Positions 1 through 55,793 of a stretch of DNA of 55,793 nucleotides are shown here, piece by piece; within the stretch, counting starts at the first letter, position 1; each line of letters opens with the position of its first letter. Below the pieces are notes generated by a model. The model made no database searches. It had not been told where the DNA came from and saw only the letters and a list, made by a program, of their open reading frames with translations. The DNA lies in the IMG/VR virus record IMGVR_UViG_3300036827_000017, positions 1 through 55,793 of that record; one strand, written 5' to 3'. The DNA comes from a virus. The position numbers were made by a program, and so were the translations under genes.

Positions 1-127
1 ACTTTCGGCTTACGAATGCGTGGGGACCGAAGTTGCTCCCGTGTCCGAATACATCGGAGCCGTGCGCCAGCATGATCTTGTCGGGCACCGCTGCGAAGGC
101 ATCCTCGACCATTACATCCCAACCCTT
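1..127. repeat. terminal direct repeat, copy 1 (identical to 55667..55793)
   Basis: read directly: bases 1-127 are the same string as the last 127 bases; unit length 55,666 bp. Confidence 0.95.
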
Positions 128-397
128 GCTGACCCAAACGGTATCGTCATTGTTTTGGCAAACGATGTCGCCTTTACAGTAGTCGAAGCATATATTCCAG
201 TAACGAGTAATCTGACGCAGGCGTGGACCTATTAAAATAATATCAGCGAACGGCTTGGCAGCCTCGGCACTTGCCTCATCGTCCTCGTCGAATCTTGCCA
301 CAATCTCGATGGGATTGTTCGCAGTCTCACGCACAGAATCGACCATGCGAGCGAAAATTTCCGGACGTTTGCGGGACGGGAGAAGTAGGGAGATCAT
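1..397 (-). CDS. GT-A (family-2-like) glycosyltransferase with C-terminal Zn ribbon, 5' part; continues 55666->55245 (272 aa in total)
   Basis: ATG 397 overlaps stop of 394..1404 (ATGA); N-term ISLLLPSRKRPE beta1-type motif, NNDDT DxD-like; frame is continuous with ORF 55245..55778 through the repeat. Confidence 0.75.
   Translation of the reverse strand, partial: MISLLLPSRKRPEIFARMVDSVRETANNPIEIVARFDEDDEASAEAAKPFADIILIGPRLRQITRYWNICFDYCKGDIVCQNNDDTVWVSKGWDVMVEDAFAAVPDKIMLAHGSDVFGHGSNFGPHAFVSRK
230..242 (+). repeat. 13-bp dyad box TATTAAAATAATA
   Basis: exact; on the coding (-) strand ATT ATT TTA ATA = IILI, aa 53-56 of the junction-spanning GT. Confidence 0.9.
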
Positions 398-1404
398 CGC
401 CAATGCCCCTGGTGAAACACGGCCATCGCGCGCACCGCAGCCTCTTCGTAAGTCGGACGCACCGCCTCAACCGAGAATGACGCCTTGCCAATCTCGCGGC
501 TGCGAACGCTGCATCTTTGTGCAAACTCCATGTCCACAAAGCATTGCTTAATGAATCGACATACAGTTTCAAAGTTATCTGTGCATATGCCATTCAAGTT
601 GATGTAATCCTTATATGAAAGTCCTTCCTCGTCCCGCGCCACCACGGGCATTCCTGCGGCAACCGCTTCGGTAAACGAAGTACACAGCGGGCGCGCTCCG
701 CTGCGGTCAAGGTTCACAAACACACGATACTCGCTGCACATCTCGGCCATTTGCTTCGAGGTCTTGAAGTCTAGTGCGCCGTCGTGGTGGTGCATCTTCC
801 CCGGAAACCGTTCGCAGAGTTTTTCCCATATATCCACTCCGCATACCGTCTTGTCGGCAGGGCGCCAGATGTCCTTGCCCGCCAAAACGAATAGTGCTTC
901 CTCGCGCACTCCCGTCCACGGTCGCTCGAACCACCAGTCACCTACTGGCACAGCAGCAGTGTTCACATCGGGCAACGCAGTACGCCACGCATTCAAGTGC
1001 GAAGGCATCCCGAGCAGGACTGGGAAGTTTTCTATTTTCTTGAGGTAGTGATGGGGAAGGTAGGCCGGAGAGTCGTACCAGCAGACGAACACGATGATGG
1101 GACACTCGATGCGGGTACAGTGCTCGCGCCACGATGCAGCGTAGTTGAATGTTTCGACCGATTCGATCAGCAGATCGAACTTCGAGAAGTCGCATTCGCT
1201 GTAGGGCTTTTCCTCGAAATGAATGTCGAGGCCGAGTTCCTTCCACTCCGCGATGCGTCCGTTAGCCTTGGCGAGCGGCAGGATGCGCTTGTCCCATTTG
1301 TAGAGATCGTCGCAGGGCGGGCCGATGACGGTGAGGCCGGGAAAGATTGCAGCCATCTTTTCTACCAGTGCTCCGACTGTCGGGTACAAAAGAGCTGCCT
1401 TCAT
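394..1404 (-). CDS. GT-B (family-4-like) glycosyltransferase
   Basis: 336-aa ORF; C-terminal TSFTEAVAAGMPVVARDEEGL resembles the EX7E region of GT4 enzymes. Confidence 0.7.
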   Translation of the reverse strand: MKAALLYPTVGALVEKMAAIFPGLTVIGPPCDDLYKWDKRILPLAKANGRIAEWKELGLDIHFEEKPYSECDFSKFDLLIESVETFNYAASWREHCTRIECPIIVFVCWYDSPAYLPHHYLKKIENFPVLLGMPSHLNAWRTALPDVNTAAVPVGDWWFERPWTGVREEALFVLAGKDIWRPADKTVCGVDIWEKLCERFPGKMHHHDGALDFKTSKQMAEMCSEYRVFVNLDRSGARPLCTSFTEAVAAGMPVVARDEEGLSYKDYINLNGICTDNFETVCRFIKQCFVDMEFAQRCSVRSREIGKASFSVEAVRPTYEEAAVRAMAVFHQGHWR

Positions 1405-1550
1405 TGTGCGATTTTCTCAAATGTTCGCTTGACTGCCGGAACAGTTAGTTTGCTGATGCAAACCCCGCACAACTGAACGCCTCGGGCACGGATTACGCCT
1501 GCGTGCTCACGACAGTTGGAACAGGTTCCGATAAATGTCCGCTTGCTCAT
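1401..1550 (-). CDS. small Zn-ribbon protein (49 aa)
   Basis: start moved to ATG 1550 (ATGA overlap with stop of 1547..2287); CSNC...CGVC. Confidence 0.5.
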   Translation of the reverse strand: MSKRTFIGTCSNCREHAGVIRARGVQLCGVCISKLTVPAVKRTFEKIAQ

Positions 1551-2287
1551 GTTGTCACCTCGGGTAGTTGAAACTGGGCGAGTCCCCAATTCTCATCGTT
1601 CTTCATTCCGATAAACTTGGGCATGTCGCTGGAATGGATTCCGGTTCGCACCTTGTGCTCGCTGCGGTCGTGCTCTTGGTGGATGATCGGAATCGGTAGC
1701 TTCACATCATTAAGACCCGCTTTGTCCGCGTTCCAAAATAGCAGCGAATCAATGTGCGTGTAGCTCACCAGATCGAAATATCCTCGAAGTTGATGCCAGC
1801 GATTCGCGTGCATGAGTACAAAGTCTCCGGGTCCATCACAGACTTGTACCAGTCGTTCACCGTCCATGTCGTACCGTAGTGCCCGATAAAAACAGTTGTG
1901 ATCAAGCGGACCATTCATAAGACGTTGCCGCATTTCTTCGCTCAAGATGATGTCCGAGTTCAAGCATAGAATTAAATTCCCTGTCGCCCTGCGAATCCCC
2001 ACGTTCTTTGCGCGATACTCGAATACTGGGAATAATTCGTGGCCGGGTAGCGAGCGGTGAACTTCCGGGTACACGGTAATAACGCGCACGCCGCGATGTC
2101 GAATCTCGGTGTTGATGCGCGGGCGGTCGCCGAGCGGATTCCACTCGACGAAGATCACTTCGGCACCGAGCGGCATGATGCTTTCCAGAGAGCGGTTCAG
2201 GCGACCTACGAAGTCGCCGCCGTAGGTGTCATTGCGGCCTATTAAAATAATAGAGAGTCTCAACGGGCAAACTTTCGTTTGGCCCAC
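1547..2287 (-). CDS. GT-A (family-2-like) glycosyltransferase
   Basis: LSIILIGRNDTYGG, VEWNP, LNSDIIL blocks; start is either ATG 2287 or TTG 2263 (TTGA overlap with upstream stop). Confidence 0.65.
   Translation of the reverse strand: MGQTKVCPLRLSIILIGRNDTYGGDFVGRLNRSLESIMPLGAEVIFVEWNPLGDRPRINTEIRHRGVRVITVYPEVHRSLPGHELFPVFEYRAKNVGIRRATGNLILCLNSDIILSEEMRQRLMNGPLDHNCFYRALRYDMDGERLVQVCDGPGDFVLMHANRWHQLRGYFDLVSYTHIDSLLFWNADKAGLNDVKLPIPIIHQEHDRSEHKVRTGIHSSDMPKFIGMKNDENWGLAQFQLPEVTT
2240..2252 (+). repeat. 13-bp dyad box
   Basis: exact; encodes SIILIG at the N-terminus of GT 1547..2287, 8-20 nt past the upstream stop. Confidence 0.9.
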
Positions 2288-2700
2288 CTACCGCGATAAT
2301 TAGGATTTTGTGGCCAAAGTCTAGCAAGATGCCATCTACGAAGGGATACTTGGCAAACATCGAATTTTTTAGCCCAGTCCTGTAAAATTAGACTTTCATT
2401 CCCGATGGTGATCCAAATATTTTTCCTCATATGACGGTTCTGTTCCACCGGAGTGCTCCATTTACAGTTCTCAAGTTTATAGCCAAGTTCGTTATGAACG
2501 CGATCTAGTGTCTTTCCCTCTGGCTTATTCCCCATGTCCGCAAGAAAATTCTCGAATTTAAGCCATCGAGTACAAACCGTAATTCCTCTTCCTCCGTAGT
2601 TCTTATACTCGGGATTTCTTGGGTTCAAACACCTCTGCTTCATAGATTTCCAGCAATTGTGCGTTGGACTATAGCTGTACCCGTGCCGATAACCGCTCAT
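2260..2700 (-). CDS. homing-endonuclease-like DNA-binding protein (YGGRGI module), paralogue of 10849..11349
   Basis: WKSMKQRCLNPRNPEYKNYGGRGITVC ... LDRVHNELGYKLENCKWSTPVEQN; tail looks like a degenerate HNH_3/AP2-type motif; family name uncertain. Confidence 0.5.
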   Translation of the reverse strand: MSGYRHGYSYSPTHNCWKSMKQRCLNPRNPEYKNYGGRGITVCTRWLKFENFLADMGNKPEGKTLDRVHNELGYKLENCKWSTPVEQNRHMRKNIWITIGNESLILQDWAKKFDVCQVSLRRWHLARLWPQNPNYRGRWAKRKFAR

Positions 2701-4055
2701 CGGTTCACTGGTCGGAGCGAGATATTCTCAGTAACCCAATCGTGAAGCATGTTCCTAGCTTCATGTAATTCCATTTTCGTCATTGTTGGTATTTCGAGAG
2801 TACAGGTGTCGGGATTTTCTGGGTCTAATTCCCACATATCAGAGAAGTTACTAGCAGTAATTGTAACCCCAAACTTTTCAGGAGTGTTCCATACCTCACA
2901 CCCAGGAAATGGCTGGAAAGTGTGCAAACTCGCAGCGTCGGGCATACAATCTTCAAGCCACACCCGCATCTCCTCGATGGACTCCCAAGTTTCTCCGGGG
3001 AAACCGATTAACAGATAGGCGCGCGCGGATATGCCCGCATCTTGGCAGAGCTTCACCCCTTTGGTATTCGCCTCGGGCGTCGTGCCCTTGTTCATGGCCT
3101 TCAGCATTCGACGCGAGCCGTGCTCCACGCCAAATCCCATTTCGGTGCAGCCTAGGGCAGCGAGGTCTTTGAATAACTGAGGGTCCATCAAGTTCACGCG
3201 ACTCCAGCCGCGCCACAACATTCCGTAGTCGTGGAAGAGTGCCGCAAGTTCTCGGCAACGCTTGGCTTTGATCGTGAGCACATCATCCCAAACGCGGAGC
3301 GCCGTCACTCCGATTTCGGCAAGGGCTTTAACTTCCGCTTCGATTTGGTCGAAGGTTTCTTCACGGAGCTTCGTCCTTGCATCTGCGCAGAACGAGCAGC
3401 CGTAAGGACATCCGCGCGCGGTCCAAAGAGAGCCGATAGTACGTTCAGCGGCATCAATAGAATGTCCATGTACTGAGGCAATTTGTAATCCTCCCTTCGA
3501 GTAATTTCCCCATAGATCGTAAGCCGGAGTTTTCATCTTCGTCACATCCGGCAGTGGTGGCGAAGGAAGGTGCTGCATCCCGAGCGGCCCGAACCAAGCC
3601 ACGCCAGCAACCTTGGTAACATCCTCTCCCCGGTCCCACCGATTGCAAAACTCGACGAACGATTCCTCACACTCCCCCGTCATCAGGAAATCGAAGCCCT
3701 CGAAATACTTCTTCTGCTTAAAATGCGCGTGCGGACCTTCGATGATGTAGGTCACATGCGGCCCTCCGGCTACTTTCACTTTTGCCGGCCACGCCGCGGC
3801 GAGCTGCCCGCCAAACTCCGCGTTGGGGGTGACGATCGACACGCCTAGGATGTCGCAGGGTTCCATGTCCTTGGGTCGGACGAAAAGTTTGTTGGTTTCG
3901 GGATCGAACGTGGAAATTTTGTGGCAGTCGATAATTTTGACTTCGTGGCCCGCTTCGCGCAGGGCAGATGCTAAATAAAGTAGACCGAGGCTCGCGTGCA
4001 AACTCGGGTTGAACAAGGCAAAACTTGGCCCGCCAGCGAGGATCACTTTAGCCAT
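2697..4055 (-). CDS. B12-binding-domain radical SAM enzyme
   Basis: start moved to ATG 4055 (AGGAG 8 nt upstream); MAKVILAGG...HEVKIIDCH N-terminal domain; RGCPYGCSFC = CxxxCxxC cluster. Confidence 0.8.
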   Translation of the reverse strand: MAKVILAGGPSFALFNPSLHASLGLLYLASALREAGHEVKIIDCHKISTFDPETNKLFVRPKDMEPCDILGVSIVTPNAEFGGQLAAAWPAKVKVAGGPHVTYIIEGPHAHFKQKKYFEGFDFLMTGECEESFVEFCNRWDRGEDVTKVAGVAWFGPLGMQHLPSPPLPDVTKMKTPAYDLWGNYSKGGLQIASVHGHSIDAAERTIGSLWTARGCPYGCSFCADARTKLREETFDQIEAEVKALAEIGVTALRVWDDVLTIKAKRCRELAALFHDYGMLWRGWSRVNLMDPQLFKDLAALGCTEMGFGVEHGSRRMLKAMNKGTTPEANTKGVKLCQDAGISARAYLLIGFPGETWESIEEMRVWLEDCMPDAASLHTFQPFPGCEVWNTPEKFGVTITASNFSDMWELDPENPDTCTLEIPTMTKMELHEARNMLHDWVTENISLRPVNR

Positions 4056-4206
4056 TGTGGGACTCCTGAATTGATTTAAAAAGTTTTTCCTCGGCTTCTT
4101 CTTCCTCCTTTTCGATTCTACGAAGCTCAAGAACAAATCTTTCTATATCACGTTGTCGCAGCTTGATTGCTTCTCTTAGAGCCTGCTTTATCGTGTCATT
4201 CATCAT
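4048..4206 (-). CDS. small charged coiled-coil protein (52 aa), not in ORF track
   Basis: own translation MMNDTIKQALREAIKLRQRDIERFVLELRRIEKEEEEAEEKLFKSIQESHNG; its TAA overlaps the start region of the radical SAM gene. Confidence 0.4.
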   Translation of the reverse strand: MMNDTIKQALREAIKLRQRDIERFVLELRRIEKEEEEAEEKLFKSIQESHNG

Positions 4207-4233
4207 GGACAAAATCATTTGTCACCACCAAGT

Positions 4234-5265
4234 TTAGCCAATCCTCTTACACGCTTCTGCCCACAGCCGCATCCGGCGCGCCGTGTTCTTGAAAAACTGT
4301 GCGTCCTGCGATTCGATTAAATCCGCGAGCGACAAATACGCTTCGCCGAACGAACTGCCCGTCAGTTTATGCTCAACCAGTTTCGGAAGCAATTCTTCCA
4401 TGAGCCTGATCCCGAAAATTTCCTTCTCCGCGTCGGCCAGATAGTTATGCGAGTTCCGGCGATGCGTCGCCACGGGAGTTCCGAACCGCGCCGTCAATCC
4501 TAAATGCTTCGCGCACTTCAATGCGAAGTACCCTTGAAAAATATCCCCGTAGCGGTCAATCGGCGCTTCCATGCACACAAAATAATACGCGGCCATCGCG
4601 TCCCGCCGCACCGCCGTATTCTGCGAATTAATCGGGCACCAGGTATCGGGAGCCAGCACCGCGCTGCCCGTACACCGCGCCACCTGTCCGGGCCGCTGTA
4701 GCCACGTCAGAGCATCCACATCTGGAGCGCCCGTCCACATCCCCGCATTGATGACCACTTCCCCATCTTCCGAGTATTGCGTATGAACCTTGAACGATCG
4801 GCGCGCGTAGTACGGAAACCCGCGGGCGAAGATCTCCGGCCCCATGATTTTCAGCAGATTGCAGTTGTTGTACCAGCCATCCTCGGTGCTCACCAGTGGG
4901 TTATGCTTCCCGAGCGCCGCGATATGCGCCCCGATGAAGTCCTCGTTTAGTGGGCAGAAATTGTCATCGTCGATCGACACAATCATCTCGGCGCCTTCGG
5001 CCAGCGCCATCAGGTAGCCGATGTTGCGGCGATTGTCGGAGTTGAGGGGAATTTCTTCGAAGGGGAATCCTAGTTTTTCAAGAAACCTGACCTGCTCTCC
5101 AAGGTCGGGAATAGCGACGCATTTAGGCACCTTAAAGTTCGGCGTCTTCACGTCCGATATTAAAATAATACTGACTTCGCGTCCGTACTTGGCAAGATTG
5201 GCGAGGTACCCCTTCAGCAGTTCCGTGCAGTCGTTGATCGAGGTCAAAACAATCGCGGCCTTCAC
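4234..5265 (-). CDS. GT75 / reversibly-glycosylated-polypeptide-like protein (glycosyltransferase or UDP-arabinopyranose-mutase-like)
   Basis: GTG start; SIDDDNF, RGFPYYARR, GMWTGAPDVDALTW, PINSQNTAVRR blocks recalled from the RGP family. Confidence 0.55.
   Translation of the reverse strand: MKAAIVLTSINDCTELLKGYLANLAKYGREVSIILISDVKTPNFKVPKCVAIPDLGEQVRFLEKLGFPFEEIPLNSDNRRNIGYLMALAEGAEMIVSIDDDNFCPLNEDFIGAHIAALGKHNPLVSTEDGWYNNCNLLKIMGPEIFARGFPYYARRSFKVHTQYSEDGEVVINAGMWTGAPDVDALTWLQRPGQVARCTGSAVLAPDTWCPINSQNTAVRRDAMAAYYFVCMEAPIDRYGDIFQGYFALKCAKHLGLTARFGTPVATHRRNSHNYLADAEKEIFGIRLMEELLPKLVEHKLTGSSFGEAYLSLADLIESQDAQFFKNTARRMRLWAEACKRIG
5158..5170 (+). repeat. 13-bp dyad box
   Basis: exact; encodes IILI, aa 33-36 of 4234..5265. 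Confidence 0.9.
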
Positions 5266-5275
5266 TCCTCACCCC

Positions 5276-5617
5276 TCATTCGACGATCTTCGCTTTCCCT
5301 CCACACATCCCGCAGTAATACCCTTTCTCGGCCCCGTGGATGCAGGTCGGTTTATCACCGTTACCGGCTCTTTTGCCAGCAGGCTCCCGCTTTCTAGTTC
5401 TAGCAGGCTTCCGTCCGCTAACCGCTGGTATCGCCGCACCCCGAGGCACGTCCACTGCTCCACGATCTGTACTTTCTCCATCTTTCCCCTCCAGTACCCT
5501 GTCTCGACACCACTGGCTGATATTCCCACCAGCCTGCGACTGTATCCACTCAAAGTCCGCTTGGCTCACGCTGAACGATAACTGCTTCCGCTCATCAAAC
5601 TGTAGTGGTCTTCCCAT
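5276..5617 (-). CDS. ribbon-helix-helix regulator with C-terminal Cys cluster
   Basis: start taken at ATG 5617 (M13 of track ORF); KQLSFSVSQADFEWIQSQAGGNISQWCRDRVLEG fits beta-alpha-alpha; CIHG...CGMCGG tail; palindrome directly upstream. Confidence 0.6.
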   Translation of the reverse strand: MGRPLQFDERKQLSFSVSQADFEWIQSQAGGNISQWCRDRVLEGKDGESTDRGAVDVPRGAAIPAVSGRKPARTRKREPAGKRAGNGDKPTCIHGAEKGYYCGMCGGKAKIVE

Positions 5618-5620
5618 CGC

Positions 5621-5643
5621 ACAGTAAATACATTTTATACTGT
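5621..5643. promoter_or_regulatory. 23-bp imperfect palindrome ACAGTAAATAC-A-TTTTATACTGT (operator candidate)
   Basis: starts 4 nt upstream of the RHH gene start 5617; a third ACAGTA at 5664..5669 and AGTAAATACATT repeated at 5675..5686. Confidence 0.5.
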
Positions 5644-5857
5644 TTAATGTCAAGTGAATTCGTACAGTATATTTAGTAAATACATTCTCAGTCTACTTGG
5701 GCATGTTTTGCCGCTGATTTCTACAAGGGTCTAGTGGAAGCGATCTTCCACGAACCCGCATAAACAGGCCGGGGGCTTGCCAATTCGGTCAAAGGGTACC
5801 CGCGAACGTGGCCGGCAGAGCCGCGGCCAGGTGCTCGCCAATCGCTTGCCGTTCGTG

Positions 5858-5897
5858 CGGCAATCAATCGGCAATTGAACGGCAACGCATCGGCAGG
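5858..5897 (+). repeat. four CGGCA(A/G)(T/C/G) heptads at an exact 11-bp period
   Basis: starts 5858, 5869, 5880, 5891; weaker CGGAC at 5902; inverted CTTGCCG at 5845..5851. Confidence 0.7.
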
Positions 5898-5906
5898 GAA
5901 GCGGAC

Positions 5907-6400
5907 ATGCCCAACAACTAAACCGAATGGTTGTTATCGGACACGAACACGCTAACGTATTGAAGTGTAAAGACTTGCCTGTTTACAGGCCGACTATTAT
6001 GCACTCATGCCCAAGAAACGTAAGTGTATATTGCATAATGGGGAGTATTCGTTACCAGTTCACGTTTACCTTACTCCGCATGGCCTGTTCCGCTTCCGCT
6101 TTAGCCTTGCGCTCAGCTCGCGCTTGCTTCGACAAGGGATGCCATCCGCGCAGCTTGTAGAGCCGCTGTACTGCCTGTCCACCGTGCTTCGCCTGCATCA
6201 TCAATCCCCAGCGTCTACGCTGCGCGAATGACAAACGCGAGAGTATACGCCTGAAGGCACGGTTAGCAGCGATTGGGGGTCTTCCAGTTAGCTTATGCAC
6301 GGGAATGAGGCTATCGCGTGAGGGTATCTGTGTCCAGAAGTCTTTTGGATGCGATTATTTTCAATGATGCCCAACTATTTACTTGACAGGTTATGCCCAA
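5907..6400 (+). repeat. four same-orientation ATGCCCAA(C/G)(A/T)A boxes
   Basis: 5907, 6007 (exactly 100 bp apart), 6367, 6393; the last two flank and enter the TTGACA promoter candidate. Confidence 0.65.
6052..6300 (-). CDS. hypothetical basic protein (82 aa)
   Basis: GTG-start ORF in the control region; competes with + ORF 6007..6231; no motif recognised. Confidence 0.3.
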   Translation of the reverse strand: MHKLTGRPPIAANRAFRRILSRLSFAQRRRWGLMMQAKHGGQAVQRLYKLRGWHPLSKQARAERKAKAEAEQAMRSKVNVNW

Positions 6401-6412
6401 CAAGAGTAAGGT
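6383..6412 (+). promoter_or_regulatory. sigma70-like promoter candidate for the rightward early block
   Basis: TTGACA (6383..6388), 18-bp spacer, TAAGGT (6407..6412); 42 nt before ATG 6454. Confidence 0.35.
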
Positions 6413-6453
6413 GTGATTACTAAAGGATGTAACCAACATCCAAGGGAGAGAGA

Positions 6454-6684
6454 ATGGCACACAAACTACACATCGCATCATTGAATGACGCGCAAGCGGA
6501 ATGTGCTTGTTTGCGTTGGTCGTATGTTCGCACGGGATATGCGACGGTTGAAGAGATACGCGCGGAGTATCAAAAGCATTTGAATGCGGGTCGAAATCGA
6601 GCACGGCGCGAACGGAATCAGGCTATGCGGGATCTCGGTCTAGTGCGTGTTCGTGGCGCGCTAGGCGGGACTTACTGGGAATAG
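6454..6684 (+). CDS. hypothetical protein (76 aa), first gene of rightward early block
   Basis: AGGGAGAGAGA purine tract just before ATG 6454. Confidence 0.6.
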   Translation: MAHKLHIASLNDAQAECACLRWSYVRTGYATVEEIRAEYQKHLNAGRNRARRERNQAMRDLGLVRVRGALGGTYWE

Positions 6685-6695
6685 GTGAATCGACC

Positions 6696-7373
6696 ATGAG
6701 CACACAATCCATGTTCCCGAATCAGCAGCCCGCGAATCAGTCGATGGCGTTCGAGTTCCCGAAACCACTGGCCGAGAAGTATCGACCGTCCACCATTCCC
6801 GAGTTTATCGGGCTCGACAAGGTGAAGAAGATACTCGCGGCATTCGCCACGCGGCCCACTGTTAGCGCATGGGTGTTTGTCGGTCCGCCGGGCACGGGTA
6901 AAACTTCAATGGCGCAAGCATTGTGCGCGGCGATCGCCGGCGAGTTCCACCATATTCCGAGTCAACGATGTACCGCGCAAGCAATAGACGAAGTAACGCG
7001 CATGTGCTGGTACTGTCCGCAAGGTGGCGGTTTCCACGTGGTTTGCGTTGATGAGTTTGACAGAATGACCGATGGAGCGCAGCTCGCGCTATTGTCGAAA
7101 TTGGACAGCACGGCGGCGCCACCGCAAACGATCTGGATCTTCACGGGTAATGGCACCGATGGCATGGAAAAACGATTCCTGTCTAGGTGTCGCGTGCTCG
7201 AATTTTCAAGCTACGGGATGCGCGAAGCACTCGCGGAATTGCTTGCGCGTGTGTGGACGGTCGAAGCGAAGCCAACGTCTGAAGCGCCGGATTTTACCCG
7301 AATCGCCAAAGATGCCACGAACAACGTCAGGACCGCTCTTATGGCCCTAGAATTGGAGCTGCTTGCACAATGA
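6696..7373 (+). CDS. clamp-loader (RFC/DnaX/gp44)-like AAA+ ATPase
   Basis: EKYRP box, GPPGTGKTS Walker A, VVCVDEFD Walker B, SRCRVLEF sensor-1 type motif. Confidence 0.75.
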   Translation: MSTQSMFPNQQPANQSMAFEFPKPLAEKYRPSTIPEFIGLDKVKKILAAFATRPTVSAWVFVGPPGTGKTSMAQALCAAIAGEFHHIPSQRCTAQAIDEVTRMCWYCPQGGGFHVVCVDEFDRMTDGAQLALLSKLDSTAAPPQTIWIFTGNGTDGMEKRFLSRCRVLEFSSYGMREALAELLARVWTVEAKPTSEAPDFTRIAKDATNNVRTALMALELELLAQ

Positions 7374-7657
7374 GCGACATCAAAAAACACGATATTCGGG
7401 ACTCGATTAAGGCTATTGCGCTAGACATCGGAAAAGAAGTAGCCCATCACATTGAAATCATGTATCCCGAGGCGGTTACGGCTACATCTTCGACATTCCT
7501 TTTGTCGGTGAGAAACACAACGTATAACAAGATAATGTTTGCCCTTGATCCAAAAAATGAACACGACGTAGCCGAATCTTTGAAACGTCACGACAAGGAT
7601 CGGCGAGAATTACGCGCTATCTATAAGAGAATCCGCCGAAAGAAGATCGTGCAGTAG
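7370..7657 (+). CDS. hypothetical protein (95 aa)
   Basis: ATGA overlap with upstream stop. Confidence 0.6.
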   Translation: MSDIKKHDIRDSIKAIALDIGKEVAHHIEIMYPEAVTATSSTFLLSVRNTTYNKIMFALDPKNEHDVAESLKRHDKDRRELRAIYKRIRRKKIVQ

Positions 7658-7661
7658 GCAG

Positions 7662-7674
7662 TATTATTTTAATA
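7662..7674 (-). repeat. 13-bp dyad box (plus strand reads TATTATTTTAATA)
   Basis: exact; intergenic, 4 nt after stop 7657, 17 nt before ATG 7692 with GAGGAG between. Confidence 0.9.
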
Positions 7675-7691
7675 ATGAGGAGCGTAAGTCT

Positions 7692-7793
7692 ATGAAACCA
7701 ATAACCAATTTTGAAATCGTTTTCTTCCTTACCGCGACTGCGACATGGACACTGGCTCTCTGCCGCATTTTCGCGCACTTGCTAGGAGCGTAA
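7692..7793 (+). CDS. small hydrophobic protein (33 aa), not in ORF track
   Basis: own translation MKPITNFEIVFFLTATATWTLALCRIFAHLLGA; GAGGAG 9 nt upstream; follows a dyad box. Confidence 0.4.
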   Translation: MKPITNFEIVFFLTATATWTLALCRIFAHLLGA

Positions 7794-7845
7794 CCCGATA
7801 CGCATAAATCGGCCAGTCCGAACCAACGGACATAGGAGAAAGACG

Positions 7846-8181
7846 ATGGCTGACACAAAATACAACGGTTGGACGAATTACGAGACGTGGAACGTCGCGT
7901 TATGGCTCGATAACAACGAAGGCGACCAAAACTATTGGAACGAAACCGCGCAGGAAGTCTACGATGCAGCCGAGGCCGAGAAGTCTTTTACCCGCGATGA
8001 GCAAGCTACGCTCGACCTGATGCACCGATTACAGGAAGAAATCGAGGAAGCGCAGCCCGATCTTGGCGCGTCGATGTGGGCAGACCTGCTAGGCGCGGCC
8101 ATGTCGGAAGTAAACTGGTACGAAATCGCGGAGCACTACATTGCCGAGGTGGACAAAGAAACTGAGGACAAAGAAGCCTGA
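7846..8181 (+). CDS. strongly acidic protein (111 aa)
   Basis: GWTNYETWNVALWLDNNEGDQ..., D/E-rich throughout. Confidence 0.65.
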   Translation: MADTKYNGWTNYETWNVALWLDNNEGDQNYWNETAQEVYDAAEAEKSFTRDEQATLDLMHRLQEEIEEAQPDLGASMWADLLGAAMSEVNWYEIAEHYIAEVDKETEDKEA

Positions 8182-8309
8182 TGCTCGCCGACATCGTGAT
8201 CCTGCTATACCTTTTGTGGTGCATGTTTTGCGTACAACCTTGATCTTCGCGCCGGCTCTTCTCCTTTCTCCAGTCGGCGCGCAGCGTGCCTGGGTGGTAC
8301 CGGGCCTTC

Positions 8310-8331
8310 GGGGAGCGCGTTAAGGCTCCCC
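8310..8331 (+). terminator. GC-rich hairpin after the acidic-protein gene
   Basis: GGGGAGC-8 nt loop-GCTCCCC; no clear U tract, so terminator role is weak. Confidence 0.25.
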
Positions 8332-8355
8332 ATATCCCACTTTGGAGGTCAAATC

Positions 8356-8529
8356 ATGGACATCAAGCAAACGGAAGCGCGACTCGCCGAGGCCGATCGA
8401 CTCCAGCAACTCGCACCGATCTTTACTCGTTGCCAGAAATGCGGCGCCGAGTGCATCCGTACTGGGGATAAACTGTGTGTGCTGTGCGCACTGGACGTTG
8501 CTATCCGGCAGATTGTGGGGATGAAGTAG
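8356..8529 (+). CDS. small Zn-ribbon protein (57 aa), replaces track ORF 8342..8524
   Basis: GGAGG 7 nt before ATG 8356; MDIKQTEARL...CQKCGAEC...CVLC. Confidence 0.6.
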   Translation: MDIKQTEARLAEADRLQQLAPIFTRCQKCGAECIRTGDKLCVLCALDVAIRQIVGMK

Positions 8530-8773
8530 CCCGCTTCTCGAAATATTCCCTCGTCTTGCGCGACTTTACCGTGCGCTCTTGCCTCAGAATTGCTTTACGG
8601 TGTTGTTTGAGCCTCACGATGATCTCAATCGCGTCGTAGAATGCCCGTTCTTCTTTGACCGTATGCGATTTTAGACGCCTATCGGCCTTCAGCACCCTCC
8701 AGATGGCATGTCCGATGCGAACGAGCCTTAAATAGCTTGCGTCATCTTCGTTGTAATCACACGGGCGGTTCAT
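8501..8773 (-). CDS. hypothetical protein (90 aa)
   Basis: start moved to ATG 8773 (AGGAG 7 nt upstream). Confidence 0.5.
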   Translation of the reverse strand: MNRPCDYNEDDASYLRLVRIGHAIWRVLKADRRLKSHTVKEERAFYDAIEIIVRLKQHRKAILRQERTVKSRKTREYFEKRATSSPQSAG

Positions 8774-8918
8774 TTTTATCTCCTGTCTCGTCGGCGAGCG
8801 TCCGAGCCAGCGACCAAAGGACTCCATCGAGGTTTGTAATCTCTTCCGTCGTCAGGCTGTCGCGCAGGTGCGGCATGATCTTCTGAATCAGCAATTCGTA
8901 AATGGCGTCGCGTTCCAT
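8757..8918 (-). CDS. hypothetical protein (53 aa), not in ORF track
   Basis: own translation MERDAIYELLIQKIMPHLRDSLTTEEITNLDG...; ATG directly follows a dyad box. Confidence 0.45.
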   Translation of the reverse strand: MERDAIYELLIQKIMPHLRDSLTTEEITNLDGVLWSLARTLADETGDKNEPPV

Positions 8919-8931
8919 TATTATTTTAATA
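8919..8931 (-). repeat. 13-bp dyad box
   Basis: exact; in the 22-nt spacer; on the gene strand TATTAAAATAATA is directly followed by ATG 8918. Confidence 0.9.
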
Positions 8932-8940
8932 CCTCGGCTT

Positions 8941-9201
8941 TCAGTCGGCTAGAATTTGGTGCTCGCAGCACGTCATTCGGCAACAGGGATGCGGGATAAA
9001 CCTTTCGATGTCCTGGGGATGCCATTCGAATATGCGTCCTTCGCATATCCAGCCGTCATCTTCGGCAGGACGCACCCGCACTATCTTGCCGGCCAGTGAA
9101 TCCCGCAAGACCCCATTTTTCCGCTCAGGCCCAGTCTGGTCAGACCAATAGTGCCGCTTGCCGTCCACTGGCGCGATCCGTACAGGCTGCCATTCGCTCA
9201 T
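8941..9201 (-). CDS. hypothetical protein (86 aa)
   Basis: ORF in operon context. Confidence 0.6.
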   Translation of the reverse strand: MSEWQPVRIAPVDGKRHYWSDQTGPERKNGVLRDSLAGKIVRVRPAEDDGWICEGRIFEWHPQDIERFIPHPCCRMTCCEHQILAD

Positions 9202-9359
9202 GGTTTAACCTCGGCTTTCTTGCGCTTCGCGTAAATCAGCGTGGCGACGTTCAGGCAGGACAGGCACAATTGACACTTTTCCCCAACATATCCGCTCTGT
9301 GAGCACCGCAGACAGCGCGCCTCGGGCACCAGCTTAATCAGCAGCTTGGGCAGCTTCAC
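9198..9359 (-). CDS. small Cys-rich protein (53 aa)
   Basis: GTG 9359 overlaps rusA stop (GTGA); CLRC...CQLCLSC. Confidence 0.5.
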   Translation of the reverse strand: MKLPKLLIKLVPEARCLRCSQSGYVGEKCQLCLSCLNVATLIYAKRKKAEVKP

Positions 9360-9808
9360 GGCGTCCCCGATCGTTCCATCGTCGTGACGCGCACCCACGT
9401 CTTTGCGCTTGAATCCAGAAACTTACTCACCCACAACTGCGATACTTGGGCATCGTCGCAGTACACAGTGCCAGTCATTGAGTCAAGTAGCGCGCGTGCG
9501 AGTTTATCGAGGTCCGGCTTGGTCAACTTGTGCCGATTCTCCCTGTCCTTTTTCGGCGTAGACTTTGGCCGGGTGAAGTAGAAATGCGCCTCGACGCGCA
9601 CCGCCACCGTGACAGGAAAGCATCCCGGCAGTACCAGATCCCGCATGGCGCGCTCTGCGCACGCGGCTACCTCTTGACGCCACGGCTTGAGTTCTTTGTT
9701 GGTCGTGGTCAAGATCGGGCGCTTCCAGCCCTTCGGCGTGAAGGCCCGCATCGACCCCTGATGCTGGGGCTTGCCGAATACCTCGAACGTGATGATTGTC
9801 GACGTCAC
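9356..9808 (-). CDS. rusA: RusA-family Holliday junction resolvase
   Basis: PDLDKLARALLDSMTGTVYCDDAQV matches the RusA DxDxxxKxxxD...DD pattern. Confidence 0.85.
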   Translation of the reverse strand: MTSTIITFEVFGKPQHQGSMRAFTPKGWKRPILTTTNKELKPWRQEVAACAERAMRDLVLPGCFPVTVAVRVEAHFYFTRPKSTPKKDRENRHKLTKPDLDKLARALLDSMTGTVYCDDAQVSQLWVSKFLDSSAKTWVRVTTMERSGTP

Positions 9809-10089
9809 TCGTCGGCTTCCTTTTCCTTGTGGATTCGAACCTTGACCTTCTCGCCCTCGGGCACCAGCTCGATTTCGATGTCCTCGTACTTGTACGTCTT
9901 TTTGCCAAACTTGTGCATCAGGCTAATAAGCGCCGTCTTGAGTTCGACCTCCTGCTTAGTCATCTCCATGCGCTCATCGCGGCCTTGGGCATAGTCCAGT
10001 GCCGCTTGGTCGAGTTCACCGATCCGACGCGCTTCCATCCCTGGCAAATCCTTCTGCTTGGCCCGTTTTGTCGCTGCCGCTTTCGCCAT
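9805..10089 (-). CDS. hypothetical protein (94 aa)
   Basis: 4-nt overlap with upstream gene. Confidence 0.6.
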   Translation of the reverse strand: MAKAAATKRAKQKDLPGMEARRIGELDQAALDYAQGRDERMEMTKQEVELKTALISLMHKFGKKTYKYEDIEIELVPEGEKVKVRIHKEKEADE

Positions 10090-10098
10090 GTCGCTCCT

Positions 10099-10530
10099 TT
10101 ATGCGTTCACCACGCTTTCAAATTTTAAAAGTCTGCGAATCTTACCCAAATCGTCGGTTACAAATCCAGCCATCTTCACCATCAAATCTGGCTCACGCAT
10201 CCCTGCCACATAGACTGCAACGATTTTCCCAGCACCGGCGGCCCAGCCCATCTCCATGCTGGCCGAAGGACCGCAGGGCATGACCATTACGCACGCATCA
10301 CACCACCGCAGCGCATCCATGTCGCGCTTAAATCCGCGTTCGGCGCATTGATGTTTCAAGCCTTGGAGATAGCCCGTAGGCGTCCATGTCTCCCATTTAG
10401 GGTCCACTTCCGACCAATGAAAGCCTTCGGAGTCTTTGAAGTCATAGACCTCGTGACCATCCTGCCGCAACGCGGCCACAACTTCAGGCTGAACGCTATT
10501 TCTCCATGAACTTGCAACGTATACCTTCAT
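10099..10530 (-). CDS. nucleoside 2-deoxyribosyltransferase-like protein
   Basis: start at ATG 10530 (ATGA overlap); MKVYVASSWRN ... SMEMGWAAGAGKIVAVY pattern; assignment tentative. Confidence 0.45.
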   Translation of the reverse strand: MKVYVASSWRNSVQPEVVAALRQDGHEVYDFKDSEGFHWSEVDPKWETWTPTGYLQGLKHQCAERGFKRDMDALRWCDACVMVMPCGPSASMEMGWAAGAGKIVAVYVAGMREPDLMVKMAGFVTDDLGKIRRLLKFESVVNA

Positions 10531-10862
10531 GCGTGCTTCGCCCCCTTTGATCCCCGGTGACACCCGTTTTGCCACGGTCCGCACAACGTCTGTAGATTCT
10601 CGATGTTATCGTGCCGCTTCTGCCCGTAGTTTTTGGCAACGTGGTGCATTTCCATACGCTCGAAGCTCACGTATTCGTGACATCCAAGGCATCGTCGACC
10701 GTCCCGCTCCCATACCTCCCACCGCCGATTACGGATGTCCACCCCCTTCAGGTACTCTCGCCCGTCCTGGTGCACCTGTGATCGACGGTCCAGGTACGTG
10801 CCGTCGCTGCGGCGCTGCGCGGTCAGCTCGCGGTCAACCCTGATGGATTCATGTTTTAGCAT
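10527..10862 (-). CDS. HNH endonuclease
   Basis: CLGCHEY...MEMHHV...HDNIENLQTLCGPWQNGCH; start ATG 10862 or 10910. Confidence 0.7.
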   Translation of the reverse strand: MLKHESIRVDRELTAQRRSDGTYLDRRSQVHQDGREYLKGVDIRNRRWEVWERDGRRCLGCHEYVSFERMEMHHVAKNYGQKRHDNIENLQTLCGPWQNGCHRGSKGAKHA

Positions 10863-11349
10863 TATCGCGCCTATTTCTCTGCTGCTGTGAACCTGTTGCC
10901 CATCGCACATTTCCTATCTCATAGTAACCGTTGTTGTTAATGCGATCAACGCTCAATCCGGGCGGGCGTTTGCCAAGCTCTTGCCAAAATTCTTCGAAGG
11001 ATTTGAAACGAAATTCAATACCTCGGCCTCCATAATTTTTATAACCCTGATTTTTCTTGTTCGTGCAACGATTCTTGGCAGATGTAAAAGCTCGGAATTC
11101 TGAGGTATATGACTGACCGTGTGTTATTGAACGACTGGCAACTGTCTTTGCCCATTCGATCAGAAAACAACCACAACTCTTCACGTGCCCATTTACAAGA
11201 TTTGTACCCCGAACATGCTTCAAGCCTCCGCAATCACAAGAGCAGAGCCAAATAACGCAATGTGGAGATTTTCCGCTAGGCCATCTGGCCGTAAGCCTAC
11301 CAAATCTTTCACCTGTACGATCTTTTATTGGCCCCCAACTGTGATTCAT
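10849..11349 (-). CDS. homing-endonuclease-like DNA-binding protein (YGGRGI module), paralogue of 2260..2700
   Basis: FTSAKNRCTNKKNQGYKNYGGRGIEF ... VDRINNNGYYEIGNVRWATGSQQQRN. Confidence 0.55.
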   Translation of the reverse strand: MNHSWGPIKDRTGERFGRLTARWPSGKSPHCVIWLCSCDCGGLKHVRGTNLVNGHVKSCGCFLIEWAKTVASRSITHGQSYTSEFRAFTSAKNRCTNKKNQGYKNYGGRGIEFRFKSFEEFWQELGKRPPGLSVDRINNNGYYEIGNVRWATGSQQQRNRRDNAKT

Positions 11350-11960
11350 TATTCAGCACCCTCAATCTCAGATTTCAATATTTCTTCGCTGGTATCGTTC
11401 ACGAGCTGCGCTATCGCTTCCCACACGCTAATGGCCCCGCTGGCGCGTTTTGTCTCATCCGACAGGTCTAAGTCCAAAACTCGCGCGATCTTCGTCTCAG
11501 CCTCCCGCAACCGGCTATAGACCCCCTCTGGAACGCGCAGCGCGAATGTTTTCCAGCCCTCTGGCACCTCTTTCGCGGTTCCGTCTATCCGAGCCTTGAA
11601 TTCCGCCGGCTTCTCGCTCACCGCGCGCTCGATCATTTTCGGGTCACGCCGCGTCTTTTCCGGCAACCGCGCTAGGGTGTGGGCGTTACCCTCCGGCATA
11701 GCTTCCAACTGGGCGTCAGTGACATGCTTCAAAGCTCGAATGTTGTGCAGCAGTCGCAGGAAGTGCGATACGCTCGTTTCGATCCCTACATGCTCCAGCC
11801 ACGCGGCCAGATCCTCGAATCCGGCAATCTCGTACTCGCGTGCATCGACTGATTTGGCAATCGTGCGCAGGATGCGAATCCGCATCTTCTTCGCCGTGCC
11901 CACCTCCCGCTTGATCTCGGCGATGTGCGCTAGGGCATCCTTTTTTGTGATGGATAGCAT
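11349..11960 (-). CDS. hypothetical protein (203 aa)
   Basis: start codon is fused to a dyad box (TATTAAAATAATATG). Confidence 0.65.
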   Translation of the reverse strand: MLSITKKDALAHIAEIKREVGTAKKMRIRILRTIAKSVDAREYEIAGFEDLAAWLEHVGIETSVSHFLRLLHNIRALKHVTDAQLEAMPEGNAHTLARLPEKTRRDPKMIERAVSEKPAEFKARIDGTAKEVPEGWKTFALRVPEGVYSRLREAETKIARVLDLDLSDETKRASGAISVWEAIAQLVNDTSEEILKSEIEGAE

Positions 11961-11972
11961 ATTATTTTAATA
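11960..11972 (-). repeat. 13-bp dyad box
   Basis: exact; on the gene strand TATTAAAATAATATG, last A is the A of start codon 11960. Confidence 0.9.
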
Positions 11973-12005
11973 AATCATCGCCTTACACTTGGGACACTGC
12001 GCCGA

Positions 12006-12188
12006 TCACGAGATTTGACCCTTACACTGAGAAACGACAGCCTCCAGCAGCTCCCGCGGCGTCGTCGGCCAGAACGTCGTCTCGCTCTCGATATTCTCTA
12101 CTCCAAAACGGCAGTCGGCGCACTGAGTGGCATTCCTCGTTTTGCGGCGCCCGCAATGGCAGACTAGCTTGGAATCAACGATTGACAT
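12006..12188 (-). CDS. small Zn-ribbon protein (60 aa)
   Basis: CHCG...CADC. Confidence 0.55.
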   Translation of the reverse strand: MSIVDSKLVCHCGRRKTRNATQCADCRFGVENIESETTFWPTTPRELLEAVVSQCKGQIS

Positions 12189-12798
12189 GATGACCGCGTT
12201 TCCTTTTCCTTTGATTTACGTGCTTTACGGTCTTGATAAGTTCGATCTCTTGCGGTGTCCGAGGCAGATCGTCGCTCAAATCTTGGTTTAGTGCCCACTC
12301 GGTCAGTGGTACCCCGTTCACTGTGGGAATAAGCTCCTGACTCGGCGCCTCAAGTTCAACCGCCTTGCGCTCTTGGCGTGCTTTCTGCTTTATCGCATTG
12401 TCCATATATAACTTTCGGCCCAGCTCGGCAAACGCCTCATTTATTGCGGTCAAATCTTCTGGCCGAATTGGATCGTTATCTTCGTACTGAATTGCGGTCC
12501 CAAATGGGGTGCGCTCACGCGACACTCGTAGCCCTTCCAGTATCTCGCTGACCTTCGGAAAATAGGTTGTCAGCTTGATCGCTTCCTTGCACCCGATCTC
12601 CAATTCTTTAGGACTCAAATGCTTCAATCCCTCTCGATACGCAAGCATGGCCGTTTCACTTAGGGGGTCTTGGCGCGAATATTCGGCGAACACTTGGATC
12701 CACTCGGCTAGGGTCGAAGAGAACTTGCGCTCTTTCTCTTGCGATTCTTCCCAATTCCTCTGCCGTTCGTCTCTTTGGCTTGTTTTCGACATGGACAT
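12175..12798 (-). CDS. hypothetical replication-module protein (207 aa)
   Basis: long ORF; first 143 nt overlap 12656..13318 in another frame, start uncertain (alt ATG 12651). Confidence 0.55.
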   Translation of the reverse strand: MSMSKTSQRDERQRNWEESQEKERKFSSTLAEWIQVFAEYSRQDPLSETAMLAYREGLKHLSPKELEIGCKEAIKLTTYFPKVSEILEGLRVSRERTPFGTAIQYEDNDPIRPEDLTAINEAFAELGRKLYMDNAIKQKARQERKAVELEAPSQELIPTVNGVPLTEWALNQDLSDDLPRTPQEIELIKTVKHVNQRKRKRGHHVNR

Positions 12799-13318
12799 AT
12801 TCCTTTTTCTCGTAAGGCTGCCGGGAGGGGAACGCCTTCGCTTTCTTCTTCCGATGTCCGGTGCAGAGGTCTTGCCTTGCTCCGCATTCAGGACAGGCGC
12901 CGGGTAGCGCCGAAGGCGCGGTTTCTACTGACGGTTGCTTTAGGGATGGTTCAAGGACGGTTCGGGTGACAGTATCTGACACCGGGGGGGTGACAGTATC
13001 TGACACCCTTTCGTGCTCAGGTTGTCGCCCCGGTGTCAATTTGACACCCGGTATGGAATACAGGTTGCACCCATGCGGACCGTTACCCGATTCGCTGATT
13101 AGTTCGGCCTTGAAATTGTGTTGAAAACGGCAGAGTCTACGAATTGTCCGCTGAACAGTTCGTTCGCTTACACGAGATTCCGAAGCCAAAGTAGAGATGC
13201 TAGGCCATGCACCCGTGCCATCTGAGCGCGCATGGTTAGCGATCATCAGTAATACTACAAAAGAATTTCCTTTATGTTTGGAGTTTTGAATAACCCACGA
13301 TATCGCTTGAACGCTCAA
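12656..13318 (-). CDS. replication-initiator-like winged-helix protein (lambda O-like role inferred)
   Basis: N-terminal PSISTLASESRVSERTVQRTIRRL HTH; contains iteron-like repeats inside its own coding sequence. Confidence 0.6.
   Translation of the reverse strand: MSVQAISWVIQNSKHKGNSFVVLLMIANHARSDGTGAWPSISTLASESRVSERTVQRTIRRLCRFQHNFKAELISESGNGPHGCNLYSIPGVKLTPGRQPEHERVSDTVTPPVSDTVTRTVLEPSLKQPSVETAPSALPGACPECGARQDLCTGHRKKKAKAFPSRQPYEKKEYVHVENKPKRRTAEELGRIARERAQVLFDPSRVDPSVRRIFAPRPPK
12965..13007. repeat. two identical 19-bp iteron-like repeats GGTGACAGTATCTGACACC
   Basis: 12965..12983 and 12989..13007, 24-bp period, joined by a G run; inside the initiator-like gene. Confidence 0.75.
13032..13048. 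repeat. 17-bp palindrome GGTGTCAA-T-TTGACACC related to the iterons
   Basis: shares GGTGTCA/TGACACC ends with the 19-mers. Confidence 0.7.
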
Positions 13319-13457
13319 CCCGAGTCCCCCTCATCCGGGAAATCGGAAGCCGTGGGATGAGCACGGCCCCCGCATCAACAAAAAACGCCGTTGCGCGGCG
13401 CGGGCGAGATCATAGATTTACCGCGCAATTCGTGTCAAGCGCAATGGCCGGTGAGCC

Positions 13458-13485
13458 TGTGGATAAACTGTGAATTTGTGGACAT
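13458..13485 (-). promoter_or_regulatory. DnaA-box-like sequences
   Basis: TGTGGATAA (13458..13466) is the reverse complement of consensus TTATCCACA; TGTGGACAT (13477..13485) is a weaker copy. Confidence 0.4.
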
Positions 13486-13521
13486 CAGGGCGGGGTTTCA
13501 ATGAATCAGAAATCGGGTCGC

Positions 13522-13737
13522 TCATGGCTTGCTCGCCTTTCCTTTCTCGAACGCATCGTTAAGCATCTCGCAGAGATCGTCTACAAATTCCTTGTCTCCC
13601 CAGGATTGACCCGCGCCAATACCATCAGAATCGACAATTGTCCACATTCGGTCATGGCCGCACTGAGAACAGCCTTCATGGTCGCACTCGACTGTGTAGG
13701 GCAATTTCGCTGCCGTGTCGCTCATGGCTTCGGCCAC
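13522..13737 (-). CDS. hypothetical protein (71 aa)
   Basis: ORF in operon context. Confidence 0.55.
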   Translation of the reverse strand: MAEAMSDTAAKLPYTVECDHEGCSQCGHDRMWTIVDSDGIGAGQSWGDKEFVDDLCEMLNDAFEKGKASKP

Positions 13738-14057
13738 CTTTCTACGTGAGAATTCTTCCAGGCCGTCATTGTCCTTGGATTGCCTTGCAGCGTTTTACAT
13801 GGCTGGTTTGCCTTTGCGCCGCATCGAGGACAACCTATGGACGCAATTTCCCTAGAGATATTGCTAAGGCCGCGACCGCTAACCCGCGGAATTCTACTAC
13901 CTGGTGACCGCGCCACGTGCGAATTGTTCCATCCAGTCTGCTTTCTTCCAGTTTTCAGGCTGATGCACATCTCCCCAGGTGCTTGTCCGCACGTAGGACA
14001 CTTACGCCTTCTAATTGTCTCTCCCAAATCACTGGTTCCGAGATGGAGCGGCCTCAT
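13722..14057 (-). CDS. tandem-duplicated Zn-ribbon protein (111 aa)
   Basis: CPTCGQAPGEMC...WNNSHVAR and CPRCGAKANQPC...WKNSHVER; ATGA overlap with upstream stop. Confidence 0.55.
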   Translation of the reverse strand: MRPLHLGTSDLGETIRRRKCPTCGQAPGEMCISLKTGRKQTGWNNSHVARSPGSRIPRVSGRGLSNISREIASIGCPRCGAKANQPCKTLQGNPRTMTAWKNSHVERWPKP

Positions 14058-14203
14058 GGCTTCGGTCCCATCCTTTCCAAAATCTGATTTAGCTTATCTG
14101 AAACCTGCACGGCGATATATCTCAGCATGAACACTACGAGTACGCCCAAGATAATGAGAATGCTCAATTCAAAGGTGATAGCCTGAGACTGTTCCGGTGT
14201 CAT
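14054..14203 (-). CDS. small single-pass membrane protein (49 aa)
   Basis: start at ATG 14203 (ATGA overlap); ITFELSILIILGVLVVFML. Confidence 0.5.
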   Translation of the reverse strand: MTPEQSQAITFELSILIILGVLVVFMLRYIAVQVSDKLNQILERMGPKP

Positions 14204-14898
14204 CGCGGACCTCGCAGATATTCCCAACTGATGCGTAATAGTGGCTTTCCGTAAACTGTGTACCAATGCCGCTTGTGGCTTCCAATTCGTTCGCAATGCA
14301 CGGTTCCGGTATCGGACTCAAGGGATGCTCGGCATCCTTTGTGACCCGCTGGCAGGATGCATGGTCCGTATATATTCGAGGTAGAATTGCAAAGTTGGCG
14401 TCCCGAGGCGGCTGGTGGGGTGAGAAGGGCTGAGAGCCTGTTAGCCGCGTCATCGTAGGCTAAAGCACCCCTAGGATTATCTGCACGTCCGAGCGGTCCT
14501 GTGTCTCTAAATTCCTTGACCAATCCAGCCAGCCCTTCTCGTAGGGCGGTGAGTTCATGTGTTCCGGCATTGAAGCCTCGCGTGTATTCTCCCTTCCAGT
14601 AATTATCCCGTTCGGCTCGCAGCTTTGCTTCGCTGTCGCAGATGAGGCAGACATACTTTCCGTCGTTTTGTGGATGTTCATTGTCCACGATGAATTCGCA
14701 GCACGCCATCGGGTGCGGCGTTCCGTCAGGGAATGTCTGGCCGCAGGGACTGGGTTTCAACAGGTCAGCGCGGGCGGCTTCGACGGCGGCTTTCCAGACC
14801 TCAGAGGCAACCTGCTTAAGTTCCTCAACTCCTGGTTTGTGGGCAGAAAACCAATTTGAGTTATTCGTGCTGCTCCAAAACTCCTCAAACGTCTGCAT
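14200..14898 (-). CDS. hypothetical protein (232 aa)
   Basis: AAGGAG before ATG 14898. Confidence 0.65.
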   Translation of the reverse strand: MQTFEEFWSSTNNSNWFSAHKPGVEELKQVASEVWKAAVEAARADLLKPSPCGQTFPDGTPHPMACCEFIVDNEHPQNDGKYVCLICDSEAKLRAERDNYWKGEYTRGFNAGTHELTALREGLAGLVKEFRDTGPLGRADNPRGALAYDDAANRLSALLTPPAASGRQLCNSTSNIYGPCILPAGHKGCRASLESDTGTVHCERIGSHKRHWYTVYGKPLLRISWEYLRGPR

Positions 14899-14913
14899 CG
14901 GGCTTCTCCTTCT

Positions 14914-15081
14914 CTATCGCGTCAATGTAAATCCTCGAATAATCCTTTGATATTCTCTACGTTCAAGCAGGTGCCAAAGACGCAATGGAATAATCGGGCC
15001 GAAAAACTCTTGGACGATTAGCCGTGCCTCATGCTCAAAGGGAGAGAACCAATCAATGTCCAGACCCCTCCATTTAACCAT
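14914..15081 (-). CDS. hypothetical protein (55 aa), not in ORF track
   Basis: own translation MVKWRGLDIDWFSPFEHEARLIVQEFFGPIIPLRLWHLLERREYQRIIRGFTLTR; fills the gap between two genes. Confidence 0.4.
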   Translation of the reverse strand: MVKWRGLDIDWFSPFEHEARLIVQEFFGPIIPLRLWHLLERREYQRIIRGFTLTR

Positions 15082-15607
15082 TTGGCGTTTCCTTCTCTAT
15101 CGCTTCGAGCGCGGCGGTGGCTTCGGCAACACGAATAGCTGCCATTTCCTCGGTGTAGTTGCCGTCTTTCCACCAGATGACTTCGTTCACTACCGCTTGC
15201 GCTACCAATCGCTTCTCGGCACGGATGGCCACGGCGGGATTTATTTCTGCGATTTCAGTTTGCAGGGCAGCCAATCTAGCGACTTCTGCCGAGCCTTTAT
15301 TCGGCGTGATGGCGTCCTTTGTCTTCTGGATTCGTTCAGCCGCTTCCCGGTATGCTCCTGCTATGAAGACCTCGATCTTTCGGGCAACGTCACCGATCAT
15401 TATGTCGGAAACCTCGTTATCCATCATTTCGTAAATCTCTTCGGCAACCTCCATCGCATCGGCGCTCGGCTTTACTGCGAGGGCGGCTCGGGCCTGGTCC
15501 CGTTCGCGGGTGAGTCGGGCGAGAGTCAAAAGAATATCCTTCGTACCCCAACCGATTAAACTACCTTCAGTTAGAACTTCTGCCACTTGCATGTCATTCA
15601 ATTCCAC
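15074..15607 (-). CDS. hypothetical protein (177 aa)
   Basis: long ORF. Confidence 0.65.
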   Translation of the reverse strand: MELNDMQVAEVLTEGSLIGWGTKDILLTLARLTRERDQARAALAVKPSADAMEVAEEIYEMMDNEVSDIMIGDVARKIEVFIAGAYREAAERIQKTKDAITPNKGSAEVARLAALQTEIAEINPAVAIRAEKRLVAQAVVNEVIWWKDGNYTEEMAAIRVAEATAALEAIEKETPNG

Positions 15608-15626
15608 TGGCGTTCCCTCCCCTGGC

Positions 15627-15878
15627 CTACGAACTTTTACCGCGCCGATTCAAACGACTCATTCTACCTATAGCTTTGCGGAGTCCTTCATCATCGTGTG
15701 TGTAAAAGCAGGTGAAAAATTCAGAAATTATATGTAGTTGGTCGCTGATTTTCTCCGTAAACGTCGCTAATTCCTCGGCCCCTTTTGTTCTTAGGTACAA
15801 TCCGTCATGTTGTCCTTTCTCAAGACCAGCGGCATATCCTCGCTTGTATTCATCTGAAACGATTAAACTATTGCTCAT
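15627..15878 (-). CDS. hypothetical protein (83 aa)
   Basis: ORF in operon context. Confidence 0.55.
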   Translation of the reverse strand: MSNSLIVSDEYKRGYAAGLEKGQHDGLYLRTKGAEELATFTEKISDQLHIISEFFTCFYTHDDEGLRKAIGRMSRLNRRGKSS

Positions 15879-15956
15879 GCTGCGTTCCCTCCCCCTTCAG
15901 GAATCCCCAAAATTCAGGGCCTTGGCTTAATTCAAACCACCTTTCCCATTACGCTT

Positions 15957-16766
15957 TCACCGATCGCACAAATTGTAGATACTCATGCAAGTCTTGCGTT
16001 CTTCCCAGGGAAGCTCGGCCATTGTTTTCATGTCCAAATAAGTAATCACGTCGGCGTTCATCGGAAACTTCTTGCCACTCTTGGGATCGAATCCGGTTTG
16101 AAATCGCTTCGGAATATAGTTCGGTGGGAAGAATGACCTGCCGCCGCAAGCCGCGCTCAATAGTTCCATTCTCTCGATAAAGACTGGCCGCATGATCGGA
16201 TTGGATAGGAAGGCTTTCGCCTCTCTGTGATTGATGAGCACGCAAGGGAAGCATCCTACTCGGCCAGCGTCCAGCAGATACAGAGGATTTGGCGGAATTG
16301 AGTATTTCGCGGCGAGAGCGAACACTTGCTCGACGGTCCAGAATGCGAGTGGATGATTCACCCAGCAGTCATACCAGTCCGACCATTCCCGCTCCGGGAT
16401 CTGGCTACGCGATTCGCTTTCATCTCGACGCTTTCCGTCGTACATTTCATATTCGTCATTGATCGTTTTTAGAAACTCGATCATGGGCTTGACTTTCAAT
16501 TCTTCGGTGCAAAAGCGTGCCTTCGGCGAAGGCACGCGATGCTTGATCTTGACCAATTTCTCCATGCCCATAGACGGCAGTACGTGGAACTCAAGGCCGA
16601 GCAAGAGTGATTTCTTCATATCTTCCAAGTAAGCAAACATCAAATCGTGATCCCACTTTGCGTCATTGAAAACGACGATAATATCGGCGGCGGCGAATCG
16701 TTCTTTGGCCCACAGGACAAGTGCCGTTGAATCCTTGCCGGTCGAATATCCGATAACTCGTTTCAC
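15957..16766 (-). CDS. PAPS-reductase-family (PP-loop ATP pyrophosphatase) protein
   Basis: GTG start; VIGYSTGKDSTALVLWA = SGGKDS-type PP-loop. Confidence 0.8.
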   Translation of the reverse strand: MKRVIGYSTGKDSTALVLWAKERFAAADIIVVFNDAKWDHDLMFAYLEDMKKSLLLGLEFHVLPSMGMEKLVKIKHRVPSPKARFCTEELKVKPMIEFLKTINDEYEMYDGKRRDESESRSQIPEREWSDWYDCWVNHPLAFWTVEQVFALAAKYSIPPNPLYLLDAGRVGCFPCVLINHREAKAFLSNPIMRPVFIERMELLSAACGGRSFFPPNYIPKRFQTGFDPKSGKKFPMNADVITYLDMKTMAELPWEERKTCMSIYNLCDR

Positions 16767-16871
16767 TGAATCGTTTCCTTTACAGACCGCGGTTTCTCGG
16801 GACTGGTGATTTTCCGCATTTGCCGTTTCACCCTTCCACCTCCATGCGTGTGATGACGTGCCCCGAGCGCG

Positions 16872-16884
16872 TATTAAAATAATA
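16872..16884 (+). repeat. 13-bp dyad box
   Basis: exact; in the 345-nt non-coding gap, 2 nt from hairpin arm 16887. Confidence 0.9.
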
Positions 16885-17111
16885 ATCCTGGGAGCCGGAG
16901 AAGCCTATGGGTTAGTCTCCCGAGTTCTCCCAGGACTTGCGCGCTGCGTGTGCGGGCAAGATCAAGCCGGGCAGGTGAGGTATCAGCCGGAATGCTGAAG
17001 TTTGTCGGTTAAGCATGTCCCGATGCCCTCCATCGAGCCGCAAAGAAGGTGCTGCTTCTCCTATAGGCTCCCGGTTCCCATTCTCCTTTTACTTGCCTTA
17101 CCCGGCAAAAA
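16885..17111 (-). ncRNA. candidate structured non-coding element
   Basis: local hairpin CCTGGGAG...CTCCCAGG (16887..16934) and long-range inverted repeat GGGAGCC-GGAGAAGC (16890..16904) / GCTTCTCC-TATA-GGCTCCC (17054..17072); no convincing ORF. Confidence 0.3.
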
Positions 17112-18221
17112 TCAATTCCACAAATCGACTGGATCATTGAAAAATTCTTCTCCGTCGAGGCTCACGATGCCGACGACATTGGTGTACTGCCCCTTAGTTT
17201 CCAACGTCAGCACCGCAGGTCGCCCTACGTGATGCTCCAAGTGAGGCCACATGCGCTTATTCCAGCAGCTCGCTTTCTTACCGTCCCATTCGACCGATAG
17301 AAACTCTTTGGCACCGGGCTTGTTGCCCTTGACTCGCTTCGCCGAGGTAATGATGGGATCGCTGCCGTTGCTTGGTTCCGGCTCCTCGTCCTCGATCACG
17401 GGCGGTGGCGGGATATTCGCCTTCGGTGGCGCCAGCGGGCCGCGCTGCGGCGCTTCCATCCATGTTGTGCCTACGTTGTACTTCTTGCACAGATCTACGA
17501 ATTTGAATCCATTCTTGGCGGGAATGATGGCCGTACTCCCCTCCCATTTCCACCCCAGTTCACCCATTGCCTTGTTATCCAGGTTCGAGCGCACGATCGG
17601 CAACCCCTTGCCGGACAGGGCTACGAATCCCTCTTTATAGGGAGTTAGGGTTACGTTCTGTTGTAGTTCGTCCAGTCCTTCCTGTGCAACTTGCCTAGTA
17701 CGCGGATTGTCCGATTTCGCGGCTTGTTCAAGTTGCTTCTTAGCCACGGCTTTTGCAGCAGCCTTTCCTTCCTTGGGATCAGCCTTCTCATTTTCTGGAT
17801 CATCGCCAGTCGGCAGCATGAACCCTTTTAGAAACATATATTTCGAGCTTCCTGTGATGGCTTTGTAGATTCCCTTGTCGCCCGTGTCAGTCCCGCATCC
17901 CGGCATCATGCACTCTTGCGCCTCACCCGTATCGCCGTCGAGGAAGGTCCACTTCACCATGATGTCAGTAATGAACATTGTGCTGCCAGTCGATGTTTTG
18001 CTGTGCTCTTTGCGTTCGGCGCTAGTTACACTGGGAAAGACAAAGATATTGCGTGCGGCCAACTTCTCGCGCAGCAGTTCTACAACGTCGGCCTCGGTCG
18101 CATAGTTGTAGTTGAATTTCTCGTTGCGGCCACGCTTCTGAATATATCCGGCCTCAGCCATCACTTCGCAGAGTTTTGCTACTAATCCATGCTGTTTCGG
18201 TGCTTCCGTGTTATCGCTCAT
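17112..18221 (-). CDS. erf: ERF-family single-strand annealing protein
   Basis: KFNYNYATEADVVELLREKL ... GDKGIYKAITGSSKYMFLKGF. Confidence 0.8.
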   Translation of the reverse strand: MSDNTEAPKQHGLVAKLCEVMAEAGYIQKRGRNEKFNYNYATEADVVELLREKLAARNIFVFPSVTSAERKEHSKTSTGSTMFITDIMVKWTFLDGDTGEAQECMMPGCGTDTGDKGIYKAITGSSKYMFLKGFMLPTGDDPENEKADPKEGKAAAKAVAKKQLEQAAKSDNPRTRQVAQEGLDELQQNVTLTPYKEGFVALSGKGLPIVRSNLDNKAMGELGWKWEGSTAIIPAKNGFKFVDLCKKYNVGTTWMEAPQRGPLAPPKANIPPPPVIEDEEPEPSNGSDPIITSAKRVKGNKPGAKEFLSVEWDGKKASCWNKRMWPHLEHHVGRPAVLTLETKGQYTNVVGIVSLDGEEFFNDPVDLWN

Positions 18222-18463
18222 CGTCTGTGCGGCTCCAGTCCCGATCCGTCATCGTCACCGTCTAGGTATAGCGTTGATTCGTTGTCGTTTTCTTCGGTAT
18301 AGGCTTGGCACCCACATGGGCCTCGTGCCATCAGAACAGTTGGCTCACTCGGTTGATTCCCCGTTACCCAGTGGTCACCGAGTTCTACTTCGCAGCCTTC
18401 CTTACCGTGCCGTGAAATCAGGTGGCCGCACTCATCGCATTCTTGATTAGCGTCAAATCCCAT
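18218..18463 (-). CDS. small Cys-rich protein (81 aa)
   Basis: CDECGH...C...CGC. Confidence 0.55.
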   Translation of the reverse strand: MGFDANQECDECGHLISRHGKEGCEVELGDHWVTGNQPSEPTVLMARGPCGCQAYTEENDNESTLYLDGDDDGSGLEPHRR

Positions 18464-18466
18464 TGC

Positions 18467-18589
18467 TCACCTTCCATTCGGCGTGAGCGCGACGACCAGC
18501 AGCCACCCGCACACGATCAGCAGGGCCACGCCGACCAGCGCCATCACTTCGTTAAACACTGCGTAATTATTAAAATAATATCGTTTCAT
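18467..18589 (-). CDS. small membrane protein (40 aa), not in ORF track
   Basis: ATGA overlap with stop of 18586..; MKRYYFNNYAVFNEVMALVGVALLIVCGWLLVVALTPNGR; codons 4-8 are a dyad box. Confidence 0.45.
   Translation of the reverse strand: MKRYYFNNYAVFNEVMALVGVALLIVCGWLLVVALTPNGR
18568..18580 (+). repeat. 13-bp dyad box
   Basis: exact; coding strand reads ATG AAA CGA TAT TAT TTT AAT AAT = MKRYYFNN (second reading frame). Confidence 0.9.
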
Positions 18590-18900
18590 GACGGTTTCCC
18601 CCGTTCGCTTTCAGACGTGCCGCTAGTCAGTCTCAAAACTCGCTCGCCAGTAGGAGAGGGCATTCCATATTTGAATTGCAATTCGACCGCTTTTAGCAGC
18701 TTTCCACCAGCATTGCAGCAAGCGTTCCCCGTCGCCGGCGTAATCCGTCCTTCGATCAGGTCAGAGATGAGGGCGGACATCATGGCTGTAAATTCGTTGC
18801 CTGTCGTGATTCCTACGGCAGCAATCGCCCGGCTTCGAGGTCCGCGACGCAGTGCCTTAGTCTTTTTAGTGACCGCTTTGCTTTCTGTATGTCCTTCCAT
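18586..18900 (-). CDS. hypothetical protein (104 aa)
   Basis: start taken at ATG 18900 (AAAGGA upstream); track start 18942 also possible. Confidence 0.5.
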   Translation of the reverse strand: MEGHTESKAVTKKTKALRRGPRSRAIAAVGITTGNEFTAMMSALISDLIEGRITPATGNACCNAGGKLLKAVELQFKYGMPSPTGERVLRLTSGTSESERGKPS

Positions 18901-19274
18901 GGTTTTATCCTTTCGTCGTCTGAGTATTTTTCCTGCCACCACTTATATTTGGCCGGATCAATATTTTTAACTTTGCGCTGGTAAACTTTACTGAGCATCG
19001 AATAGTGCTGTATACGATGAGCCTTACACATCGTTCCGTAGCTACCGGAACGGCACAATTTATGCTCGATTCTATGAACAGGCTGATTGCAGCCTTTTAT
19101 CTTGCAAGTTTTAGGTTGCGTATGCCTTCTGCGAGGAATTCCATAGCGCATCATTTGAGATAAAACAGAGCGGTAAGGAATTCCGACAATCTTCTCAATT
19201 TTTGTAATTGGCAACCACCGATTCCAATACAGATCATGGAGAACGACAGGATCAATTTTGGAATACTTGGTCAC
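18813..19274 (-). CDS. hypothetical protein with HTH-like N-terminus and Cys/His cluster (153 aa)
   Basis: GTG 19274 overlaps upstream stop (GTGA); ITKIEKIVGIPYRSVLSQMMRYG. Confidence 0.55.
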   Translation of the reverse strand: MTKYSKIDPVVLHDLYWNRWLPITKIEKIVGIPYRSVLSQMMRYGIPRRRHTQPKTCKIKGCNQPVHRIEHKLCRSGSYGTMCKAHRIQHYSMLSKVYQRKVKNIDPAKYKWWQEKYSDDERIKPWKDIQKAKRSLKRLRHCVADLEAGRLLP

Positions 19275-19423
19275 GCCGTCCTCGCTTCCCGCAGTTCGTA
19301 ATGTACTTGGTGCTTCGACCGCCAGTCCTTGTTCGCACAGGCCCCGCTACAAAACCGCTTGCGTCGTCCCCTTTCGTTCCGCTTGACTGGTTTCTTGCAC
19401 CCTTTTCGTTCGCATTGCGCCAT
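19271..19423 (-). CDS. small Zn-binding protein (50 aa), not in ORF track
   Basis: AGGAG 7 nt before ATG 19423; MAQCERKGCKKPVKRNERGRRKRFCSGACANKDWR. Confidence 0.6.
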   Translation of the reverse strand: MAQCERKGCKKPVKRNERGRRKRFCSGACANKDWRSKHQVHYELREARTA

Positions 19424-19496
19424 TTTATTCTCCTTGCCAGCGCACAATATACACTGCGCATTTAATTGTCAAGAGAAATCGGAGGGATAAGTATAC

Positions 19497-19506
19497 GATA
19501 ATTATC
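19497..19506. promoter_or_regulatory. perfect 10-bp palindrome GATAATTATC (operator candidate)
   Basis: between divergent genes 19423(-) and 19539(+), just downstream of TTGTCA (19466..19471)-N17-AAGTAT. Confidence 0.3.
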
Positions 19507-19538
19507 ACAGGCATGTCGTGCTACACTCCCTTTCGGCA

Positions 19539-19691
19539 ATGCGTGAGGATTTACGACGCTCGCCTCCGACCTATGCTGACATTCGGCGAATCCTTCAAAT
19601 GCGCTGCGAGCGGGTTCCCTGGCGAACGATTGCCAAACGACTCGGGTTTTCCGTGCGTACCATTCAGAAAGCGATAAGAGAGATTCAATGA
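19539..19691 (+). CDS. small HTH DNA-binding protein (50 aa), not in ORF track
   Basis: own translation MREDLRRSPPTYADIRRILQMRCERVPWRTIAKRLGFSVRTIQKAIREIQ; TGA overlaps next ATG (ATGA); GTG 19518 alternative start. Confidence 0.6.
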   Translation: MREDLRRSPPTYADIRRILQMRCERVPWRTIAKRLGFSVRTIQKAIREIQ

Positions 19692-20344
19692 AGAAATTGG
19701 CGCTTATCTTTCCGCTCGCATTGCTCACTGGCTGCGCGGCGTCCATCTATCAGCCCAAGCCACCTCTCCCGCCGACCACATTCACGAATCATTATCTGGC
19801 TGATCTTGCCTCTCCCACACTGCTTTCCAGTTACGACAGCCTGCCCGATGGATCGCTTAAAGTTGCACGGCGCAATGCCATCCTCTACGAATACATCTGG
19901 CTCGTGGACGCTAATTACTATACATACGAAGTGGGATTCTTTTCCGGTCAGGCGTATGTGAGCACGGCTGCGGACCTCGCGGTGATGGGCACAGATGCAG
20001 CCGCAGCAGTTACCGGGACGGCCATGACGAAAGCTATCCTTGCGGCGGTTGCTGGCGGGGTGGTGGGAGCGCGTAGTACATATCAAAAGAACTTCTTCGA
20101 TCAGATTACACGGGAAAATATCGTCGCGCAGATGCGAGCATCCCGAGCAAGCACGCTCGTTGAAATCATGCAGGGAATGAATATGAATGGGGTCGGTTAT
20201 ACGCTCGAACAAGGGTTGCTAGATGTAGCAGCCTATTATCGGGATGGAACGGTAATTAGCGCGGTCGAAGCCATCAGCAACTCGACCAGCCAGCAGGCCA
20301 ATACTGCCAGACAAGCCATGAAAACTTTGAGGGGAATACGCTGA
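19688..20344 (+). CDS. lipoprotein
   Basis: MKKLALIFPLALLTGC lipobox. Confidence 0.75.
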   Translation: MKKLALIFPLALLTGCAASIYQPKPPLPPTTFTNHYLADLASPTLLSSYDSLPDGSLKVARRNAILYEYIWLVDANYYTYEVGFFSGQAYVSTAADLAVMGTDAAAAVTGTAMTKAILAAVAGGVVGARSTYQKNFFDQITRENIVAQMRASRASTLVEIMQGMNMNGVGYTLEQGLLDVAAYYRDGTVISAVEAISNSTSQQANTARQAMKTLRGIR

Positions 20345-20347
20345 CTA

Positions 20348-21829
20348 ATGAAACGAATCGCCTTCGTAACCACGTGCAAGAATCGCGCCCAACATCTCAA
20401 GTCAACCCTTCCCCGCAATCTCGCCGACAACGCCTCCTACGCGAATGCCGTATTCATCGTCCTCGACTATTCCAGCCCTGATGATCTGCTCCCTTATCTG
20501 TTTATGAATCACCAGCAGGACATCGAATCCGGTCGTCTAGTCGTCTACTCGTTCCTTGATCCGGTGCCTGGACCGTTTCGTATGGCCCACGCTAAGAATT
20601 TAGCGGCCAGGTGCGGCATCCTCGAAGGCGCGGACATTCTCGTTACCCTCGACGCGGACAATTACACTGGCCCAGGATTCGCTCAATTTATTAGTGACCA
20701 CTTCACCGAACCGGGGATATTCCTATGTCCTGATTTTCCGCTCATCCACAGCCTTCCTCACGGCCCTTCCCGTCCGATGCGTGGCTATGCCGGTCGTCTG
20801 GCAATCCGGGCACAAGACTTCATTAAGGCCGGAGGGTACGACGAGATTTTCGATGTGTGGGGCAGCGAAGATATGGACATGATCTTTCGATTGCAGCGAA
20901 TGGGATACTCCATGCGGCATATCGACAACGGGTACCTGAATACGATCCCTCATCCCGCCGAGGTTCGCTTCAAGGAGTATCCCGAGGCGCAGAAGTATGA
21001 GACGAAACAGCACGTCCTGACCGTAGCCGCTCGGACACAAACCGTTGTGAATTACGGGCGGTTCGGCCTCGGCGCGGTGCGTCGCCATCCCGACTCGCGC
21101 ACCATCACACTCGCGCCCCTGCCGACCCGCATCTTCGGAATCGGAATGCAAAAGACGGCGACCAGCTCACTCCACAAAGCATTCCAGGCTCTTGGCTTCG
21201 ATAGCTTTCATTGGGGTGCCGGAGAAGCTCCCCTGATCTGGTGGGAGTCGCAGCAAGGCAGATCAAAAACTCTTGAACGCTGGTACGCGCTATCCGATAA
21301 CCCGATTCCCTTGCTCTATCGGCAATTAGACAGTTTGTATCCCGGTTCGAAGTTTATCCTCACGGTGCGCGACGAACGGGATTGGATCAAAAGCGTGGAG
21401 AGGCTATGGGACTACCGCTACAATCCGACCAGGTGGGTGTGGGATAAATATCCCTTCACTAATCACATTCACGCTGTCCTGTACGGCCAGAAGGATTTCA
21501 ACGCCGAGATCTTCCTTGCGCGGTATCGGCGTCACAACGCGGAAGTGAAGCGGTATTTCAAGTATCGTCCCGATGACTTGCTGATTCTCGACATCCCCGC
21601 CGGCGATGGATGGAATAAGCTATGTAAATTTCTCGGTAAACCTGTCCCCGATGTTCCCTTTCCGTGGAATAATAATACTCAGCAAAACAAGTTCATCGCC
21701 GCTGCTGCTGAAATCTATACCGAGCCTGCCATGAGAATATCCCGAAGGCACGAACGCCAGCATCACCACCATATGTCTTGGCTCCAGAAATTGTTCTGCC
21801 GGATTTGCCGTTGGTGGCATCGTGAGTAA
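20348..21829 (+). CDS. fusion: N-terminal GT-A glycosyltransferase (beta4GalT/GT7C-like) + C-terminal sulfotransferase
   Basis: VLDYSSPDD, TLDADNY, WGSEDMDMIFR (WGxEDxD motif); then IFGIGMQKTATSSLHKAFQALGF, a PAPS-binding-loop-like start of a sulfotransferase domain. Confidence 0.7.
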   Translation: MKRIAFVTTCKNRAQHLKSTLPRNLADNASYANAVFIVLDYSSPDDLLPYLFMNHQQDIESGRLVVYSFLDPVPGPFRMAHAKNLAARCGILEGADILVTLDADNYTGPGFAQFISDHFTEPGIFLCPDFPLIHSLPHGPSRPMRGYAGRLAIRAQDFIKAGGYDEIFDVWGSEDMDMIFRLQRMGYSMRHIDNGYLNTIPHPAEVRFKEYPEAQKYETKQHVLTVAARTQTVVNYGRFGLGAVRRHPDSRTITLAPLPTRIFGIGMQKTATSSLHKAFQALGFDSFHWGAGEAPLIWWESQQGRSKTLERWYALSDNPIPLLYRQLDSLYPGSKFILTVRDERDWIKSVERLWDYRYNPTRWVWDKYPFTNHIHAVLYGQKDFNAEIFLARYRRHNAEVKRYFKYRPDDLLILDIPAGDGWNKLCKFLGKPVPDVPFPWNNNTQQNKFIAAAAEIYTEPAMRISRRHERQHHHHMSWLQKLFCRICRWWHRE

Positions 21830-22346
21830 AGAGGGCTTGGTCGTCTGGCTGACTGGGCTTAGCGGCTCCGGCAAAACCACAATTTGTCAGGCAGTAGCCA
21901 AAGAACTTATCAGGCGCAAACTGCCAGTCGAGGTTCTCGATGGCGACGATGTGCGCAAGAATCTCACCAGCGACTTGGGCTTCACTAAAACCGACCGTGA
22001 CGACAACGTTCATAGAATTGGCTACGTCGCACATCTACTCGCTCGCAATGGCATCATCGTGATGGTCGCCGTCATCTCTCCCTATTACGACACCAGGCAG
22101 GAAGTCTACAAAACACTTGGTAAAGTCATTGAAGTGCATGTACACGCACCGCTTTCTGTCTGCGAGGCTCGTGATCCTAAAGGACTCTATGCGAAGGTTC
22201 GTGCCGGCGAGCTGTGGAACTTCACCGGAATCGACGACCCCTACGAACCACCGCTTACGCCGGAGATTGAATGCAACACTGCCGCGGAAACAATCGACGA
22301 AAGCCGTGATAAAGTCATTAAAGCTGTGCTGAAGAGTATCCGATGA
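21822..22346 (+). CDS. cysC: adenylylsulfate (APS) kinase
   Basis: VVWLTGLSGSGKTT ... LDGDDVRKNL...LGFTKTDRDDNVHRIGYVAHLLARNG. Confidence 0.9.
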   Translation: MSKEGLVVWLTGLSGSGKTTICQAVAKELIRRKLPVEVLDGDDVRKNLTSDLGFTKTDRDDNVHRIGYVAHLLARNGIIVMVAVISPYYDTRQEVYKTLGKVIEVHVHAPLSVCEARDPKGLYAKVRAGELWNFTGIDDPYEPPLTPEIECNTAAETIDESRDKVIKAVLKSIR

Positions 22347-22891
22347 AAGAATTTGCAACCAAGGCCGCACACTGGGATCATTGCATTCCCCTGCTGACTG
22401 TAGAGGGATTGGTGATGGAGTTTGGAGTATTCAACGGAACCTCCGTCAATCACATTGCCGACCGAGTTCGCCCGCACAAAGTCTACGGATTCGATAGTTT
22501 CAAGGGGTTGCCGCGAGGATGGTACAAGGTACGACAGGGATATTTTGCCCTGCCGGCGCCTCCACCTGTACGGGAGAATGTAGAACTGGTTATCGGACTA
22601 TTCGAGGACACCTTACCAGGGTTCCTGTCCGAGCACCCCGAACCAGCCTCATTCATTCATGTGGACTGCGACTTGTACTCTTCCACGAAAACAGTTCTGG
22701 ATCACTTAGGTCCACGAATCGTCCCTGGCACGATTATCATCTTCGATGAATTCAACGACTACGGGGGATGGGAATTACATGAGTTCAAGGCGTTTAGTGA
22801 GTTCATGGACGCATCTACTTTGAAATATGAATACATCGCTCAACTTGCTTCGAGCGATAATCCAAGACCCGTAAGTGTGAGGATTGTATGA
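22343..22891 (+). CDS. TylF/MycF-like class I SAM-dependent O-methyltransferase
   Basis: MEFGVFNGTS, GFDSFKGLP, HVDCDLYSSTKTVLDHL, IIIFDEFNDYGGW. Confidence 0.7.
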   Translation: MKEFATKAAHWDHCIPLLTVEGLVMEFGVFNGTSVNHIADRVRPHKVYGFDSFKGLPRGWYKVRQGYFALPAPPPVRENVELVIGLFEDTLPGFLSEHPEPASFIHVDCDLYSSTKTVLDHLGPRIVPGTIIIFDEFNDYGGWELHEFKAFSEFMDASTLKYEYIAQLASSDNPRPVSVRIV

Positions 22892-23319
22892 GCGCCCTTC
22901 CACTAAGATTTGAAAACAAGATCAACAAACTAGATTCTGGCTGTTGGGAATGGACAGGTAGGAAGGATAGTGGTGGGTATTGTCAGAGTTCTACAATTGG
23001 TAAAGACAAGCGGCGGTGCATGGCCCATAGAGCGGTTTATGAAATCCTTGTTGGCCCCATTCCGAAAGGTCTGGAGCTTGACCATCTCTGTAGGAATCGG
23101 GCCTGTGTCAATCCCGAACACTTAGAGCCAGTGACGACACGCGAAAATGTTTTAAGAAGCCAAAATTTAGCATCCATAAATGCCAAGAAAACTCACTGTC
23201 CGCAGGGACATCCGTATAATCAAGAAAATACATATATTTACCCAGACGGAAAACGAAGGTGCAAGATTTGTCGGATGGCAGCATCTAGAAAATATCGTGC
23301 CATGAAAGGTAAACAATGA
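22888..23319 (+). CDS. HNH endonuclease
   Basis: LDHLCRNRACVNPEHLEPVTTRENV. Confidence 0.85.
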   Translation: MSALPLRFENKINKLDSGCWEWTGRKDSGGYCQSSTIGKDKRRCMAHRAVYEILVGPIPKGLELDHLCRNRACVNPEHLEPVTTRENVLRSQNLASINAKKTHCPQGHPYNQENTYIYPDGKRRCKICRMAASRKYRAMKGKQ

Positions 23320-24161
23320 GAACGCACAGACGCCGGAGACATCACCACCACAGCAGACACAAACGCCACCATCGGGACATCCCGATCGGCAAGCTCGGCA
23401 AGCGCCCAGCCATCATCGACCCTCGCACGCTCAAGCTCGGGAAATATCTCCTTTCAACGCTTCCTCCGGCACCACTCTCGGTGGATTACACGATGGGCAT
23501 CAAAGATTTCTCGATGATGCTCAATGATGCGCTTGGCGATTGCGTGATTGCAGCCGTCGGCCACGCACAGCAGATATTTTCAGCCGCAGCACGCAGCTTC
23601 GCCGATACTCCTCCCGATTCGGTGATTCTCGCTGGCTACGAGAATTGGTGCGGGTATGTGCCCGGAAAGCCTCGCACCGACCAAGGCTGCTTTGAGATCA
23701 ACGTACTCAATGCGTGGCGCAAGTCGAGTTTTTATTCCTATTCTCTGAGCATGTATGCGGACCCGAATCCACGCAACATTGCCGAGATTAAGCAAGCCAT
23801 CCATCTATTCGGCGGGGTTTTTCTTGGAATCCAGCTACCTGTATCGGTTCAGGGATTAAACGTGTGGGATGTGTCGAGCGGGCCGGATGCTGTCCCTGGC
23901 TCCTGGGGCGGCCACGCCGTGTGGGTTCCGAAATACGTCACCAACGCCGATGGCAGCGTGACCTTCACCTGTATCTCCTGGGGCGGGTTAATCGACATCA
24001 CCGAAGCGTTCTGGCTCTACAACGATCCCTCGAACGGCCCATACATCGACGAAGTTCACGCACTCATTTCGCCGGAGTTCATCAACCGCAAGAGCCATAC
24101 GACGCCAACGGGCCTGAACCTCATGCAGATGGAAGCGGATATGCTGCAAGTCACGAAGTAA
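23316..24161 (+). CDS. papain-fold cysteine-peptidase-like protein with His/Arg-rich N-terminus
   Basis: LGDCVIAAVGH (Cys), SWGGHAVWV (His), CISWGG; order is as in C1-type peptidases; tentative. Confidence 0.5.
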   Translation: MRTHRRRRHHHHSRHKRHHRDIPIGKLGKRPAIIDPRTLKLGKYLLSTLPPAPLSVDYTMGIKDFSMMLNDALGDCVIAAVGHAQQIFSAAARSFADTPPDSVILAGYENWCGYVPGKPRTDQGCFEINVLNAWRKSSFYSYSLSMYADPNPRNIAEIKQAIHLFGGVFLGIQLPVSVQGLNVWDVSSGPDAVPGSWGGHAVWVPKYVTNADGSVTFTCISWGGLIDITEAFWLYNDPSNGPYIDEVHALISPEFINRKSHTTPTGLNLMQMEADMLQVTK

Positions 24162-24162
24162 T

Positions 24163-24175
24163 TATTAAAATAATA
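24163..24175 (+). repeat. 13-bp dyad box
   Basis: exact; TATTAAAATAATATG, last A is the A of the lysozyme start; covers all but the first base of the 13-nt spacer. Confidence 0.9.
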
Positions 24176-24594
24176 TGCCCGTCGATTCAATCTCCTCGCA
24201 ACTCCGACGTGACGAGGGGGTGCGGCAATTCCCTTATGTGGACACCGTGGGCAAGACCACGATCGGCGTGGGTCGCAACCTAACCGATGTGGGACTCTCC
24301 GATGCGGAGATCGACTTCCTTCTCTCCAATGACATCCAGAAAGTGCTCAATCAGCTACAGGCACGCCTGCCCTATTTCGAGGCGCTTGATCCGGCGCGGC
24401 AAGGCGTCCTTATCAACATGGCCTTCAATTTAGGCTTCGCTGGCTTGGAAGGTTTCCCTCGTATGCTCTCCGCGTTCGCGCAAGGCGACTGGGAGCGTGC
24501 AGCGTCGGAAATGCTAGAGTCTCGCTGGGCGACTCAGGTGGGAGCGCGCGCCGAGCGGCTCGCGGAGCAAACGCGCACAGGACAGTGGGTCTAG
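24175..24594 (+). CDS. GH24 (T4-type) lysozyme / endolysin
   Basis: LRRDEGVRQFPYVDTVGKTTIGVGRNL (E...D...T catalytic pattern). Confidence 0.9.
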   Translation: MPVDSISSQLRRDEGVRQFPYVDTVGKTTIGVGRNLTDVGLSDAEIDFLLSNDIQKVLNQLQARLPYFEALDPARQGVLINMAFNLGFAGLEGFPRMLSAFAQGDWERAASEMLESRWATQVGARAERLAEQTRTGQWV

Positions 24595-24791
24595 TAGTGG
24601 TACGGTCCCCGGAACGCTGGGAACGCCGGCGCCATCCCGAACAGCATGGACAACAGATACAGCAGGCAGACGACGAGGATGATGACTAGTGCGATAGTCT
24701 TGAACGGATCAGGAATAGGCAGCACTGAAACCACCCAGTACACAAGTCCCATGATGATGATGAGCACCAAGATTGAGAAGAGAAATGGCAT
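24591..24791 (-). CDS. two-TM small membrane protein (holin candidate)
   Basis: MPFLFSILVLIIIMGLVYWVV...IALVIILVVCLLYLLSMLF; converges on the lysozyme gene. Confidence 0.55.
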   Translation of the reverse strand: MPFLFSILVLIIIMGLVYWVVSVLPIPDPFKTIALVIILVVCLLYLLSMLFGMAPAFPAFRGPYHY

Positions 24792-24800
24792 TGTGTCCTC

Positions 24801-25136
24801 CTATTGATCTCGAAGATTCTCGATTTTCCTGTCGTTCACTTCAAAGTGCTTCTCCATGCGCTCCAGATGCCTCTCTAGGTCTATATTTCGCATGTCGTAC
24901 TCGGTCCTGCCAAGGCAATTCTTTTCCAGTCCAGCAACGCGGTTCTCCATGTTGTGATAGATCATGCCCACCAAAGTTATGAACACACCCAAGGCCACGC
25001 TGATTGCGACGCGCCAAACATCCGTCCAAGGCGTAGTTTGCTGGCTGGCATCTATCAGGGAAGAAATAATCACAACGCCGCCGACGAGGGGAGCCGCTTT
25101 TGCCAGTCCACTGACGAAGTGGAAATTGGTGATCAC
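24801..25136 (-). CDS. membrane protein with C-terminal coiled coil (111 aa)
   Basis: two hydrophobic segments, then charged helical tail. Confidence 0.55.
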   Translation of the reverse strand: MITNFHFVSGLAKAAPLVGGVVIISSLIDASQQTTPWTDVWRVAISVALGVFITLVGMIYHNMENRVAGLEKNCLGRTEYDMRNIDLERHLERMEKHFEVNDRKIENLRDQ

Positions 25137-25327
25137 TTAGGCGGCAGCTCCATTGATCTCCCGAAGGCCCAACCTGCGAACGCGCCTGCGAGGGTCTGGA
25201 AACTCCCGAGGAGTTCCTGCAAGCCGAAACTTGTTTCCTGATGAACCTTGCCAAGCGCGACTGTCTCGGCGAGGATGAACATCATCACTAACAAGGCTGC
25301 ACCGAGTATCATGCGTGGGTCTTTCAT
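25133..25327 (-). CDS. small membrane protein (64 aa)
   Basis: ILGAALLVMMFILAETVAL. Confidence 0.55.
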   Translation of the reverse strand: MKDPRMILGAALLVMMFILAETVALGKVHQETSFGLQELLGSFQTLAGAFAGWAFGRSMELPPK

Positions 25328-25330
25328 GAA

Positions 25331-25744
25331 CTATTCCTCTGGAGTTTTTGGTATCACAAGTTCGCCGCGGGCTGTAACTTGCGCTGGAGCTACGCGGCCT
25401 TCAGGGGTTGAGGTTAAAGTGACTCGGTTGTAGGACACTTGGTAGAACGCTTCCTGTAGCACATACTGACTGAGCCAATGCCACGTCGTGACCGCAATCA
25501 CACCGAGCGCGGGAATGTTGATAATGAGCTGGTAACGATACCCGACTGGCGGCGTTCCTGCGTTCCACACGTAGCCGATGCCCGTGTGAATGCCGATCGC
25601 CGTGGCAATGCTGACGAGACGCTTCCCCCATGCCTGCCCGTTTTGCTTCAGCCAAGGAAACCACGATGCGTTCTTGAGTTGCTGGATCGCCCATACCGCC
25701 ACGCCCGCTGCTGTAAATTGTGTGACGGCTAAATTAGCGTCCAT
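25331..25744 (-). CDS. multi-pass membrane protein (137 aa)
   Basis: several hydrophobic segments. Confidence 0.6.
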   Translation of the reverse strand: MDANLAVTQFTAAGVAVWAIQQLKNASWFPWLKQNGQAWGKRLVSIATAIGIHTGIGYVWNAGTPPVGYRYQLIINIPALGVIAVTTWHWLSQYVLQEAFYQVSYNRVTLTSTPEGRVAPAQVTARGELVIPKTPEE

Positions 25745-25961
25745 ACCGTTCTCCCATAAGAGCTTGATTTAACTGTTCGCGCAGCCCCTTGGCCGTATCG
25801 ACTGGCAATGTGTATTTCACGATCGGCGCTCCCCTTGCGTACAGCGTTAAAATAATCTTCCCTTCGATTCGCTCGATGGCAACCCCGTCCGCGACTTCGA
25901 TCTGATCCCGTGGCACGTCACTAAGGATGTATCCCGTTATTCGTATTGGAAAGTGTACCAC
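25734..25961 (-). CDS. hypothetical protein (75 aa)
   Basis: ORF in operon context. Confidence 0.5.
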   Translation of the reverse strand: MVHFPIRITGYILSDVPRDQIEVADGVAIERIEGKIILTLYARGAPIVKYTLPVDTAKGLREQLNQALMGERYGR

Positions 25962-26949
25962 TGGTTACAATACTTAGAATCCCCGTCCCCGTGGTCATGT
26001 TGGTCGTCGTGGTATCGCATCTCCAGGTCACTCCGTCCGTGAGCCACGCGCACGCCGTTGACATTATCGGCGGTGGTGGCGTTCCCGATTGCACCAATTG
26101 AATTGCATCGTACTTGGCATTATTCGCGGTGCCCTTTACGAACGAAATAATGATGGTGCCTGTCGAGGTGACCGTAATCGTCTTGTCGATGGCCTTGTAT
26201 TGCCCGCCTGCTGCCGCGAAAATGTCGAAATTCGATAAAACATGGACCCCGTTGATCGTCACATTGAAAACTCGCTGGCCCGCCGCCGTAAAGTAGATCT
26301 CCGCAAACTTGATGGTCAGCGAATAAGTTCCTGCGGGCGCCGGGATCGTACAGGTTGTTACGCCGGGATTGTCGTAGCGTTCGCTCTGATACAAAGCTGC
26401 ATCGGCCAGAGAAGGCAACGCGCCGGTAATCGCATGGGTTGTGGTAAAGGTACTTCCCCCAGCGCAATACGTCGTATCCGCCGACCAAGTATTTCCTTGC
26501 GAATCCGTATAGGCCGTACCGGGCTTTATCCGCACGGGCGTAAAACTCGTGTCTGCCGGAATCACGGCCTGAACCTCGTTGCTGAATACCGACGTGATGC
26601 TGGCCGAGTTCATCGTGGTCACGACGTAGTAGTACGTCTGTCCAGCAACCACGCTGGTATCGACGAAACTCGTTCCCGGAATGAGAGCAGGCGACAATGC
26701 TATTTCCGTTCCGGGAGTTTGGCTTCGCAGTACGTTGTAGCCAGAACAGGTCTGTGCAATCTTTCCTGTCAAGTCTGTACCACACGAAGTCGCAGCCGTC
26801 CATGTAAGCGTGGCTGAGTGGGTCGTCGCCGTATTCGTCACCGTAGGCGATGCGAGCGTCGGTACCGTCATCGTCGGGTCAGCATTACGCTGACCGTGCG
26901 CCGGCAGAGCGAATAGGAATGACGCCAGTAGGAACAGTTTCATCCTCAT
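25921..26949 (-). CDS. exported Fn3-like + malectin-domain carbohydrate-binding protein
   Basis: start moved to MRMKLFLLASFLFALPAHG/Q signal peptide; YTDSQGNTWSAD...LYQSERY...YSLTIKFAEIYFTAAGQRVFNVTINGVHVLSNFDIFAAAGG is malectin-like. Confidence 0.8.
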   Translation of the reverse strand: MRMKLFLLASFLFALPAHGQRNADPTMTVPTLASPTVTNTATTHSATLTWTAATSCGTDLTGKIAQTCSGYNVLRSQTPGTEIALSPALIPGTSFVDTSVVAGQTYYYVVTTMNSASITSVFSNEVQAVIPADTSFTPVRIKPGTAYTDSQGNTWSADTTYCAGGSTFTTTHAITGALPSLADAALYQSERYDNPGVTTCTIPAPAGTYSLTIKFAEIYFTAAGQRVFNVTINGVHVLSNFDIFAAAGGQYKAIDKTITVTSTGTIIISFVKGTANNAKYDAIQLVQSGTPPPPIMSTACAWLTDGVTWRCDTTTTNMTTGTGILSIVTSGTLSNTNNGIHP

Positions 26950-27244
26950 TGATAAGCCTCTGAAGCAATTCATAGCGAGTCGAGCAATCTGCTTTGCGAA
27001 GAATTTCTGAGACGTGAAATTTAACTGTGCGGGTCGCACATCCCAACGAACTTGAGATTTCCTTGTTATGCAAGCCGCGACGGATGCCATCTAACACTTG
27101 GCGCTGGCGGTAGGTCAACCGCATCCCTCTAAGCAAATTCATCTCGGTAAGGACAAGTTTCTGCACGCGGCTTAGTTCTTGCTTCGCCATTTCAAATTGC
27201 CGAACGGCGTGGTCGAGTTGCGCTCCTAGAGAGAGTTCTTTCAT
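26885..27244 (-). CDS. LuxR/GerE-type HTH regulator
   Basis: LTYRQRQVLDGIRRGLHNKEISSSLGCATRTVKFHVSEILRK. Confidence 0.8.
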   Translation of the reverse strand: MKELSLGAQLDHAVRQFEMAKQELSRVQKLVLTEMNLLRGMRLTYRQRQVLDGIRRGLHNKEISSSLGCATRTVKFHVSEILRKADCSTRYELLQRLINEDETVPTGVIPIRSAGARSA

Positions 27245-27253
27245 GTTTAGTTC

Positions 27254-28315
27254 TCAATCCGCAAAACAAATCACCTTTAACACGTCATTTGCTACAAATG
27301 AGGTCGGCACTGTCACGTCGCTGAAATTGGTGATCGTTACAGACGTTGTGCTCTCTCCTCCTGTTTGCCTCTGTAGAGATACTGACGTTGTTTGCGTCGT
27401 AATGTCACTTGCGGAACAATTCCAACCTGTCACGGCTCCTGGCATAGTTACAGTGCAAGCTGATCCTGGTGCCGTGCCAACGGCAATCTTAAATGCTGCT
27501 GTCCCGTTCTGTGCCGAGATCGTTGCCGCGCTGCCACCACACCCCGCACCCGCAATTGTTGGGGCAGTAGTGGATATAATGGGCGCCCCGGTCACTGAGT
27601 TCATGATTGCGGTAAGAAACTGAAAATTTAGATTGGACCTTATAAACGTCGGCGATGCTATCAGTCCGTTGGAGCTTCCAGCATTTAGCAGTAGGTTGGT
27701 GCCATCCGTATTTATGCCCACGCTTGGCGCAGACGTGAACGCATAGGTCGGCAACGCGGTAGTCCCGTTCGGTCCTAAAACTGCCTCAGTGGTCGTCACG
27801 TTCGTTGCGTTATCGCTCAGTGCCGAATCTACAAACGTGGTGGCGTTTGACCGTTTAGGCAGTACGTTGTTGGTCGCATTAATAGTGGTGCCCGCGCCTC
27901 CACCGCCCCCACCCGCTCGGGCAGAAGCGATGGATTGGACAATGGACACGGTAGTTGACCCGCCGGCCTGTGTGGACATGCGCATGTACACGTTGGTATA
28001 GCCAGCGGTATTCGCCTGCCATGTCCCCGTTCCAGTCGTCGAAGTTACGGCAGTCGTGCTATTGCTCGGCGTGACGTTCAATGCGACCCGCGTTGTGCCA
28101 CCATCGCCAGAGGCTTCGAATTGGATCGTGTTTCCCGAGGCGTTGGTTGTGATCGTGAATGTTGCCCCGCCTTGGCCGGGATCGACAGAAACGCCGAGGC
28201 AGGATGTGGACGTGCAACTGGCGCTTGCCGCCGTCAGGGGTATTTTCTGCTGCGCCGGAGACGCACGCGCTAGTGCCAGCATTATTAAAATAATAATGAG
28301 CAACCTTTTTTGCAT
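27254..28315 (-). CDS. exported fibre-like protein, paralogue A (353 aa)
   Basis: MQKRLLIIILIMLALARASPA/QQ signal peptide; N-domain aligns with that of 28324..31008; GGGGGGAG linker. Confidence 0.75.
   Translation of the reverse strand: MQKRLLIIILIMLALARASPAQQKIPLTAASASCTSTSCLGVSVDPGQGGATFTITTNASGNTIQFEASGDGGTTRVALNVTPSNSTTAVTSTTGTGTWQANTAGYTNVYMRMSTQAGGSTTVSIVQSIASARAGGGGGGAGTTINATNNVLPKRSNATTFVDSALSDNATNVTTTEAVLGPNGTTALPTYAFTSAPSVGINTDGTNLLLNAGSSNGLIASPTFIRSNLNFQFLTAIMNSVTGAPIISTTAPTIAGAGCGGSAATISAQNGTAAFKIAVGTAPGSACTVTMPGAVTGWNCSASDITTQTTSVSLQRQTGGESTTSVTITNFSDVTVPTSFVANDVLKVICFAD
28283..28295 (+). repeat. 13-bp dyad box
   Basis: exact; inside signal peptide LLIIILIM of 27254..28315. Confidence 0.9.
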
Positions 28316-28323
28316 TTACCCTC

Positions 28324-31008
28324 CTAGTGCGTCCCCACCACGTAATCCACGGTAAAGCCCTGCAAGGTGAAATCGGCGTTCGTTCCCCCGCCTGTCGGCA
28401 ATCCACCAGCCCAATTGCTGATCTGACAGTTAGCGATCGCATCGTTGGCCTGTATTAAAAAGCCAGGAGTTCCGAAGGGAATGTTGGTGGCTAAGATGCT
28501 GTCCGTGAACGTTCGAACAGATGTATTGTTCTGCCATACCGTGAGCAACGCAGACGTAGGTGAGATCTGTTTAACTGATAGACCGATTTTGTCGTTTGCC
28601 GCAACTGTCAGCGTGAAGGTGTCGAGCGTATTGTTGCCGCCGTTGATAAATGCAACTAACCTCTCTGTCGCTACAGGACTTCCTAGTGGTCCATCGATCT
28701 CCAATTTATACGCGCAGCCAGCGCCGCAGGTACTTACTTCCGAGCGGACTAGGGCATTGACAGTATTGCTAGCCGTAAGGGTTTTGATCGTCACTTCTGA
28801 GTACTGATCGTTCGGCCAAGTTCCCGGTCCAGTGAAAAAAGCGGCAGACGGCGTAGCCGTTGCGGTCGGCTCGGCGATATTTCCTGCAATGACTTTAGGA
28901 AGTATGCAGCAGGGTTGAAAGTTGGTGAAGTTCCCGCCATCGCTCAGGGGATTTTCAACGACTGAAAAATTGTACGAATAGAGCGTCAAGGGAAACGGCC
29001 CCGTACCGGCAAAACTCCCCGTCGTTGCCGTTGCCGCGATCACTTCATCAACCGATGTGTCAATCGTCGTTGTCGCGTTCTGGAGTGCTGGCGCCGCTAC
29101 TCCGTCCATCCCGGTTCCAATCGCCTTCTGTGAATTACTGGTGATGCCATCGGTCAGAATCTTGGCCTCTACGCTGAGAGTGCCGCCGCTCACAGTCGAT
29201 GTGACCGTGGAAACCGTAGTCCCGCCCCAGTCGATCGTGAGCGTCTTGGAGTTCCCGTTCGCACGGGTAGCGCCCCATGCTCTGACCAGGAGATAATCGC
29301 CGCCTCCGGGACTTTGCGCCACGGTTTGCAAGGCCAACGGTTGAAACGAATTGTAAAGCAGCGTTTTTGCCGGAACGGTGTAGCTGGAAAGCGTCGTCTT
29401 GGCAGTCGAGAAATCACCGAACGCCGTTGATGACGTGTACTTATTCCCGGTTGTCTTGTTCCAGGAGGGTTGCTCAACTTTGTAATTCTGCCCGCCGCTG
29501 GTGAAGAACACGTTGCCGTTCACGATGCCGTGATCTGAGTACACCCAGGAAACCGTTCCACCTGTAATCCCAGGCGTTTCCTCGGTCGCTCCGGTCTGAT
29601 AGACCCACGGTCCACTGACGGCCTTTTCAACATTGGCTTCTGGAAAGTTGATTAGCATTCCCTGAAATACTTTTGTGCCAATGTCCACCTGATTCACATC
29701 GTTATAGAACAGCGCATGAAAGACAGTTATCGGGTAGGAAGAATTTATGCCTTCGCGGTTGTAGGTCTTGAACATCGCAAGCCCAGTAGTGCACTCGAAC
29801 AGGTAGGGCGTATAGACCGCCGTGTGCTCGCCGTTAATTTCAAGGCAGGTTTCCGAGCCGCGCATGTAGATATTCCGGGCGTACATTCCGTCATCGTAAG
29901 TGGAAGGACTGACGATGCCCTTTTCTCCCGCTGCCGCAAGGGTTGTAGGTTGGCTTAGATAATTCGTGTCCACGCCGATGGTACTGAATTGCGTAGCCTC
30001 CAGCATGTCGATGGCGTATTCATTTCCGCGCTGATTGTCGGGGAATCGGACACCGATGTTTTCCATCGACACAGGGCCGTTCCACTCTCCCGGCGCGAGC
30101 GAAAAGAAGTTGGGCCTTTTCCACCAGCCCACTAGGATATTTGCTCCTGCCGCTGTCCGGGCCGCTGCCGTGATATTGAAAATGACGCCAACATCGGTTT
30201 CCAGTGGAAGACCAAGAGTCCCGTGCTCCATGCCGAAATTCGCTGATTCTCCGACGAAATTGAATTGCGGATAAGTTGCCGCGCCGGCGACTGCCGGGAT
30301 ACCCCAAACAAAACAATAATTTGTATAAGGACTGGTTACTTCGAGTGTGCAGGAGTTCCCGTTATAGATTCCGTTTCGGAAATAGAACGTACCACCTGTT
30401 GCTGTAACGGCAGTCATCGCGCTATTCACAACGACTGCGGCATCAGTACCGGAAAAGTCAGCTAGGCCAGTCAATCCGTTCATCGCGCAGTACGTGGTTC
30501 CTGTAGGGCTATAGTTGGTAAATGAGCACGCTGCGGTGGATGGGAAAAATGTGTAAGTGCTAACGCCACCTCCACCGCCCCCCCCTGCTCCACCACCACC
30601 GCCCCCGGCTCTGGCAGAGGCGGTGGATTCAATAATACTGGCTACTACCGGCCCACTTGAAAAAGTCGATACTCGCTCACGCACATTCGTATAGCCAGCG
30701 ACATTCGCCTGCCAAGTGCCCGTTCCCGTGGCCGACGTAACCGCCGTAGTACTGTTACTCGGGGTCACGTTTAAGGCTACCCAAGTCGTTCCTCCATCTC
30801 CAGATGCTTCAAATTGCACCGTGGCGGAAAATGTTCCAGTTAGAGTGAATGTGGCCCCGCCCTGCGTTGGATCAACAGACACGGATAGGCAGGCTGCGGA
30901 AACCCCCGATGCACAAGTGGTTCCCGAGGCGGTCAGGTTTGCCTTTTGCTGCGCCGGTGCCGCCAGTGCCAGCGCCAACAGTATTAAAATAATAATTAAT
31001 CGCTTCAT
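28324..31008 (-). CDS. exported fibre/depolymerase-like protein, paralogue B (894 aa)
   Basis: start moved to M79 = MKRLIIILILLALALAAPA/QQ; shared N-domain, long poly-Gly linker, large C-terminal region. Confidence 0.75.
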   Translation of the reverse strand: MKRLIIILILLALALAAPAQQKANLTASGTTCASGVSAACLSVSVDPTQGGATFTLTGTFSATVQFEASGDGGTTWVALNVTPSNSTTAVTSATGTGTWQANVAGYTNVRERVSTFSSGPVVASIIESTASARAGGGGGGAGGGGGGGVSTYTFFPSTAACSFTNYSPTGTTYCAMNGLTGLADFSGTDAAVVVNSAMTAVTATGGTFYFRNGIYNGNSCTLEVTSPYTNYCFVWGIPAVAGAATYPQFNFVGESANFGMEHGTLGLPLETDVGVIFNITAAARTAAGANILVGWWKRPNFFSLAPGEWNGPVSMENIGVRFPDNQRGNEYAIDMLEATQFSTIGVDTNYLSQPTTLAAAGEKGIVSPSTYDDGMYARNIYMRGSETCLEINGEHTAVYTPYLFECTTGLAMFKTYNREGINSSYPITVFHALFYNDVNQVDIGTKVFQGMLINFPEANVEKAVSGPWVYQTGATEETPGITGGTVSWVYSDHGIVNGNVFFTSGGQNYKVEQPSWNKTTGNKYTSSTAFGDFSTAKTTLSSYTVPAKTLLYNSFQPLALQTVAQSPGGGDYLLVRAWGATRANGNSKTLTIDWGGTTVSTVTSTVSGGTLSVEAKILTDGITSNSQKAIGTGMDGVAAPALQNATTTIDTSVDEVIAATATTGSFAGTGPFPLTLYSYNFSVVENPLSDGGNFTNFQPCCILPKVIAGNIAEPTATATPSAAFFTGPGTWPNDQYSEVTIKTLTASNTVNALVRSEVSTCGAGCAYKLEIDGPLGSPVATERLVAFINGGNNTLDTFTLTVAANDKIGLSVKQISPTSALLTVWQNNTSVRTFTDSILATNIPFGTPGFLIQANDAIANCQISNWAGGLPTGGGTNADFTLQGFTVDYVVGTH
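30578..30585 (-). repeat. G8 homopolymer (C8 on plus strand) in a poly-Gly linker
   Basis: read directly; inside 28324..31008. Confidence 0.8.
30982..30994 (+). repeat. 13-bp dyad box
   Basis: exact; inside signal peptide RLIIILIL of 28324..31008. Confidence 0.9.
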
Positions 31009-31019
31009 TGCCCTCCTTT

Positions 31020-31778
31020 TTACCAGATTCCTTGATGATGCCGCGGAACGCCTGACGGTGGTGCTGCCGGCGCGATGGCGACCGATGCTCCTGCCCAGTG
31101 CCCAGCAGCCGATAGCGTGGCTGCAACCGTAAATGTTCCGGTTCCAGCCGGAAGTTGATCCTCGGTGCCCAAGGGGTAGAAGTGGACGTTCTGACAGCCA
31201 GTGCACGGCGCCGCCACATTGTTGCCCGTCACCGAGGTCCATCCGCTGCCTGCGGTAGCGATGTAGGCGTTGATCGAGGGAGCGTTGAAGTCGCCAAACC
31301 CGGAAAATATGGCCGTGCCCGCTGTGGACACCGTAAGGCTTGGGGTAGTTCCAGAGGTTGTCGTGCCTTGGGCTTCCTGGTGATCTGCAATTGGAGAAAT
31401 ACTAGATACGCCAGCGAGATCGTAAACCACAATTGAGGTGTCGGTGCCACTGGTGGCTACCGTAATCGTCGTCGCGGAGGCTGCTACATTCAGATGATAC
31501 GTCCAACGGCAGTTGTTAGGAATGGCGCCACCCGAGTTTACGGAATTAGCTACGACCACGTAATTCCCGGCGTTGACGTTATCAGTGGTGTTTCCACTGA
31601 ACCCAGACCCAGTACAGTAAAAGGCTAGCAAGGTGTCGCCTAACGCATTAGGTGTAAGCGTCACAGACACATTGTTAGTCGTTTGCGTGCTGGTCACGAT
31701 CTGGCTAACGGTGACACCAGCCGCCTGCGCAACAGAGGCACAGCACAACAACATCCCGAGGATTAGTAGGCGTCTCAC
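31020..31778 (-). CDS. exported protein (252 aa)
   Basis: GTG 31778 overlaps upstream stop (GTGA); (M)RRLLILGMLLCCASVAQA/AG signal peptide. Confidence 0.6.
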   Translation of the reverse strand: MRRLLILGMLLCCASVAQAAGVTVSQIVTSTQTTNNVSVTLTPNALGDTLLAFYCTGSGFSGNTTDNVNAGNYVVVANSVNSGGAIPNNCRWTYHLNVAASATTITVATSGTDTSIVVYDLAGVSSISPIADHQEAQGTTTSGTTPSLTVSTAGTAIFSGFGDFNAPSINAYIATAGSGWTSVTGNNVAAPCTGCQNVHFYPLGTEDQLPAGTGTFTVAATLSAAGHWAGASVAIAPAAPPSGVPRHHQGIW

Positions 31779-33322
31779 TGGGATAGAGATACAAACCACG
31801 AAGTCTGCTTGCTGGTGCCGTCCGCTACCCACGTAAATTTGATTACGTCGCCGCTGGCGATCGTCGTTGTCGCGCTCTGCGTGCCTGCCGCACCGCCCGC
31901 CGCCGCCGTACACGTCACCGCGCCGGTCAAAAGCCCCGTCGCCGCGCCATTTGTCGCATTCAGCGTCGATGATCCCGCATTGTCGGTGAAGCACCCGATG
32001 CGCGTGATCGTCCATGTCACTCCCGAATCGTTGTAGCAGTTGGTTTGCAGATACGTGCCCGCAGCTACGGCATTAAGACCATCGCCAAGTCCCGTGTCGC
32101 AACGCAGTTTTGCGTATTGCGATGGACATCCCGCAGTGCTGACCAGATGTTTGTTAGAGTCGGTGCAGACAAGGTTGCTGGCTGTCAGATCGTTCACCGT
32201 AGCCGTAGCAAACGTATTCTTCGTGCTCGATCCGGCCTGGAAGATGCCGTAGTTATTAGCGCCAGAGCCTTCGTCATCAAAATAATCTACATAGTTCGCC
32301 GTACCACCTGCTGTTTGCGCACGATGACGTACTCCATATATAGTGCCGAACGAACCTCCTGCTGCCGCATGATTTGTTGGTACGTTAAAGTTTGTAGCGT
32401 TGGTGATCGTCCCTGCTGCTTCTGTATCTATCTCGTAGTTCATGCCTATCGCGTCTGTTAGTGTTCCCTGCGCGGCAATCGCTACTCCCCCGTTTTGTCC
32501 TACACATGAGGCTACAGTGTTCCCTAAACCGGGACTCGCATAGCAGTCAGTCTCGGCTCCAACGCCGGAAGTTGCGTTGCCGGAAACAGCCCCAGCGATC
32601 TGTACCGCCAGTGCTGTTGCGTCTGTAGCTCCTTTATTTATAAAGGACGCTGCTATTCCGGGATTACCAGCAGTGCCAGGGAAGGGAGTATTACTACCTA
32701 CGAATAAGCCTATTGTCTCAGATAGGATAGGTACAAGGTCAGTTGGTAAACCTGAAAGTGTCGGACCTATAGTTGCTTTTTTATTTACATTGTCCCAAGT
32801 AAATTGAGCGTCACCACCTATAGATGTCGCGCCAGTCCAGAACGTAACTTCCCCGGCAGCGCCACTCCCTGTAATTGACCCCCCGCCACCCACTACACAT
32901 CCCACTGAAAGCGGCACTGTAAACGCATTGATCTGCGAGGTGAGGTCTACTGGCCCTGCGCCCGTGATCCCCGTGAGTGGGCCTGTGCTGAAATTGGAGA
33001 TCCCGCATCTCTCAGTTATACGGAACACATAATGGCAAGTGGTCAGCGCATTGCCGTTTACATCCTTCAATTGCGAGGTGTCGAAAAGCACCTGGCTGAA
33101 GTGACCATTGCTATCTAGTCCGACCGTTGGCGTGTCGCGCGCAATTGGAGTTGGACCGCTATAAGCCTGTTCATTGCCAGGACACACCAGCGAAGCATGA
33201 GCGGTCCCGTTAGCCCACGGGCCGTTCGAGCCGATAACTGTGGCACTCACGGTAAGCTGCTGCGCGTGCAAAAAAGCAGGACACGCCATCAGTATTAAAA
33301 TAATAATGAGACGTTTGACCAT
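31775..33322 (-). CDS. exported fibre-like protein (515 aa)
   Basis: MVKRLIIILILMACPAFLHA/QQ signal peptide; Gly/Thr/Ala-rich repeats. Confidence 0.75.
   Translation of the reverse strand: MVKRLIIILILMACPAFLHAQQLTVSATVIGSNGPWANGTAHASLVCPGNEQAYSGPTPIARDTPTVGLDSNGHFSQVLFDTSQLKDVNGNALTTCHYVFRITERCGISNFSTGPLTGITGAGPVDLTSQINAFTVPLSVGCVVGGGGSITGSGAAGEVTFWTGATSIGGDAQFTWDNVNKKATIGPTLSGLPTDLVPILSETIGLFVGSNTPFPGTAGNPGIAASFINKGATDATALAVQIAGAVSGNATSGVGAETDCYASPGLGNTVASCVGQNGGVAIAAQGTLTDAIGMNYEIDTEAAGTITNATNFNVPTNHAAAGGSFGTIYGVRHRAQTAGGTANYVDYFDDEGSGANNYGIFQAGSSTKNTFATATVNDLTASNLVCTDSNKHLVSTAGCPSQYAKLRCDTGLGDGLNAVAAGTYLQTNCYNDSGVTWTITRIGCFTDNAGSSTLNATNGAATGLLTGAVTCTAAAGGAAGTQSATTTIASGDVIKFTWVADGTSKQTSWFVSLSQ
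33293..33305 (+). repeat. 13-bp dyad box
   Basis: exact; inside signal peptide RLIIILILM of 31775..33322. Confidence 0.9.
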
Positions 33323-33453
33323 TACGCCCTCTTCGACATGCGCCGACCATGTTTCTTGCTCTTACGGCCCTTGCCACGTTCGAAGGGCTTGAACTCTTTC
33401 TTGGCATCGGCTTCGGACTCCATCTGCGAGCCTGCTATCTTTTTTGCGAACAT
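33322..33453 (-). CDS. small basic protein (43 aa), not in ORF track
   Basis: GGAGG 8 nt before ATG 33453; MFAKKIAGSQMESEADAKKEFKPFERGKGRKSKKHGRRMSKRA; TAATG junction with the next gene. Confidence 0.4.
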   Translation of the reverse strand: MFAKKIAGSQMESEADAKKEFKPFERGKGRKSKKHGRRMSKRA

Positions 33454-33455
33454 TG

Positions 33456-33608
33456 TCATTTCCTCCGTGAACTGCGCTTCGAATGGCGCACTTTGTGGCG
33501 CTTGCCACCGACTACCACCGACTCGGCGTGCGTGGGGATGTTATGAATATGCGTATAAGCGTTGTATTTTCGGTACGCTTCTTTGTCCTTGAATCTTTCG
33601 GTTGGCAC
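33456..33608 (-). CDS. small basic protein (50 aa), not in ORF track
   Basis: GTG 33608 shares one base with the upstream TAG; ...GGKRHKVRHSKRSSRRK. Confidence 0.35.
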   Translation of the reverse strand: MPTERFKDKEAYRKYNAYTHIHNIPTHAESVVVGGKRHKVRHSKRSSRRK

Positions 33609-35299
33609 TATTTTGCTCCTGGTACCCCTGGCGTGATATTTGACAGTCCGCGCACATTTTCAATGTCCACCCCGCGCGTAGCTAAATACCGTCTCAATGC
33701 GGGACCAAGAATACGGTACAGACCATAAGCCGAAAGACCAGCGCCTAAACCCGACTGCCCGACCACTGGACCAAGTAGACCACCAGCCGCCATTGCGTAT
33801 TCATACTTCGTGGGAGAACTCATCTTTCGGATTTGTTCCAAGTACTTGTGTCTACCTACGAGTTTAGAAATAGTATCCATGTCCACTCCGAGTGATCTGT
33901 ACCTGCCGAGAAAATCCCTGGCTTGTTGCGCGGAGTCAGAAACGAGCGGGTGCATAATCTGTTGTGCCGTATCGCCTTCAATGGCTTCGGCTAGCGGGGA
34001 GTCATGGAATTTACCTTCACGAAAACTACCTTCCCATCTTTCTAAATAGGCGCGCCATTTTGAATTGCCAGCTTCCCATGCGGATCTAGCTGATGCGTTG
34101 CTCGCAGCATCGTTGAGAACTTCCGTTATCCGCGCGTAACCCTTTACCGCTGCCGTTCGAGCCGCGCCGGTTAGAGAAGCACCCTTTTTCCCAAAAGCGT
34201 AGCGTCCCAAAGCACTGCGCTTTTGCTGCAATTCATCGACATCCCACATTTGCGTTTCTGTCGATGACGATAGAATGGCCTGAGCCTGTGCCTTTGTATA
34301 TCCAAGATCATTTATTAGGGAGTTTTCAATATCCGGCTTGCTGAAACCAGCCTTTCTCAGTTCTGCCGCGTGCAGCGATGCCGATTGTTTATTCAGATTC
34401 AAACTTGCAATTTTCTCGGGTGGCTTATTCGTGAGTTCGTCCAGAACCCCTGGCTTCGCTTCGTCTGTCTTTACAATGTCATTCCAAATTCCACCTAAAT
34501 CCTTAGCCAAGTCAGCCTTTGAGACAACGCCAGCGGGATAGCGTTCTTGCATTTGTTTAACCGCTGTCTGAATCGTTGCCTGCGCGTCATTGTGCGCAGC
34601 CTGTTTAGCGGGAATGAGATACTTGTTCTTAACTTCCAGGGCGTTTAGGTCTTGTGCGGCATCCAGCCGATCCATTGATGGGCCGCGGCCTTCTATTTCC
34701 TTGCCCGCCGTCGCTATCCCCCTGCCAACCGATTTTGCAGTTTCCAAAGGATTTGCCGAGGTTGCCGCTTCCGCTCCCTCTTTCATGCCAAATGCCTGCA
34801 ACGCGGACGAAAGTGCGGTCATTGCGCCGTGCGCTGTCGTGTATGGATCACGAGTCTTGGCTCCACGTACCGCTTCTGGAACTCCGCGTTCAATGCCGCG
34901 GGCCGAACTTTCTATTCCCTGCCCGAGCAAACTAGCGGGTGCCAGTGGTCCCCAAGTCTTGAGATGTTCCAACACATTCCGACCGACTCCACTGCCAAAT
35001 TGGGAGAATGCTGTTTTCTCTGCATCCAAAGTTGACGGTGCTGACTCAACATCGGCAGGATTTACGCCGAGTGATTCGATACCAGCGCGAATTGCTCCCT
35101 GTGCTGCCGAGGGAGCCTGCACCAAAGGCCCACCCGGTCGCTGCTGCATAGTTCCTGGAGACATGGGACTAATCGACTGAGGCTGTGCGAGCGGCTGAGA
35201 AGGAATCGGCATCCACCGACCATTCTTCAGCCCAATCATCTGTCCGGTTTGAGGGTTGCGTCGGACCTTTTCGTATTCCGCGAATTGATCTTCAGCCAT
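33608..35299 (-). CDS. virion-module protein, possible internal/ejection protein (563 aa)
   Basis: size and position between tail genes and fibre-like genes; no motif recognised. Confidence 0.6.
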   Translation of the reverse strand: MAEDQFAEYEKVRRNPQTGQMIGLKNGRWMPIPSQPLAQPQSISPMSPGTMQQRPGGPLVQAPSAAQGAIRAGIESLGVNPADVESAPSTLDAEKTAFSQFGSGVGRNVLEHLKTWGPLAPASLLGQGIESSARGIERGVPEAVRGAKTRDPYTTAHGAMTALSSALQAFGMKEGAEAATSANPLETAKSVGRGIATAGKEIEGRGPSMDRLDAAQDLNALEVKNKYLIPAKQAAHNDAQATIQTAVKQMQERYPAGVVSKADLAKDLGGIWNDIVKTDEAKPGVLDELTNKPPEKIASLNLNKQSASLHAAELRKAGFSKPDIENSLINDLGYTKAQAQAILSSSTETQMWDVDELQQKRSALGRYAFGKKGASLTGAARTAAVKGYARITEVLNDAASNASARSAWEAGNSKWRAYLERWEGSFREGKFHDSPLAEAIEGDTAQQIMHPLVSDSAQQARDFLGRYRSLGVDMDTISKLVGRHKYLEQIRKMSSPTKYEYAMAAGGLLGPVVGQSGLGAGLSAYGLYRILGPALRRYLATRGVDIENVRGLSNITPGVPGAK

Positions 35300-36192
35300 T
35301 ACTTGAGTTCCTCAGTGAATCCATCAGGAGTAGCCATTTGCATTTGCAAGAGTTGTGACTTTTTGTCATCCAGTGTCATCTTGATTTGATCCACGATGGC
35401 CTGTGCGTCGTCCTGACTATACGAAACCCCTCGATACCAATGTTTCATCCTGTCAGCAAGTGCTTGCCTGTAAGCTGTCCCGCCAAATACCTTGTCAGCA
35501 GCGTCCGCAAGCCTCTTACTCGCAATTCCGTTGCTATCGAGATGCGTCGGTATCGTGCTCACGGAGTTGTAGAGAGGTTCAAGGGAAGTTATGTCTTGTT
35601 GAATCTTAGCGGTCGGGTCTTTCCTCAATGGCGGCTGGATACCAAGCTGTTTCATCCTCGTGGCAACTTGCGCCCCAAATTTCCCCGTGGGCATAGCGGC
35701 TTTCCCGCCCGCTACGTCATAAGCGTAGGCATCCACGTTGTCAGTGCCACCCGCACCGCCCTCATGTGGAATTGGAAACTTTGAGAAACTCGGAATTTTC
35801 TCGAATGTCCCGGTTGCCTTGTTCACGCCCCACATATTTCCCTGCGTGTCGGGCCGCATTTCCGTGTAACCAGACTGCGCGAGTTTCTGAGTCCTCGTCT
35901 TTTCAATCTCGTCATTCACAGCCTTCAGCTTTTCCAAATCCCCTTTTTGCAGGTAGTACGCTGCCGCCTGCTGCAAGGAAGAAAATTTCGGCTCGGGTGG
36001 CGCGCCCGGAGCAAGGTTCTGGATGCTGTACACGCCATCCTTGAACGTCACCCCGCCGATTCCACCGCCAGGTAGTTTTTCGATGCCCGCCGCTTGCGGT
36101 TGCTGCATCGTCTTGATGCGTTGCTGAAGTTCCTGAAGCTGGAGCGGACCCATCAAATCGGCGAGCTTCTGCCGCGCCTGCTCCATCGCCAT
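35299..36192 (-). CDS. virion-module protein (297 aa)
   Basis: position only. Confidence 0.6.
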   Translation of the reverse strand: MAMEQARQKLADLMGPLQLQELQQRIKTMQQPQAAGIEKLPGGGIGGVTFKDGVYSIQNLAPGAPPEPKFSSLQQAAAYYLQKGDLEKLKAVNDEIEKTRTQKLAQSGYTEMRPDTQGNMWGVNKATGTFEKIPSFSKFPIPHEGGAGGTDNVDAYAYDVAGGKAAMPTGKFGAQVATRMKQLGIQPPLRKDPTAKIQQDITSLEPLYNSVSTIPTHLDSNGIASKRLADAADKVFGGTAYRQALADRMKHWYRGVSYSQDDAQAIVDQIKMTLDDKKSQLLQMQMATPDGFTEELK

Positions 36193-36272
36193 TGACTGTT
36201 GGCGCGCGCGATAGTCCTGTGCGATGTCTCGGCCTTGCCCTACTTGTGACCCAAAGTCTCCTATGCCACGAC

Positions 36273-36875
36273 CTAGCCAGCCGATGACCCACCTCCTGTG
36301 CCAAATAAATTACTGGGATCACCAAAAACGCCAGTGTTGTCAGGTATCTGATAATCGGACGGTTGCGGCCCGATCGGTGGCCTGTCTGTCCACGATGGAG
36401 TAGCTGATGGACTCCCGCCTTTGAACAGCATGGCGAGCAACGGCGCAAGATTGGAGTTTGGCGGTATCGTGCGCGCAAACTCTGCCGGCAGACCGAGCTT
36501 CTGTAGCACCAGTTGAAGTGCCGCTTGCTGATTATTTTGCTGGAAGGGTGCAAGTGCCTGCGATTCCGCAGTGGCGATCAAGCCCGGTGCCTGCGAAAGC
36601 CCTTGTTCGGCGAGGTTTGCGTTTACGTTGCCAGTTACAGCCTGTACCAAAGCCGCGTTTAACGGCTGCTGGGCACCTGAAACCATCTGTGCAAGCTGCT
36701 GCGGGGTCAAATTGGCGTTCTTCTGCGCCAGGGCTGCCGCTTCGGAGCGTTGCCGATCGGCAGAGAGATTGCCTGCCAATCCCGCGCCAGTTGCCCCGAG
36801 TTCGGCGAGCGTGCTAATGCCCTTGCCAGTGGGACCACTGAAAAATGATCCGATGTTTCCAATCAGTTCGCTCAT
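36273..36875 (-). CDS. virion-module protein, Gly/Ala/Gln-rich (200 aa)
   Basis: position only. Confidence 0.55.
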   Translation of the reverse strand: MSELIGNIGSFFSGPTGKGISTLAELGATGAGLAGNLSADRQRSEAAALAQKNANLTPQQLAQMVSGAQQPLNAALVQAVTGNVNANLAEQGLSQAPGLIATAESQALAPFQQNNQQAALQLVLQKLGLPAEFARTIPPNSNLAPLLAMLFKGGSPSATPSWTDRPPIGPQPSDYQIPDNTGVFGDPSNLFGTGGGSSAG

Positions 36876-36879
36876 TCAT

Positions 36880-37272
36880 TCACCCTGAAAAGCTGTTCAG
36901 AAAATCCGAAAGATTAGGAACTTGGCCCGCTACCGCGGCATTAGTCGGTTGACTATTCGCTGGCGTAAATACCGTTTGGTTTGCGGCCCCCTGCGATCCT
37001 GCCTGACCAAGCGTGCCAGAATTAAGTTGATCCGTAATCAGACGATAAAAGTCTCCCGCTGTTCCGCTAGTTTGTGCCTGCGTATTGGAGTCGGCTGATC
37101 CAATTAATTGCCGTCTCTGCAAAAGTGCATTCGCATCGGGTGGCGTAGGTGTTGGTGCTGTCGGGGTCTTTGGGGATGGCGCACCGCCGCCAGAGTTGGC
37201 GATGCTTTCCCCGATTGACACGCCCGTTCCCGCGAGTCCTGCAATCGCCGCCAATGCTGGTAGCCACGGCAT
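36880..37272 (-). CDS. virion-module protein (130 aa)
   Basis: position only. Confidence 0.55.
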   Translation of the reverse strand: MPWLPALAAIAGLAGTGVSIGESIANSGGGAPSPKTPTAPTPTPPDANALLQRRQLIGSADSNTQAQTSGTAGDFYRLITDQLNSGTLGQAGSQGAANQTVFTPANSQPTNAAVAGQVPNLSDFLNSFSG

Positions 37273-37667
37273 CAGAATCTCCCCGCAAGTTCGGTCGAAC
37301 CTACCAGTGGAACCTGCATATCGTTAATCTGAAACCCGCCCGCGCGCGTGCAAATTGGGATCATGGCCGCTTCCGCATCTCGTTTCGGGTCAATGTACGA
37401 AAAATAGCCTATGAAGCCCATCGCCTTCGCATCCCTCATGCAGTGCCGGAACAGCAGCGCCGTGGTCGTCACCGGGGCACCCTCGGCCACCCGCAGGCGC
37501 ACCAGAAAGATCAATCCGTGACACGGCGCGGCCATCAACATCCCGATAATGCGCTCGTCCTGCTCGGCCACCCAGCAAAACGACTTCATCACAGGCATGG
37601 ATTCGAAGCCTGTCCCAAGGTGCTGAGGCATCGGTTCTTCTTCACGGAGTGTGCGCACGCTGACCAT
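37272..37667 (-). CDS. GNAT-like acetyltransferase candidate (131 aa)
   Basis: IIGMLMAAP...LVRLRVAEGAPVTTTALLFRHCMRDAKAMGF loosely fits GNAT motif A; ATG directly follows a dyad box. Confidence 0.4.
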   Translation of the reverse strand: MVSVRTLREEEPMPQHLGTGFESMPVMKSFCWVAEQDERIIGMLMAAPCHGLIFLVRLRVAEGAPVTTTALLFRHCMRDAKAMGFIGYFSYIDPKRDAEAAMIPICTRAGGFQINDMQVPLVGSTELAGRF

Positions 37668-37680
37668 TATTATTTTAATA
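37668..37680 (-). repeat. 13-bp dyad box
   Basis: exact; in the 17-nt spacer; on the gene strand GGAGA-TATTAAAATAATA-ATG(37667). Confidence 0.9.
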
Positions 37681-37684
37681 TCTC

Positions 37685-40495
37685 CTAAACCGCTGAAACC
37701 GGAACGCCAAACGGACGCGGCTCTACCGCCCAGTCGATCCCATCCAACTCAAGGTGGTCATCCCCGCTGATAATCGCATCGAATCGCAATCCCGTCAGGC
37801 CAATGTCTGCGAACAGGTCGAAATCGCCCTGATTCGATATTTTGTAGTTTACTGAGCTTTTCACGACGCCGCTCTGCCGTATCTGCACGTTGATGACGCT
37901 GTACGGGTCGGTATCCGAGTTCGATCCCGTGCCGCGGACAATCATCTTGCGTGCCCACAATCGCTGACTAGAGTTCTGCGAGGCTACCGTCACCGTCCGC
38001 AGCGACCATGCCACTTCCTGATTCGCTATGATGTCACCCGTGTACCACTGAATATCGCCCGCCTGCCAGCGTTGCAGGCATCCATCGCTGAACCCGCCGA
38101 GAATAGTCAACGGATTCGAAGTAACCGGCTGAACCTGGGCCATGCAGCCAATCGCAAATGGCAGGTCCACGGGCGCGGCCCACGCCTTGAGCACCAAATC
38201 GTAGGCCATCATGCGCGTCAATTGTCCGTTGCTGTTTCCGATCGGCATGGCGAAGGCGTACATCGGTGGATTCGCCGTCTGCGCGGCCCAGCTTAGAGGC
38301 AGATAATTCGCATCAGCAACCACAATATCGCGTGCGTCAAAATCATTAACCGGGAATAGATAAGGTCGAATCTGCTCACTAATCACCTCGTCGCGGAAGC
38401 CGTTGAACACGGCGATTCCTAAATGTGAATAGCGCATCAGTCCGTAGCCGGGTACGAACGTGATTGAGCGCGGCGCGAGGCATCCCATGTCCGATGAAAC
38501 CGGCTGGATAGCGAAATTGTTGGCTCCGAATACTCCGATGATCTGGTAGGGCACACGGTACTTGAAGGCAATGAGCGAGCCTTCGGGGGGAATGCCCTGC
38601 GCGGTGATGGTGAACTTGCCCAGTCCCATGCCTTCTGCGCCATCGTCTTTGTCGAGAAATGCCTGATTGACGGGATTCCAAGCATTCGGGTTATTCGTGT
38701 TCGACATGCGGAGGGCGCAGGGTCCATCAAGGCCGTTCGCTGTGTTGGTGGGAGAGGTATTGAGCACCCACAGGGAACCCGCATACACCTCGATGTGCCC
38801 TGCGCCGGGGGGTGGGGGAGCCGCGGAGTTGAGAAGCGCAGTCACGGTCCAGATGACGGTGCCATCGGAAAACTGGTCGCCAATCGTCGAATCCCATGTC
38901 GGCTCGACTGTTCCAGATACGCCCTGCTGCGTGGCTGTGAGGTAGACATTCGGAGTTGGCTGCGTGAGCGGCACGATGATGTCGCCAACCGAGTAGGCCG
39001 TCGATGCTGTCCAGACCGGGTAGGCTGGCGTGAACGTGCTGATAATCGGCGTCGTGGACACTGTGAATGTGCCCGTAGAAGCCCCGCCGCTCGCGTTGAC
39101 ATTACGAATCACGAAACTTCCCCCTGCTCCGGGAGTTACCGCAACCACGGGGAATACGCCGTTGTAGGTCGAATCGGTCATCCCCGAAAGAATCACATTT
39201 GAACCTACGGGAAGATTCGCAGTCGTGATCGTTACGCTGCCAGCGACCGTCACAGTGACTTGATCCCCGGAAACTGCTACCGAGGCAATCGCTCCCGCGA
39301 AAGCCGGATTGACCGGACTTCCAGACGCATCGGAATACATCTGCGGAGCGAACCCATTCCCGAGCGCGATGATCACTCGATTGGTGAACTGCTTCATCTG
39401 CGGCAGTGGGCCGACCAGACCTTGAACGCCTCCTGCTGGTGTCGAATTTCCCTGTCCACTGATTCCCGGTCCAGTCGTGCCGGTGCCACCGCTGCCACCT
39501 GTAGGCACTTGCCCGAGCATAGACAGCGATGCTGGAAAATTCGCCACGATGTTCGCATTGGAGTAGCTTACTGGAATTGAACCGAGCGGCATCTTGAACA
39601 GCACAGTCTGCTGTGTGGTATCGGCGCCAGGTGGCAATGCACCGCTGGTTAATGAGCCTCCGGTTCCCACCGTTCCCATTGCATACGGTCCAAACGCGGG
39701 AGAATCAATCCTGTAACTTGTGGGAGAAAAAATAACGCTCACCGTCACAGGCACATTCCATGCGGAGATAGAATTTCCGGCAACATTCAGAATTTGCCCC
39801 AAATAAAGACTCGCCGGAGACGCCAGCGTAACGTATGCAAAATTGTCGAAATCTGCCGGTGTCGTGATGTCTGTGATCGGATAGCCGCCACCTGGGAACA
39901 GGGTTGCACTGCCGTTATCTATGAAAGTGACTGTTCCGGTAAAAGGATTCGGCTGAATTACTGGCAGTCCGGTTGCGATCAAAAGAACTTCGGTCCCTGT
40001 GGTTGTCGAGCGATAGACGTTGTAGCCAAACGCATTGGGCACAGTGTTCCAGACGAGCGTGTTGGAAAGATTCCCTCCCGATGGCGTTCCAGTAATTTCA
40101 TTTGATGGCATCGTTTCCCCGCCCACGCCATCAATCGCTGTAATCTTGTAAAAATACTGTGTTCCTGAAACGAGACTGCCGCCCGTCGATGGAGTTGCCG
40201 AAACAGCAAATGGTGAACCAAGGCCATTCGTTTTAGAGCCTGCAACCACAAGGTAGTAGGGATTCACTCCAGTAGGCTCATATAAAAACAAGGACATAAA
40301 GCGGCGTTCCGTAGTTTGTACCGCACCGCCAAACCAGTTGATGATCCCCGAGCCATCGCACGGCGTCAGCGCACCGCGCTCCATGAGCACAAGATTCGAC
40401 CCGCGCGGAAACGATCCCTTCGGCTGCGAGAGCGGCTGATTCGAGGCGACTAGGCCTTTCAGAAAAGGCCCTTGGCTGATCGGCTGGTACGTCAT
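37685..40495 (-). CDS. large tail/virion structural protein (936 aa)
   Basis: size and position; Fn3-like segment NTLVWNTVPNAFGYNVYRS. Confidence 0.7.
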   Translation of the reverse strand: MTYQPISQGPFLKGLVASNQPLSQPKGSFPRGSNLVLMERGALTPCDGSGIINWFGGAVQTTERRFMSLFLYEPTGVNPYYLVVAGSKTNGLGSPFAVSATPSTGGSLVSGTQYFYKITAIDGVGGETMPSNEITGTPSGGNLSNTLVWNTVPNAFGYNVYRSTTTGTEVLLIATGLPVIQPNPFTGTVTFIDNGSATLFPGGGYPITDITTPADFDNFAYVTLASPASLYLGQILNVAGNSISAWNVPVTVSVIFSPTSYRIDSPAFGPYAMGTVGTGGSLTSGALPPGADTTQQTVLFKMPLGSIPVSYSNANIVANFPASLSMLGQVPTGGSGGTGTTGPGISGQGNSTPAGGVQGLVGPLPQMKQFTNRVIIALGNGFAPQMYSDASGSPVNPAFAGAIASVAVSGDQVTVTVAGSVTITTANLPVGSNVILSGMTDSTYNGVFPVVAVTPGAGGSFVIRNVNASGGASTGTFTVSTTPIISTFTPAYPVWTASTAYSVGDIIVPLTQPTPNVYLTATQQGVSGTVEPTWDSTIGDQFSDGTVIWTVTALLNSAAPPPPGAGHIEVYAGSLWVLNTSPTNTANGLDGPCALRMSNTNNPNAWNPVNQAFLDKDDGAEGMGLGKFTITAQGIPPEGSLIAFKYRVPYQIIGVFGANNFAIQPVSSDMGCLAPRSITFVPGYGLMRYSHLGIAVFNGFRDEVISEQIRPYLFPVNDFDARDIVVADANYLPLSWAAQTANPPMYAFAMPIGNSNGQLTRMMAYDLVLKAWAAPVDLPFAIGCMAQVQPVTSNPLTILGGFSDGCLQRWQAGDIQWYTGDIIANQEVAWSLRTVTVASQNSSQRLWARKMIVRGTGSNSDTDPYSVINVQIRQSGVVKSSVNYKISNQGDFDLFADIGLTGLRFDAIISGDDHLELDGIDWAVEPRPFGVPVSAV

Positions 40496-41754
40496 GGCAC
40501 TATGATCCCGCCAGCGATATCTCCGTAATAGACAAGTGGACTACCGCCCGGTCCTCCCACTTGACGCCTTCGCATAACCCCTTTGTTCACGTTCGACCAT
40601 GCCTTGATCTGCTTCTCCATGTCCTGCTGGAACGCGCTCATCGACTGCATATCGTGCTCGACAATCTTCGCGCGCCCTGCGATGTACTGGACAAGAAGCT
40701 GGTCCCATCCCGAACTGATCGGCAACACCGAAAGCGATTGCCCCGGTGAAAACGTCTGCGAGGACTGCCGTTTCCCCATCCAAGCGATATTGCACTCGAT
40801 GGCGGTTTCTCCGTCCGTGTGCGCGATGGCCGATGTCCCGCCAAGCCCGCGGATCAGGCCCGTCAGCGTGCTTCCGCTGATAGTGGCGTAAGCCATGATT
40901 TCCGAGCCGATGGACACGAACCCGAATGGCAGTGTGAAAGCGGCGTTTGCGAGCGTCAGCGTGGTCGCTGTGGCGCTTAGTGACCCTACCAGCGTTGTGC
41001 TGATCGAAGTTCGCGCTGGCTGAGGGTACACTTCCAGAATTGCGCGTCCTGAGTTCACGGAAATGTGTGCTTTTGACAACACTTGACTGGTAATTGAGTT
41101 CCGGCGCCAGAAGTATCCCGGATCGCCACCTTCCATCCAATAACCGTCGTACCAAATGGCCGTAATCGCGTTCCACGTTCCCGGTATCTGATAGAGCGGC
41201 TGGTTTATGACGCTGCCGATCGCCGAATAGTCCTGAAACCCACCTGTGTTCCGGGCGATGAGTTCCATGCCAGCGTTGAGCCAGCGATAAATCGCTCCTG
41301 CGGATATGAAACCGCCATCAGAATCGGGGAGCCATGCGGTCGGGCGCGTTGGTGGGGATCCCGCGAGCGTGGGTGGCGCGAGAATCGTGAACGGCGATGT
41401 CGCCGATTCCACGTACTGCGCTTCGCTGCCGGAAACGCCGTTCGCCTGTGTCAGATACGCTCTTATTTTAATAGCACTGACCTGCAAGGCCGAAGTGATC
41501 TGAATGCCATTGGTCGGCGCAACTGTAAGTTGTATAGATTCCGTCGATGGCAGCGTCTCGCCCCACTGGTTAAGCTGTGTCACTTCGACGAAATAGGTGC
41601 CTGCCGCGAGCGTGCCCGTACCGGGAGCAACGACAGTCGGTGCCGCCACAGGCGCAGGCAGCGAACTGGGCATGTCAGGTACGGTTTCGCGTGCCTGAAT
41701 CAGTACGTCGCCGACCAGCGACCCGCTAAACAGCGCAATGGGAGTGGTTGCCAT
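40492..41754 (-). CDS. virion structural protein (420 aa)
   Basis: position; 4-nt overlap with downstream gene. Confidence 0.65.
   Translation of the reverse strand: MATTPIALFSGSLVGDVLIQARETVPDMPSSLPAPVAAPTVVAPGTGTLAAGTYFVEVTQLNQWGETLPSTESIQLTVAPTNGIQITSALQVSAIKIRAYLTQANGVSGSEAQYVESATSPFTILAPPTLAGSPPTRPTAWLPDSDGGFISAGAIYRWLNAGMELIARNTGGFQDYSAIGSVINQPLYQIPGTWNAITAIWYDGYWMEGGDPGYFWRRNSITSQVLSKAHISVNSGRAILEVYPQPARTSISTTLVGSLSATATTLTLANAAFTLPFGFVSIGSEIMAYATISGSTLTGLIRGLGGTSAIAHTDGETAIECNIAWMGKRQSSQTFSPGQSLSVLPISSGWDQLLVQYIAGRAKIVEHDMQSMSAFQQDMEKQIKAWSNVNKGVMRRRQVGGPGGSPLVYYGDIAGGIIVP
41461..41473 (-). repeat. near-copy of dyad box (12/13, TCTTATTTTAATA)
   Basis: inside 40492..41754 (AIKIR); lies in the longest box-free stretch. 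Confidence 0.4.
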
Positions 41755-41755
41755 G

Positions 41756-42373
41756 TTAGACGGCTATCTCTGCCCAAGTAAACCCAGCAAGTACGCTACA
41801 CGCTCCGACAAGGGAGTCGAGCGTTAACATCTGCCCAGGCGGGATGATGATTGCCCCGCCAACGTCGTCTTTCGTGTAAATCATCGCTACTGGTGTTCCG
41901 CCAGTGACCCAATCGACGCCCATGATCGGGCGTATGCTGACCGGAGCCGCACCGAGAGTTCCGCTCGCCCCGACTTTGGCTACCCCGCCAGCGTTTCCGA
42001 CAATCGCCGCTGTTGGGCCTACCGAATTGCCTGCCGTGAGTGCCACGATCGCGGCATAGCCGAGCCGGGGAGTTGTGACGGCAGCTACGGCAGCGGCAAT
42101 CGCAATTGAGACATCTAAGATCACTAGATTTTTCCCTGAGTTGGCTGGATTGGAAACCGCAAGGCCGGTGAACGTGGTCGAGTTGACTGAAAGCGCCTGC
42201 GCCGCCGAGTGCGAAGCGGAGAATACAAGGCCGTTGTAGGCAAGCTGGTAGTAACGTGCCATCACTTCCGAAACGAGCGATTCCCCGAGGTTCCCCTGTG
42301 AAAATTGAGCATTGACACCAGTCGCCAGCTTGGGAAGCTGTAATCCTACCTGTCCTTGTATGTTAAGAGCCAT
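41756..42373 (-). CDS. virion structural protein (205 aa)
   Basis: position. Confidence 0.6.
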   Translation of the reverse strand: MALNIQGQVGLQLPKLATGVNAQFSQGNLGESLVSEVMARYYQLAYNGLVFSASHSAAQALSVNSTTFTGLAVSNPANSGKNLVILDVSIAIAAAVAAVTTPRLGYAAIVALTAGNSVGPTAAIVGNAGGVAKVGASGTLGAAPVSIRPIMGVDWVTGGTPVAMIYTKDDVGGAIIIPPGQMLTLDSLVGACSVLAGFTWAEIAV

Positions 42374-42719
42374 TTACGTGTTCTCCTATGTCCTCAGCTT
42401 CATACTCTTCCACGTTTATTCCCAGGTCCGCGAGCGCCAATTCGAGTGCTTGTACTCTGACTCGCAGGAAGATAATCTCATCGTCAATCACCGCAGGTAA
42501 CTGAGATTCGGATAGCATCCCGCTAATTAGGCTGAAACTATAATCACCCGAAGTTGCCACGATCGCGCCTGTGCGCCCGAATACGCTTGTAACCGTTACA
42601 TCGGCAGAGATGGTAACCTTGCCTCCCGCACTTCCACTCAGTGTCACGTTCGAACCAGCATCCAGGTCCAGCACTGTCTGGTTCGGATTGTTGACCCCGT
42701 TGGTTCGTAGTACGGTCAT
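42363..42719 (-). CDS. hypothetical head/tail-joining-region protein (118 aa)
   Basis: position. Confidence 0.55.
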   Translation of the reverse strand: MTVLRTNGVNNPNQTVLDLDAGSNVTLSGSAGGKVTISADVTVTSVFGRTGAIVATSGDYSFSLISGMLSESQLPAVIDDEIIFLRVRVQALELALADLGINVEEYEAEDIGEHVNGS

Positions 42720-42908
42720 CTAGCGCCTCGCGCTCTTTCTCGATGTCTTGCGGTACGCGCCAGCCGCGCGCGCCACCTGCCGCGCCCGCTCCGCATCCCG
42801 GTCGTCCGTTATTCCTAAGGTTCGCTTTGGGTCCGGGTCCATAGGGGTAGAGATATTCCGAAAGGGAGTCGAATCGTCTGCCTTCTTGTAGAAATCGTTA
42901 TCGGACAT
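42720..42908 (-). CDS. hypothetical protein (62 aa)
   Basis: ORF after a 241-nt gap. Confidence 0.5.
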   Translation of the reverse strand: MSDNDFYKKADDSTPFRNISTPMDPDPKRTLGITDDRDAERARQVARAAGAYRKTSRKSARR

Positions 42909-43149
42909 TTCTACCCCTAAAACTCTCGTAAGTGATGCTACTTATAGGCCAAATCTCATATAATCCAAATCTGAAAATGACATTCATCCAAAGCCACATA
43001 GGGACAAAACTTCTCTTCCTTCCCAAGCGGACAAGATCATCAACCGGAAATGATTGCCTCATTTTCATGTCCTAAACTGGTACGAGCCGAACCCGGCATT
43101 AACTGCCAAGCCCGGCTCGCTGCCGACCAGTGGAGAATTGTTTCCCGCC

Positions 43150-43656
43150 TCAGATGAGGCCGAAGATCTCAACGTCCATCGTGCAGGCTGGCCCTGTGCC
43201 GCCCAGCGTTGGAATGACCTTGATGCACTGCATCCCGCCGTTTCCAGTGACCGCGCTGGCGCTGCCAATCAAATACCCGACTGCCCCGCCGCTGGTGGTC
43301 GATGGCGCCGTATCGCAGATGAAGTCGGCAATCAAGTCAGCCCAACTCGTCGAGGACAGCGTAACCGCCGTGCCAAAGTTCCAGTCGGCAATCACGACGC
43401 TGTTCGTGCCGTCGTAGCCCATGATCTGCACCTTCGTCAGCGTCGGAGATGTGCCGCTGCCGTTGTAGACCTTCACGCGCACTCGGCCTACCGTGACGGT
43501 GGGCACCAGCAGCCCGGCCACGCTGTTCGAAGATGTGCCGGGAACGTAGTAGGTCGTCCCCGAACTGACGGCAATCCCGGTGGCGCGTTGGATGGATTGC
43601 AGTGAGGAGACACCAAATCCGGGGAATGTGCGCTCTAAACTGACATTGATTGCCAT
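43150..43656 (-). CDS. hypothetical capsid-associated protein (168 aa)
   Basis: immediately downstream of the capsid candidate. Confidence 0.55.
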   Translation of the reverse strand: MAINVSLERTFPGFGVSSLQSIQRATGIAVSSGTTYYVPGTSSNSVAGLLVPTVTVGRVRVKVYNGSGTSPTLTKVQIMGYDGTNSVVIADWNFGTAVTLSSTSWADLIADFICDTAPSTTSGGAVGYLIGSASAVTGNGGMQCIKVIPTLGGTGPACTMDVEIFGLI

Positions 43657-43687
43657 GAAACTCTCCTTGTCCTGCTACTGAATCTCG

Positions 43688-44692
43688 TTAGCTCAAATTC
43701 GTGAGGGCTACGTTTGCGATCGGGCGATTACATCCGAGTTGGCAAATCAGGTGAATCCTCGCCGTGATGACATCCTGGTTCGAAGGCATGATCCACGGAG
43801 TCATGCGGAAGTAGGAACCCGTGTTATAAATCATCCATATGTACTTTGTATTCAGCAGATACCCCGTCCCTGCCGGGAAATGCTGGTCGGCAAGTACCAC
43901 GGCGTTCTTGAATCGCATGTGATACCGGAACGAGGTCTGAATCGGCGCCGTGTCCGCGTAATTGTCTGTCGCCCGGATGATGGTTGTCGAAGCCGCCGAA
44001 CTGGAGTTCTGCGTAAACTGCGCTTCGAACTTGGCGAAGTCCGTATTATTTAATATCAGCAGGTTGGGTTCATCGTACCCATAAGTCGCCAGGAAATATG
44101 CAGTCAGCAGTTTCGCCGGGGTCAGCGAGCTAGCAATCGACTGGTTCGCTTGCGGTTGCCAGAACGTGTTCGTCGAGCGGTTGATGCCCGCAATCGTGTT
44201 CGTGGTGGACAGCACCCATGCGCTGATCGAGTCAAGGTCGGTCGCCGAATTGAAGGGCGAGTTCCCCGCGACCGCTTCGGCCAGCATGTCCAGCATCGAG
44301 CCTGCCGCCGCCTGCATGTAGGTCTTTACCAGATCGAGGCCCACCGGCCCGCCGCGGCCAATCACAATGTCCATCACGGGCAGCGTCACGGCTTGGAAGT
44401 AGCCGCGCCACACCTGGTCAGCGGGCTGGATGGCGTCAATCGCCGAAGTCGGCAATAGCTGGTCGCCCCAGTAGGAACCGCGCGTGGTGATCTTGGTAGT
44501 CAGCAAGGGGTAGACGATTTCGGACCCCGCGTTATAGCGTTTTGCATACTGATTCAAATAAGAAAACGTCGGAGAAGGCTGGAAAACCAGATCAGCCACT
44601 TTTGGAAATATCATTTTTTGTGCAATGGAGTTAAGTGTATTAACAAGTAATGCTGATGGCTGATTAACTCCAAGTCCGACTGTCATTGCCAT
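43688..44692 (-). CDS. major capsid protein candidate (334 aa)
   Basis: gene order terminase-portal-scaffold-this gene, and size; no signature verified. Confidence 0.55.
   Translation of the reverse strand: MAMTVGLGVNQPSALLVNTLNSIAQKMIFPKVADLVFQPSPTFSYLNQYAKRYNAGSEIVYPLLTTKITTRGSYWGDQLLPTSAIDAIQPADQVWRGYFQAVTLPVMDIVIGRGGPVGLDLVKTYMQAAAGSMLDMLAEAVAGNSPFNSATDLDSISAWVLSTTNTIAGINRSTNTFWQPQANQSIASSLTPAKLLTAYFLATYGYDEPNLLILNNTDFAKFEAQFTQNSSSAASTTIIRATDNYADTAPIQTSFRYHMRFKNAVVLADQHFPAGTGYLLNTKYIWMIYNTGSYFRMTPWIMPSNQDVITARIHLICQLGCNRPIANVALTNLS
44044..44055 (-). repeat. box-like element, arms TATTA/TAATA with 2-bp spacer
   Basis: TATTATTTAATA inside the capsid candidate (LILNN); could be chance. Confidence 0.3.
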
Positions 44693-44710
44693 TTTCTTAT
44701 CTCCTCAAAA

Positions 44711-45211
44711 TTAGCAGGCGATGCCACGTAAAATTCTTTTGACATCTACCCTCTGATGCGGGCATTCCTTGTTCGTGCCCTTCGCACAATTGCAATTGAA
44801 ACACAAGAGTTGGAAGCGATCTTTCGGATACCCATTCTTTTTGAGCCATCGGTGCATACTAGAGCCGCCTCTTCCAATTGTTCGGCGGTGAGCACTACCG
44901 TCTCCGTGAATATGGTCAATGGTCAAAAACTCTGGTGTATCTTCTCCGCAACACTCACACCTATTTCCATACGCAGCAAACGCCTGCGCTCGAAGTTTGT
45001 CGTTATGAATTTTGGTGTGCTTCCGTCGATAAGCCAAGACGACTACCTTTCCAAGTTTGGCTTCGTACTTTTTAACTCGCGCCCTACAAATTTCCTTGTT
45101 CTCTTGAAAGTATTTCTTTGCCTTCGCGCGAACCACTTCACGATTCTTAAGGTAGTAAGCCTTGTGGTATTTCGAGTTCGCTTCTTTATCTATCAGTGAC
45201 ATTGTGAGCAT
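44711..45211 (-). CDS. HNH endonuclease (free-standing, between scaffold and capsid genes)
   Basis: CECCGED...TIDHIHGDGS...LLCFNCNCAKG; ATG 45202 (GGAGG 9 nt upstream) may be the real start. Confidence 0.85.
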   Translation of the reverse strand: MLTMSLIDKEANSKYHKAYYLKNREVVRAKAKKYFQENKEICRARVKKYEAKLGKVVVLAYRRKHTKIHNDKLRAQAFAAYGNRCECCGEDTPEFLTIDHIHGDGSAHRRTIGRGGSSMHRWLKKNGYPKDRFQLLCFNCNCAKGTNKECPHQRVDVKRILRGIAC

Positions 45212-45220
45212 CCTCCTCGG

Positions 45221-45228
45221 ATGCCCAA
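45221..45228 (+). repeat. fifth ATGCCCAACAAG box
   Basis: 12-nt identity with the 6393 copy; sits in the 22-nt gap just upstream of the HNH gene 44711..45211. Confidence 0.5.
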
Positions 45229-45233
45229 CAAGT

Positions 45234-46076
45234 TTACATCAAGCCCGGACCCATTTGCTCGATCATTGCTCGCAATTCAGGGTCTTTAATCGCGTCGCCG
45301 TACAAATCGCCCAGCACGTCCGTCTCAGGCCCGACCTTGCGCGGTTGCGCTGCCGGCCCTTGCCCGATCCCCGACACTCCTGGAGGCGTGACGCGCGCGG
45401 CCATCGCTTCCATGCGGCCTTCTTCGCGGCCCTTTTCGATGGCTTCCTTGCGTGCCTCTTCCATGCGGTCGGCTTCCGACATCTTGTTCCATGCCTCGCG
45501 GATCGACGGCATCCCGTGACGGTCCACCAGCTTGTTTTCCTGAGCAAATTTCAGGATTTCATCGCGGGTCGGCTTCTTATCGCGCTTGCCGAAGTTTAGG
45601 CCATCGTATTCGCGGTCCCAGCGGTCTTGTGCCCACACGGTTGCGGCCTGGGTTACGGTGCCCAGCACGGTCTTGAGTTGGTTCGTCAGATCGTCGATTT
45701 TCTTGTCGCGGGCATCGAACTGTGTTTTTACCGGAGCAAGCCACGGATCGGCGAACGGGTCGGCGCCGGGTTCGGGTTGGCGTGTCGTCGCTGTTTTGCG
45801 GGCTTCTTCGGCGGCTGCATACGCCTGCTGCGCTTTCTGCGCCAAGTCCACGATGTTCTGCTGCCGGGTGTTGAGTTCGGTTTCCTTGGCTTCGACGCCC
45901 TTGATGCGCTCCGATAAGGTGCTACGCTCTGCGGCATTTAACTGACGGAGTGAGCCAAGAGGAATCTGCTGGTCGCCAATCGCGATCGGCGTATTGTCCG
46001 GGTACTCGGTCGCTGACTCCAAGAATTTCTTGATCGCGTCGACACTCACCGGACACCTCCCCAGGCATTTCCGCAC
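45234..46076 (-). CDS. scaffolding protein candidate (280 aa)
   Basis: charged, helical, E/K/A/R-rich; sits between portal and capsid. Confidence 0.55.
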   Translation of the reverse strand: MRKCLGRCPVSVDAIKKFLESATEYPDNTPIAIGDQQIPLGSLRQLNAAERSTLSERIKGVEAKETELNTRQQNIVDLAQKAQQAYAAAEEARKTATTRQPEPGADPFADPWLAPVKTQFDARDKKIDDLTNQLKTVLGTVTQAATVWAQDRWDREYDGLNFGKRDKKPTRDEILKFAQENKLVDRHGMPSIREAWNKMSEADRMEEARKEAIEKGREEGRMEAMAARVTPPGVSGIGQGPAAQPRKVGPETDVLGDLYGDAIKDPELRAMIEQMGPGLM

Positions 46077-46210
46077 GCATTACACGCATATCCGTTCTTC
46101 ACCGCTACAGTGGACGTGCTCTTGCACTTCGGGCATGGCCCAGCACTCGCTGGGGAAGGCACATGCGGCGTTCCCGTGCCACTTGGTCGCCATTTTCCTT
46201 GTTTTCCCAT
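46046..46210 (-). CDS. stand-alone Zn-ribbon protein (54 aa)
   Basis: start at M30 of track ORF; CPKCKSTSTVAVKNGYACNACG, same module as the C-termini of two GT genes. Confidence 0.5.
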   Translation of the reverse strand: MGKQGKWRPSGTGTPHVPSPASAGPCPKCKSTSTVAVKNGYACNACGNAWGGVR

Positions 46211-46226
46211 AAAATCAATTCTCCTT

Positions 46227-46682
46227 TTAGGCGTGTCGGTGACGCCTTGGAAGTCCGTTCCTGTACCTTCCAATTCCCTGCTCGCGCTCTTTTGCAAATC
46301 TTGTATATTGCCCCTCAGACATCAACATCCGGTTGTAGCGGAGTGGAGGGAATATCTTATGGAATCTGAGATGATCTTGAGCCTCTACCTTCTTCACATG
46401 AAGGTACGGGTACATAGAAGAAAGGAATTTGAGAGCGTCAACTCGCCTATCTATCAGAAGTTCGTAACATTCTTGCCACGTCCCTCCCTTGCGCCTCGTT
46501 AGCTTCACTATCGAATAGATTCCTTCTAGGGAAAGAAATTCTCTTATTTCGTTTAGAACTTTCTCTCCGCGCTTTCCTGCTTGGGTAATCTTCGCGTTGA
46601 TACCAACAGAACGGTCAAATCTGTTCTTGCGAATGTTGCCTTCGCCGTCAAAGAAACCCGCTATGTAGGCCCAGTTAATCAT
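46227..46682 (-). CDS. LAGLIDADG homing endonuclease
   Basis: WAYIAGFFDGEGNI motif. Confidence 0.8.
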   Translation of the reverse strand: MINWAYIAGFFDGEGNIRKNRFDRSVGINAKITQAGKRGEKVLNEIREFLSLEGIYSIVKLTRRKGGTWQECYELLIDRRVDALKFLSSMYPYLHVKKVEAQDHLRFHKIFPPLRYNRMLMSEGQYTRFAKEREQGIGRYRNGLPRRHRHA

Positions 46683-47095
46683 GTCGTTGGCTGACCTGGA
46701 TCTCCGCTTGGCGGCTGCCCTTGCTGAACCGCCGAAAACGAAATTGGCTGTGAACTGCTATCGCTATTCTTTACTACCTCTCCGACATTCGAAGCCTGTT
46801 GAGCTTCCTTTATCGAGCGCGAAAGCGCCTTCATCGTTGCGCTGATCTGGTTTGCCACGTTCGGAAGGGTCTGAAACGTCTTGACGAACAGCACCCCGAG
46901 CATCTGGTTCACCGATTCCAGTTGCCGGAGCACCATTGAAGGGTCGGCACCTTGTAACGCTGCCGATTGCTCCGAAAAATCCTGTCCGGGATTCGTCGAG
47001 GCTCGATTCGTCAAAGCGCCGAGAATGGTCCCGAGCATCCCGCCACCTTGCGGCGGGGCACCGCCACCCCCGAGCGGATTGGGAGGTGTCGCCAC
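46679..47095 (-). CDS. hypothetical head-module protein (138 aa)
   Basis: GTG start; Gly/Pro-rich ends. Confidence 0.55.
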   Translation of the reverse strand: MATPPNPLGGGGAPPQGGGMLGTILGALTNRASTNPGQDFSEQSAALQGADPSMVLRQLESVNQMLGVLFVKTFQTLPNVANQISATMKALSRSIKEAQQASNVGEVVKNSDSSSQPISFSAVQQGQPPSGDPGQPTT

Positions 47096-47100
47096 TCAAG

Positions 47101-47283
47101 TTATTCCTTAGACGCTGGGCCGATATTGCGCGGCTTCGCGTCCTTCGGCATAACACCCATCGGATCGTTCGCTTCCGTGATGTCTGTAACCCCACCGTAG
47201 TCAATCGAACCTTCGGCGGAACCCTTGGGAGGCTGTGTCTGGATTGGTGAATCGAAATTTGATAGCAAATCTTTCTTACTCAT
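47101..47283 (-). CDS. hypothetical protein (60 aa)
   Basis: AGGAG 8 nt before ATG 47283; ATGA overlap with upstream stop. Confidence 0.5.
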   Translation of the reverse strand: MSKKDLLSNFDSPIQTQPPKGSAEGSIDYGGVTDITEANDPMGVMPKDAKPRNIGPASKE

Positions 47284-47474
47284 GGTTTTCTCCTGTTGCT
47301 GGGCAGAAACCCGACGCGATCCTCGGGCATGGTGGTGTAAAGAACTTCGCCCCAGTCCGCATCGCCCGCGATGATGTCCTCGTTTTGCGGGGAGCATCGT
47401 GTCGAGTTCAGAGCAACCTCGATGTTTCGGTTGTTCTGAGCTACGTCGATTTCGTCGTTGCGACCATTTTTCAT
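47280..47474 (-). CDS. hypothetical protein (64 aa)
   Basis: GGAG before ATG 47474; GTG 47510 alternative. Confidence 0.45.
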   Translation of the reverse strand: MKNGRNDEIDVAQNNRNIEVALNSTRCSPQNEDIIAGDADWGEVLYTTMPEDRVGFLPSNRRKP

Positions 47475-47526
47475 GTCCGTTCTCCAGAGAAGCAGGGCAA
47501 GATGTTTCACGCATCTCGCCCCGCAT

Positions 47527-47539
47527 TATTAAAATAATA
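47527..47539 (+). repeat. 13-bp dyad box
   Basis: exact; non-coding, about 50 nt upstream (gene strand) of ATG 47474. Confidence 0.9.
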
Positions 47540-47610
47540 CTCAGCGTCCCCTCAGAACGCTTACTTCCGTTTCGAGTGACGGCCCCTGCGTCGTGCCATA
47601 GTCGGTGTCT

Positions 47611-47696
47611 CCTTTCTACTTCCGGGCACCCGCTTATCGGGGAGACTCCCGGACAGTTGTACGAAGCTAGTACCGTCCAGCCTTCCTACTTCCAGG
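47611..47696 (-). repeat. direct repeat CCTT(T/C)CTACTTCC(G/A)GG x2, 70 nt apart
   Basis: 47611..47626 and 47681..47696; partial third copy CTTACTTCC at 47560..47568; non-coding region. Confidence 0.55.
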
Positions 47697-47763
47697 ATGG
47701 CGTCCGGCCTGCTTCGTATTCATGGAGCCTCGTCCCTTTTTTCTCGCCATGAACTTTTCTCCC

Positions 47764-48018
47764 CTAATTCGTGAGAGCTGCGCTCGGCCCGTTTTCGAGC
47801 AAGGCAGCTTCGGCTTCCAGCTTCAAACTTTCAAACCACACATCCTCGCCCAACTCGACGCGCATTTGCTTTGTGGACCAGGTTGGAGGCGCAGGCTTAC
47901 CTGAAACTGCGAACTGTACGAGGTAAACCGGAGTTTGATACCCAGGGTGTGTGTGTTCGGAAAGATGAATCAATTCGTATTTCGCCACGCACGCACACTG
48001 AGACACGCAGCGTGCCAC
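47764..48018 (-). CDS. hypothetical protein (84 aa)
   Basis: GTG-start ORF. Confidence 0.5.
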   Translation of the reverse strand: MARCVSQCACVAKYELIHLSEHTHPGYQTPVYLVQFAVSGKPAPPTWSTKQMRVELGEDVWFESLKLEAEAALLENGPSAALTN

Positions 48019-48050
48019 GTCAATGACACCATTTGCTTATTTTGCGATTT

Positions 48051-48230
48051 TCAGTTTATGCGTTCAGGAAGTAAAATGCGCCAGCGGCGGTTCGGATCGC
48101 GCATTACGCGGCATCCCACGCGCACCAGAGTCCCGCTTTTACACCAGTTTCTAATAGTTTGCGTCGTGGTCTGATAATACCGCGCTGCATCTCCCACTCG
48201 CACCCATTGGCCTTGTGTGGTTGCGGTCAT
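48051..48230 (-). CDS. MerR/excisionase-type HTH protein (59 aa), not in ORF track
   Basis: ATGA overlap with portal stop; WVRVGDAARYYQTTTQTIRNWCKSGTL. Confidence 0.55.
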   Translation of the reverse strand: MTATTQGQWVRVGDAARYYQTTTQTIRNWCKSGTLVRVGCRVMRDPNRRWRILLPERIN

Positions 48231-49966
48231 CGGGGCTTTTTCAGTTTCGAGAGTGCGGCAAGGGCTTGCGCCTGCTCCGCGTCCTTCGCCAGTTGCTCGG
48301 CGTTCGGGATTCCCATCGTCTCGAAGATAAACTTCGGCGGCAGGGCACCCGTCTTGGAAAGAGCCATAACGAGGTTCTTCATCATCGAACTAGACACAGC
48401 TTGTAAACTCACATCGTCGAGTTCAATGTCGCACTCCGCGCCATCGGGAATCGGTAGCCACGAACACGCTTTCTGCTGACCGCGGGACGGCTTGAGCAAA
48501 TCCTCTGTCCGCTTGAACCTTGCCATCGTGTAGAAAACCATGCGCGCGAGGCGCTGATACTGTTCGGCCAGCATCCTCGCCTTCATGCGCACGAACGTCT
48601 GTCCCTGAAAGACAGCCGCATCGAATAACTCCGGTGAAATGTTACCCCCGCCCGACTGTCCTTGTCGCTCCGGCGTGGTCCCTGAATACCGTGCCACTTT
48701 TTGCAGCAGCAACTCGGGAATCTGCGTCATGTGCTGCGGAATCTGCGGCGGCGATGACATCGTAGGCGGCTTGTCGCCATCGTACACCTGCACTTCTCCG
48801 GGTAGCCCGCCGTAGGCGTCGACGTCGATGCCGGAATCCTTCGGTATCCAGCACTGCACGTTGTTCGTGCGAATCATGTTTTCAATCAGTTGCGTGTACA
48901 TGCGCTCCGCAATATCCTGCGGAGATTTGACATATCGGATCGGAGGCGGTCCATACAGACTATCCAGATGAGGCATAGACCAAATCCCAATAAACGGAAA
49001 AGTTCCAAAATCATCTTCGGGCAGACGTGGAATAAAGTTCGGGCCGTCCGCCAGAATGATGCCGTTGCACTCGACGATGAACCTGCCATTCGGGAATCTC
49101 CACTTGTGTTTTGGCGCAACGACTAACTCGAAGCCTGTGGCCGTCTTTTCGCCGGCAATCTCTTTGATCGTTTCTCGCGCATAATCCTTGATCCATGCAT
49201 AACGAACACGAACGCGGGGACCGTTACGGCGGTGTTCAAAACCTTCCGGAGCGTCAAGTCTAAGTGGTCCTGGAGGGAGTTCCATGCTGAGATCGAATCT
49301 TGATCCTTCTGCCTCGTTTTCTTCGTAGTCGTCATAGCCACCGCCAATCTTCACGTACTTCCCGCGCTCGGGGAACATCCTTCGCACTTCGTCCACGTAG
49401 AAATACCGCTCGCTGACTACGAAAGACCAATCACGGTCATTTTTTGCATGGGGATCAGGAAAGACGGTCGATGGATCGACGGCATTGAGCCAGACCATGC
49501 CTTTACCGTTTCGGGCATCGGGTGCGTAACCCATTTGCAGCCAAGAGGGATTGACGAACTGCGCCCACAGTACCGCATCGAAAATTCGATTATTAAACAT
49601 CCCAAGTCGCCACGCGGCGTTGAACGCTTTCTCTCTTTGCTCATCAGATTTCCCATCCACGGAAATGTAAGTTTTTGGCGTGTCGTTGGTCAGGTCCGTC
49701 GCTTCGCAGCACATCAGGAATTGCGCTTCGGGGAGAATCACCCGCGGTCGGAAGGAAGGCGTTGCGGTCGAGGGATAATAGTTGAGGTTGTAGTACCCAA
49801 TCATTTCCTCGACGTGGTTAGTTCCCTGTTTCTGTTCGCGCTCCGTGCGGGACATCCGTTGCAACTCGTCAAGCTGGCGGGCAATCCGCTTCATGTTGGG
49901 ATCAACGAGTTCGCTCTTGCGCTCGGTGTTCACCATGAAGGGCGCGGGTACGAAAGTTATGCTCAT
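48227..49966 (-). CDS. portal protein candidate (579 aa)
   Basis: size and position downstream of the large terminase; no signature verified. Confidence 0.65.
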   Translation of the reverse strand: MSITFVPAPFMVNTERKSELVDPNMKRIARQLDELQRMSRTEREQKQGTNHVEEMIGYYNLNYYPSTATPSFRPRVILPEAQFLMCCEATDLTNDTPKTYISVDGKSDEQREKAFNAAWRLGMFNNRIFDAVLWAQFVNPSWLQMGYAPDARNGKGMVWLNAVDPSTVFPDPHAKNDRDWSFVVSERYFYVDEVRRMFPERGKYVKIGGGYDDYEENEAEGSRFDLSMELPPGPLRLDAPEGFEHRRNGPRVRVRYAWIKDYARETIKEIAGEKTATGFELVVAPKHKWRFPNGRFIVECNGIILADGPNFIPRLPEDDFGTFPFIGIWSMPHLDSLYGPPPIRYVKSPQDIAERMYTQLIENMIRTNNVQCWIPKDSGIDVDAYGGLPGEVQVYDGDKPPTMSSPPQIPQHMTQIPELLLQKVARYSGTTPERQGQSGGGNISPELFDAAVFQGQTFVRMKARMLAEQYQRLARMVFYTMARFKRTEDLLKPSRGQQKACSWLPIPDGAECDIELDDVSLQAVSSSMMKNLVMALSKTGALPPKFIFETMGIPNAEQLAKDAEQAQALAALSKLKKPR

Positions 49967-50328
49967 TGTTTGCGAATCGCCTCAAGTGGAGTTCGGGACA
50001 GTTCGCTTTCTCCACGGAGCCATTTTGCCATCAACTCGCTCGGATCGCCCGTATCCGATTCCTTCTCGGCCTTCGTCCAATCTTCAATGTCCGCAATCAT
50101 GCTCATGTGTTCTTTTGCTGTGAGGTACGAGGGTACGAGAGTAGCTGCGTTCATAGACAATCTGCGCTGTAAATTCCGATACGCCAGTGATCGACTCTTC
50201 TTGCGGTCAACCGAGAACTTCTCCCAAATATCTTCATAGACGCTGCGAGCCACCTCTGCGCGCTTGCGATCCTCCTGCGCTTCGGCCTGTTGCTCTTGCG
50301 CCAGCTCGTCAATGGGTTCATCGGCCAT
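49963..50328 (-). CDS. hypothetical protein (121 aa)
   Basis: 4-nt overlap with the portal start. Confidence 0.6.
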   Translation of the reverse strand: MADEPIDELAQEQQAEAQEDRKRAEVARSVYEDIWEKFSVDRKKSRSLAYRNLQRRLSMNAATLVPSYLTAKEHMSMIADIEDWTKAEKESDTGDPSELMAKWLRGESELSRTPLEAIRKQ

Positions 50329-50562
50329 CTACATTTTCAGGTTGGACAAGACGCTGCGCGTGCGCTGGGCATCGTTCACGCCTTGGCGTACTGCCTGCGA
50401 TACCTGCTGCGCGACTAAAACTTTCTCGGAGTTCTCGCACTGGCGAAGCGCACGTTGAATGAAAGAGATCACCACGTCGAGCGTGAGTTCCGGGGCGTCG
50501 ATGTTCATTTCGAGCGTGTCGCTGTTAAAACTGATGATGATGTCTTTTGTTTTCGGTTCCAC
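50329..50562 (-). CDS. hypothetical protein (77 aa)
   Basis: abuts neighbouring genes. Confidence 0.55.
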   Translation of the reverse strand: MEPKTKDIIISFNSDTLEMNIDAPELTLDVVISFIQRALRQCENSEKVLVAQQVSQAVRQGVNDAQRTRSVLSNLKM

Positions 50563-50976
50563 TTACGCCTCCGGTTGGCGTCGCTTCAATTCGTCGGAAA
50601 GCATGGCAGCAATCCTGCGTTTTTGCAATTTCTTTTCCATGTCAGCGAGTTTGTCGTTGTCCAGTGTCGAACCCGAGGGCCGCACAGTCGCCTCTGGCTC
50701 AGCCTGTTTGCGGATCGGGTCGGCGGTAATCACTTCCTTGGTCGGCTGCGCTTCTGGAATCGCTTTGAAAACTTCGCCAAACGATCCGAGGTGTGTGCGC
50801 AAAACCAATTCTTGCGATCGGCTATCCCAGTCTTTAAGCAATGTCACTGGCTGGTCGATCACATCGATGAGATCACCGCGAATGCGGATTTCACCGCCAG
50901 CTTGACGGCAGAGCGCGGCAATGATCTTTACCAGGTACGATTCGAGGCTTGCGTTTCCGCGTGAATACGCAGGCAT
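50563..50976 (-). CDS. hypothetical protein (137 aa)
   Basis: GGAGG 7 nt before ATG; dyad box fills the spacer upstream. Confidence 0.6.
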   Translation of the reverse strand: MPAYSRGNASLESYLVKIIAALCRQAGGEIRIRGDLIDVIDQPVTLLKDWDSRSQELVLRTHLGSFGEVFKAIPEAQPTKEVITADPIRKQAEPEATVRPSGSTLDNDKLADMEKKLQKRRIAAMLSDELKRRQPEA

Positions 50977-50989
50977 TTTGTGCCTCCAT

Positions 50990-51002
50990 TATTATTTTAA
51001 TA
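50990..51002 (-). repeat. 13-bp dyad box
   Basis: exact; abuts the terL stop (51003); on the gene strand followed by ATGGAGGCACAAA-ATG(50976). Confidence 0.9.
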
Positions 51003-52802
51003 CTAGATTCCAGCGAGACGGTCTATCTTCCGACGCCCTGAACCTTTCATAAAACCGAGAGAATCCCGCCGCAGTCCCGAGCGCGTCATGGTCTGAAACA
51101 TTTCTTGCCGTAGGAATCCCGAAATTTCTTCCTTGATCGGCAAACCATCCAGCATCGCACGGGGATTCTCCGGGTCCATCGTGTTCTTCGGTGCGAACTT
51201 CATACGCGCAGGAGGATACTGCTCTCGCGTCAAACACGCAATCATCCACGCTACGGCGATGTCGTCGTGGTCCCGCAGAACTTCCCATCGCCATTCCTTG
51301 ATCGTCATCAGCGACAATTGGCTCATCAGCGCACGATCGTGAATACGCAGTGCTCCCGGCTCTTGCTTGATGCCCATGCGAATCCCGTGGCGCGCGGCGT
51401 CCACAATCAGTCGGCGTGTTGCTTGGTTCATCTCGAATCCCAAGGCAATACTTCGGCTCTTACCGCGCTTCCGATCGTCCCGGCCCTTCCATGCGTAAAT
51501 CTTCGGGTAGCGGTATTTATCTCGCAAAATAATAAGCGCCCAGCGCCCGAGGTTCCCGGTTAGCTCAATGTTCAGCATTGCGGTGCTAAAGAATCTTCCG
51601 CACATATCCAGTTGGTCGGCCAGAACTTCCGGTGCGATGCGCTCGGCAAACCGTGCTGCCAACTCTCCAGTTTCCCCGCAGATGCAGACATAGGCCGCGA
51701 AGTCGCCTTCCTCGGTTCCGAGTGCCGCGTCCGCGCCCACATAGTAGTGCAGTCCGTCAGGCTTCTTTCGTTCATCGTAGGGAAACTTCCATAGGAACAC
51801 TGGACCCATGTCATCGCGCACGAATTTGTACCCCGGTGCTACAGGCGTGCGCTCGAACTTCCCTCGACATAGCGGGTCTTTGATCGTCGATTCGGCGTAG
51901 GCCAGCTCCTCACGGGGGAACGCAGGGAAGCCCGACACCTGAAAAGCAACCTCGGGACAGTGCGGAAAATCTTGCAGCCACTTCACTTCCTGTCCGCGGC
52001 AGTCGTCTGACTTGGTTCTCCGCATCCACGCAATTTGCTCGCGCGTAGCGTTGAATGGCGGGAGCATCAGTTCTTTTTCGAGGTCGTCTTTCGGGGCATC
52101 TCCGGCTTCTTCTTCAGGACGACGACACTGCGGGTCATTGAGCCATCCAAGGAAAATCGGGATGTACCCGTTTCTGCCGGCGACGGCGTTCTCCCAATAC
52201 TCTGCGAATGCTTCCCCCGGCCCTTCGCGGCCATTCGCCGTGGACTCGATCACGATGATGCTGCCTTCGCCCTTGCTGACCGAGGAGATCATCGAGGTAA
52301 ACGATTCGTCCGAAGGATAGAACGCAGCTTCGGAAAGGTGCAGGGCAGACAGAGTGCCGCCACGTCCAGCAGACGGTGTGCCCGCCGTCGCCATCGTCAT
52401 CTGACTGTCCCCATCAGGATGCCGGAACAGCAAGCGTTTCTGCTGAATATCTTCGAGAGGAAAGCCGGGAAATGCCCGCGCGAGGTCCGAAGGCACACGA
52501 AACAGTTCTTCCGCCGACCCTGCGAGGTGCGCCACGATCTTTGTGTTCATGTGCGGGAAGGCCAGAGCGAATGCCCACATCATCGCATCGGTCTGCGCGG
52601 AGACTCCTACACGGCGGGATTTGAGGTCGATGATTCGGATGATCTTCTGCGTGCGCCATTGCTCACAGATCATGCGCCAGCGAAGTTCCTGATTGGGATT
52701 GAAAATAAACGGGGCCATGCGCTGCGTTGAAATATGTCTGACAGGTAGGCGAGTGAAGAGTTGGCGGGAGCGGTCGAGCCAGGTTTGTTCTGGCGCTTTC
52801 AC
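51003..52802 (-). CDS. terL: terminase large subunit
   Basis: DLKSRRVGVSAQ Walker-A-like, ALHLSEAAF Walker B, VIESTANG coupling motif; 599 aa. Confidence 0.9.
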   Translation of the reverse strand: MKAPEQTWLDRSRQLFTRLPVRHISTQRMAPFIFNPNQELRWRMICEQWRTQKIIRIIDLKSRRVGVSAQTDAMMWAFALAFPHMNTKIVAHLAGSAEELFRVPSDLARAFPGFPLEDIQQKRLLFRHPDGDSQMTMATAGTPSAGRGGTLSALHLSEAAFYPSDESFTSMISSVSKGEGSIIVIESTANGREGPGEAFAEYWENAVAGRNGYIPIFLGWLNDPQCRRPEEEAGDAPKDDLEKELMLPPFNATREQIAWMRRTKSDDCRGQEVKWLQDFPHCPEVAFQVSGFPAFPREELAYAESTIKDPLCRGKFERTPVAPGYKFVRDDMGPVFLWKFPYDERKKPDGLHYYVGADAALGTEEGDFAAYVCICGETGELAARFAERIAPEVLADQLDMCGRFFSTAMLNIELTGNLGRWALIILRDKYRYPKIYAWKGRDDRKRGKSRSIALGFEMNQATRRLIVDAARHGIRMGIKQEPGALRIHDRALMSQLSLMTIKEWRWEVLRDHDDIAVAWMIACLTREQYPPARMKFAPKNTMDPENPRAMLDGLPIKEEISGFLRQEMFQTMTRSGLRRDSLGFMKGSGRRKIDRLAGI

Positions 52803-53369
52803 CTACTCTCCCCGCTGCTCGGCAGCACGTCTTAAATTCTCCTTCGTTCGCTCACGTATTCTCATCTCATTATATTCACGACTGCAAAGTTCATTTCTAC
52901 AACAAGTGACTAAAATGTTTAGGCCGGTGATGGGATCAATGTAACTAAAATCCACATAATGAGGCAATCCCTCGAAGTATTTCTTGCAAGTAAAGCACGT
53001 ATATCCAGCATTGCGTTTGTTCTCGCGGTCGTTAAGGATCTTCCCTGCCTTCTCGAACTCGGCTTTCAGGTGCGCGTAAAATTGCTGCGCCGATGGCATG
53101 TCAATGTGTTCCCAATCAACTTTGATGTCGATGCTCGACATTGGAATATTTCTAGGGATTTTGCCAGCAGGATATACCGTCACTTCTCCGGGAAGGCCAC
53201 CATAGGCTTCGGTGTCAATGCCTTTTTCGTTTGCCGCTGACCGTATCGGCTGCTTCGCCATCGCTTCTTGCAGGGCGGGATCGACAGCAGACTTCTTCTC
53301 GCGTTTCTTGGCGAGCATCGCTTTCATGCGCTCGGATGCGGCAGCGCGAGCCTCAGCGGACATTCCCAT
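52803..53369 (-). CDS. hypothetical protein in small-terminase position (188 aa)
   Basis: position only; basic N-terminus; shares a 17-aa peptide with the portal candidate. Confidence 0.55.
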   Translation of the reverse strand: MGMSAEARAAASERMKAMLAKKREKKSAVDPALQEAMAKQPIRSAANEKGIDTEAYGGLPGEVTVYPAGKIPRNIPMSSIDIKVDWEHIDMPSAQQFYAHLKAEFEKAGKILNDRENKRNAGYTCFTCKKYFEGLPHYVDFSYIDPITGLNILVTCCRNELCSREYNEMRIRERTKENLRRAAEQRGE

Positions 53370-53372
53370 AGC

Positions 53373-53630
53373 TTATTTTCTCCTATCGCTCGGCAGCGAG
53401 TATTCCGGTCTACTTGATTCGTAACGGACTTGCGCGGTGCGGGCGGCTTGGTGCTTGAGCCAACTTTGATAGCGGCCAGCCGATTCCTCTTTTTCTTTCG
53501 GAAACACGTTCGACGAACAGCAAGTACGGCATCGAAACGTGAAAAACGTGTCGCCCTCTTTCTCGACGTACACGTCGGAGCGCGGACAGGTTCCTTCGGT
53601 ATGATTCGGGCACGGCGGAAGTTCGGGCAT
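53373..53630 (-). CDS. Cys-rich small protein (85 aa)
   Basis: CPNHTEGTC...CRTCC. Confidence 0.55.
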   Translation of the reverse strand: MPELPPCPNHTEGTCPRSDVYVEKEGDTFFTFRCRTCCSSNVFPKEKEESAGRYQSWLKHQAARTAQVRYESSRPEYSLPSDRRK

Positions 53631-53652
53631 CGCGGGAAGTGTACTTACATTC

Positions 53653-53883
53653 TTGCATCATTGCAAATCAAAGGACACCTATGTTAGCTTGGGCATCACT
53701 ATGAGAGGAACGCAAACCATCGGCATCTGTGCGATTCACTCGCGGCCCTTCCCGTGTTTAAGTTGTAGGGGCGCTAAAGGTGGCCGGGTATCGAGTCCTG
53801 CGAAGTCGCGGGCTAATAAAGCTAAGAGCCGCCACGCCGCGATGATGCGCTGGCATCGCAAAGAGACGAAGGTATTAAAATAA
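53653..53883 (+). CDS. basic Cys-containing small protein (76 aa; ATG 53701 alternative)
   Basis: its last codons and stop (GTA TTA AAA TAA) lie inside a dyad box. Confidence 0.45.
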   Translation: MHHCKSKDTYVSLGITMRGTQTIGICAIHSRPFPCLSCRGAKGGRVSSPAKSRANKAKSRHAAMMRWHRKETKVLK

Positions 53884-53885
53884 TA
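53873..53885 (+). repeat. 13-bp dyad box
   Basis: exact; TATTAAAATAATATG; contains the upstream stop TAA and the A of start 53885. Confidence 0.9.
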
Positions 53886-54289
53886 TGCCCGGTTTTTGTG
53901 AATCTTGTGTTAGCGGACAGCACGCAGCGTGCAACGATCCTCAGTGTAGGTGCTTGTGCAGACCTGCCGTGCAAGAGTTAATGAAGAAACAACCTCCGCT
54001 ATTTCCTACTACTGGGACAGGAACTCTCGTATGTCCAGAATGCACTCATAAGCCCCGCATCGGAGATACTTTCTGTCGCTTCGATGGCAACAAGCTAATT
54101 CCCGGTAAAATATGCTGTTGCGGGAAGGCAGGCGAACCAGACGACGTGTTCTGCGGCGGCTGCGGCCAGAAGTTTGGAGAACCCGTTGTTCCGATACCGG
54201 AACTGAGTGAGGAAGAGATCACGGCACTGGAAGCCAAAGCTCGTCAGCGACCGTCAGACGTGGAAGCGCCTATCAACGAGGTTCACTAG
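53885..54289 (+). CDS. multi-Zn-ribbon protein (134 aa)
   Basis: CESC...CNDPQCRC, CPEC...C, CCCG...CGGCG; start codon is fused to a dyad box. Confidence 0.6.
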   Translation: MPGFCESCVSGQHAACNDPQCRCLCRPAVQELMKKQPPLFPTTGTGTLVCPECTHKPRIGDTFCRFDGNKLIPGKICCCGKAGEPDDVFCGGCGQKFGEPVVPIPELSEEEITALEAKARQRPSDVEAPINEVH

Positions 54290-54589
54290 ATGGCAACCGT
54301 CAGCAAAAACTTGTACGATCGGCTTATCGCTAACAGGCCATTCAAGCTATCTGCCGAGGAAGTGAGTTACGAGGAAGCTAAAAAGCGTTCCAAGTATTCC
54401 TTTCTACAAAAAGACGATCCTCGCTGTGAGACTTGCATTCACTTCTTCACGCGCAAAGTTGATGGACACAATACCTGTGAAATTTTCAGGCCAGAGGATG
54501 ATGAGTCTGTCGAGCCAGAATACGTTTGTGATTTCCATAGCATTGATGGGAAAGAGTTCCCGCTATATTGCTATGACCTAGAGGACTAA
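54290..54589 (+). CDS. hypothetical protein (99 aa)
   Basis: abuts the previous stop. Confidence 0.6.
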   Translation: MATVSKNLYDRLIANRPFKLSAEEVSYEEAKKRSKYSFLQKDDPRCETCIHFFTRKVDGHNTCEIFRPEDDESVEPEYVCDFHSIDGKEFPLYCYDLED

Positions 54590-55248
54590 ACCCAAAGGCA
54601 AGACTTCTGAATAGGATGTTCCGCGAACAGAACGCCGCAGCCGTTGCAGTGTGTCCCAATTTCGACCAGCACCGTTGATTCACTTCCACACTTAGGACAG
54701 GGCGCACCCTGATTCTTCTTCGTATTAAAATAATAATGGTACATGACTCGCGGGATGTAGTGCTCCGTCTTGACCTTGCCGCGCATTCGGTCGGACCATC
54801 GCTTGTCCTCGCCGTGCCCGCCTTCCATCGGTTCGAGTAGCGCGAGTTCGCGGCGCATGGAATTTAGATGCGAAATATCCCGGTAGTAGCCGTTTACATC
54901 CTGATACCAGCCATTGAATTGCAGAGAGTGAAAGGTTTTTTCAGATAGCGGGCGTCCGTCGATATAGCATTGAAGCTGGAATCCGATCTGATCCACACCG
55001 TCTAGTAGCGGCAGAATTGTGGACACGTAATCGTCTGGCACCATGTCATCGTCATCGACGAAGTTGATATATTGCGCCCGCGAGGAACGCCTGAGCATAT
55101 CCCTATTTTCTCCGAGGGTATACTGCGGATCGCAGGTGCGAATCAGGATGTTTACTTGATCGTTTCTCTGAGGCTCAAGCACTTTGAGGAGTTCGTGAAT
55201 AAACTTCTGGCGCGTGGACATCGTGAGAATGAGGATGTCCCACGTCAT
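54586..55248 (-). CDS. GT-A (family-2-like) glycosyltransferase with C-terminal Zn ribbon
   Basis: start at ATG 55248 (ATGA overlap); WDILILTMSTR, NFVDDDDMV DxD; C-term CPKCGSESTVLVEIGTHCNGCG. Confidence 0.7.
   Translation of the reverse strand: MTWDILILTMSTRQKFIHELLKVLEPQRNDQVNILIRTCDPQYTLGENRDMLRRSSRAQYINFVDDDDMVPDDYVSTILPLLDGVDQIGFQLQCYIDGRPLSEKTFHSLQFNGWYQDVNGYYRDISHLNSMRRELALLEPMEGGHGEDKRWSDRMRGKVKTEHYIPRVMYHYYFNTKKNQGAPCPKCGSESTVLVEIGTHCNGCGVLFAEHPIQKSCLWV
54723..54735 (+). repeat. 13-bp dyad box
   Basis: exact; coding strand ATG TAC CAT TAT TAT TTT AAT ACG = MYHYYFNT, between the GT domain and Zn ribbon of 54586..55248. Confidence 0.9.
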
Positions 55249-55793
55249 CGAGAAAATTCCCGGCCACACGCATTACAGAAAAACTTGCCCACACCCACTG
55301 CCACTGTCGATAGGCTCTCGCAATGCGGGCACATCCCCGCGCTTCGTATGTTCGAGTGCGGCGGGCACCAGCCCTTTGTGCTTAAGTTTTTGTCCATGAG
55401 TTTCGCCAGTTTCTCGGCGTCGCGCTGTCGCTCTGCTTGCATCGCTGGACTGTAGTACAGCGTTTCGGGATCGTCCTCGCGGTGCCGCTGGAGTCGGTCT
55501 GCGGTGTTCTCGTCCAGCTCCATCATGCCATGCGAAAAATGCCGATGCTCTATATTGAAATTCAGGAAGCGGCGGCGACCTAGCATGTTCGCTATTTCAC
55601 AAATCCAAGCGTCGCCGAAATCTGACGAGAAATACGGAGGGATAAAATAGCCTAGTGCTTCTACCCACTTTCGGCTTACGAATGCGTGGGGACCGAAGTT
55701 GCTCCCGTGTCCGAATACATCGGAGCCGTGCGCCAGCATGATCTTGTCGGGCACCGCTGCGAAGGCATCCTCGACCATTACATCCCAACCCTT
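55245..55793 (-). CDS. 3' part of the junction-spanning GT-A glycosyltransferase (see 1..397)
   Basis: ORF open to the window end; 55667..55793 duplicates 1..127; C-term CPHCESLSTVAVGVGKFFCNACG. Confidence 0.75.
   Translation of the reverse strand, partial: KGWDVMVEDAFAAVPDKIMLAHGSDVFGHGSNFGPHAFVSRKWVEALGYFIPPYFSSDFGDAWICEIANMLGRRRFLNFNIEHRHFSHGMMELDENTADRLQRHREDDPETLYYSPAMQAERQRDAEKLAKLMDKNLSTKGWCPPHSNIRSAGMCPHCESLSTVAVGVGKFFCNACGREFSR
55667..55793. repeat. terminal direct repeat, copy 2 (identical to 1..127)
   Basis: read directly; most simply an assembly overlap of a circular or circularly permuted genome. Confidence 0.95.

Follow-up and report, generated by a model that had tools for sequence, protein, structure and literature searches.

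A predicted glycosyltransferase–sulfotransferase fusion with a linked APS kinase in the lysis region of a soil phage

Results

The DNA analyzed here, referred to as the window (IMG/VR record IMGVR_UViG_3300036827_000017, positions 1 to 55,793), is the complete genome of a tailed soil phage, with a 127-bp direct terminal repeat and genes for terminase, portal, major head protein, and Erf. A plus-strand operon (Table 1) carries a 493-aa ORF and, behind it, genes for an APS kinase (CysC), a methyltransferase (MT182), an HNH endonuclease, and a 281-aa protein (P281), and is closed by a lysozyme gene. The ORFs lie where a first-pass annotation had placed them, and the 493-aa ORF, the kinase, and the methyltransferase are, as it had claimed, translationally coupled: the first two overlap by 8 nt, and the CysC/MT182, MT182/HNH, and HNH/P281 junctions each overlap by 4 nt, with the lysozyme gene beginning 13 nt past the P281 gene. 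Upstream, an HTH gene and a lipoprotein gene overlap by 4 nt (read from their coordinates), and 3 nt separate the latter from the start of the 493-aa ORF. A scan for promoters and terminators was uninformative.

Table 1. Coordinates of the features discussed (aa, amino acids of the encoded protein)
Feature	Position	Strand	Basis or remark
PAPS-reductase-like gene	15957–16766	−	Pfam PAPS_reduct, E=7.8e-22
HTH gene	19518–19691
Lipobox lipoprotein, 218 aa	19688–20344	+	N-terminus MKKLALIFPLALLTGC reads as signal peptide with lipobox; upstream insertion boundary
GT–ST fusion, 493 aa	20348–21829	+	Pfam Glyco_transf_7C and PF17784
GT-A glycosyltransferase domain (predicted), aa 1–250	20348–21097	+	DxD = D102-A-D104; E174-D175-x-D177 inside WGSEDMDMIFR
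PAPS-dependent sulfotransferase domain (predicted), aa 261–446	21128–21685	+	PF17784, aligned motifs, fold
C-terminal tail of fusion, aa 447–493	21686–21829	+	Disordered linker, then basic His-rich amphipathic helix
APS kinase CysC (predicted), 174 aa	21822–22346	+	GTG start; Pfam APS_kinase, NCBIfam
MT182, SAM-dependent Methyltransf_24/TylF-like methyltransferase	22343–22891	+	Pfam, phrog_6608
HNH homing-type endonuclease, 143 aa	22888–23319	+	Pfam HNH_3, E=2.1e-14
P281, papain-family (C1-fold) Cys/His protease-like protein	23316–24161	+	phrog_19005
GH24-type phage lysozyme	24175–24594	+	Pfam Phage_lysozyme, E=2e-10; closes operon
GT227, glycosyltransferase, last gene of set A	54586–55269	−	phrog_14775, E=5e-29; phrog_8858, N-terminal half
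Remainder of set A	1–5265	−	Pfam, PHROGs
GT2, 274 aa, set A	55245–55793 joined to 128–403	−	In-frame join across terminal repeat
Two set A proteins without assigned function, 336 aa and 246 aa	within 1–5265	−
HNH gene inside set A region	2260–2700	−	Window-specific
B12-binding radical-SAM enzyme, set A	2697–4136	−
RGP-like GT, set A	4234–5265	−

The 493-aa ORF had been read as a GT-A domain joined to a sulfotransferase (ST) domain, and HMM searches, motifs, and predicted fold all bear this out. Pfam matches to Glyco_transf_7C (PF02709; aa 142–202, E=3.5e-9, 36.6 bits against a cut-off of 23) and to Sulfotransfer_4 (PF17784; aa 261–446, E=6.6e-38, 131.1 bits against 22.8, profile positions 1–214 of 215) cover the two halves, and each contains one of the motifs quoted at first pass, WGSEDMDMIFR at aa 171–181 and GIGMQKTATSSLHKAF at aa 264–279. 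Both folds are recognized by Foldseek in an AF2 model (pLDDT 86.5, pTM 0.83). The GT half resembles K4CP chondroitin polymerase, PmHS2 heparosan synthase, ppGalNAc-T2, beta4GalT1, and PcManGT (Foldseek E 1e-10 to 1e-7), while its sequence matches to GT7, GT27, and GT2 members among solved structures are all weak (E 1e-3 to 0.03) and the Pfam profile Glyco_tranf_2_2 scores under its cut-off. Residues D102, A103, D104, E174, D175, and D177 do not vary across 39 family members. Profile, DxD motif, and fold together point to a predicted inverting GT-A enzyme with a Glyco_transf_7C-type C-terminal subdomain.

The C-terminal half has both the fold and the PAPS-binding residues of a sulfotransferase. 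The 5'-phosphosulfate-binding loop reads G264-x-G266-x-x-K269-T-x-T272-S-S274 and the 3'-phosphate motif R341...S349; across 39 sequences, G264, G266, T272, S274, and S349 never vary, and R341 is conserved in at least 90%. A candidate for the catalytic base is D317. Profile matches with these motifs aligned lead to Cpz8 (9kf1), a Schistosoma SULT (4mua, 5tiv), and SgdX2 (8y9p), at E about 1e-17 to 4e-14, and Foldseek (E about 1e-10 to 1e-11) gives target-normalized TM scores of 0.74 to Cpz8 with PAP (9kf2) and 0.77 to SgdX2. By profile, loop, and fold, this half is a predicted PAPS-dependent sulfotransferase of the PF17784 (S. mansoni) type. The tail beyond it is poorly ordered in the model (pLDDT below 50 for aa 443–476), with a helix at 461–492; the last 18 residues have a hydrophobic moment of 0.67–0.68, and this helix may be a peripheral membrane anchor. 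Twelve of 120 relatives (~10%) carry nonhomologous transmembrane anchors, C- or N-terminal, the C-terminal ones at the position of this tail. A true transmembrane segment is absent in 90% of family members, the window copy included, which counts against a membrane location.

The gene after the fusion had been called an APS kinase, and equivalog-level profiles together with the P-loop GLSGSGKTT identify it as bona fide: Pfam APS_kinase matches at E=2.3e-58, and the NCBIfam models PRK00889 and TIGR00455 score 248 bits (cut-off 244) and 223.5 bits (cut-off 138.7), respectively. CysC, 60–65% identical to annotated cellular APS kinases, is predicted to make PAPS from host APS. It adjoins the fusion in 6 of 27 loci (among them relatives L003, L004, L005, L006, and L023) and does so in four independent lineages; moreover, two natural proteins (P0045 and P0053) join APS kinase, GT, and ST in one chain. 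Adjacency in four lineages and these fusions argue that the kinase–transferase link is functional, not accidental, although the kinase is a facultative partner.

For MT182, a methyltransferase assignment stands, whereas the proposed label of TylF/MycF-like sugar O-methyltransferase fits less well: the TylF profile (E=2.6e-12) is matched over positions 173–234 of 264 only. Its matches to Pfam Methyltransf_24 (E=5.5e-12), phrog_6608 ("methyltransferase", E=6e-44), and the C-terminal half of phrog_8858 make it better described as a putative Methyltransf_24/phrog_6608 enzyme. Its closest relatives are the methyltransferase (MT) domains of mycobacteriophage gp108-type proteins: tblastn finds matches in 117 phage records, 114 of them mycobacteriophages, at 40–45% identity, Che8 gene 108 included. 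Against Che8 gp108, whose C-terminal domain is 40–46% identical to MT182, the match has E=4.8e-34. Together with the HNH gene, MT182 makes up a ~1-kb insertion (about 22347–23366) that is present in the window only and absent from L003 and L004, relatives 89–94% identical. The HNH gene is co-inserted with MT182 and lies outside the sulfation pathway. The three genes reported at first pass as a cassette are therefore present and coupled, but they are not a conserved unit. In two further lineages the fusion is closely followed by unrelated Methyltransf_24 genes, which makes a link to methylation plausible but facultative.

The downstream neighbor P281 has no Pfam match; its AF2 model (pLDDT 92.8) is closest by Foldseek to xylellain (3ois, E=1.5e-9) and then to procathepsins, with C76 and H200 invariant. 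It is the commonest neighbor of the fusion (13 of 27 loci) and is fused to GT–ST in P0064. Seen from its own side, P281 is a common lysis-region gene: the fusion is nearby in only 3 of 80 P281 loci, where its usual neighbors are endolysins, lipoproteins, and terminase. The two genes upstream of the fusion, HTH and lipoprotein, do not belong to the system; lipoprotein homologues (phmmer E about 6e-26) directly precede P281 in phages L042 and L043, which have no fusion. The lipoprotein is a lysis-region gene outside the sulfation pathway, and the fusion block is cargo placed in the lysis region between the lipoprotein and P281 genes. The PAPS-reductase-family gene noted in the same annotation is present, but nothing ties it to the cassette: it lies on the opposite strand, in the early region beside Erf, and is missing in L003 and L004.

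The fusion is a member of a large and tightly conserved family, so far undescribed and carried almost entirely by phages. It has at least 1276 matching relatives, of which the best 120 are all two-domain proteins, 57–89% identical; a library search at E<=1e-30, which includes single-domain GT-only and ST-only relatives, returned 1345 representatives, with both domains at full length in about 20 of the top 150. IMG/VR holds 26 fusion loci. Only 2 of 185,579 cellular species genomes contain a full copy, one in a confirmed prophage of an alphaproteobacterial MAG and the other in phage-like surroundings where a Solibacteraceae contig ends. The ST half has no match in 50,697 GenBank phage records or in PHROGs, the GT–ST fusion has none in BFVD, and no described phage system of this kind turned up in the papers searched, in keeping with the first-pass view that the system could not be placed. 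Reading frames are intact in relatives, and comparisons with close relatives indicate purifying selection (dN/dS 0.11–0.125 for the fusion, 0.04–0.06 for CysC); given this selection and the strong E-values, a chance artifact is not at issue. In a survey of 27 loci the fusion recurs on very different phage backbones and in heterogeneous neighborhoods with facultative partners, and it does not co-diversify with the adjacent P281 (Spearman about 0). The conserved unit is the GT–ST fusion alone.

A second, six-gene glycan block ("set A"), missing from the earlier annotation, lies at the genome ends. It is contiguous, conserved in L115 and L116, and immediately precedes the terminase and portal genes in the same orientation. 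Its last gene product, GT227, also conserved in L115 and L116, matches the N-terminal GT domain of Che8 gp108 (30% identity by tblastn, E=2.3e-19). As GT227 and MT182 match the two halves of one mycobacteriophage protein, a Rosetta-stone link connects them.

Discussion

We propose that the fusion and its kinase form a mobile, self-contained phage sulfo-glycosylation module acting on a host envelope glycoconjugate precursor; taken whole, this is a tentative statement, to which we give somewhat under an even chance. The enzymology of fusion and kinase within it we consider very probable. With a divalent metal bound at its DxD motif, the N-terminal GT-A domain would transfer a sugar from a nucleotide-sugar donor to a hydroxyl of the acceptor, and the PF17784 domain would move sulfate from PAPS, most simply onto the same or a neighboring sugar. 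The co-translated kinase would turn host-made APS into PAPS so that the donor is not limiting, an effect that should be greatest in hosts with direct APS reduction and low PAPS production. Inserted between the genes for the lipoprotein and the papain-like protease, the module sits in the late/lysis operon and is probably expressed with the lysis genes. Repeated transmembrane tail anchors in relatives and the amphipathic basic helix here make the cytoplasmic face of the inner membrane its most likely site of action. The acceptor would most likely be a conserved, host-supplied, membrane-proximal molecule, namely a lipid-linked envelope glycan precursor (an Und-PP-linked unit, lipid A-core, or glycolipid); fusion hosts come from two diderm phyla, consistent with a conserved host acceptor. 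Host export machinery would then display the sulfated glycan, altering cell-surface charge or identity, and this change could hide receptors, keep out superinfecting phages, or disturb envelope synthesis. The methyltransferase would be an optional tailoring enzyme, gained separately with the HNH endonuclease.

Several observations count against an envelope acceptor. The window revealed no flippase, polymerase, ligase, or initiating phosphoglycosyl transferase; a module expressed late would have little time to remodel the surface unless latent periods are long; and the closest solved structures of the ST half act on small molecules, not glycans.

Cellular sulfation offers a functional parallel. 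In rhizobia, NodH with NodPQ (Nod factors) and LpsS (LPS) couple PAPS supply genetically to a sulfotransferase acting on a sugar of a membrane-associated glycoconjugate, with sugar methylation as an optional extra decoration. Those systems are cellular, use sulfotransferases of other Pfam families, and include ATP sulfurylase, which the phage cassette lacks; we know of no rhizobial sulfotransferase fused to a glycosyltransferase. Among phages, the gtrABC/O-acetylase serotype-conversion modules are cargo that alters host surface glycans by way of host lipid-linked intermediates. They require the flippase GtrA and the periplasmic GT-C enzyme GtrC and sit near attP in temperate phages, and to our knowledge none involves sulfation. 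Neither GtrA, nor GtrC, nor an integrase occurs among the window ORFs scanned, and with no integrase among them this phage does not fit classical lysogenic conversion.

At the level of the enzymes, Cpz8 (caprazamycin pathway), SgdX2, and the oxamniquine-activating SULT of Schistosoma share the fold and PAPS loops of the fusion ST (TM 0.6–0.77), but the solved PF17784 enzymes are stand-alone, act on small molecules, are 20–28% identical to it, and have neither a GT domain nor a viral context. The mycobacteriophage glycosylation loci (Che8 genes 108–110; in cluster O, three GTs and an O-methyltransferase) combine, like the window, a soluble GT-A enzyme with a Methyltransf_24-type O-methyltransferase. 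The Che8-type system lacks the sulfotransferase and APS kinase found here; the GT and MT domains of its gp108 have homologues in the window but gp109 and gp110 have none, its hosts are actinobacteria in place of diderm soil bacteria, and the GT–ST fusion has no counterpart in any of the 50,697 GenBank phage records. Viral cysC/cysH auxiliary metabolic genes (AMGs) (PMC10914622) likewise include a phage APS kinase of cellular origin; unlike those, the kinase here is coupled or fused to a sulfotransferase, so PAPS would donate sulfate rather than be reduced to sulfite. Virus-encoded multi-enzyme glycan synthesis is known from the Megavirinae, giant viruses whose glycan machineries include putative sulfotransferases (PMC11625862) and multi-domain GT–MT enzymes. 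A Hokovirus sulfotransferase has the ST fold in common with the fusion (TM 0.68), but the giant-virus enzymes are putative, belong to eukaryotic viruses, and include no GT–ST fusion in BFVD.

The main rival to a host-envelope acceptor is a glycan on the virion or another phage protein, in which the fusion would add a sulfated sugar to O-glycans built by the phage's other GTs on capsid, tail, or fiber and MT182 would methylate them, giving an anionic, methylated coat in analogy to virion glycosylation in mycobacteriophages. The Che8-gp108-like GT and MT domains, the set A block upstream of the structural genes, and the ST–TPR–GT41 relative favor such a protein or virion glycan. PMC12363180, citing Freeman et al. 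2023, describes Che8 genes 108–110 as the locus where capsid glycosylation requires gp110 (compare PMC11600133 and PMC12619734), and GT227 and MT182 correspond to the two halves of a gp108-like protein; against this, neither gp109 nor the essential gp110 has a homologue in the window or its ORFs by tblastn and phmmer (E<=1). Set A is co-oriented with the terminase and structural genes, but the fusion lies in a different operon on the opposite strand, no set A gene occurs within 10 kb of it in other loci, and L115 carries set A with no fusion detected, which makes the two modules independent. Four GTs with no flippase or polymerase fit direct cytoplasmic protein glycosylation. Also in favor of this rival are the GT half's best sequence match among solved structures (a ppGalNAc-T, E=0.0011), an ST relative fused to a TPR–GT41 (OGT-like) module, the recruitment of Methyltransf_24 genes beside the fusion in three lineages, and the cassette's location in the late/lysis operon. 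On the other side, the fusion moves by itself between phages whose structural modules are unrelated, the major capsid protein lacks a Ser/Thr-rich terminal tail, and the repeated gain of membrane anchors is hard to reconcile with cytoplasmic virion substrates. On balance we judge a virion glycan unlikely, though well worth weighing.

A metabolic or small-molecule role, with CysC as an AMG boosting assimilatory sulfate reduction and GT–ST modifying a soluble metabolite (signal, toxin, antibiotic, or cofactor), seems to us distinctly improbable. Phage cysC/cysH genes are widely reported and read as sulfate-assimilation AMGs (PMC10914622), the solved PF17784 relatives sulfate small molecules, and the window does contain a PAPS-reductase-family gene. 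That gene, however, belongs to another module, and CysC is fused or adjacent to a sulfotransferase, which ties PAPS to sulfotransfer and not to reduction; furthermore, the GT half groups with glycan-elongating enzymes, its relatives occur in tandem multi-GT polypeptides, and the family includes membrane anchors. DNA hypermodification, in which the GT would glycosylate a modified phage base and the ST sulfate the sugar for protection from restriction, is very improbable. Phages do decorate 5hmC/5hmU with diverse glycans by means of GT-A and GT-B enzymes (bioRxiv 10.1101/2023.12.21.572611), and genes for DNA polymerase, DNA methylase, or UDG are close to the fusion in some loci; but the DNA-modifying GT-A enzymes resemble TarP and JGT, the fusion GT resembles K4CP, PmHS2, ppGalNAc-T, and beta4GalT, no C5-methyltransferase, TET/5mYOX, or thymidylate-synthase-like hydroxymethylase appears among the window ORFs scanned (some small ORFs fall outside the scan), and membrane anchoring and the lysis-region position fit poorly. 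Finally, a nonfunctional passenger, captured recently from a host and playing no part in infection, is suggested by the similarity of CysC to cellular enzymes and by the mobile HNH genes flanking the cassette, but is effectively refuted by intact frames in more than a thousand relatives, dN/dS of about 0.1, invariant catalytic motifs, and the near absence of the family from cellular genomes.

Whether the acceptor belongs to the host envelope, as we tentatively prefer, or to the virion, the presence of this fusion family suggests that phages probably make sulfated sugar structures during infection.

Genome organization and the putative sulfation operon

The window carries an exact 127-bp direct terminal repeat (positions 1-127 recur at 55667-55793) and is a complete, circularly closed tailed-phage genome with a unit length of 55,666 bp, in which a large terminase, portal, major head protein, Erf and GH24 lysozyme are all encoded. 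A tRNA scan of the window found none, leaving no host clue from this source; no integrase was present among the window ORFs scanned, and a promoter and terminator scan of the window returned chance-level results. The 493-aa fusion of a glycosyltransferase (GT) half to a sulfotransferase (ST) half has its home in the sole long plus-strand operon, which is flanked by a minus-strand early block and a minus-strand structural block. The coupling by overlapping start and stop codons described in the first-pass annotation was borne out, with overlaps of 4-8 nt at almost all operon junctions.

Coordinates of the operon genes, the second glycan module (set A) and other features of the window
Feature	Position	Strand	Remark
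Operon	19518-24594	+	genes in the order of the next eight lines
Small HTH gene		+	
Lipobox lipoprotein		+	218 aa
GT-ST fusion	20348-21829	+	493 aa
CysC, APS kinase	21822-22346	+	
MT182, methyltransferase	22343-22891	+	
HNH endonuclease	22888-23319	+	homing-type
P281	23316-24161	+	281 aa; phrog_19005
Lysozyme		+	
GT227, glycosyltransferase	54586-55269	-	set A
GT2	across contig junction	-	set A; 274 aa joined
p336	394-1404	-	set A; 336 aa, no assigned function
p246	1547-2287	-	set A; 246 aa, no assigned function
Second HNH	2260-2700		inside set A; window-specific; homing-type
B12-binding radical-SAM enzyme	2697-4136	-	set A
RGP-like GT	4234-5265	-	set A
Early-region gene	10099-10584	-	weak deoxyribosyltransferase match
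PAPS-reductase-family gene	15957-16766	-	phrog_424
Signal-peptide-like proteins (three)	25921-28315, 31775-33322	-	beside tail-fibre genes
LuxR/GerE regulator	26885-27244		
Homing-type endonuclease gene	46227-46682		

Several homing-type endonuclease genes lie in the genome, which appears to be heavily invaded by such selfish elements: both HNH genes are missing from the closest relatives at exactly the positions given above, and a LAGLIDADG gene sits between the portal and major-head genes. An early-region protein weakly resembles nucleoside 2-deoxyribosyltransferase, with a score under the cut-off (E = 1.2e-5). Exported phage proteins within a structural module are unusual; here, three proteins encoded beside the tail-fibre genes have signal-peptide-like N-termini and contain the most Ser/Thr-rich segments of the genome. 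One carries a Malectin carbohydrate-binding domain (E = 9e-24), the gene positioned like the second in the close relative L003 is annotated as a GDSL-lipase, and a LuxR/GerE regulator overlaps the region.

Domain structure and predicted activity of the fusion

Pfam searches confirmed both domains of the fusion, with Glyco_transf_7C at residues 142-202 (E = 3.5e-9) and Sulfotransfer_4 (PF17784) at residues 261-446 (E = 6.6e-38). In an alignment of 39 family members, D102-A-D104 (the DxD motif) and E174-D175-x-D177 are invariant in the GT half, as are the 5'-phosphosulfate loop residues G264/G266/T272/S274 together with D317 and S349 in the ST half, where R341 is at least 90% conserved. A PDB profile search aligned the PAPS loops to those of Cpz8, SgdX2 and a Schistosoma oxamniquine sulfotransferase (E ~1e-17 to 4e-14). 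Foldseek matches divide the AlphaFold model (pLDDT 86.5, pTM 0.83) cleanly into two parts: the GT half resembles K4CP chondroitin polymerase, PmHS2 heparosan synthase, ppGalNAc-T2 and beta4GalT1, and the ST half matches SgdX2 and Cpz8 with bound PAP (TM 0.74-0.77). The sulfotransferase fold and PAPS-binding residues are thus present, and the reading frames are intact in relatives; against relatives 89-94% identical, the fusion has a dN/dS of 0.11-0.125, and CysC one of 0.04-0.06. The components are members of known enzyme families, and the predicted enzymology, sugar transfer followed by a PAPS-dependent sulfation step for which the phage kinase raises the PAPS supply, is well supported.

The adjoining kinase gene had likewise been called correctly, as its product passes the NCBIfam equivalog cut-offs for APS kinase and shares 60-65% identity with annotated APS kinases from Acidobacteriota and Cyanobacteria. 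Across 27 non-redundant fusion loci whose neighbourhoods we analysed, an APS kinase lies beside the fusion in six, representing four lineages, and the two activities are also joined in natural fusions, as TM anchor-APS kinase-GT-ST (P0045) and as GT-ST-APS kinase (P0053). This adjacency and these fusions are strong evidence that PAPS-dependent sulfotransfer is the activity under selection. The PAPS-reductase-family gene is rejected as a member of the cassette: it lies on the other strand beside Erf and is missing from both close relatives, L003 and L004. Its product carries a C-F-P-C motif at the position where CysH has ECGLH, and its role is probably unrelated to sulfation.

A large and mobile phage family

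A word-indexed search returned 1276 relatives of the fusion, the best 120 of which are all two-domain proteins of ~450-500 aa with 57-89% identity. When 1.84 billion representatives were searched exhaustively, 1345 matched at E<=1e-30; full-length two-domain proteins account for about 20 of the top 150 representatives, and stand-alone GT-only and ST-only relatives are numerous. Surroundings are phage-like in every fusion context examined, on backbones that are very unlike one another (podovirus-like, jumbo-like and Erf/YqaJ lambdoid-like) and have few neighbour gene families in common. This combination of strong conservation and unrelated backbones indicates that the fusion is a mobile, strongly constrained cargo gene.

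Copies in cellular genomes are rare and were detectable by a profile-based scan, which found the full fusion in 2 of 185,579 species-representative genomes, whereas a single-sequence scan of these genomes gave no fusion match. The Solibacteraceae copy lies at a contig end in a phage-like context (Erf, YqaJ, lysozyme), and the alphaproteobacterial copy lies within a prophage on a 3.1-Mb contig. The prophage copy of the alphaproteobacterial MAG (L031, 9998-11230) is only 410 aa long, with an ST domain that stops ~35 residues short, and this resident copy may be undergoing decay. The ST half had no match in 50,697 GenBank phage records, blastn of the cassette against GenBank phages returned nothing, no PHROGs family corresponds to the fusion, and BFVD contains viral GT-only and ST-only proteins but no good two-domain match. 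The fusion family is large, very conserved and essentially limited to phages of soil bacteria.

Distant relatives extend the range of architectures. In P0365, P0371 and P0373, a single polypeptide of ~1150 aa strings together three or four GT2/GT7C domains in tandem, P0404 joins a GT to a radical SAM domain, and P0413 joins a GT to GT8; such multi-domain proteins are indicative of stepwise glycan assembly. A further protein, P0398, combines an OGT-like TPR-GT41 with two Sulfotransfer_4 domains, which hints at protein-linked glycans.

Optional companions and a second glycan module

The methyltransferase MT182 had been described as TylF-like and as part of the cassette. It does contain Methyltransf_24, but the TylF profile was matched only in part, so that label is loose, and its place as a core member is rejected, as MT182 and the HNH gene are missing from L003 and L004. 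There, P281 directly follows CysC, and the two genes occupy an insertion in the window (~22347-23366); it seems that one selfish endonuclease brought in the methyltransferase. Among sequenced phages, 114 of 117 records with MT182 relatives are mycobacteriophages (40-45% identity). MT182 matches the C-terminal domain of Che8 gp108, and the N-terminal GT domain of gp108 matches GT227, another gene of this phage; in Rosetta-stone terms, MT182 is therefore paired with GT227 and not with the GT-ST fusion. In two further lineages (L013-16 and L029), Methyltransf_24 genes without BLAST-level homology to MT182 nevertheless occur directly downstream of the fusion, and methylation looks like a recurrent, optional companion. 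The best single phage-database match of MT182 is ORF14 of an archaeal virus, a Nitrosopumilaceae spindle-shaped virus (GenBank BK067792.1, 12471-12962; 42% identity, E = 5e-36); all remaining matches are to actinobacteriophages.

GT227 belongs to set A, a six-gene glycan module on the minus strand across the genome ends that the first-pass annotation had missed. Its GT2 gene, apparently split at both ends by linearization of the contig, is one intact gene over the junction. The module is contiguous and conserved in two other loci, L115 and L116 (73-92% identity), and lies directly upstream of the terminase and portal genes in the same orientation. The L115 phage has set A with no fusion detected, and in other phages the 10 kb around the fusion contain no set-A gene; set A and the fusion are thus independent. 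Homology of the fusion's GT half to p246 or p336 was also rejected (hhalign probability <1%).

The commonest neighbour of the fusion is P281, adjacent in 13 of the 27 loci and, in P0064, fused to the GT-ST enzyme (E = 7e-21 over the full length). P281 belongs to a widespread phage family that lacks a Pfam entry and has a confidently modelled papain/C1 protease fold (pLDDT 92.8; best match xylellain, E = 1.5e-9) with C76 and H200 invariant in its family. It has 333 IMG/VR matches, and in the best 80 of these loci (L034-L113) the fusion lies nearby in three; the usual neighbours are GH108 and GH24 endolysins, Tat/lipobox lipoproteins and terminase genes. P281 typically sits between endolysin or lipoprotein genes and terminase genes, and it may be a lysis accessory protease. 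Outside the close trio, the divergences of the fusion and the adjacent P281 are uncorrelated (Spearman ~0). An obligate partnership is rejected on this lack of co-diversification and the three of 80 loci; we treat the link as positional, with a functional tie possible though not required. Homologues of the window lipoprotein directly precede P281 in phages without the fusion, indicating that the GT-ST/CysC block (with methyltransferase and HNH genes) is an insertion into a lysis-region gene pair. The lysis region is a classic site for phage cargo genes.

Candidate acceptors

Hydrophobic anchors were found in 12 of the 120 closest relatives (the best 120 of 1276), mostly as C-terminal tail anchors after variable linkers and in two cases at the N-terminus; P0049 carries a DUF2061 membrane domain. 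The anchor tails are non-homologous to one another, which means that they were gained repeatedly. No TM segment is present in the window fusion, but its C-terminus forms a long basic helix with strong amphipathic character over the final 18 residues (muH 0.67-0.68). Both donors, UDP-sugars and PAPS, are cytoplasmic, which would require the catalytic domains to lie at the membrane on its cytoplasmic side. We tentatively favor, at somewhat less than even confidence, a conserved, host-supplied, membrane-proximal glycoconjugate precursor as the acceptor, because the fusion is stand-alone cargo in unrelated phages with hosts of two phyla, because membrane anchoring arose repeatedly, and because the gene occupies a position typical of surface-altering morons.

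The main rival, that the fusion sulfates a glycan of the virion or of another phage protein, is on balance unlikely. Virions of Che8, Corndog and Myrna are reported to be glycosylated, with Che8 gp110 essential for this glycosylation (PMC12363180, citing Freeman et al. 2023; see also PMC11600133 and PMC12619734), and the window phage has both Che8-gp108-like GT and methyltransferase domains and a glycan block upstream of its structural genes. However, homologues of gp109 and gp110 are missing from the window, the fusion is independent of that block, and cytoplasmic virion substrates are hard to square with membrane anchors. A check of the structural proteins for Ser/Thr-rich tails gave no informative signal. 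A role in small-molecule modification or sulfur assimilation is improbable: the solved PF17784 enzymes do act on small-molecule acceptors, and viral cysC is usually read as a sulfate-assimilation gene (PMC10914622), but such a role leaves both the kinase-transferase fusions and the glycan-type GT unexplained.

A more speculative and distinctly improbable possibility, drawn from the GlcNAc-acceptor habit of GT7C enzymes and from gene position, is that the fusion acts within the lysis cassette as an enzymatic saboteur of envelope synthesis. GT7C-type enzymes use GlcNAc as a generic acceptor, and the beta4GalT-like domain would cap the terminal GlcNAc of lipid II or Und-PP-GlcNAc, a universal lipid-linked precursor, after which the ST domain would add sulfate to the cap. 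The resulting dead-end intermediates would stop glycan polymerization and tie up undecaprenyl phosphate, weakening the wall ahead of holin and endolysin action; in effect, the fusion would do by catalysis what the single-protein "amurin" lysis inhibitors do. Such a role would explain why the enzyme is so extremely conserved over unrelated phages and hosts of two phyla, why it was repeatedly anchored in membranes, why its gene recurs next to lysis genes (lipoprotein, papain-like protease, lysozyme) and why the phage brings a PAPS supply of its own. DNA hypermodification is rejected as highly implausible, as acceptor-base enzymes are missing among the window ORFs scanned and the GT subtype is wrong.

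Significance

Animals, algae, rhizobia and mycobacteria are well known to contain sulfated glycoconjugates, and rhizobial NodH/NodPQ and LpsS are sulfation systems. GT-ST/CysC would work like these, and also like phage glycan-modification modules. We found no phage-encoded sulfation pathway in GenBank phages, PHROGs or the searched literature; nor did that literature yield a described phage system in which a glycosyltransferase and a sulfotransferase occur together with a PAPS supply. The function of phage sulfotransferases has been called unclear (PMC10580990, PMC8290583), and those of giant viruses are only putative (PMC11625862). The present results define a large family of bifunctional glycosyl/sulfo-transferases, some fused to the sulfate-donor kinase, which points to sulfated glycoconjugates in phage infection. 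Viromics now routinely counts viral cysC among sulfate-assimilation genes; for at least some of these "auxiliary metabolic genes", an alternative reading is that they serve a viral sulfotransferase as its source of PAPS. Being compact, the two-domain enzyme might also find use in making sulfated sugars. Should a glycan of the host surface or the virion prove to be the product, the family would represent a new phage route to altered surface charge, which would affect receptor masking, soil-matrix adhesion or immune-like recognition.

Follow-up and report, generated by a model that had tools for sequence, protein, structure and literature searches.

The signal-bearing genes of the tail fiber slot

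The window, by which we mean the whole 55,793-nt stretch of viral DNA analyzed here, carries genes in the order terminase, portal, capsid, p420, p936 and internal-protein genes, followed by five minus-strand genes designated A-B-C-D-E (25921-33322, Table 1), and then membrane-protein and lysozyme genes. Genes A to E are consecutive except for a single interruption, a gene for a GerE/LuxR-type regulator whose 3′-terminal 65 nt overlap the beginning of E, an arrangement also found in a related contig (L006). They fill the tail fiber slot of a podovirus-like genome, between its internal-protein and lysis genes. This location, which an earlier sequence-only reading had proposed, is borne out by the gene order of the window and of related phage contigs (L001, L003, L005, L006, L018, L020, L030, L032, and L034), where the slot holds two to five signal-bearing ORFs. 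The malectin domain of E and the LuxR-type neighbor, also named in that reading, were both confirmed by Pfam. The phage is one of a family of podovirus-like phages that are ∼55 kb in size and are associated with Acidobacteriota, and the hosts of the hundreds of relatives of this uncultured soil phage seem to be Acidobacteria. Relatives were found in MAGs of Terracidiphilus, Korobacteraceae, Bryobacterales, and Terriglobia, a placement from which it follows that the host is a diderm.

Table 1. Positions in the window of genes A to E, of the regulator gene and of the parts discussed in the text.
Feature	Coordinates	Strand	Description
Gene A	31775..33322	-	515 aa; ORF with Shine-Dalgarno site; signal peptide, transthyretin-like N-domain, Gly-rich linker, variable middle, conserved C-terminal domain (AF2 model)
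A signal-peptide codons	33263..33322	-	MVKRLIIILILMACPAFLHA then QQ
Motif copy in A signal codons	33293..33305	-	encodes IILI
A C-terminal domain (residues 400-515)	31778..32125	-	beta-sandwich, four conserved Cys, pLDDT about 90 (AF2)
Gene B	31020..31778	-	252 aa; GTG start; signal (M)RRLLILGMLLCCASVAQA then AG
Gene C	28324..31008	-	894 aa; signal MKRLIIILILLALALAAPA then QQK; signal peptide, YomS-like N-domain, poly-Gly linker, large variable body
Motif copy in C signal codons	30982..30994	-	
C N-domain (residues 20-133)	30610..30951	-	68% identity to the N-domain of D
C poly-Gly linker	30565..30606	-	GGGGGGAGGGGGGG
Gene D	27254..28315	-	353 aa; signal MQKRLLIIILIMLALARASPA then QQK; signal peptide, N-domain, Gly linker, shaft, C-terminal tip domain
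Motif copy in D signal codons	28283..28295	-	in-frame ATG directly after
D N-domain (residues 22-133)	27917..28252	-	beta-sandwich, pLDDT above 90
D poly-Gly linker	27896..27913	-	
D C-terminal tip domain (residues 243-353)	27257..27589	-	four Cys
GerE/LuxR-type helix-turn-helix gene	26885..27244	-	119 aa; Pfam PF00196, E = 3.2e-14
Gene E	25921..26949	-	342 aa; signal MRMKLFLLASFLFALPAHG then QR; signal peptide, FN3-like stretch, malectin domain, C-terminal tail
E malectin domain	26146-26520	-	Pfam Malectin, E = 6.7e-24

The suggestion that two of the proteins combine an anchor with a variable part also held, in that C and D share a conserved N-domain of ∼115 aa, behind which come a poly-Gly linker and a C-terminus that varies. 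With the N-domain of C including its signal peptide as the query, 668 cluster representatives were found (E ≤ 1e-10), always with the match at the N-terminus and with C-termini that vary, and from phage to phage the identity of the N-domain (60-85%) rises and falls with that of the core proteins p420, p936, and p200. Two homologs (P0016 and P0042) end in Peptidase_S74, and a below-threshold hint of a beta-helix was seen in one homolog. The C-terminal domain of A was matched by nearly all of the 119 homologs listed of the 186 found (45-90% identity, mostly 60-90%) and is also carried by a signal-less fiber-like protein (P0170). The variable body of C is common to other signal-bearing proteins, and the tip domain of D is also present in P0028 (82%), P0002, P0043, P0049, P0054, P0058, P0047, and P0010. 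The N-domain of A gave weak matches to transthyretin-type folds (E about 1e-2), a stretch of E reads as FN3-like from its sequence, no domain was recognized by the domain search in the small protein B, and A to D had no match to the Pfam and PHROG fiber families. Both p420 and p936 are conserved, and the genome contains no other variable fiber candidate; p936 has an Ig-like domain and could itself be a host binder. The N-domain with its signal is also present in a differently organized phage genome (L026), directly after the capsid genes, which is a poor fit with a single specific tail-docking partner.

N-terminal signals and cysteine content

The N-termini of A to E have Sec-type (signal peptidase I) features throughout as judged by a rule-based assessment, each with one or two Lys/Arg residues, a hydrophobic run free of charges and small residues at −1 and −3, and with Cys at +1 in none of the five. 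The run is 12 or 14 residues long in A, C, and D, and B and E have a shorter one. When every ORF of the window was put through a crude scan, A to E were flagged together with one lipoprotein (19688-20344); a few short overlapping ORFs, also flagged, were set aside. All five starts are backed by orthologs. An AGGAGG-like Shine-Dalgarno site lies 4-9 nt before the ATG of A, C, and D, the GTG of B overlaps the stop codon of A, and the same signals are seen in full-length orthologs of A (P0076 and P0078), in orthologs of B (P0197-P0199), some of them with an ATG start, and in the L006 ortholog of E. Orthologs P0197 and P0198 start MKKLLIL, and the L005 copy of P0199 starts at GTG.

In the N-domain family, 71 of 73 homologs in a first set and 101 of 105 further cluster representatives were signal-like, and about 97% of these ∼180 proteins keep the signal features while the signal sequence itself drifts, with the order of Lys/Arg, short hydrophobic run and AxA site holding in about 95% of homologs, the exceptions being truncated gene calls or hydrophobic N-termini that fail the Lys/Arg rule. 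Signal-like N-termini were also present in 97 homologs of A among the 119 listed (186 found). The conservation of the signals and of their AxA sites indicates that export is under selection. The label canonical is used here on the basis of rule-based features and conservation, which support the view that these N-termini behave as real cleavable Sec signals. The five Sec-type signal peptides of the sequence-only reading were reproduced in their coordinates, N-termini, features and conservation, and its remark that they are unexpected at this position agrees with two papers in which phage fiber or spike proteins are taken normally to lack a signal peptide (PMC6199706; bioRxiv 10.64898/2026.09.13.751334, Fig. 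S23 legend). A classic bacterial export signal on fiber-slot proteins is hard to reconcile with intracellular virion assembly.

The mature proteins are threefold richer in Cys than other structural-module proteins (1.82% vs. 0.62%, p = 7e-6). The Cys count is even in four of the five and odd in C, and the first Cys pair of the D tip is kept or lost together among homologs.

A 13-nt motif at start codons

What had been described as a dyad box is a 13-nt motif (TATTATTTTAATA) that is AT-only, nearly palindromic and contains no Shine-Dalgarno sequence. It is present in A and D, followed by an in-frame ATG after 3 nt (A) and 0 nt (D) as had been stated, but it is not special to the A-E genes, with 17 exact copies in the window vs. 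0.05 expected. The copies are located around start codons, within the first 10 codons in four genes. They have both orientations relative to the genes and no conserved −35 element by them, and hence an operator fits better than a promoter. Cluster K mycobacteriophages have start-associated sequences, 13-bp repeats just upstream of start codons, which the motif resembles as an exactly conserved, multi-copy 13-nt repeat beside translation starts, and from which it differs in its AT-only, near-palindromic sequence, its two orientations, the missing Shine-Dalgarno sequence and its location partly within genes.

Comparison with known phage proteins

Among PDB folds, the D model matched YomS best (6i5o, E = 1.5e-5, 24% identity, target TM-score 0.67), followed by XepA (6i56, E about 2.5e-3). 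The YomS/XepA-like beta-sandwich is most likely the shared N-domain, where a weak hhalign match (E = 0.23) was also placed; at the level of sequence there is no relationship to these two proteins, with none found by Pfam or by a PDB profile search. XepA of PBSX reportedly passes the cytoplasmic membrane late in development and is not present in mature particles; no transmembrane domain is reported for it and its export route was left undefined, and it is part of the PBSX lytic cassette, while YomS of SPbeta adjoins tail-protein genes (PMC6834076). The yomS gene lies directly upstream of the fiber genes yomR and yomQ. The genes of these Bacillus subtilis prophage proteins are positioned similarly to A-E, but their host is monoderm, and here the domain lies behind a classical signal peptide and is Gly-linked to large variable bodies. 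The late endolysins Lys44 of fOg44 (Sec-exported) and Lyz of P1 (SAR) also use the host Sec system and wait outside the cytoplasm until lysis (PMC6834076). Use of host Sec by late phage proteins is what is proposed for A-E as well, although Lys44 and Lyz are peptidoglycan hydrolases and A-E are fiber-like; the lysozyme of this phage (24175-24594) has no signal-like N-terminus in the ORF scan.

Signal-peptide morons in or near fiber regions include lambda Lom and Bor, T5 Llp, and phi80/N15 Cor, each of them a lone small protein of the outer membrane or a lipoprotein, independently expressed and with a role in exclusion or serum resistance. A-E are likewise phage-encoded, with Sec-type signals in a fiber region, but they are five large modular proteins that replace recognizable fiber genes and are conserved family-wide. 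Their location after the internal-protein genes is like that of T7 gp17, P22 gp9, and K1F endosialidase (Peptidase_S74 chaperone). As judged from their genes, A-E share with podovirus fibers and tailspikes a conserved module at the N-terminus followed by a linker and C-termini that vary, the Peptidase_S74 end of two homologs and a receptor-binding-type C-domain shuffled between phage types, and differ from them in the missing Pfam or PHROG fiber match of A-D and in the export signal, which the known proteins lack (PMC6199706; bioRxiv 10.64898/2026.09.13.751334).

Possible roles of the exported proteins

The explanation that we favor, if only tentatively, is that A-E are variable host-surface recognition or degradation proteins, functional equivalents of tail fibers or spikes, that are made as Sec preproteins. 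Late in infection the preproteins would cross the inner membrane via host Sec, be cleaved after AxA and fold in the oxidizing periplasm, where disulfide bonds would form, while capsid-tail particles would undergo their usual assembly in the cytoplasm. Once the adjacent holin and lysozyme genes had breached the membrane, the compartments would mix, and C and D may then dock onto particles through the YomS-like N-domain, with E, B, and perhaps A left unattached as lectins or enzymes that act on glycans of the envelope or the exopolysaccharide. Of the steps proposed, post-lysis attachment is the one that we are least sure of. No tailed phage is known to take up its receptor-binding proteins from the periplasm, and a full-text literature search gave no precedent; the step would be inefficient because of dilution at lysis, and the only solved lookalikes of the N-domain are YomS and XepA, the latter reportedly absent from particles, an analogy that would speak against docking.

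A possible but somewhat less probable explanation is that A-E are exported accessory proteins like XepA, secreted late to the periplasm and never joining the particle; the secreted lectins or depolymerases of the sequence-only reading are a live reading. Such proteins would bind or cut glycans of the envelope or exopolysaccharide, or periplasmic precursors, and the phage might benefit through easier release, through fewer progeny being trapped on debris or through a block to superinfection. The conserved signals and AxA sites, the Cys enrichment, the structural resemblance of the N-domain to YomS and XepA, the gene positions of these two, the reported export of XepA and its absence from particles, and a slot that directly adjoins membrane-protein and lysozyme genes all agree with this, as do E, a plain malectin-type lectin, and the small B, in which no domain was recognized. 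Host recognition by the particle would then fall to conserved tail proteins such as p936, with its Ig-like segments, but every tailed phage requires some variable determinant of host range, and within the family only the genes of the slot are variable and shuffled. Free enzymes, moreover, cannot carry a particle through the exopolysaccharide of a new host, as is generally known for capsule-specific podophages, and periplasmic proteins would still need an outer-membrane route to surface glycans. The Peptidase_S74 ends among homologs and the C-domain that A has in common with signal-less fiber-like proteins also argue for the fiber-like role that we favor.

We consider it unlikely that two isoforms are made, as had also been suggested, that is, an exported preprotein and a signal-less cytoplasmic form that starts just after the 13-nt motif, via a leaderless transcript or internal initiation, with only the latter built into particles. 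The motif does have an in-frame ATG or TTG 0-3 nt behind it in A, C, and D, and it abuts an ATG in 12 of its 17 copies and has a long-ORF start codon within −1 to +6 nt in about 10; the packed operon has no other room for internal control sites, and the 13-mer is exact within the signal codons of orthologs (for A in L005, L006, and L015-L017) while flanking codons change. However, outside the window the motif is confined to these same closest relatives and does not occur in L001-L004 or L018-L036, where the same signals are present; it is also missing from B and E, occurs in one further gene at codons 4-8 in a different reading frame, and has the features of an operator more than of a promoter. 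The codon after it is ATC in L016, TTG in the L017 ortholog of A, and TTG or GTG in N-domain gene copies of L005, L006, and L017, and any hydrophobic core would be expected to contain codons for Leu, Val and Met. Since the post-motif ATG is not conserved, a signal-less isoform can be no general explanation for the signals, and of this suggestion the in-frame ATGs are the part that stands. It is very improbable that the N-termini are not export signals at all but uncleaved structural segments (a buried helix or a membrane-active fiber tip) or the result of start calls placed too early. AF2 shows the segment as a plain helix, and gene callers start after the hydrophobic core in P0077, P0195, and P0196, but such late calls are made at genes whose true start is GTG, strong Shine-Dalgarno sites precede the upstream ATG of A, C, and D, the cores are too short for a membrane anchor, and the pattern of Lys/Arg, short run and AxA persists in homologs where the sequence is free to vary. 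Just as little credence is given to morons, here meaning recently acquired host genes under a LuxR-type regulation of their own and unrelated to virion function. A GerE/LuxR gene does lie between D and E, and malectin domains, common in bacterial proteins, have been described across the whole of life rather than from phages in particular. Yet the G+C content matches the rest of the genome, one N-domain peptide pattern had no relative in 185,579 reference genomes, and slot and signals are conserved family-wide, including members without GerE seen in the fetched loci. The gaps within A-B-C-D-GerE-E are 0-11 nt or overlaps, with promoter and terminator signals not above chance, and the earlier notion of moron-like, LuxR-controlled genes is thus not supported, as this is one tightly packed, family-wide operon, to which the GerE gene itself belongs.

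Position of the signal-bearing genes in the genome

The window, which is as long as the whole contig that carries gene C (55,793 nt), is a podovirus-like phage genome, whose main features are collected in the table below. The five minus-strand genes with signal-like N-termini, A to E, sit in the late structural module past the tail and internal-protein genes, which is the position of fibers or tailspikes, and they are followed downstream by small membrane proteins and then by a plus-strand lysozyme gene. The two tiny genes directly upstream of A overlap the start or stop codons of their neighbors by 1 nt, and their extremely basic products are kept in four of the related loci that were fetched around homologs (L001, L003, L005, and L006). 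The phage is without a cultured relative on the basis of tblastn searches with the N-domain (the module that follows the signal peptide in C and D) and with the C-terminal domain of A, both of which gave 0 matches among 50,697 GenBank phage records; no phage like this one is therefore present among the deposited records searched. Megablast of 19 kb against GenBank phages gave no match, tblastn with the capsid protein gave only matches of ≤~25% identity, and tblastn with p936 and p420 was uninformative.

Coordinates of the features discussed in the text
Feature	Coordinates	Strand	Remark
Large terminase	51003-52802	-	
P22/SU10-type portal	48227-49966	-	
Major capsid protein	43688-44692	-	
p420	40492-41754	-	large, conserved
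p936	37685-40495	-	large, conserved
Ala/Gly/Gln-rich genes	36880-33608	-	podovirus internal-protein position
Tiny basic protein	33456-33608	-	50 aa
Tiny basic protein	33322-33453	-	43 aa
A	31775-33322	-	signal-like N-terminus
B	31020-31778	-	signal-like N-terminus
C	28324-31008	-	signal-like N-terminus, N-domain
D	27254-28315	-	signal-like N-terminus, N-domain
GerE/LuxR gene	26885-27244	-	between D and E
GerE/LuxR 3′ end and E start	26885-26949		65-nt overlap
E	25921-26949	-	signal-like N-terminus, malectin domain
Lipoprotein	19688-20344	+	218 aa
281-aa protein	23316-24161	+	just upstream of lysozyme gene
Homing-endonuclease-type genes	22888-23319, 44711-45211, 46227-46682	+, -, -	HNH_3, HNH/endonuclease VII-like, LAGLIDADG
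Auxiliary gene cluster	2697-5265, 10099-10584, 15957-16766, 20348-22891	-, -, -, +	
13-nt motif TATTATTTTAATA	230, 2240, 5158, 7662, 8919, 11960, 16872, 18568, 24163, 28283, 30982, 33293, 37668, 47527, 50990, 53873, 54723	both	13 nt each

Signal peptides of A to E and their conservation

The sequence-only reading had the five ORFs and their N-termini right. Each protein has one or two Lys/Arg in its first four residues and an uncharged h-region of 12 or 14 residues in A, C, and D that is shorter in B and E; the h-regions lie within ~7–15 residues, which is less than a membrane span, and their best 9-residue Kyte-Doolittle window is 2.7–3.9. The predicted cleavage site is preceded at −3 to −1 by LHA in A, AQA in B, APA in C, SPA in D, and AHG in E. 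There is no Cys at +1 in any of the five, and so no lipobox, nor is the Tat motif S/T-R-R-x-F-L-K present, with RR occurring only in B and without Tat context; B alone is borderline. AGGAGG-type ribosome-binding sites precede the upstream ATG of A, C, and D, and the start of B is a GTG fused to the stop codon of A. A crude rule-based scan of all ORFs in the window, alternative starts included, flagged A to E, one lipoprotein, and a few short overlapping ORFs. Signal-like is used throughout for rule-based features together with conservation.

A search with C gave 73 homologs, many of them on contigs of 54–56 kb, and most match only the N-terminal ~130 residues at 50–70% identity and have unrelated C-termini. 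The basic residues, hydrophobic core, and AxA are kept in 71 of the 73 despite differing sequence, with a typical end of ...ARA/QQK, and in the other two the gene call is visibly cut short. For residues 1–140 of C, a query that includes the signal and whose weakest matches are to be discounted, an exhaustive HMMER search gave 2192 cluster representatives at E ≤ 1e-3, of which 668 reach E ≤ 1e-10 (clusters at 50% identity). The alignment nearly always begins in the first 30 target residues among the best 150 matches, and a signal-like N-terminus was found in 101 of 105 new proteins from this search. Full-length A orthologs (P0076 and P0078) carry the signal of A, B orthologs carry that of B (MKKLLIL starts both P0197 and P0198), and the E ortholog in L006 carries that of E. 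A scan of reference genomes with the N-domain pattern found no relative. A physicochemical pattern and cleavage motif that persist while the sequence drifts mark a functional signal peptide, and the signal peptides of A to E are firmly judged genuine by every rule-based and conservation test applied to the sequences.

The same slot in related phages

In the related loci the gene order is p420-like, p936-like, small proteins, internal-protein genes, two to five large signal-like ORFs, and lysis genes. The signal-like ORFs in the slot encode proteins of 458, 766, and 1102 aa in L001; 825, 210, and 474 aa in L003; 395, 915, 194, and 190 aa in L018; 1020, 586, 268, and 627 aa in L030; and 1262, 209, 674, 352, and 246 aa in L032, and there are at least four in L034. 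None of the upstream structural-module genes in the loci inspected was flagged as signal-like, bar a few doubtful or short overlapping ORFs. In L006, a closer relative, the slot additionally includes a GDSL-lipase protein without a signal. The N-domain is 60–85% identical between phages, similar to p420, p936, and p200, another core protein, and the regions beyond the linker are swapped wholesale. The signal trait is clearly family-wide, and A to E are firmly identified as the genes of these phages that are variable, modular, and directed at glycans.

Locus L009 was considered as a case of a signal-less fiber and was dropped, as its record name suggests a nanopore assembly, its fiber ORFs look frameshifted, and a signal-like segment lies upstream in the same frame. 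In that locus (3200-9674) the signal-like segment is in the middle of an ORF called as an internal protein, and the region is probably one giant signal-bearing fiber broken by sequencing errors. In L026 (IMG/VR contig 3300048907_000138), a differently organized genome, a 728-aa protein with a signal peptide and N-domain is encoded at 9998-12184, a short way downstream of a putative capsid gene rather than in the terminal fiber slot, a position that bears on whether the N-domain docks to the tail or to the head.

The C-domain of A is found in MAG contigs of Terracidiphilus, Korobacteraceae, Bryobacterales, and Terriglobia, with one further contig binned to Patescibacteria, and a Terracidiphilus contig of 154–390 kb contains a prophage-like block of the same gene order with four consecutive signal-bearing ORFs. 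These taxa and the prophage-like block indicate that the hosts are most likely Acidobacteriota. The Acidobacteriota are diderms, so the periplasm would be the destination of proteins with a Sec signal.

Domain architecture, fold, and cysteines

The shared N-domain and the poly-Gly linker after it, noted from the sequence, are borne out in C and D, where the N-domain has ~115 residues and 68% identity. An AF2 model of D (45-row alignment) has a confident beta-sandwich at residues 22–130, the only segment with pLDDT >90, while the Gly linker and shaft are disordered and the C-terminal beta domain is moderately confident. The best match of this model in the PDB (Foldseek) is YomS of prophage SPbeta (E = 1.5e-5, probability 1.0, target TM-score 0.67, 110 columns), and the next best is XepA of PBSX. 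The Foldseek table gives no query range; the best hhalign pairing places residues 50–114 of D on residues 40–104 of YomS, which, together with the extent of the pLDDT >90 segment, makes the N-domain shared with C the most likely site of the fold match. At the sequence level, hhalign of YomS gave E = 0.23, and a profile search of the PDB found neither YomS nor XepA. Among predicted viral structures the matches of the D model are uncharacterized proteins of uncultured phages. XepA is reported to be a late product that is exported beyond the membrane and missing from mature particles, and the YomS gene to adjoin tail-protein genes (PMC6834076), a position similar to that of A to E.

The conserved part of A is its C-terminal ~115 residues, which are mostly 60–90% identical among the listed homologs and have four conserved Cys, and its N-terminal domain is predicted to be transthyretin-like. 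In structure prediction of the C-terminal domains, which had been proposed as a check, a beta domain was modeled in D and pLDDT reached ~90 in A. The A model had no fold match at E ≤ 1e-3, only a weak likeness to transthyretin-like folds and to the influenza hemagglutinin head. Searches of A, C, D, and two profiles against PDB sequences gave only noise, and Pfam and PHROGs gave nothing in A to D even at E = 5, recognized fiber and spike domains included. The malectin domain reported in E was recovered by Pfam (PF11721, 85.1 bits vs. a cut-off of 23).

A conserved module of the virion-proximal type with exchangeable distal modules is seen in C and D; in A it is the distal C-domain that is conserved. 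The tip domain of D is found at the C-terminus of eight other N-domain proteins. Among the listed carriers of the A C-domain 97 of 119 have a signal, and a few are clearly signal-less, such as P0170, which adjoins two signal-bearing ORFs and has an N-terminus reminiscent of phage tail-fiber proteins (...ATQINLATQVMGTLGHANGGT). Peptidase_S74, an intramolecular chaperone of phage fibers and spikes, closes two N-domain proteins, the homologs P0016 and P0042 only. Cys makes up 1.82% of mature A to E vs. 0.62% of the other twelve structural-module proteins (Fisher p = 7e-6), and the number of Cys is even in four of these proteins. The first two Cys of the D tip domain occur together in six carriers and are missing together in three, with no carrier having just one of them, and the last two are always kept. 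This pattern is indirectly suggestive of disulfide pairs.

A 13-nt motif at gene starts

The AT-only near-palindrome TATTATTTTAATA is present in the window in 17 exact copies, used in either orientation, vs. 0.05 expected. Twelve of the 17 have an ATG directly at one end, and in ~10 the start codon of a long ORF is within −1 to +6 nt. Four genes carry the motif in their first ten codons: A, C, and D, where it falls in codons 5–10 and encodes the Ile/Leu core (IILI), and the gene at 18568, where it falls in codons 4–8 in a different frame. Exact copies at the same places are confined to the closest relatives (L005, L006, and L015–L017), where flanking codons change, with none in other relatives, which argues that the motif is a recent DNA-level element placed where a hydrophobic core tolerates it and is not the cause of the signals. 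It probably serves as an operator or as a control element associated with starts. It could also be a sigma-70 promoter for leaderless mRNAs, a reading not adopted here, as there is no conserved −35 element, the orientation is not fixed, and promoter-like matches in the region are fewer than in shuffled sequence. The GerE protein was also considered as its binding partner, but L018 and L019 have a GerE homolog without the motif and the link is not supported.

Possible fates of the signal-bearing proteins

Tailed-phage particles, including their receptor-binding proteins, are taken to assemble in the cytoplasm, and known phage tail fibers and tailspikes are made there without an export signal, whereas A to E all have signal-peptide features. 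A full-text literature search found no report of Sec signals on tail fibers or spikes; the opposite expectation, that fiber-like phage proteins have no signal peptide, is stated in two reports (PMC6199706; bioRxiv 10.64898/2026.09.13.751334), and in a 2026 survey signal peptides were present in only 5% of prophage carbohydrate-active enzymes (PMC13507307). The absence of a signal peptide serves even as an argument for the phage origin of a fiber-like protein. A whole phage family breaks this rule, on the scale of the 668 clusters that match the N-domain at E ≤ 1e-10 (50% identity, signal in the query).

The original observation of export signals in the fiber slot is borne out, and it now covers a large family rather than a single genome. 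Its interpretation, that these are secreted lectins or depolymerases of a moron-like, LuxR-controlled kind or else exist as two isoforms, stands as to genuine signals, the fiber slot, and the modular C and D, but not as to morons or LuxR control. The predicted regulator between D and E does have the GerE/LuxR helix-turn-helix (PF00196, 52.7 bits vs. a cut-off of 23.5), in a protein of only 119 aa with no receiver or autoinducer domain; A to E, however, form a tight operon of native base composition that is conserved family-wide, with no promoter or terminator of their own, no unlike composition, and no sporadic distribution, making LuxR-controlled morons very improbable. It is just as hard to believe, with the pattern so widely conserved, that the N-termini are not export signals. 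Signal-less isoforms could arise from an internal start at the in-frame ATG that follows TATTATTTTAATA, but this codon is not conserved (ATC in L016, TTG or GTG elsewhere) and such isoforms are improbable.

We tentatively favor export followed by attachment to the particle at lysis, because every phage needs a variable host-range determinant for which A to E are the only candidates, and because of the fiber-like architecture, the S74 chaperone on homologs, and the occurrence of the A C-domain also on signal-less fiber-like proteins. Against attachment are the assembly of particles in the cytoplasm, the occurrence of the signal and N-domain just after the capsid genes of the differently organized genome L026, and XepA, the only characterized relative by fold, which is exported while particles lack it. 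The XepA precedent speaks for exported proteins that never join the particle, a reading that is quite possible. A fuller scheme, and one less likely than not, is that a large, uncultured clade of Acidobacteria phages uses two-compartment virion assembly, in which receptor-binding fibers or spikes would leave the cytoplasm by the host Sec pathway, be cleaved by signal peptidase, and be locked by disulfides in the periplasm. They would join capsid-tail particles built in the cytoplasm only once the phage lysis system merges the compartments, with the YomS/XepA-like N-domain as the docking module.

If A to E are fibers, assembly would have to span two compartments, and disulfide-stabilized receptor-binding proteins would be a new adaptation, speculatively one to acidic soils. 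If instead they act as free enzymes, no recognizable variable receptor-binding protein would be left to these phages, which would also spend up to five late genes on exported glycan-acting proteins. Docking by the N-domain would give a function to the enigmatic exported XepA/YomS proteins of Bacillus prophages. Pipelines for receptor-binding proteins that discard signal-bearing proteins would miss proteins of this type, and the family is a pool of secretable candidates for lectins and depolymerases against Acidobacteria, a phylum dominant in soil.

Other genes of the window

The lipoprotein (MKKLALIFPLALLTGC...) is the genome's only signal-bearing protein besides A to E; it could be a spanin or exclusion protein, and a homolog is present in the unrelated locus L008. 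The 281-aa protein has an Arg/His-rich N-terminus (MRTHRRRRHHHHSRHKRHHRD) and no Pfam match. The GerE/LuxR gene overlaps the start of E, including its signal-peptide codons, in a different frame, and the corresponding overlap with the malectin gene in L006 is 71 nt. The auxiliary cluster encodes a radical SAM/B12-binding protein, an RGP-like glycosyl mutase/transferase, a nucleoside 2-deoxyribosyltransferase, a PAPS reductase, a glycosyltransferase-sulfotransferase fusion, an APS kinase, and a TylF-like methyltransferase, which hints that either a glycan or DNA is sulfated or glycosylated; L005 and L006 keep the pairing of APS kinase and sulfotransferase. Two of the three homing-endonuclease-type genes are inserted in the head module, between the portal and capsid genes.
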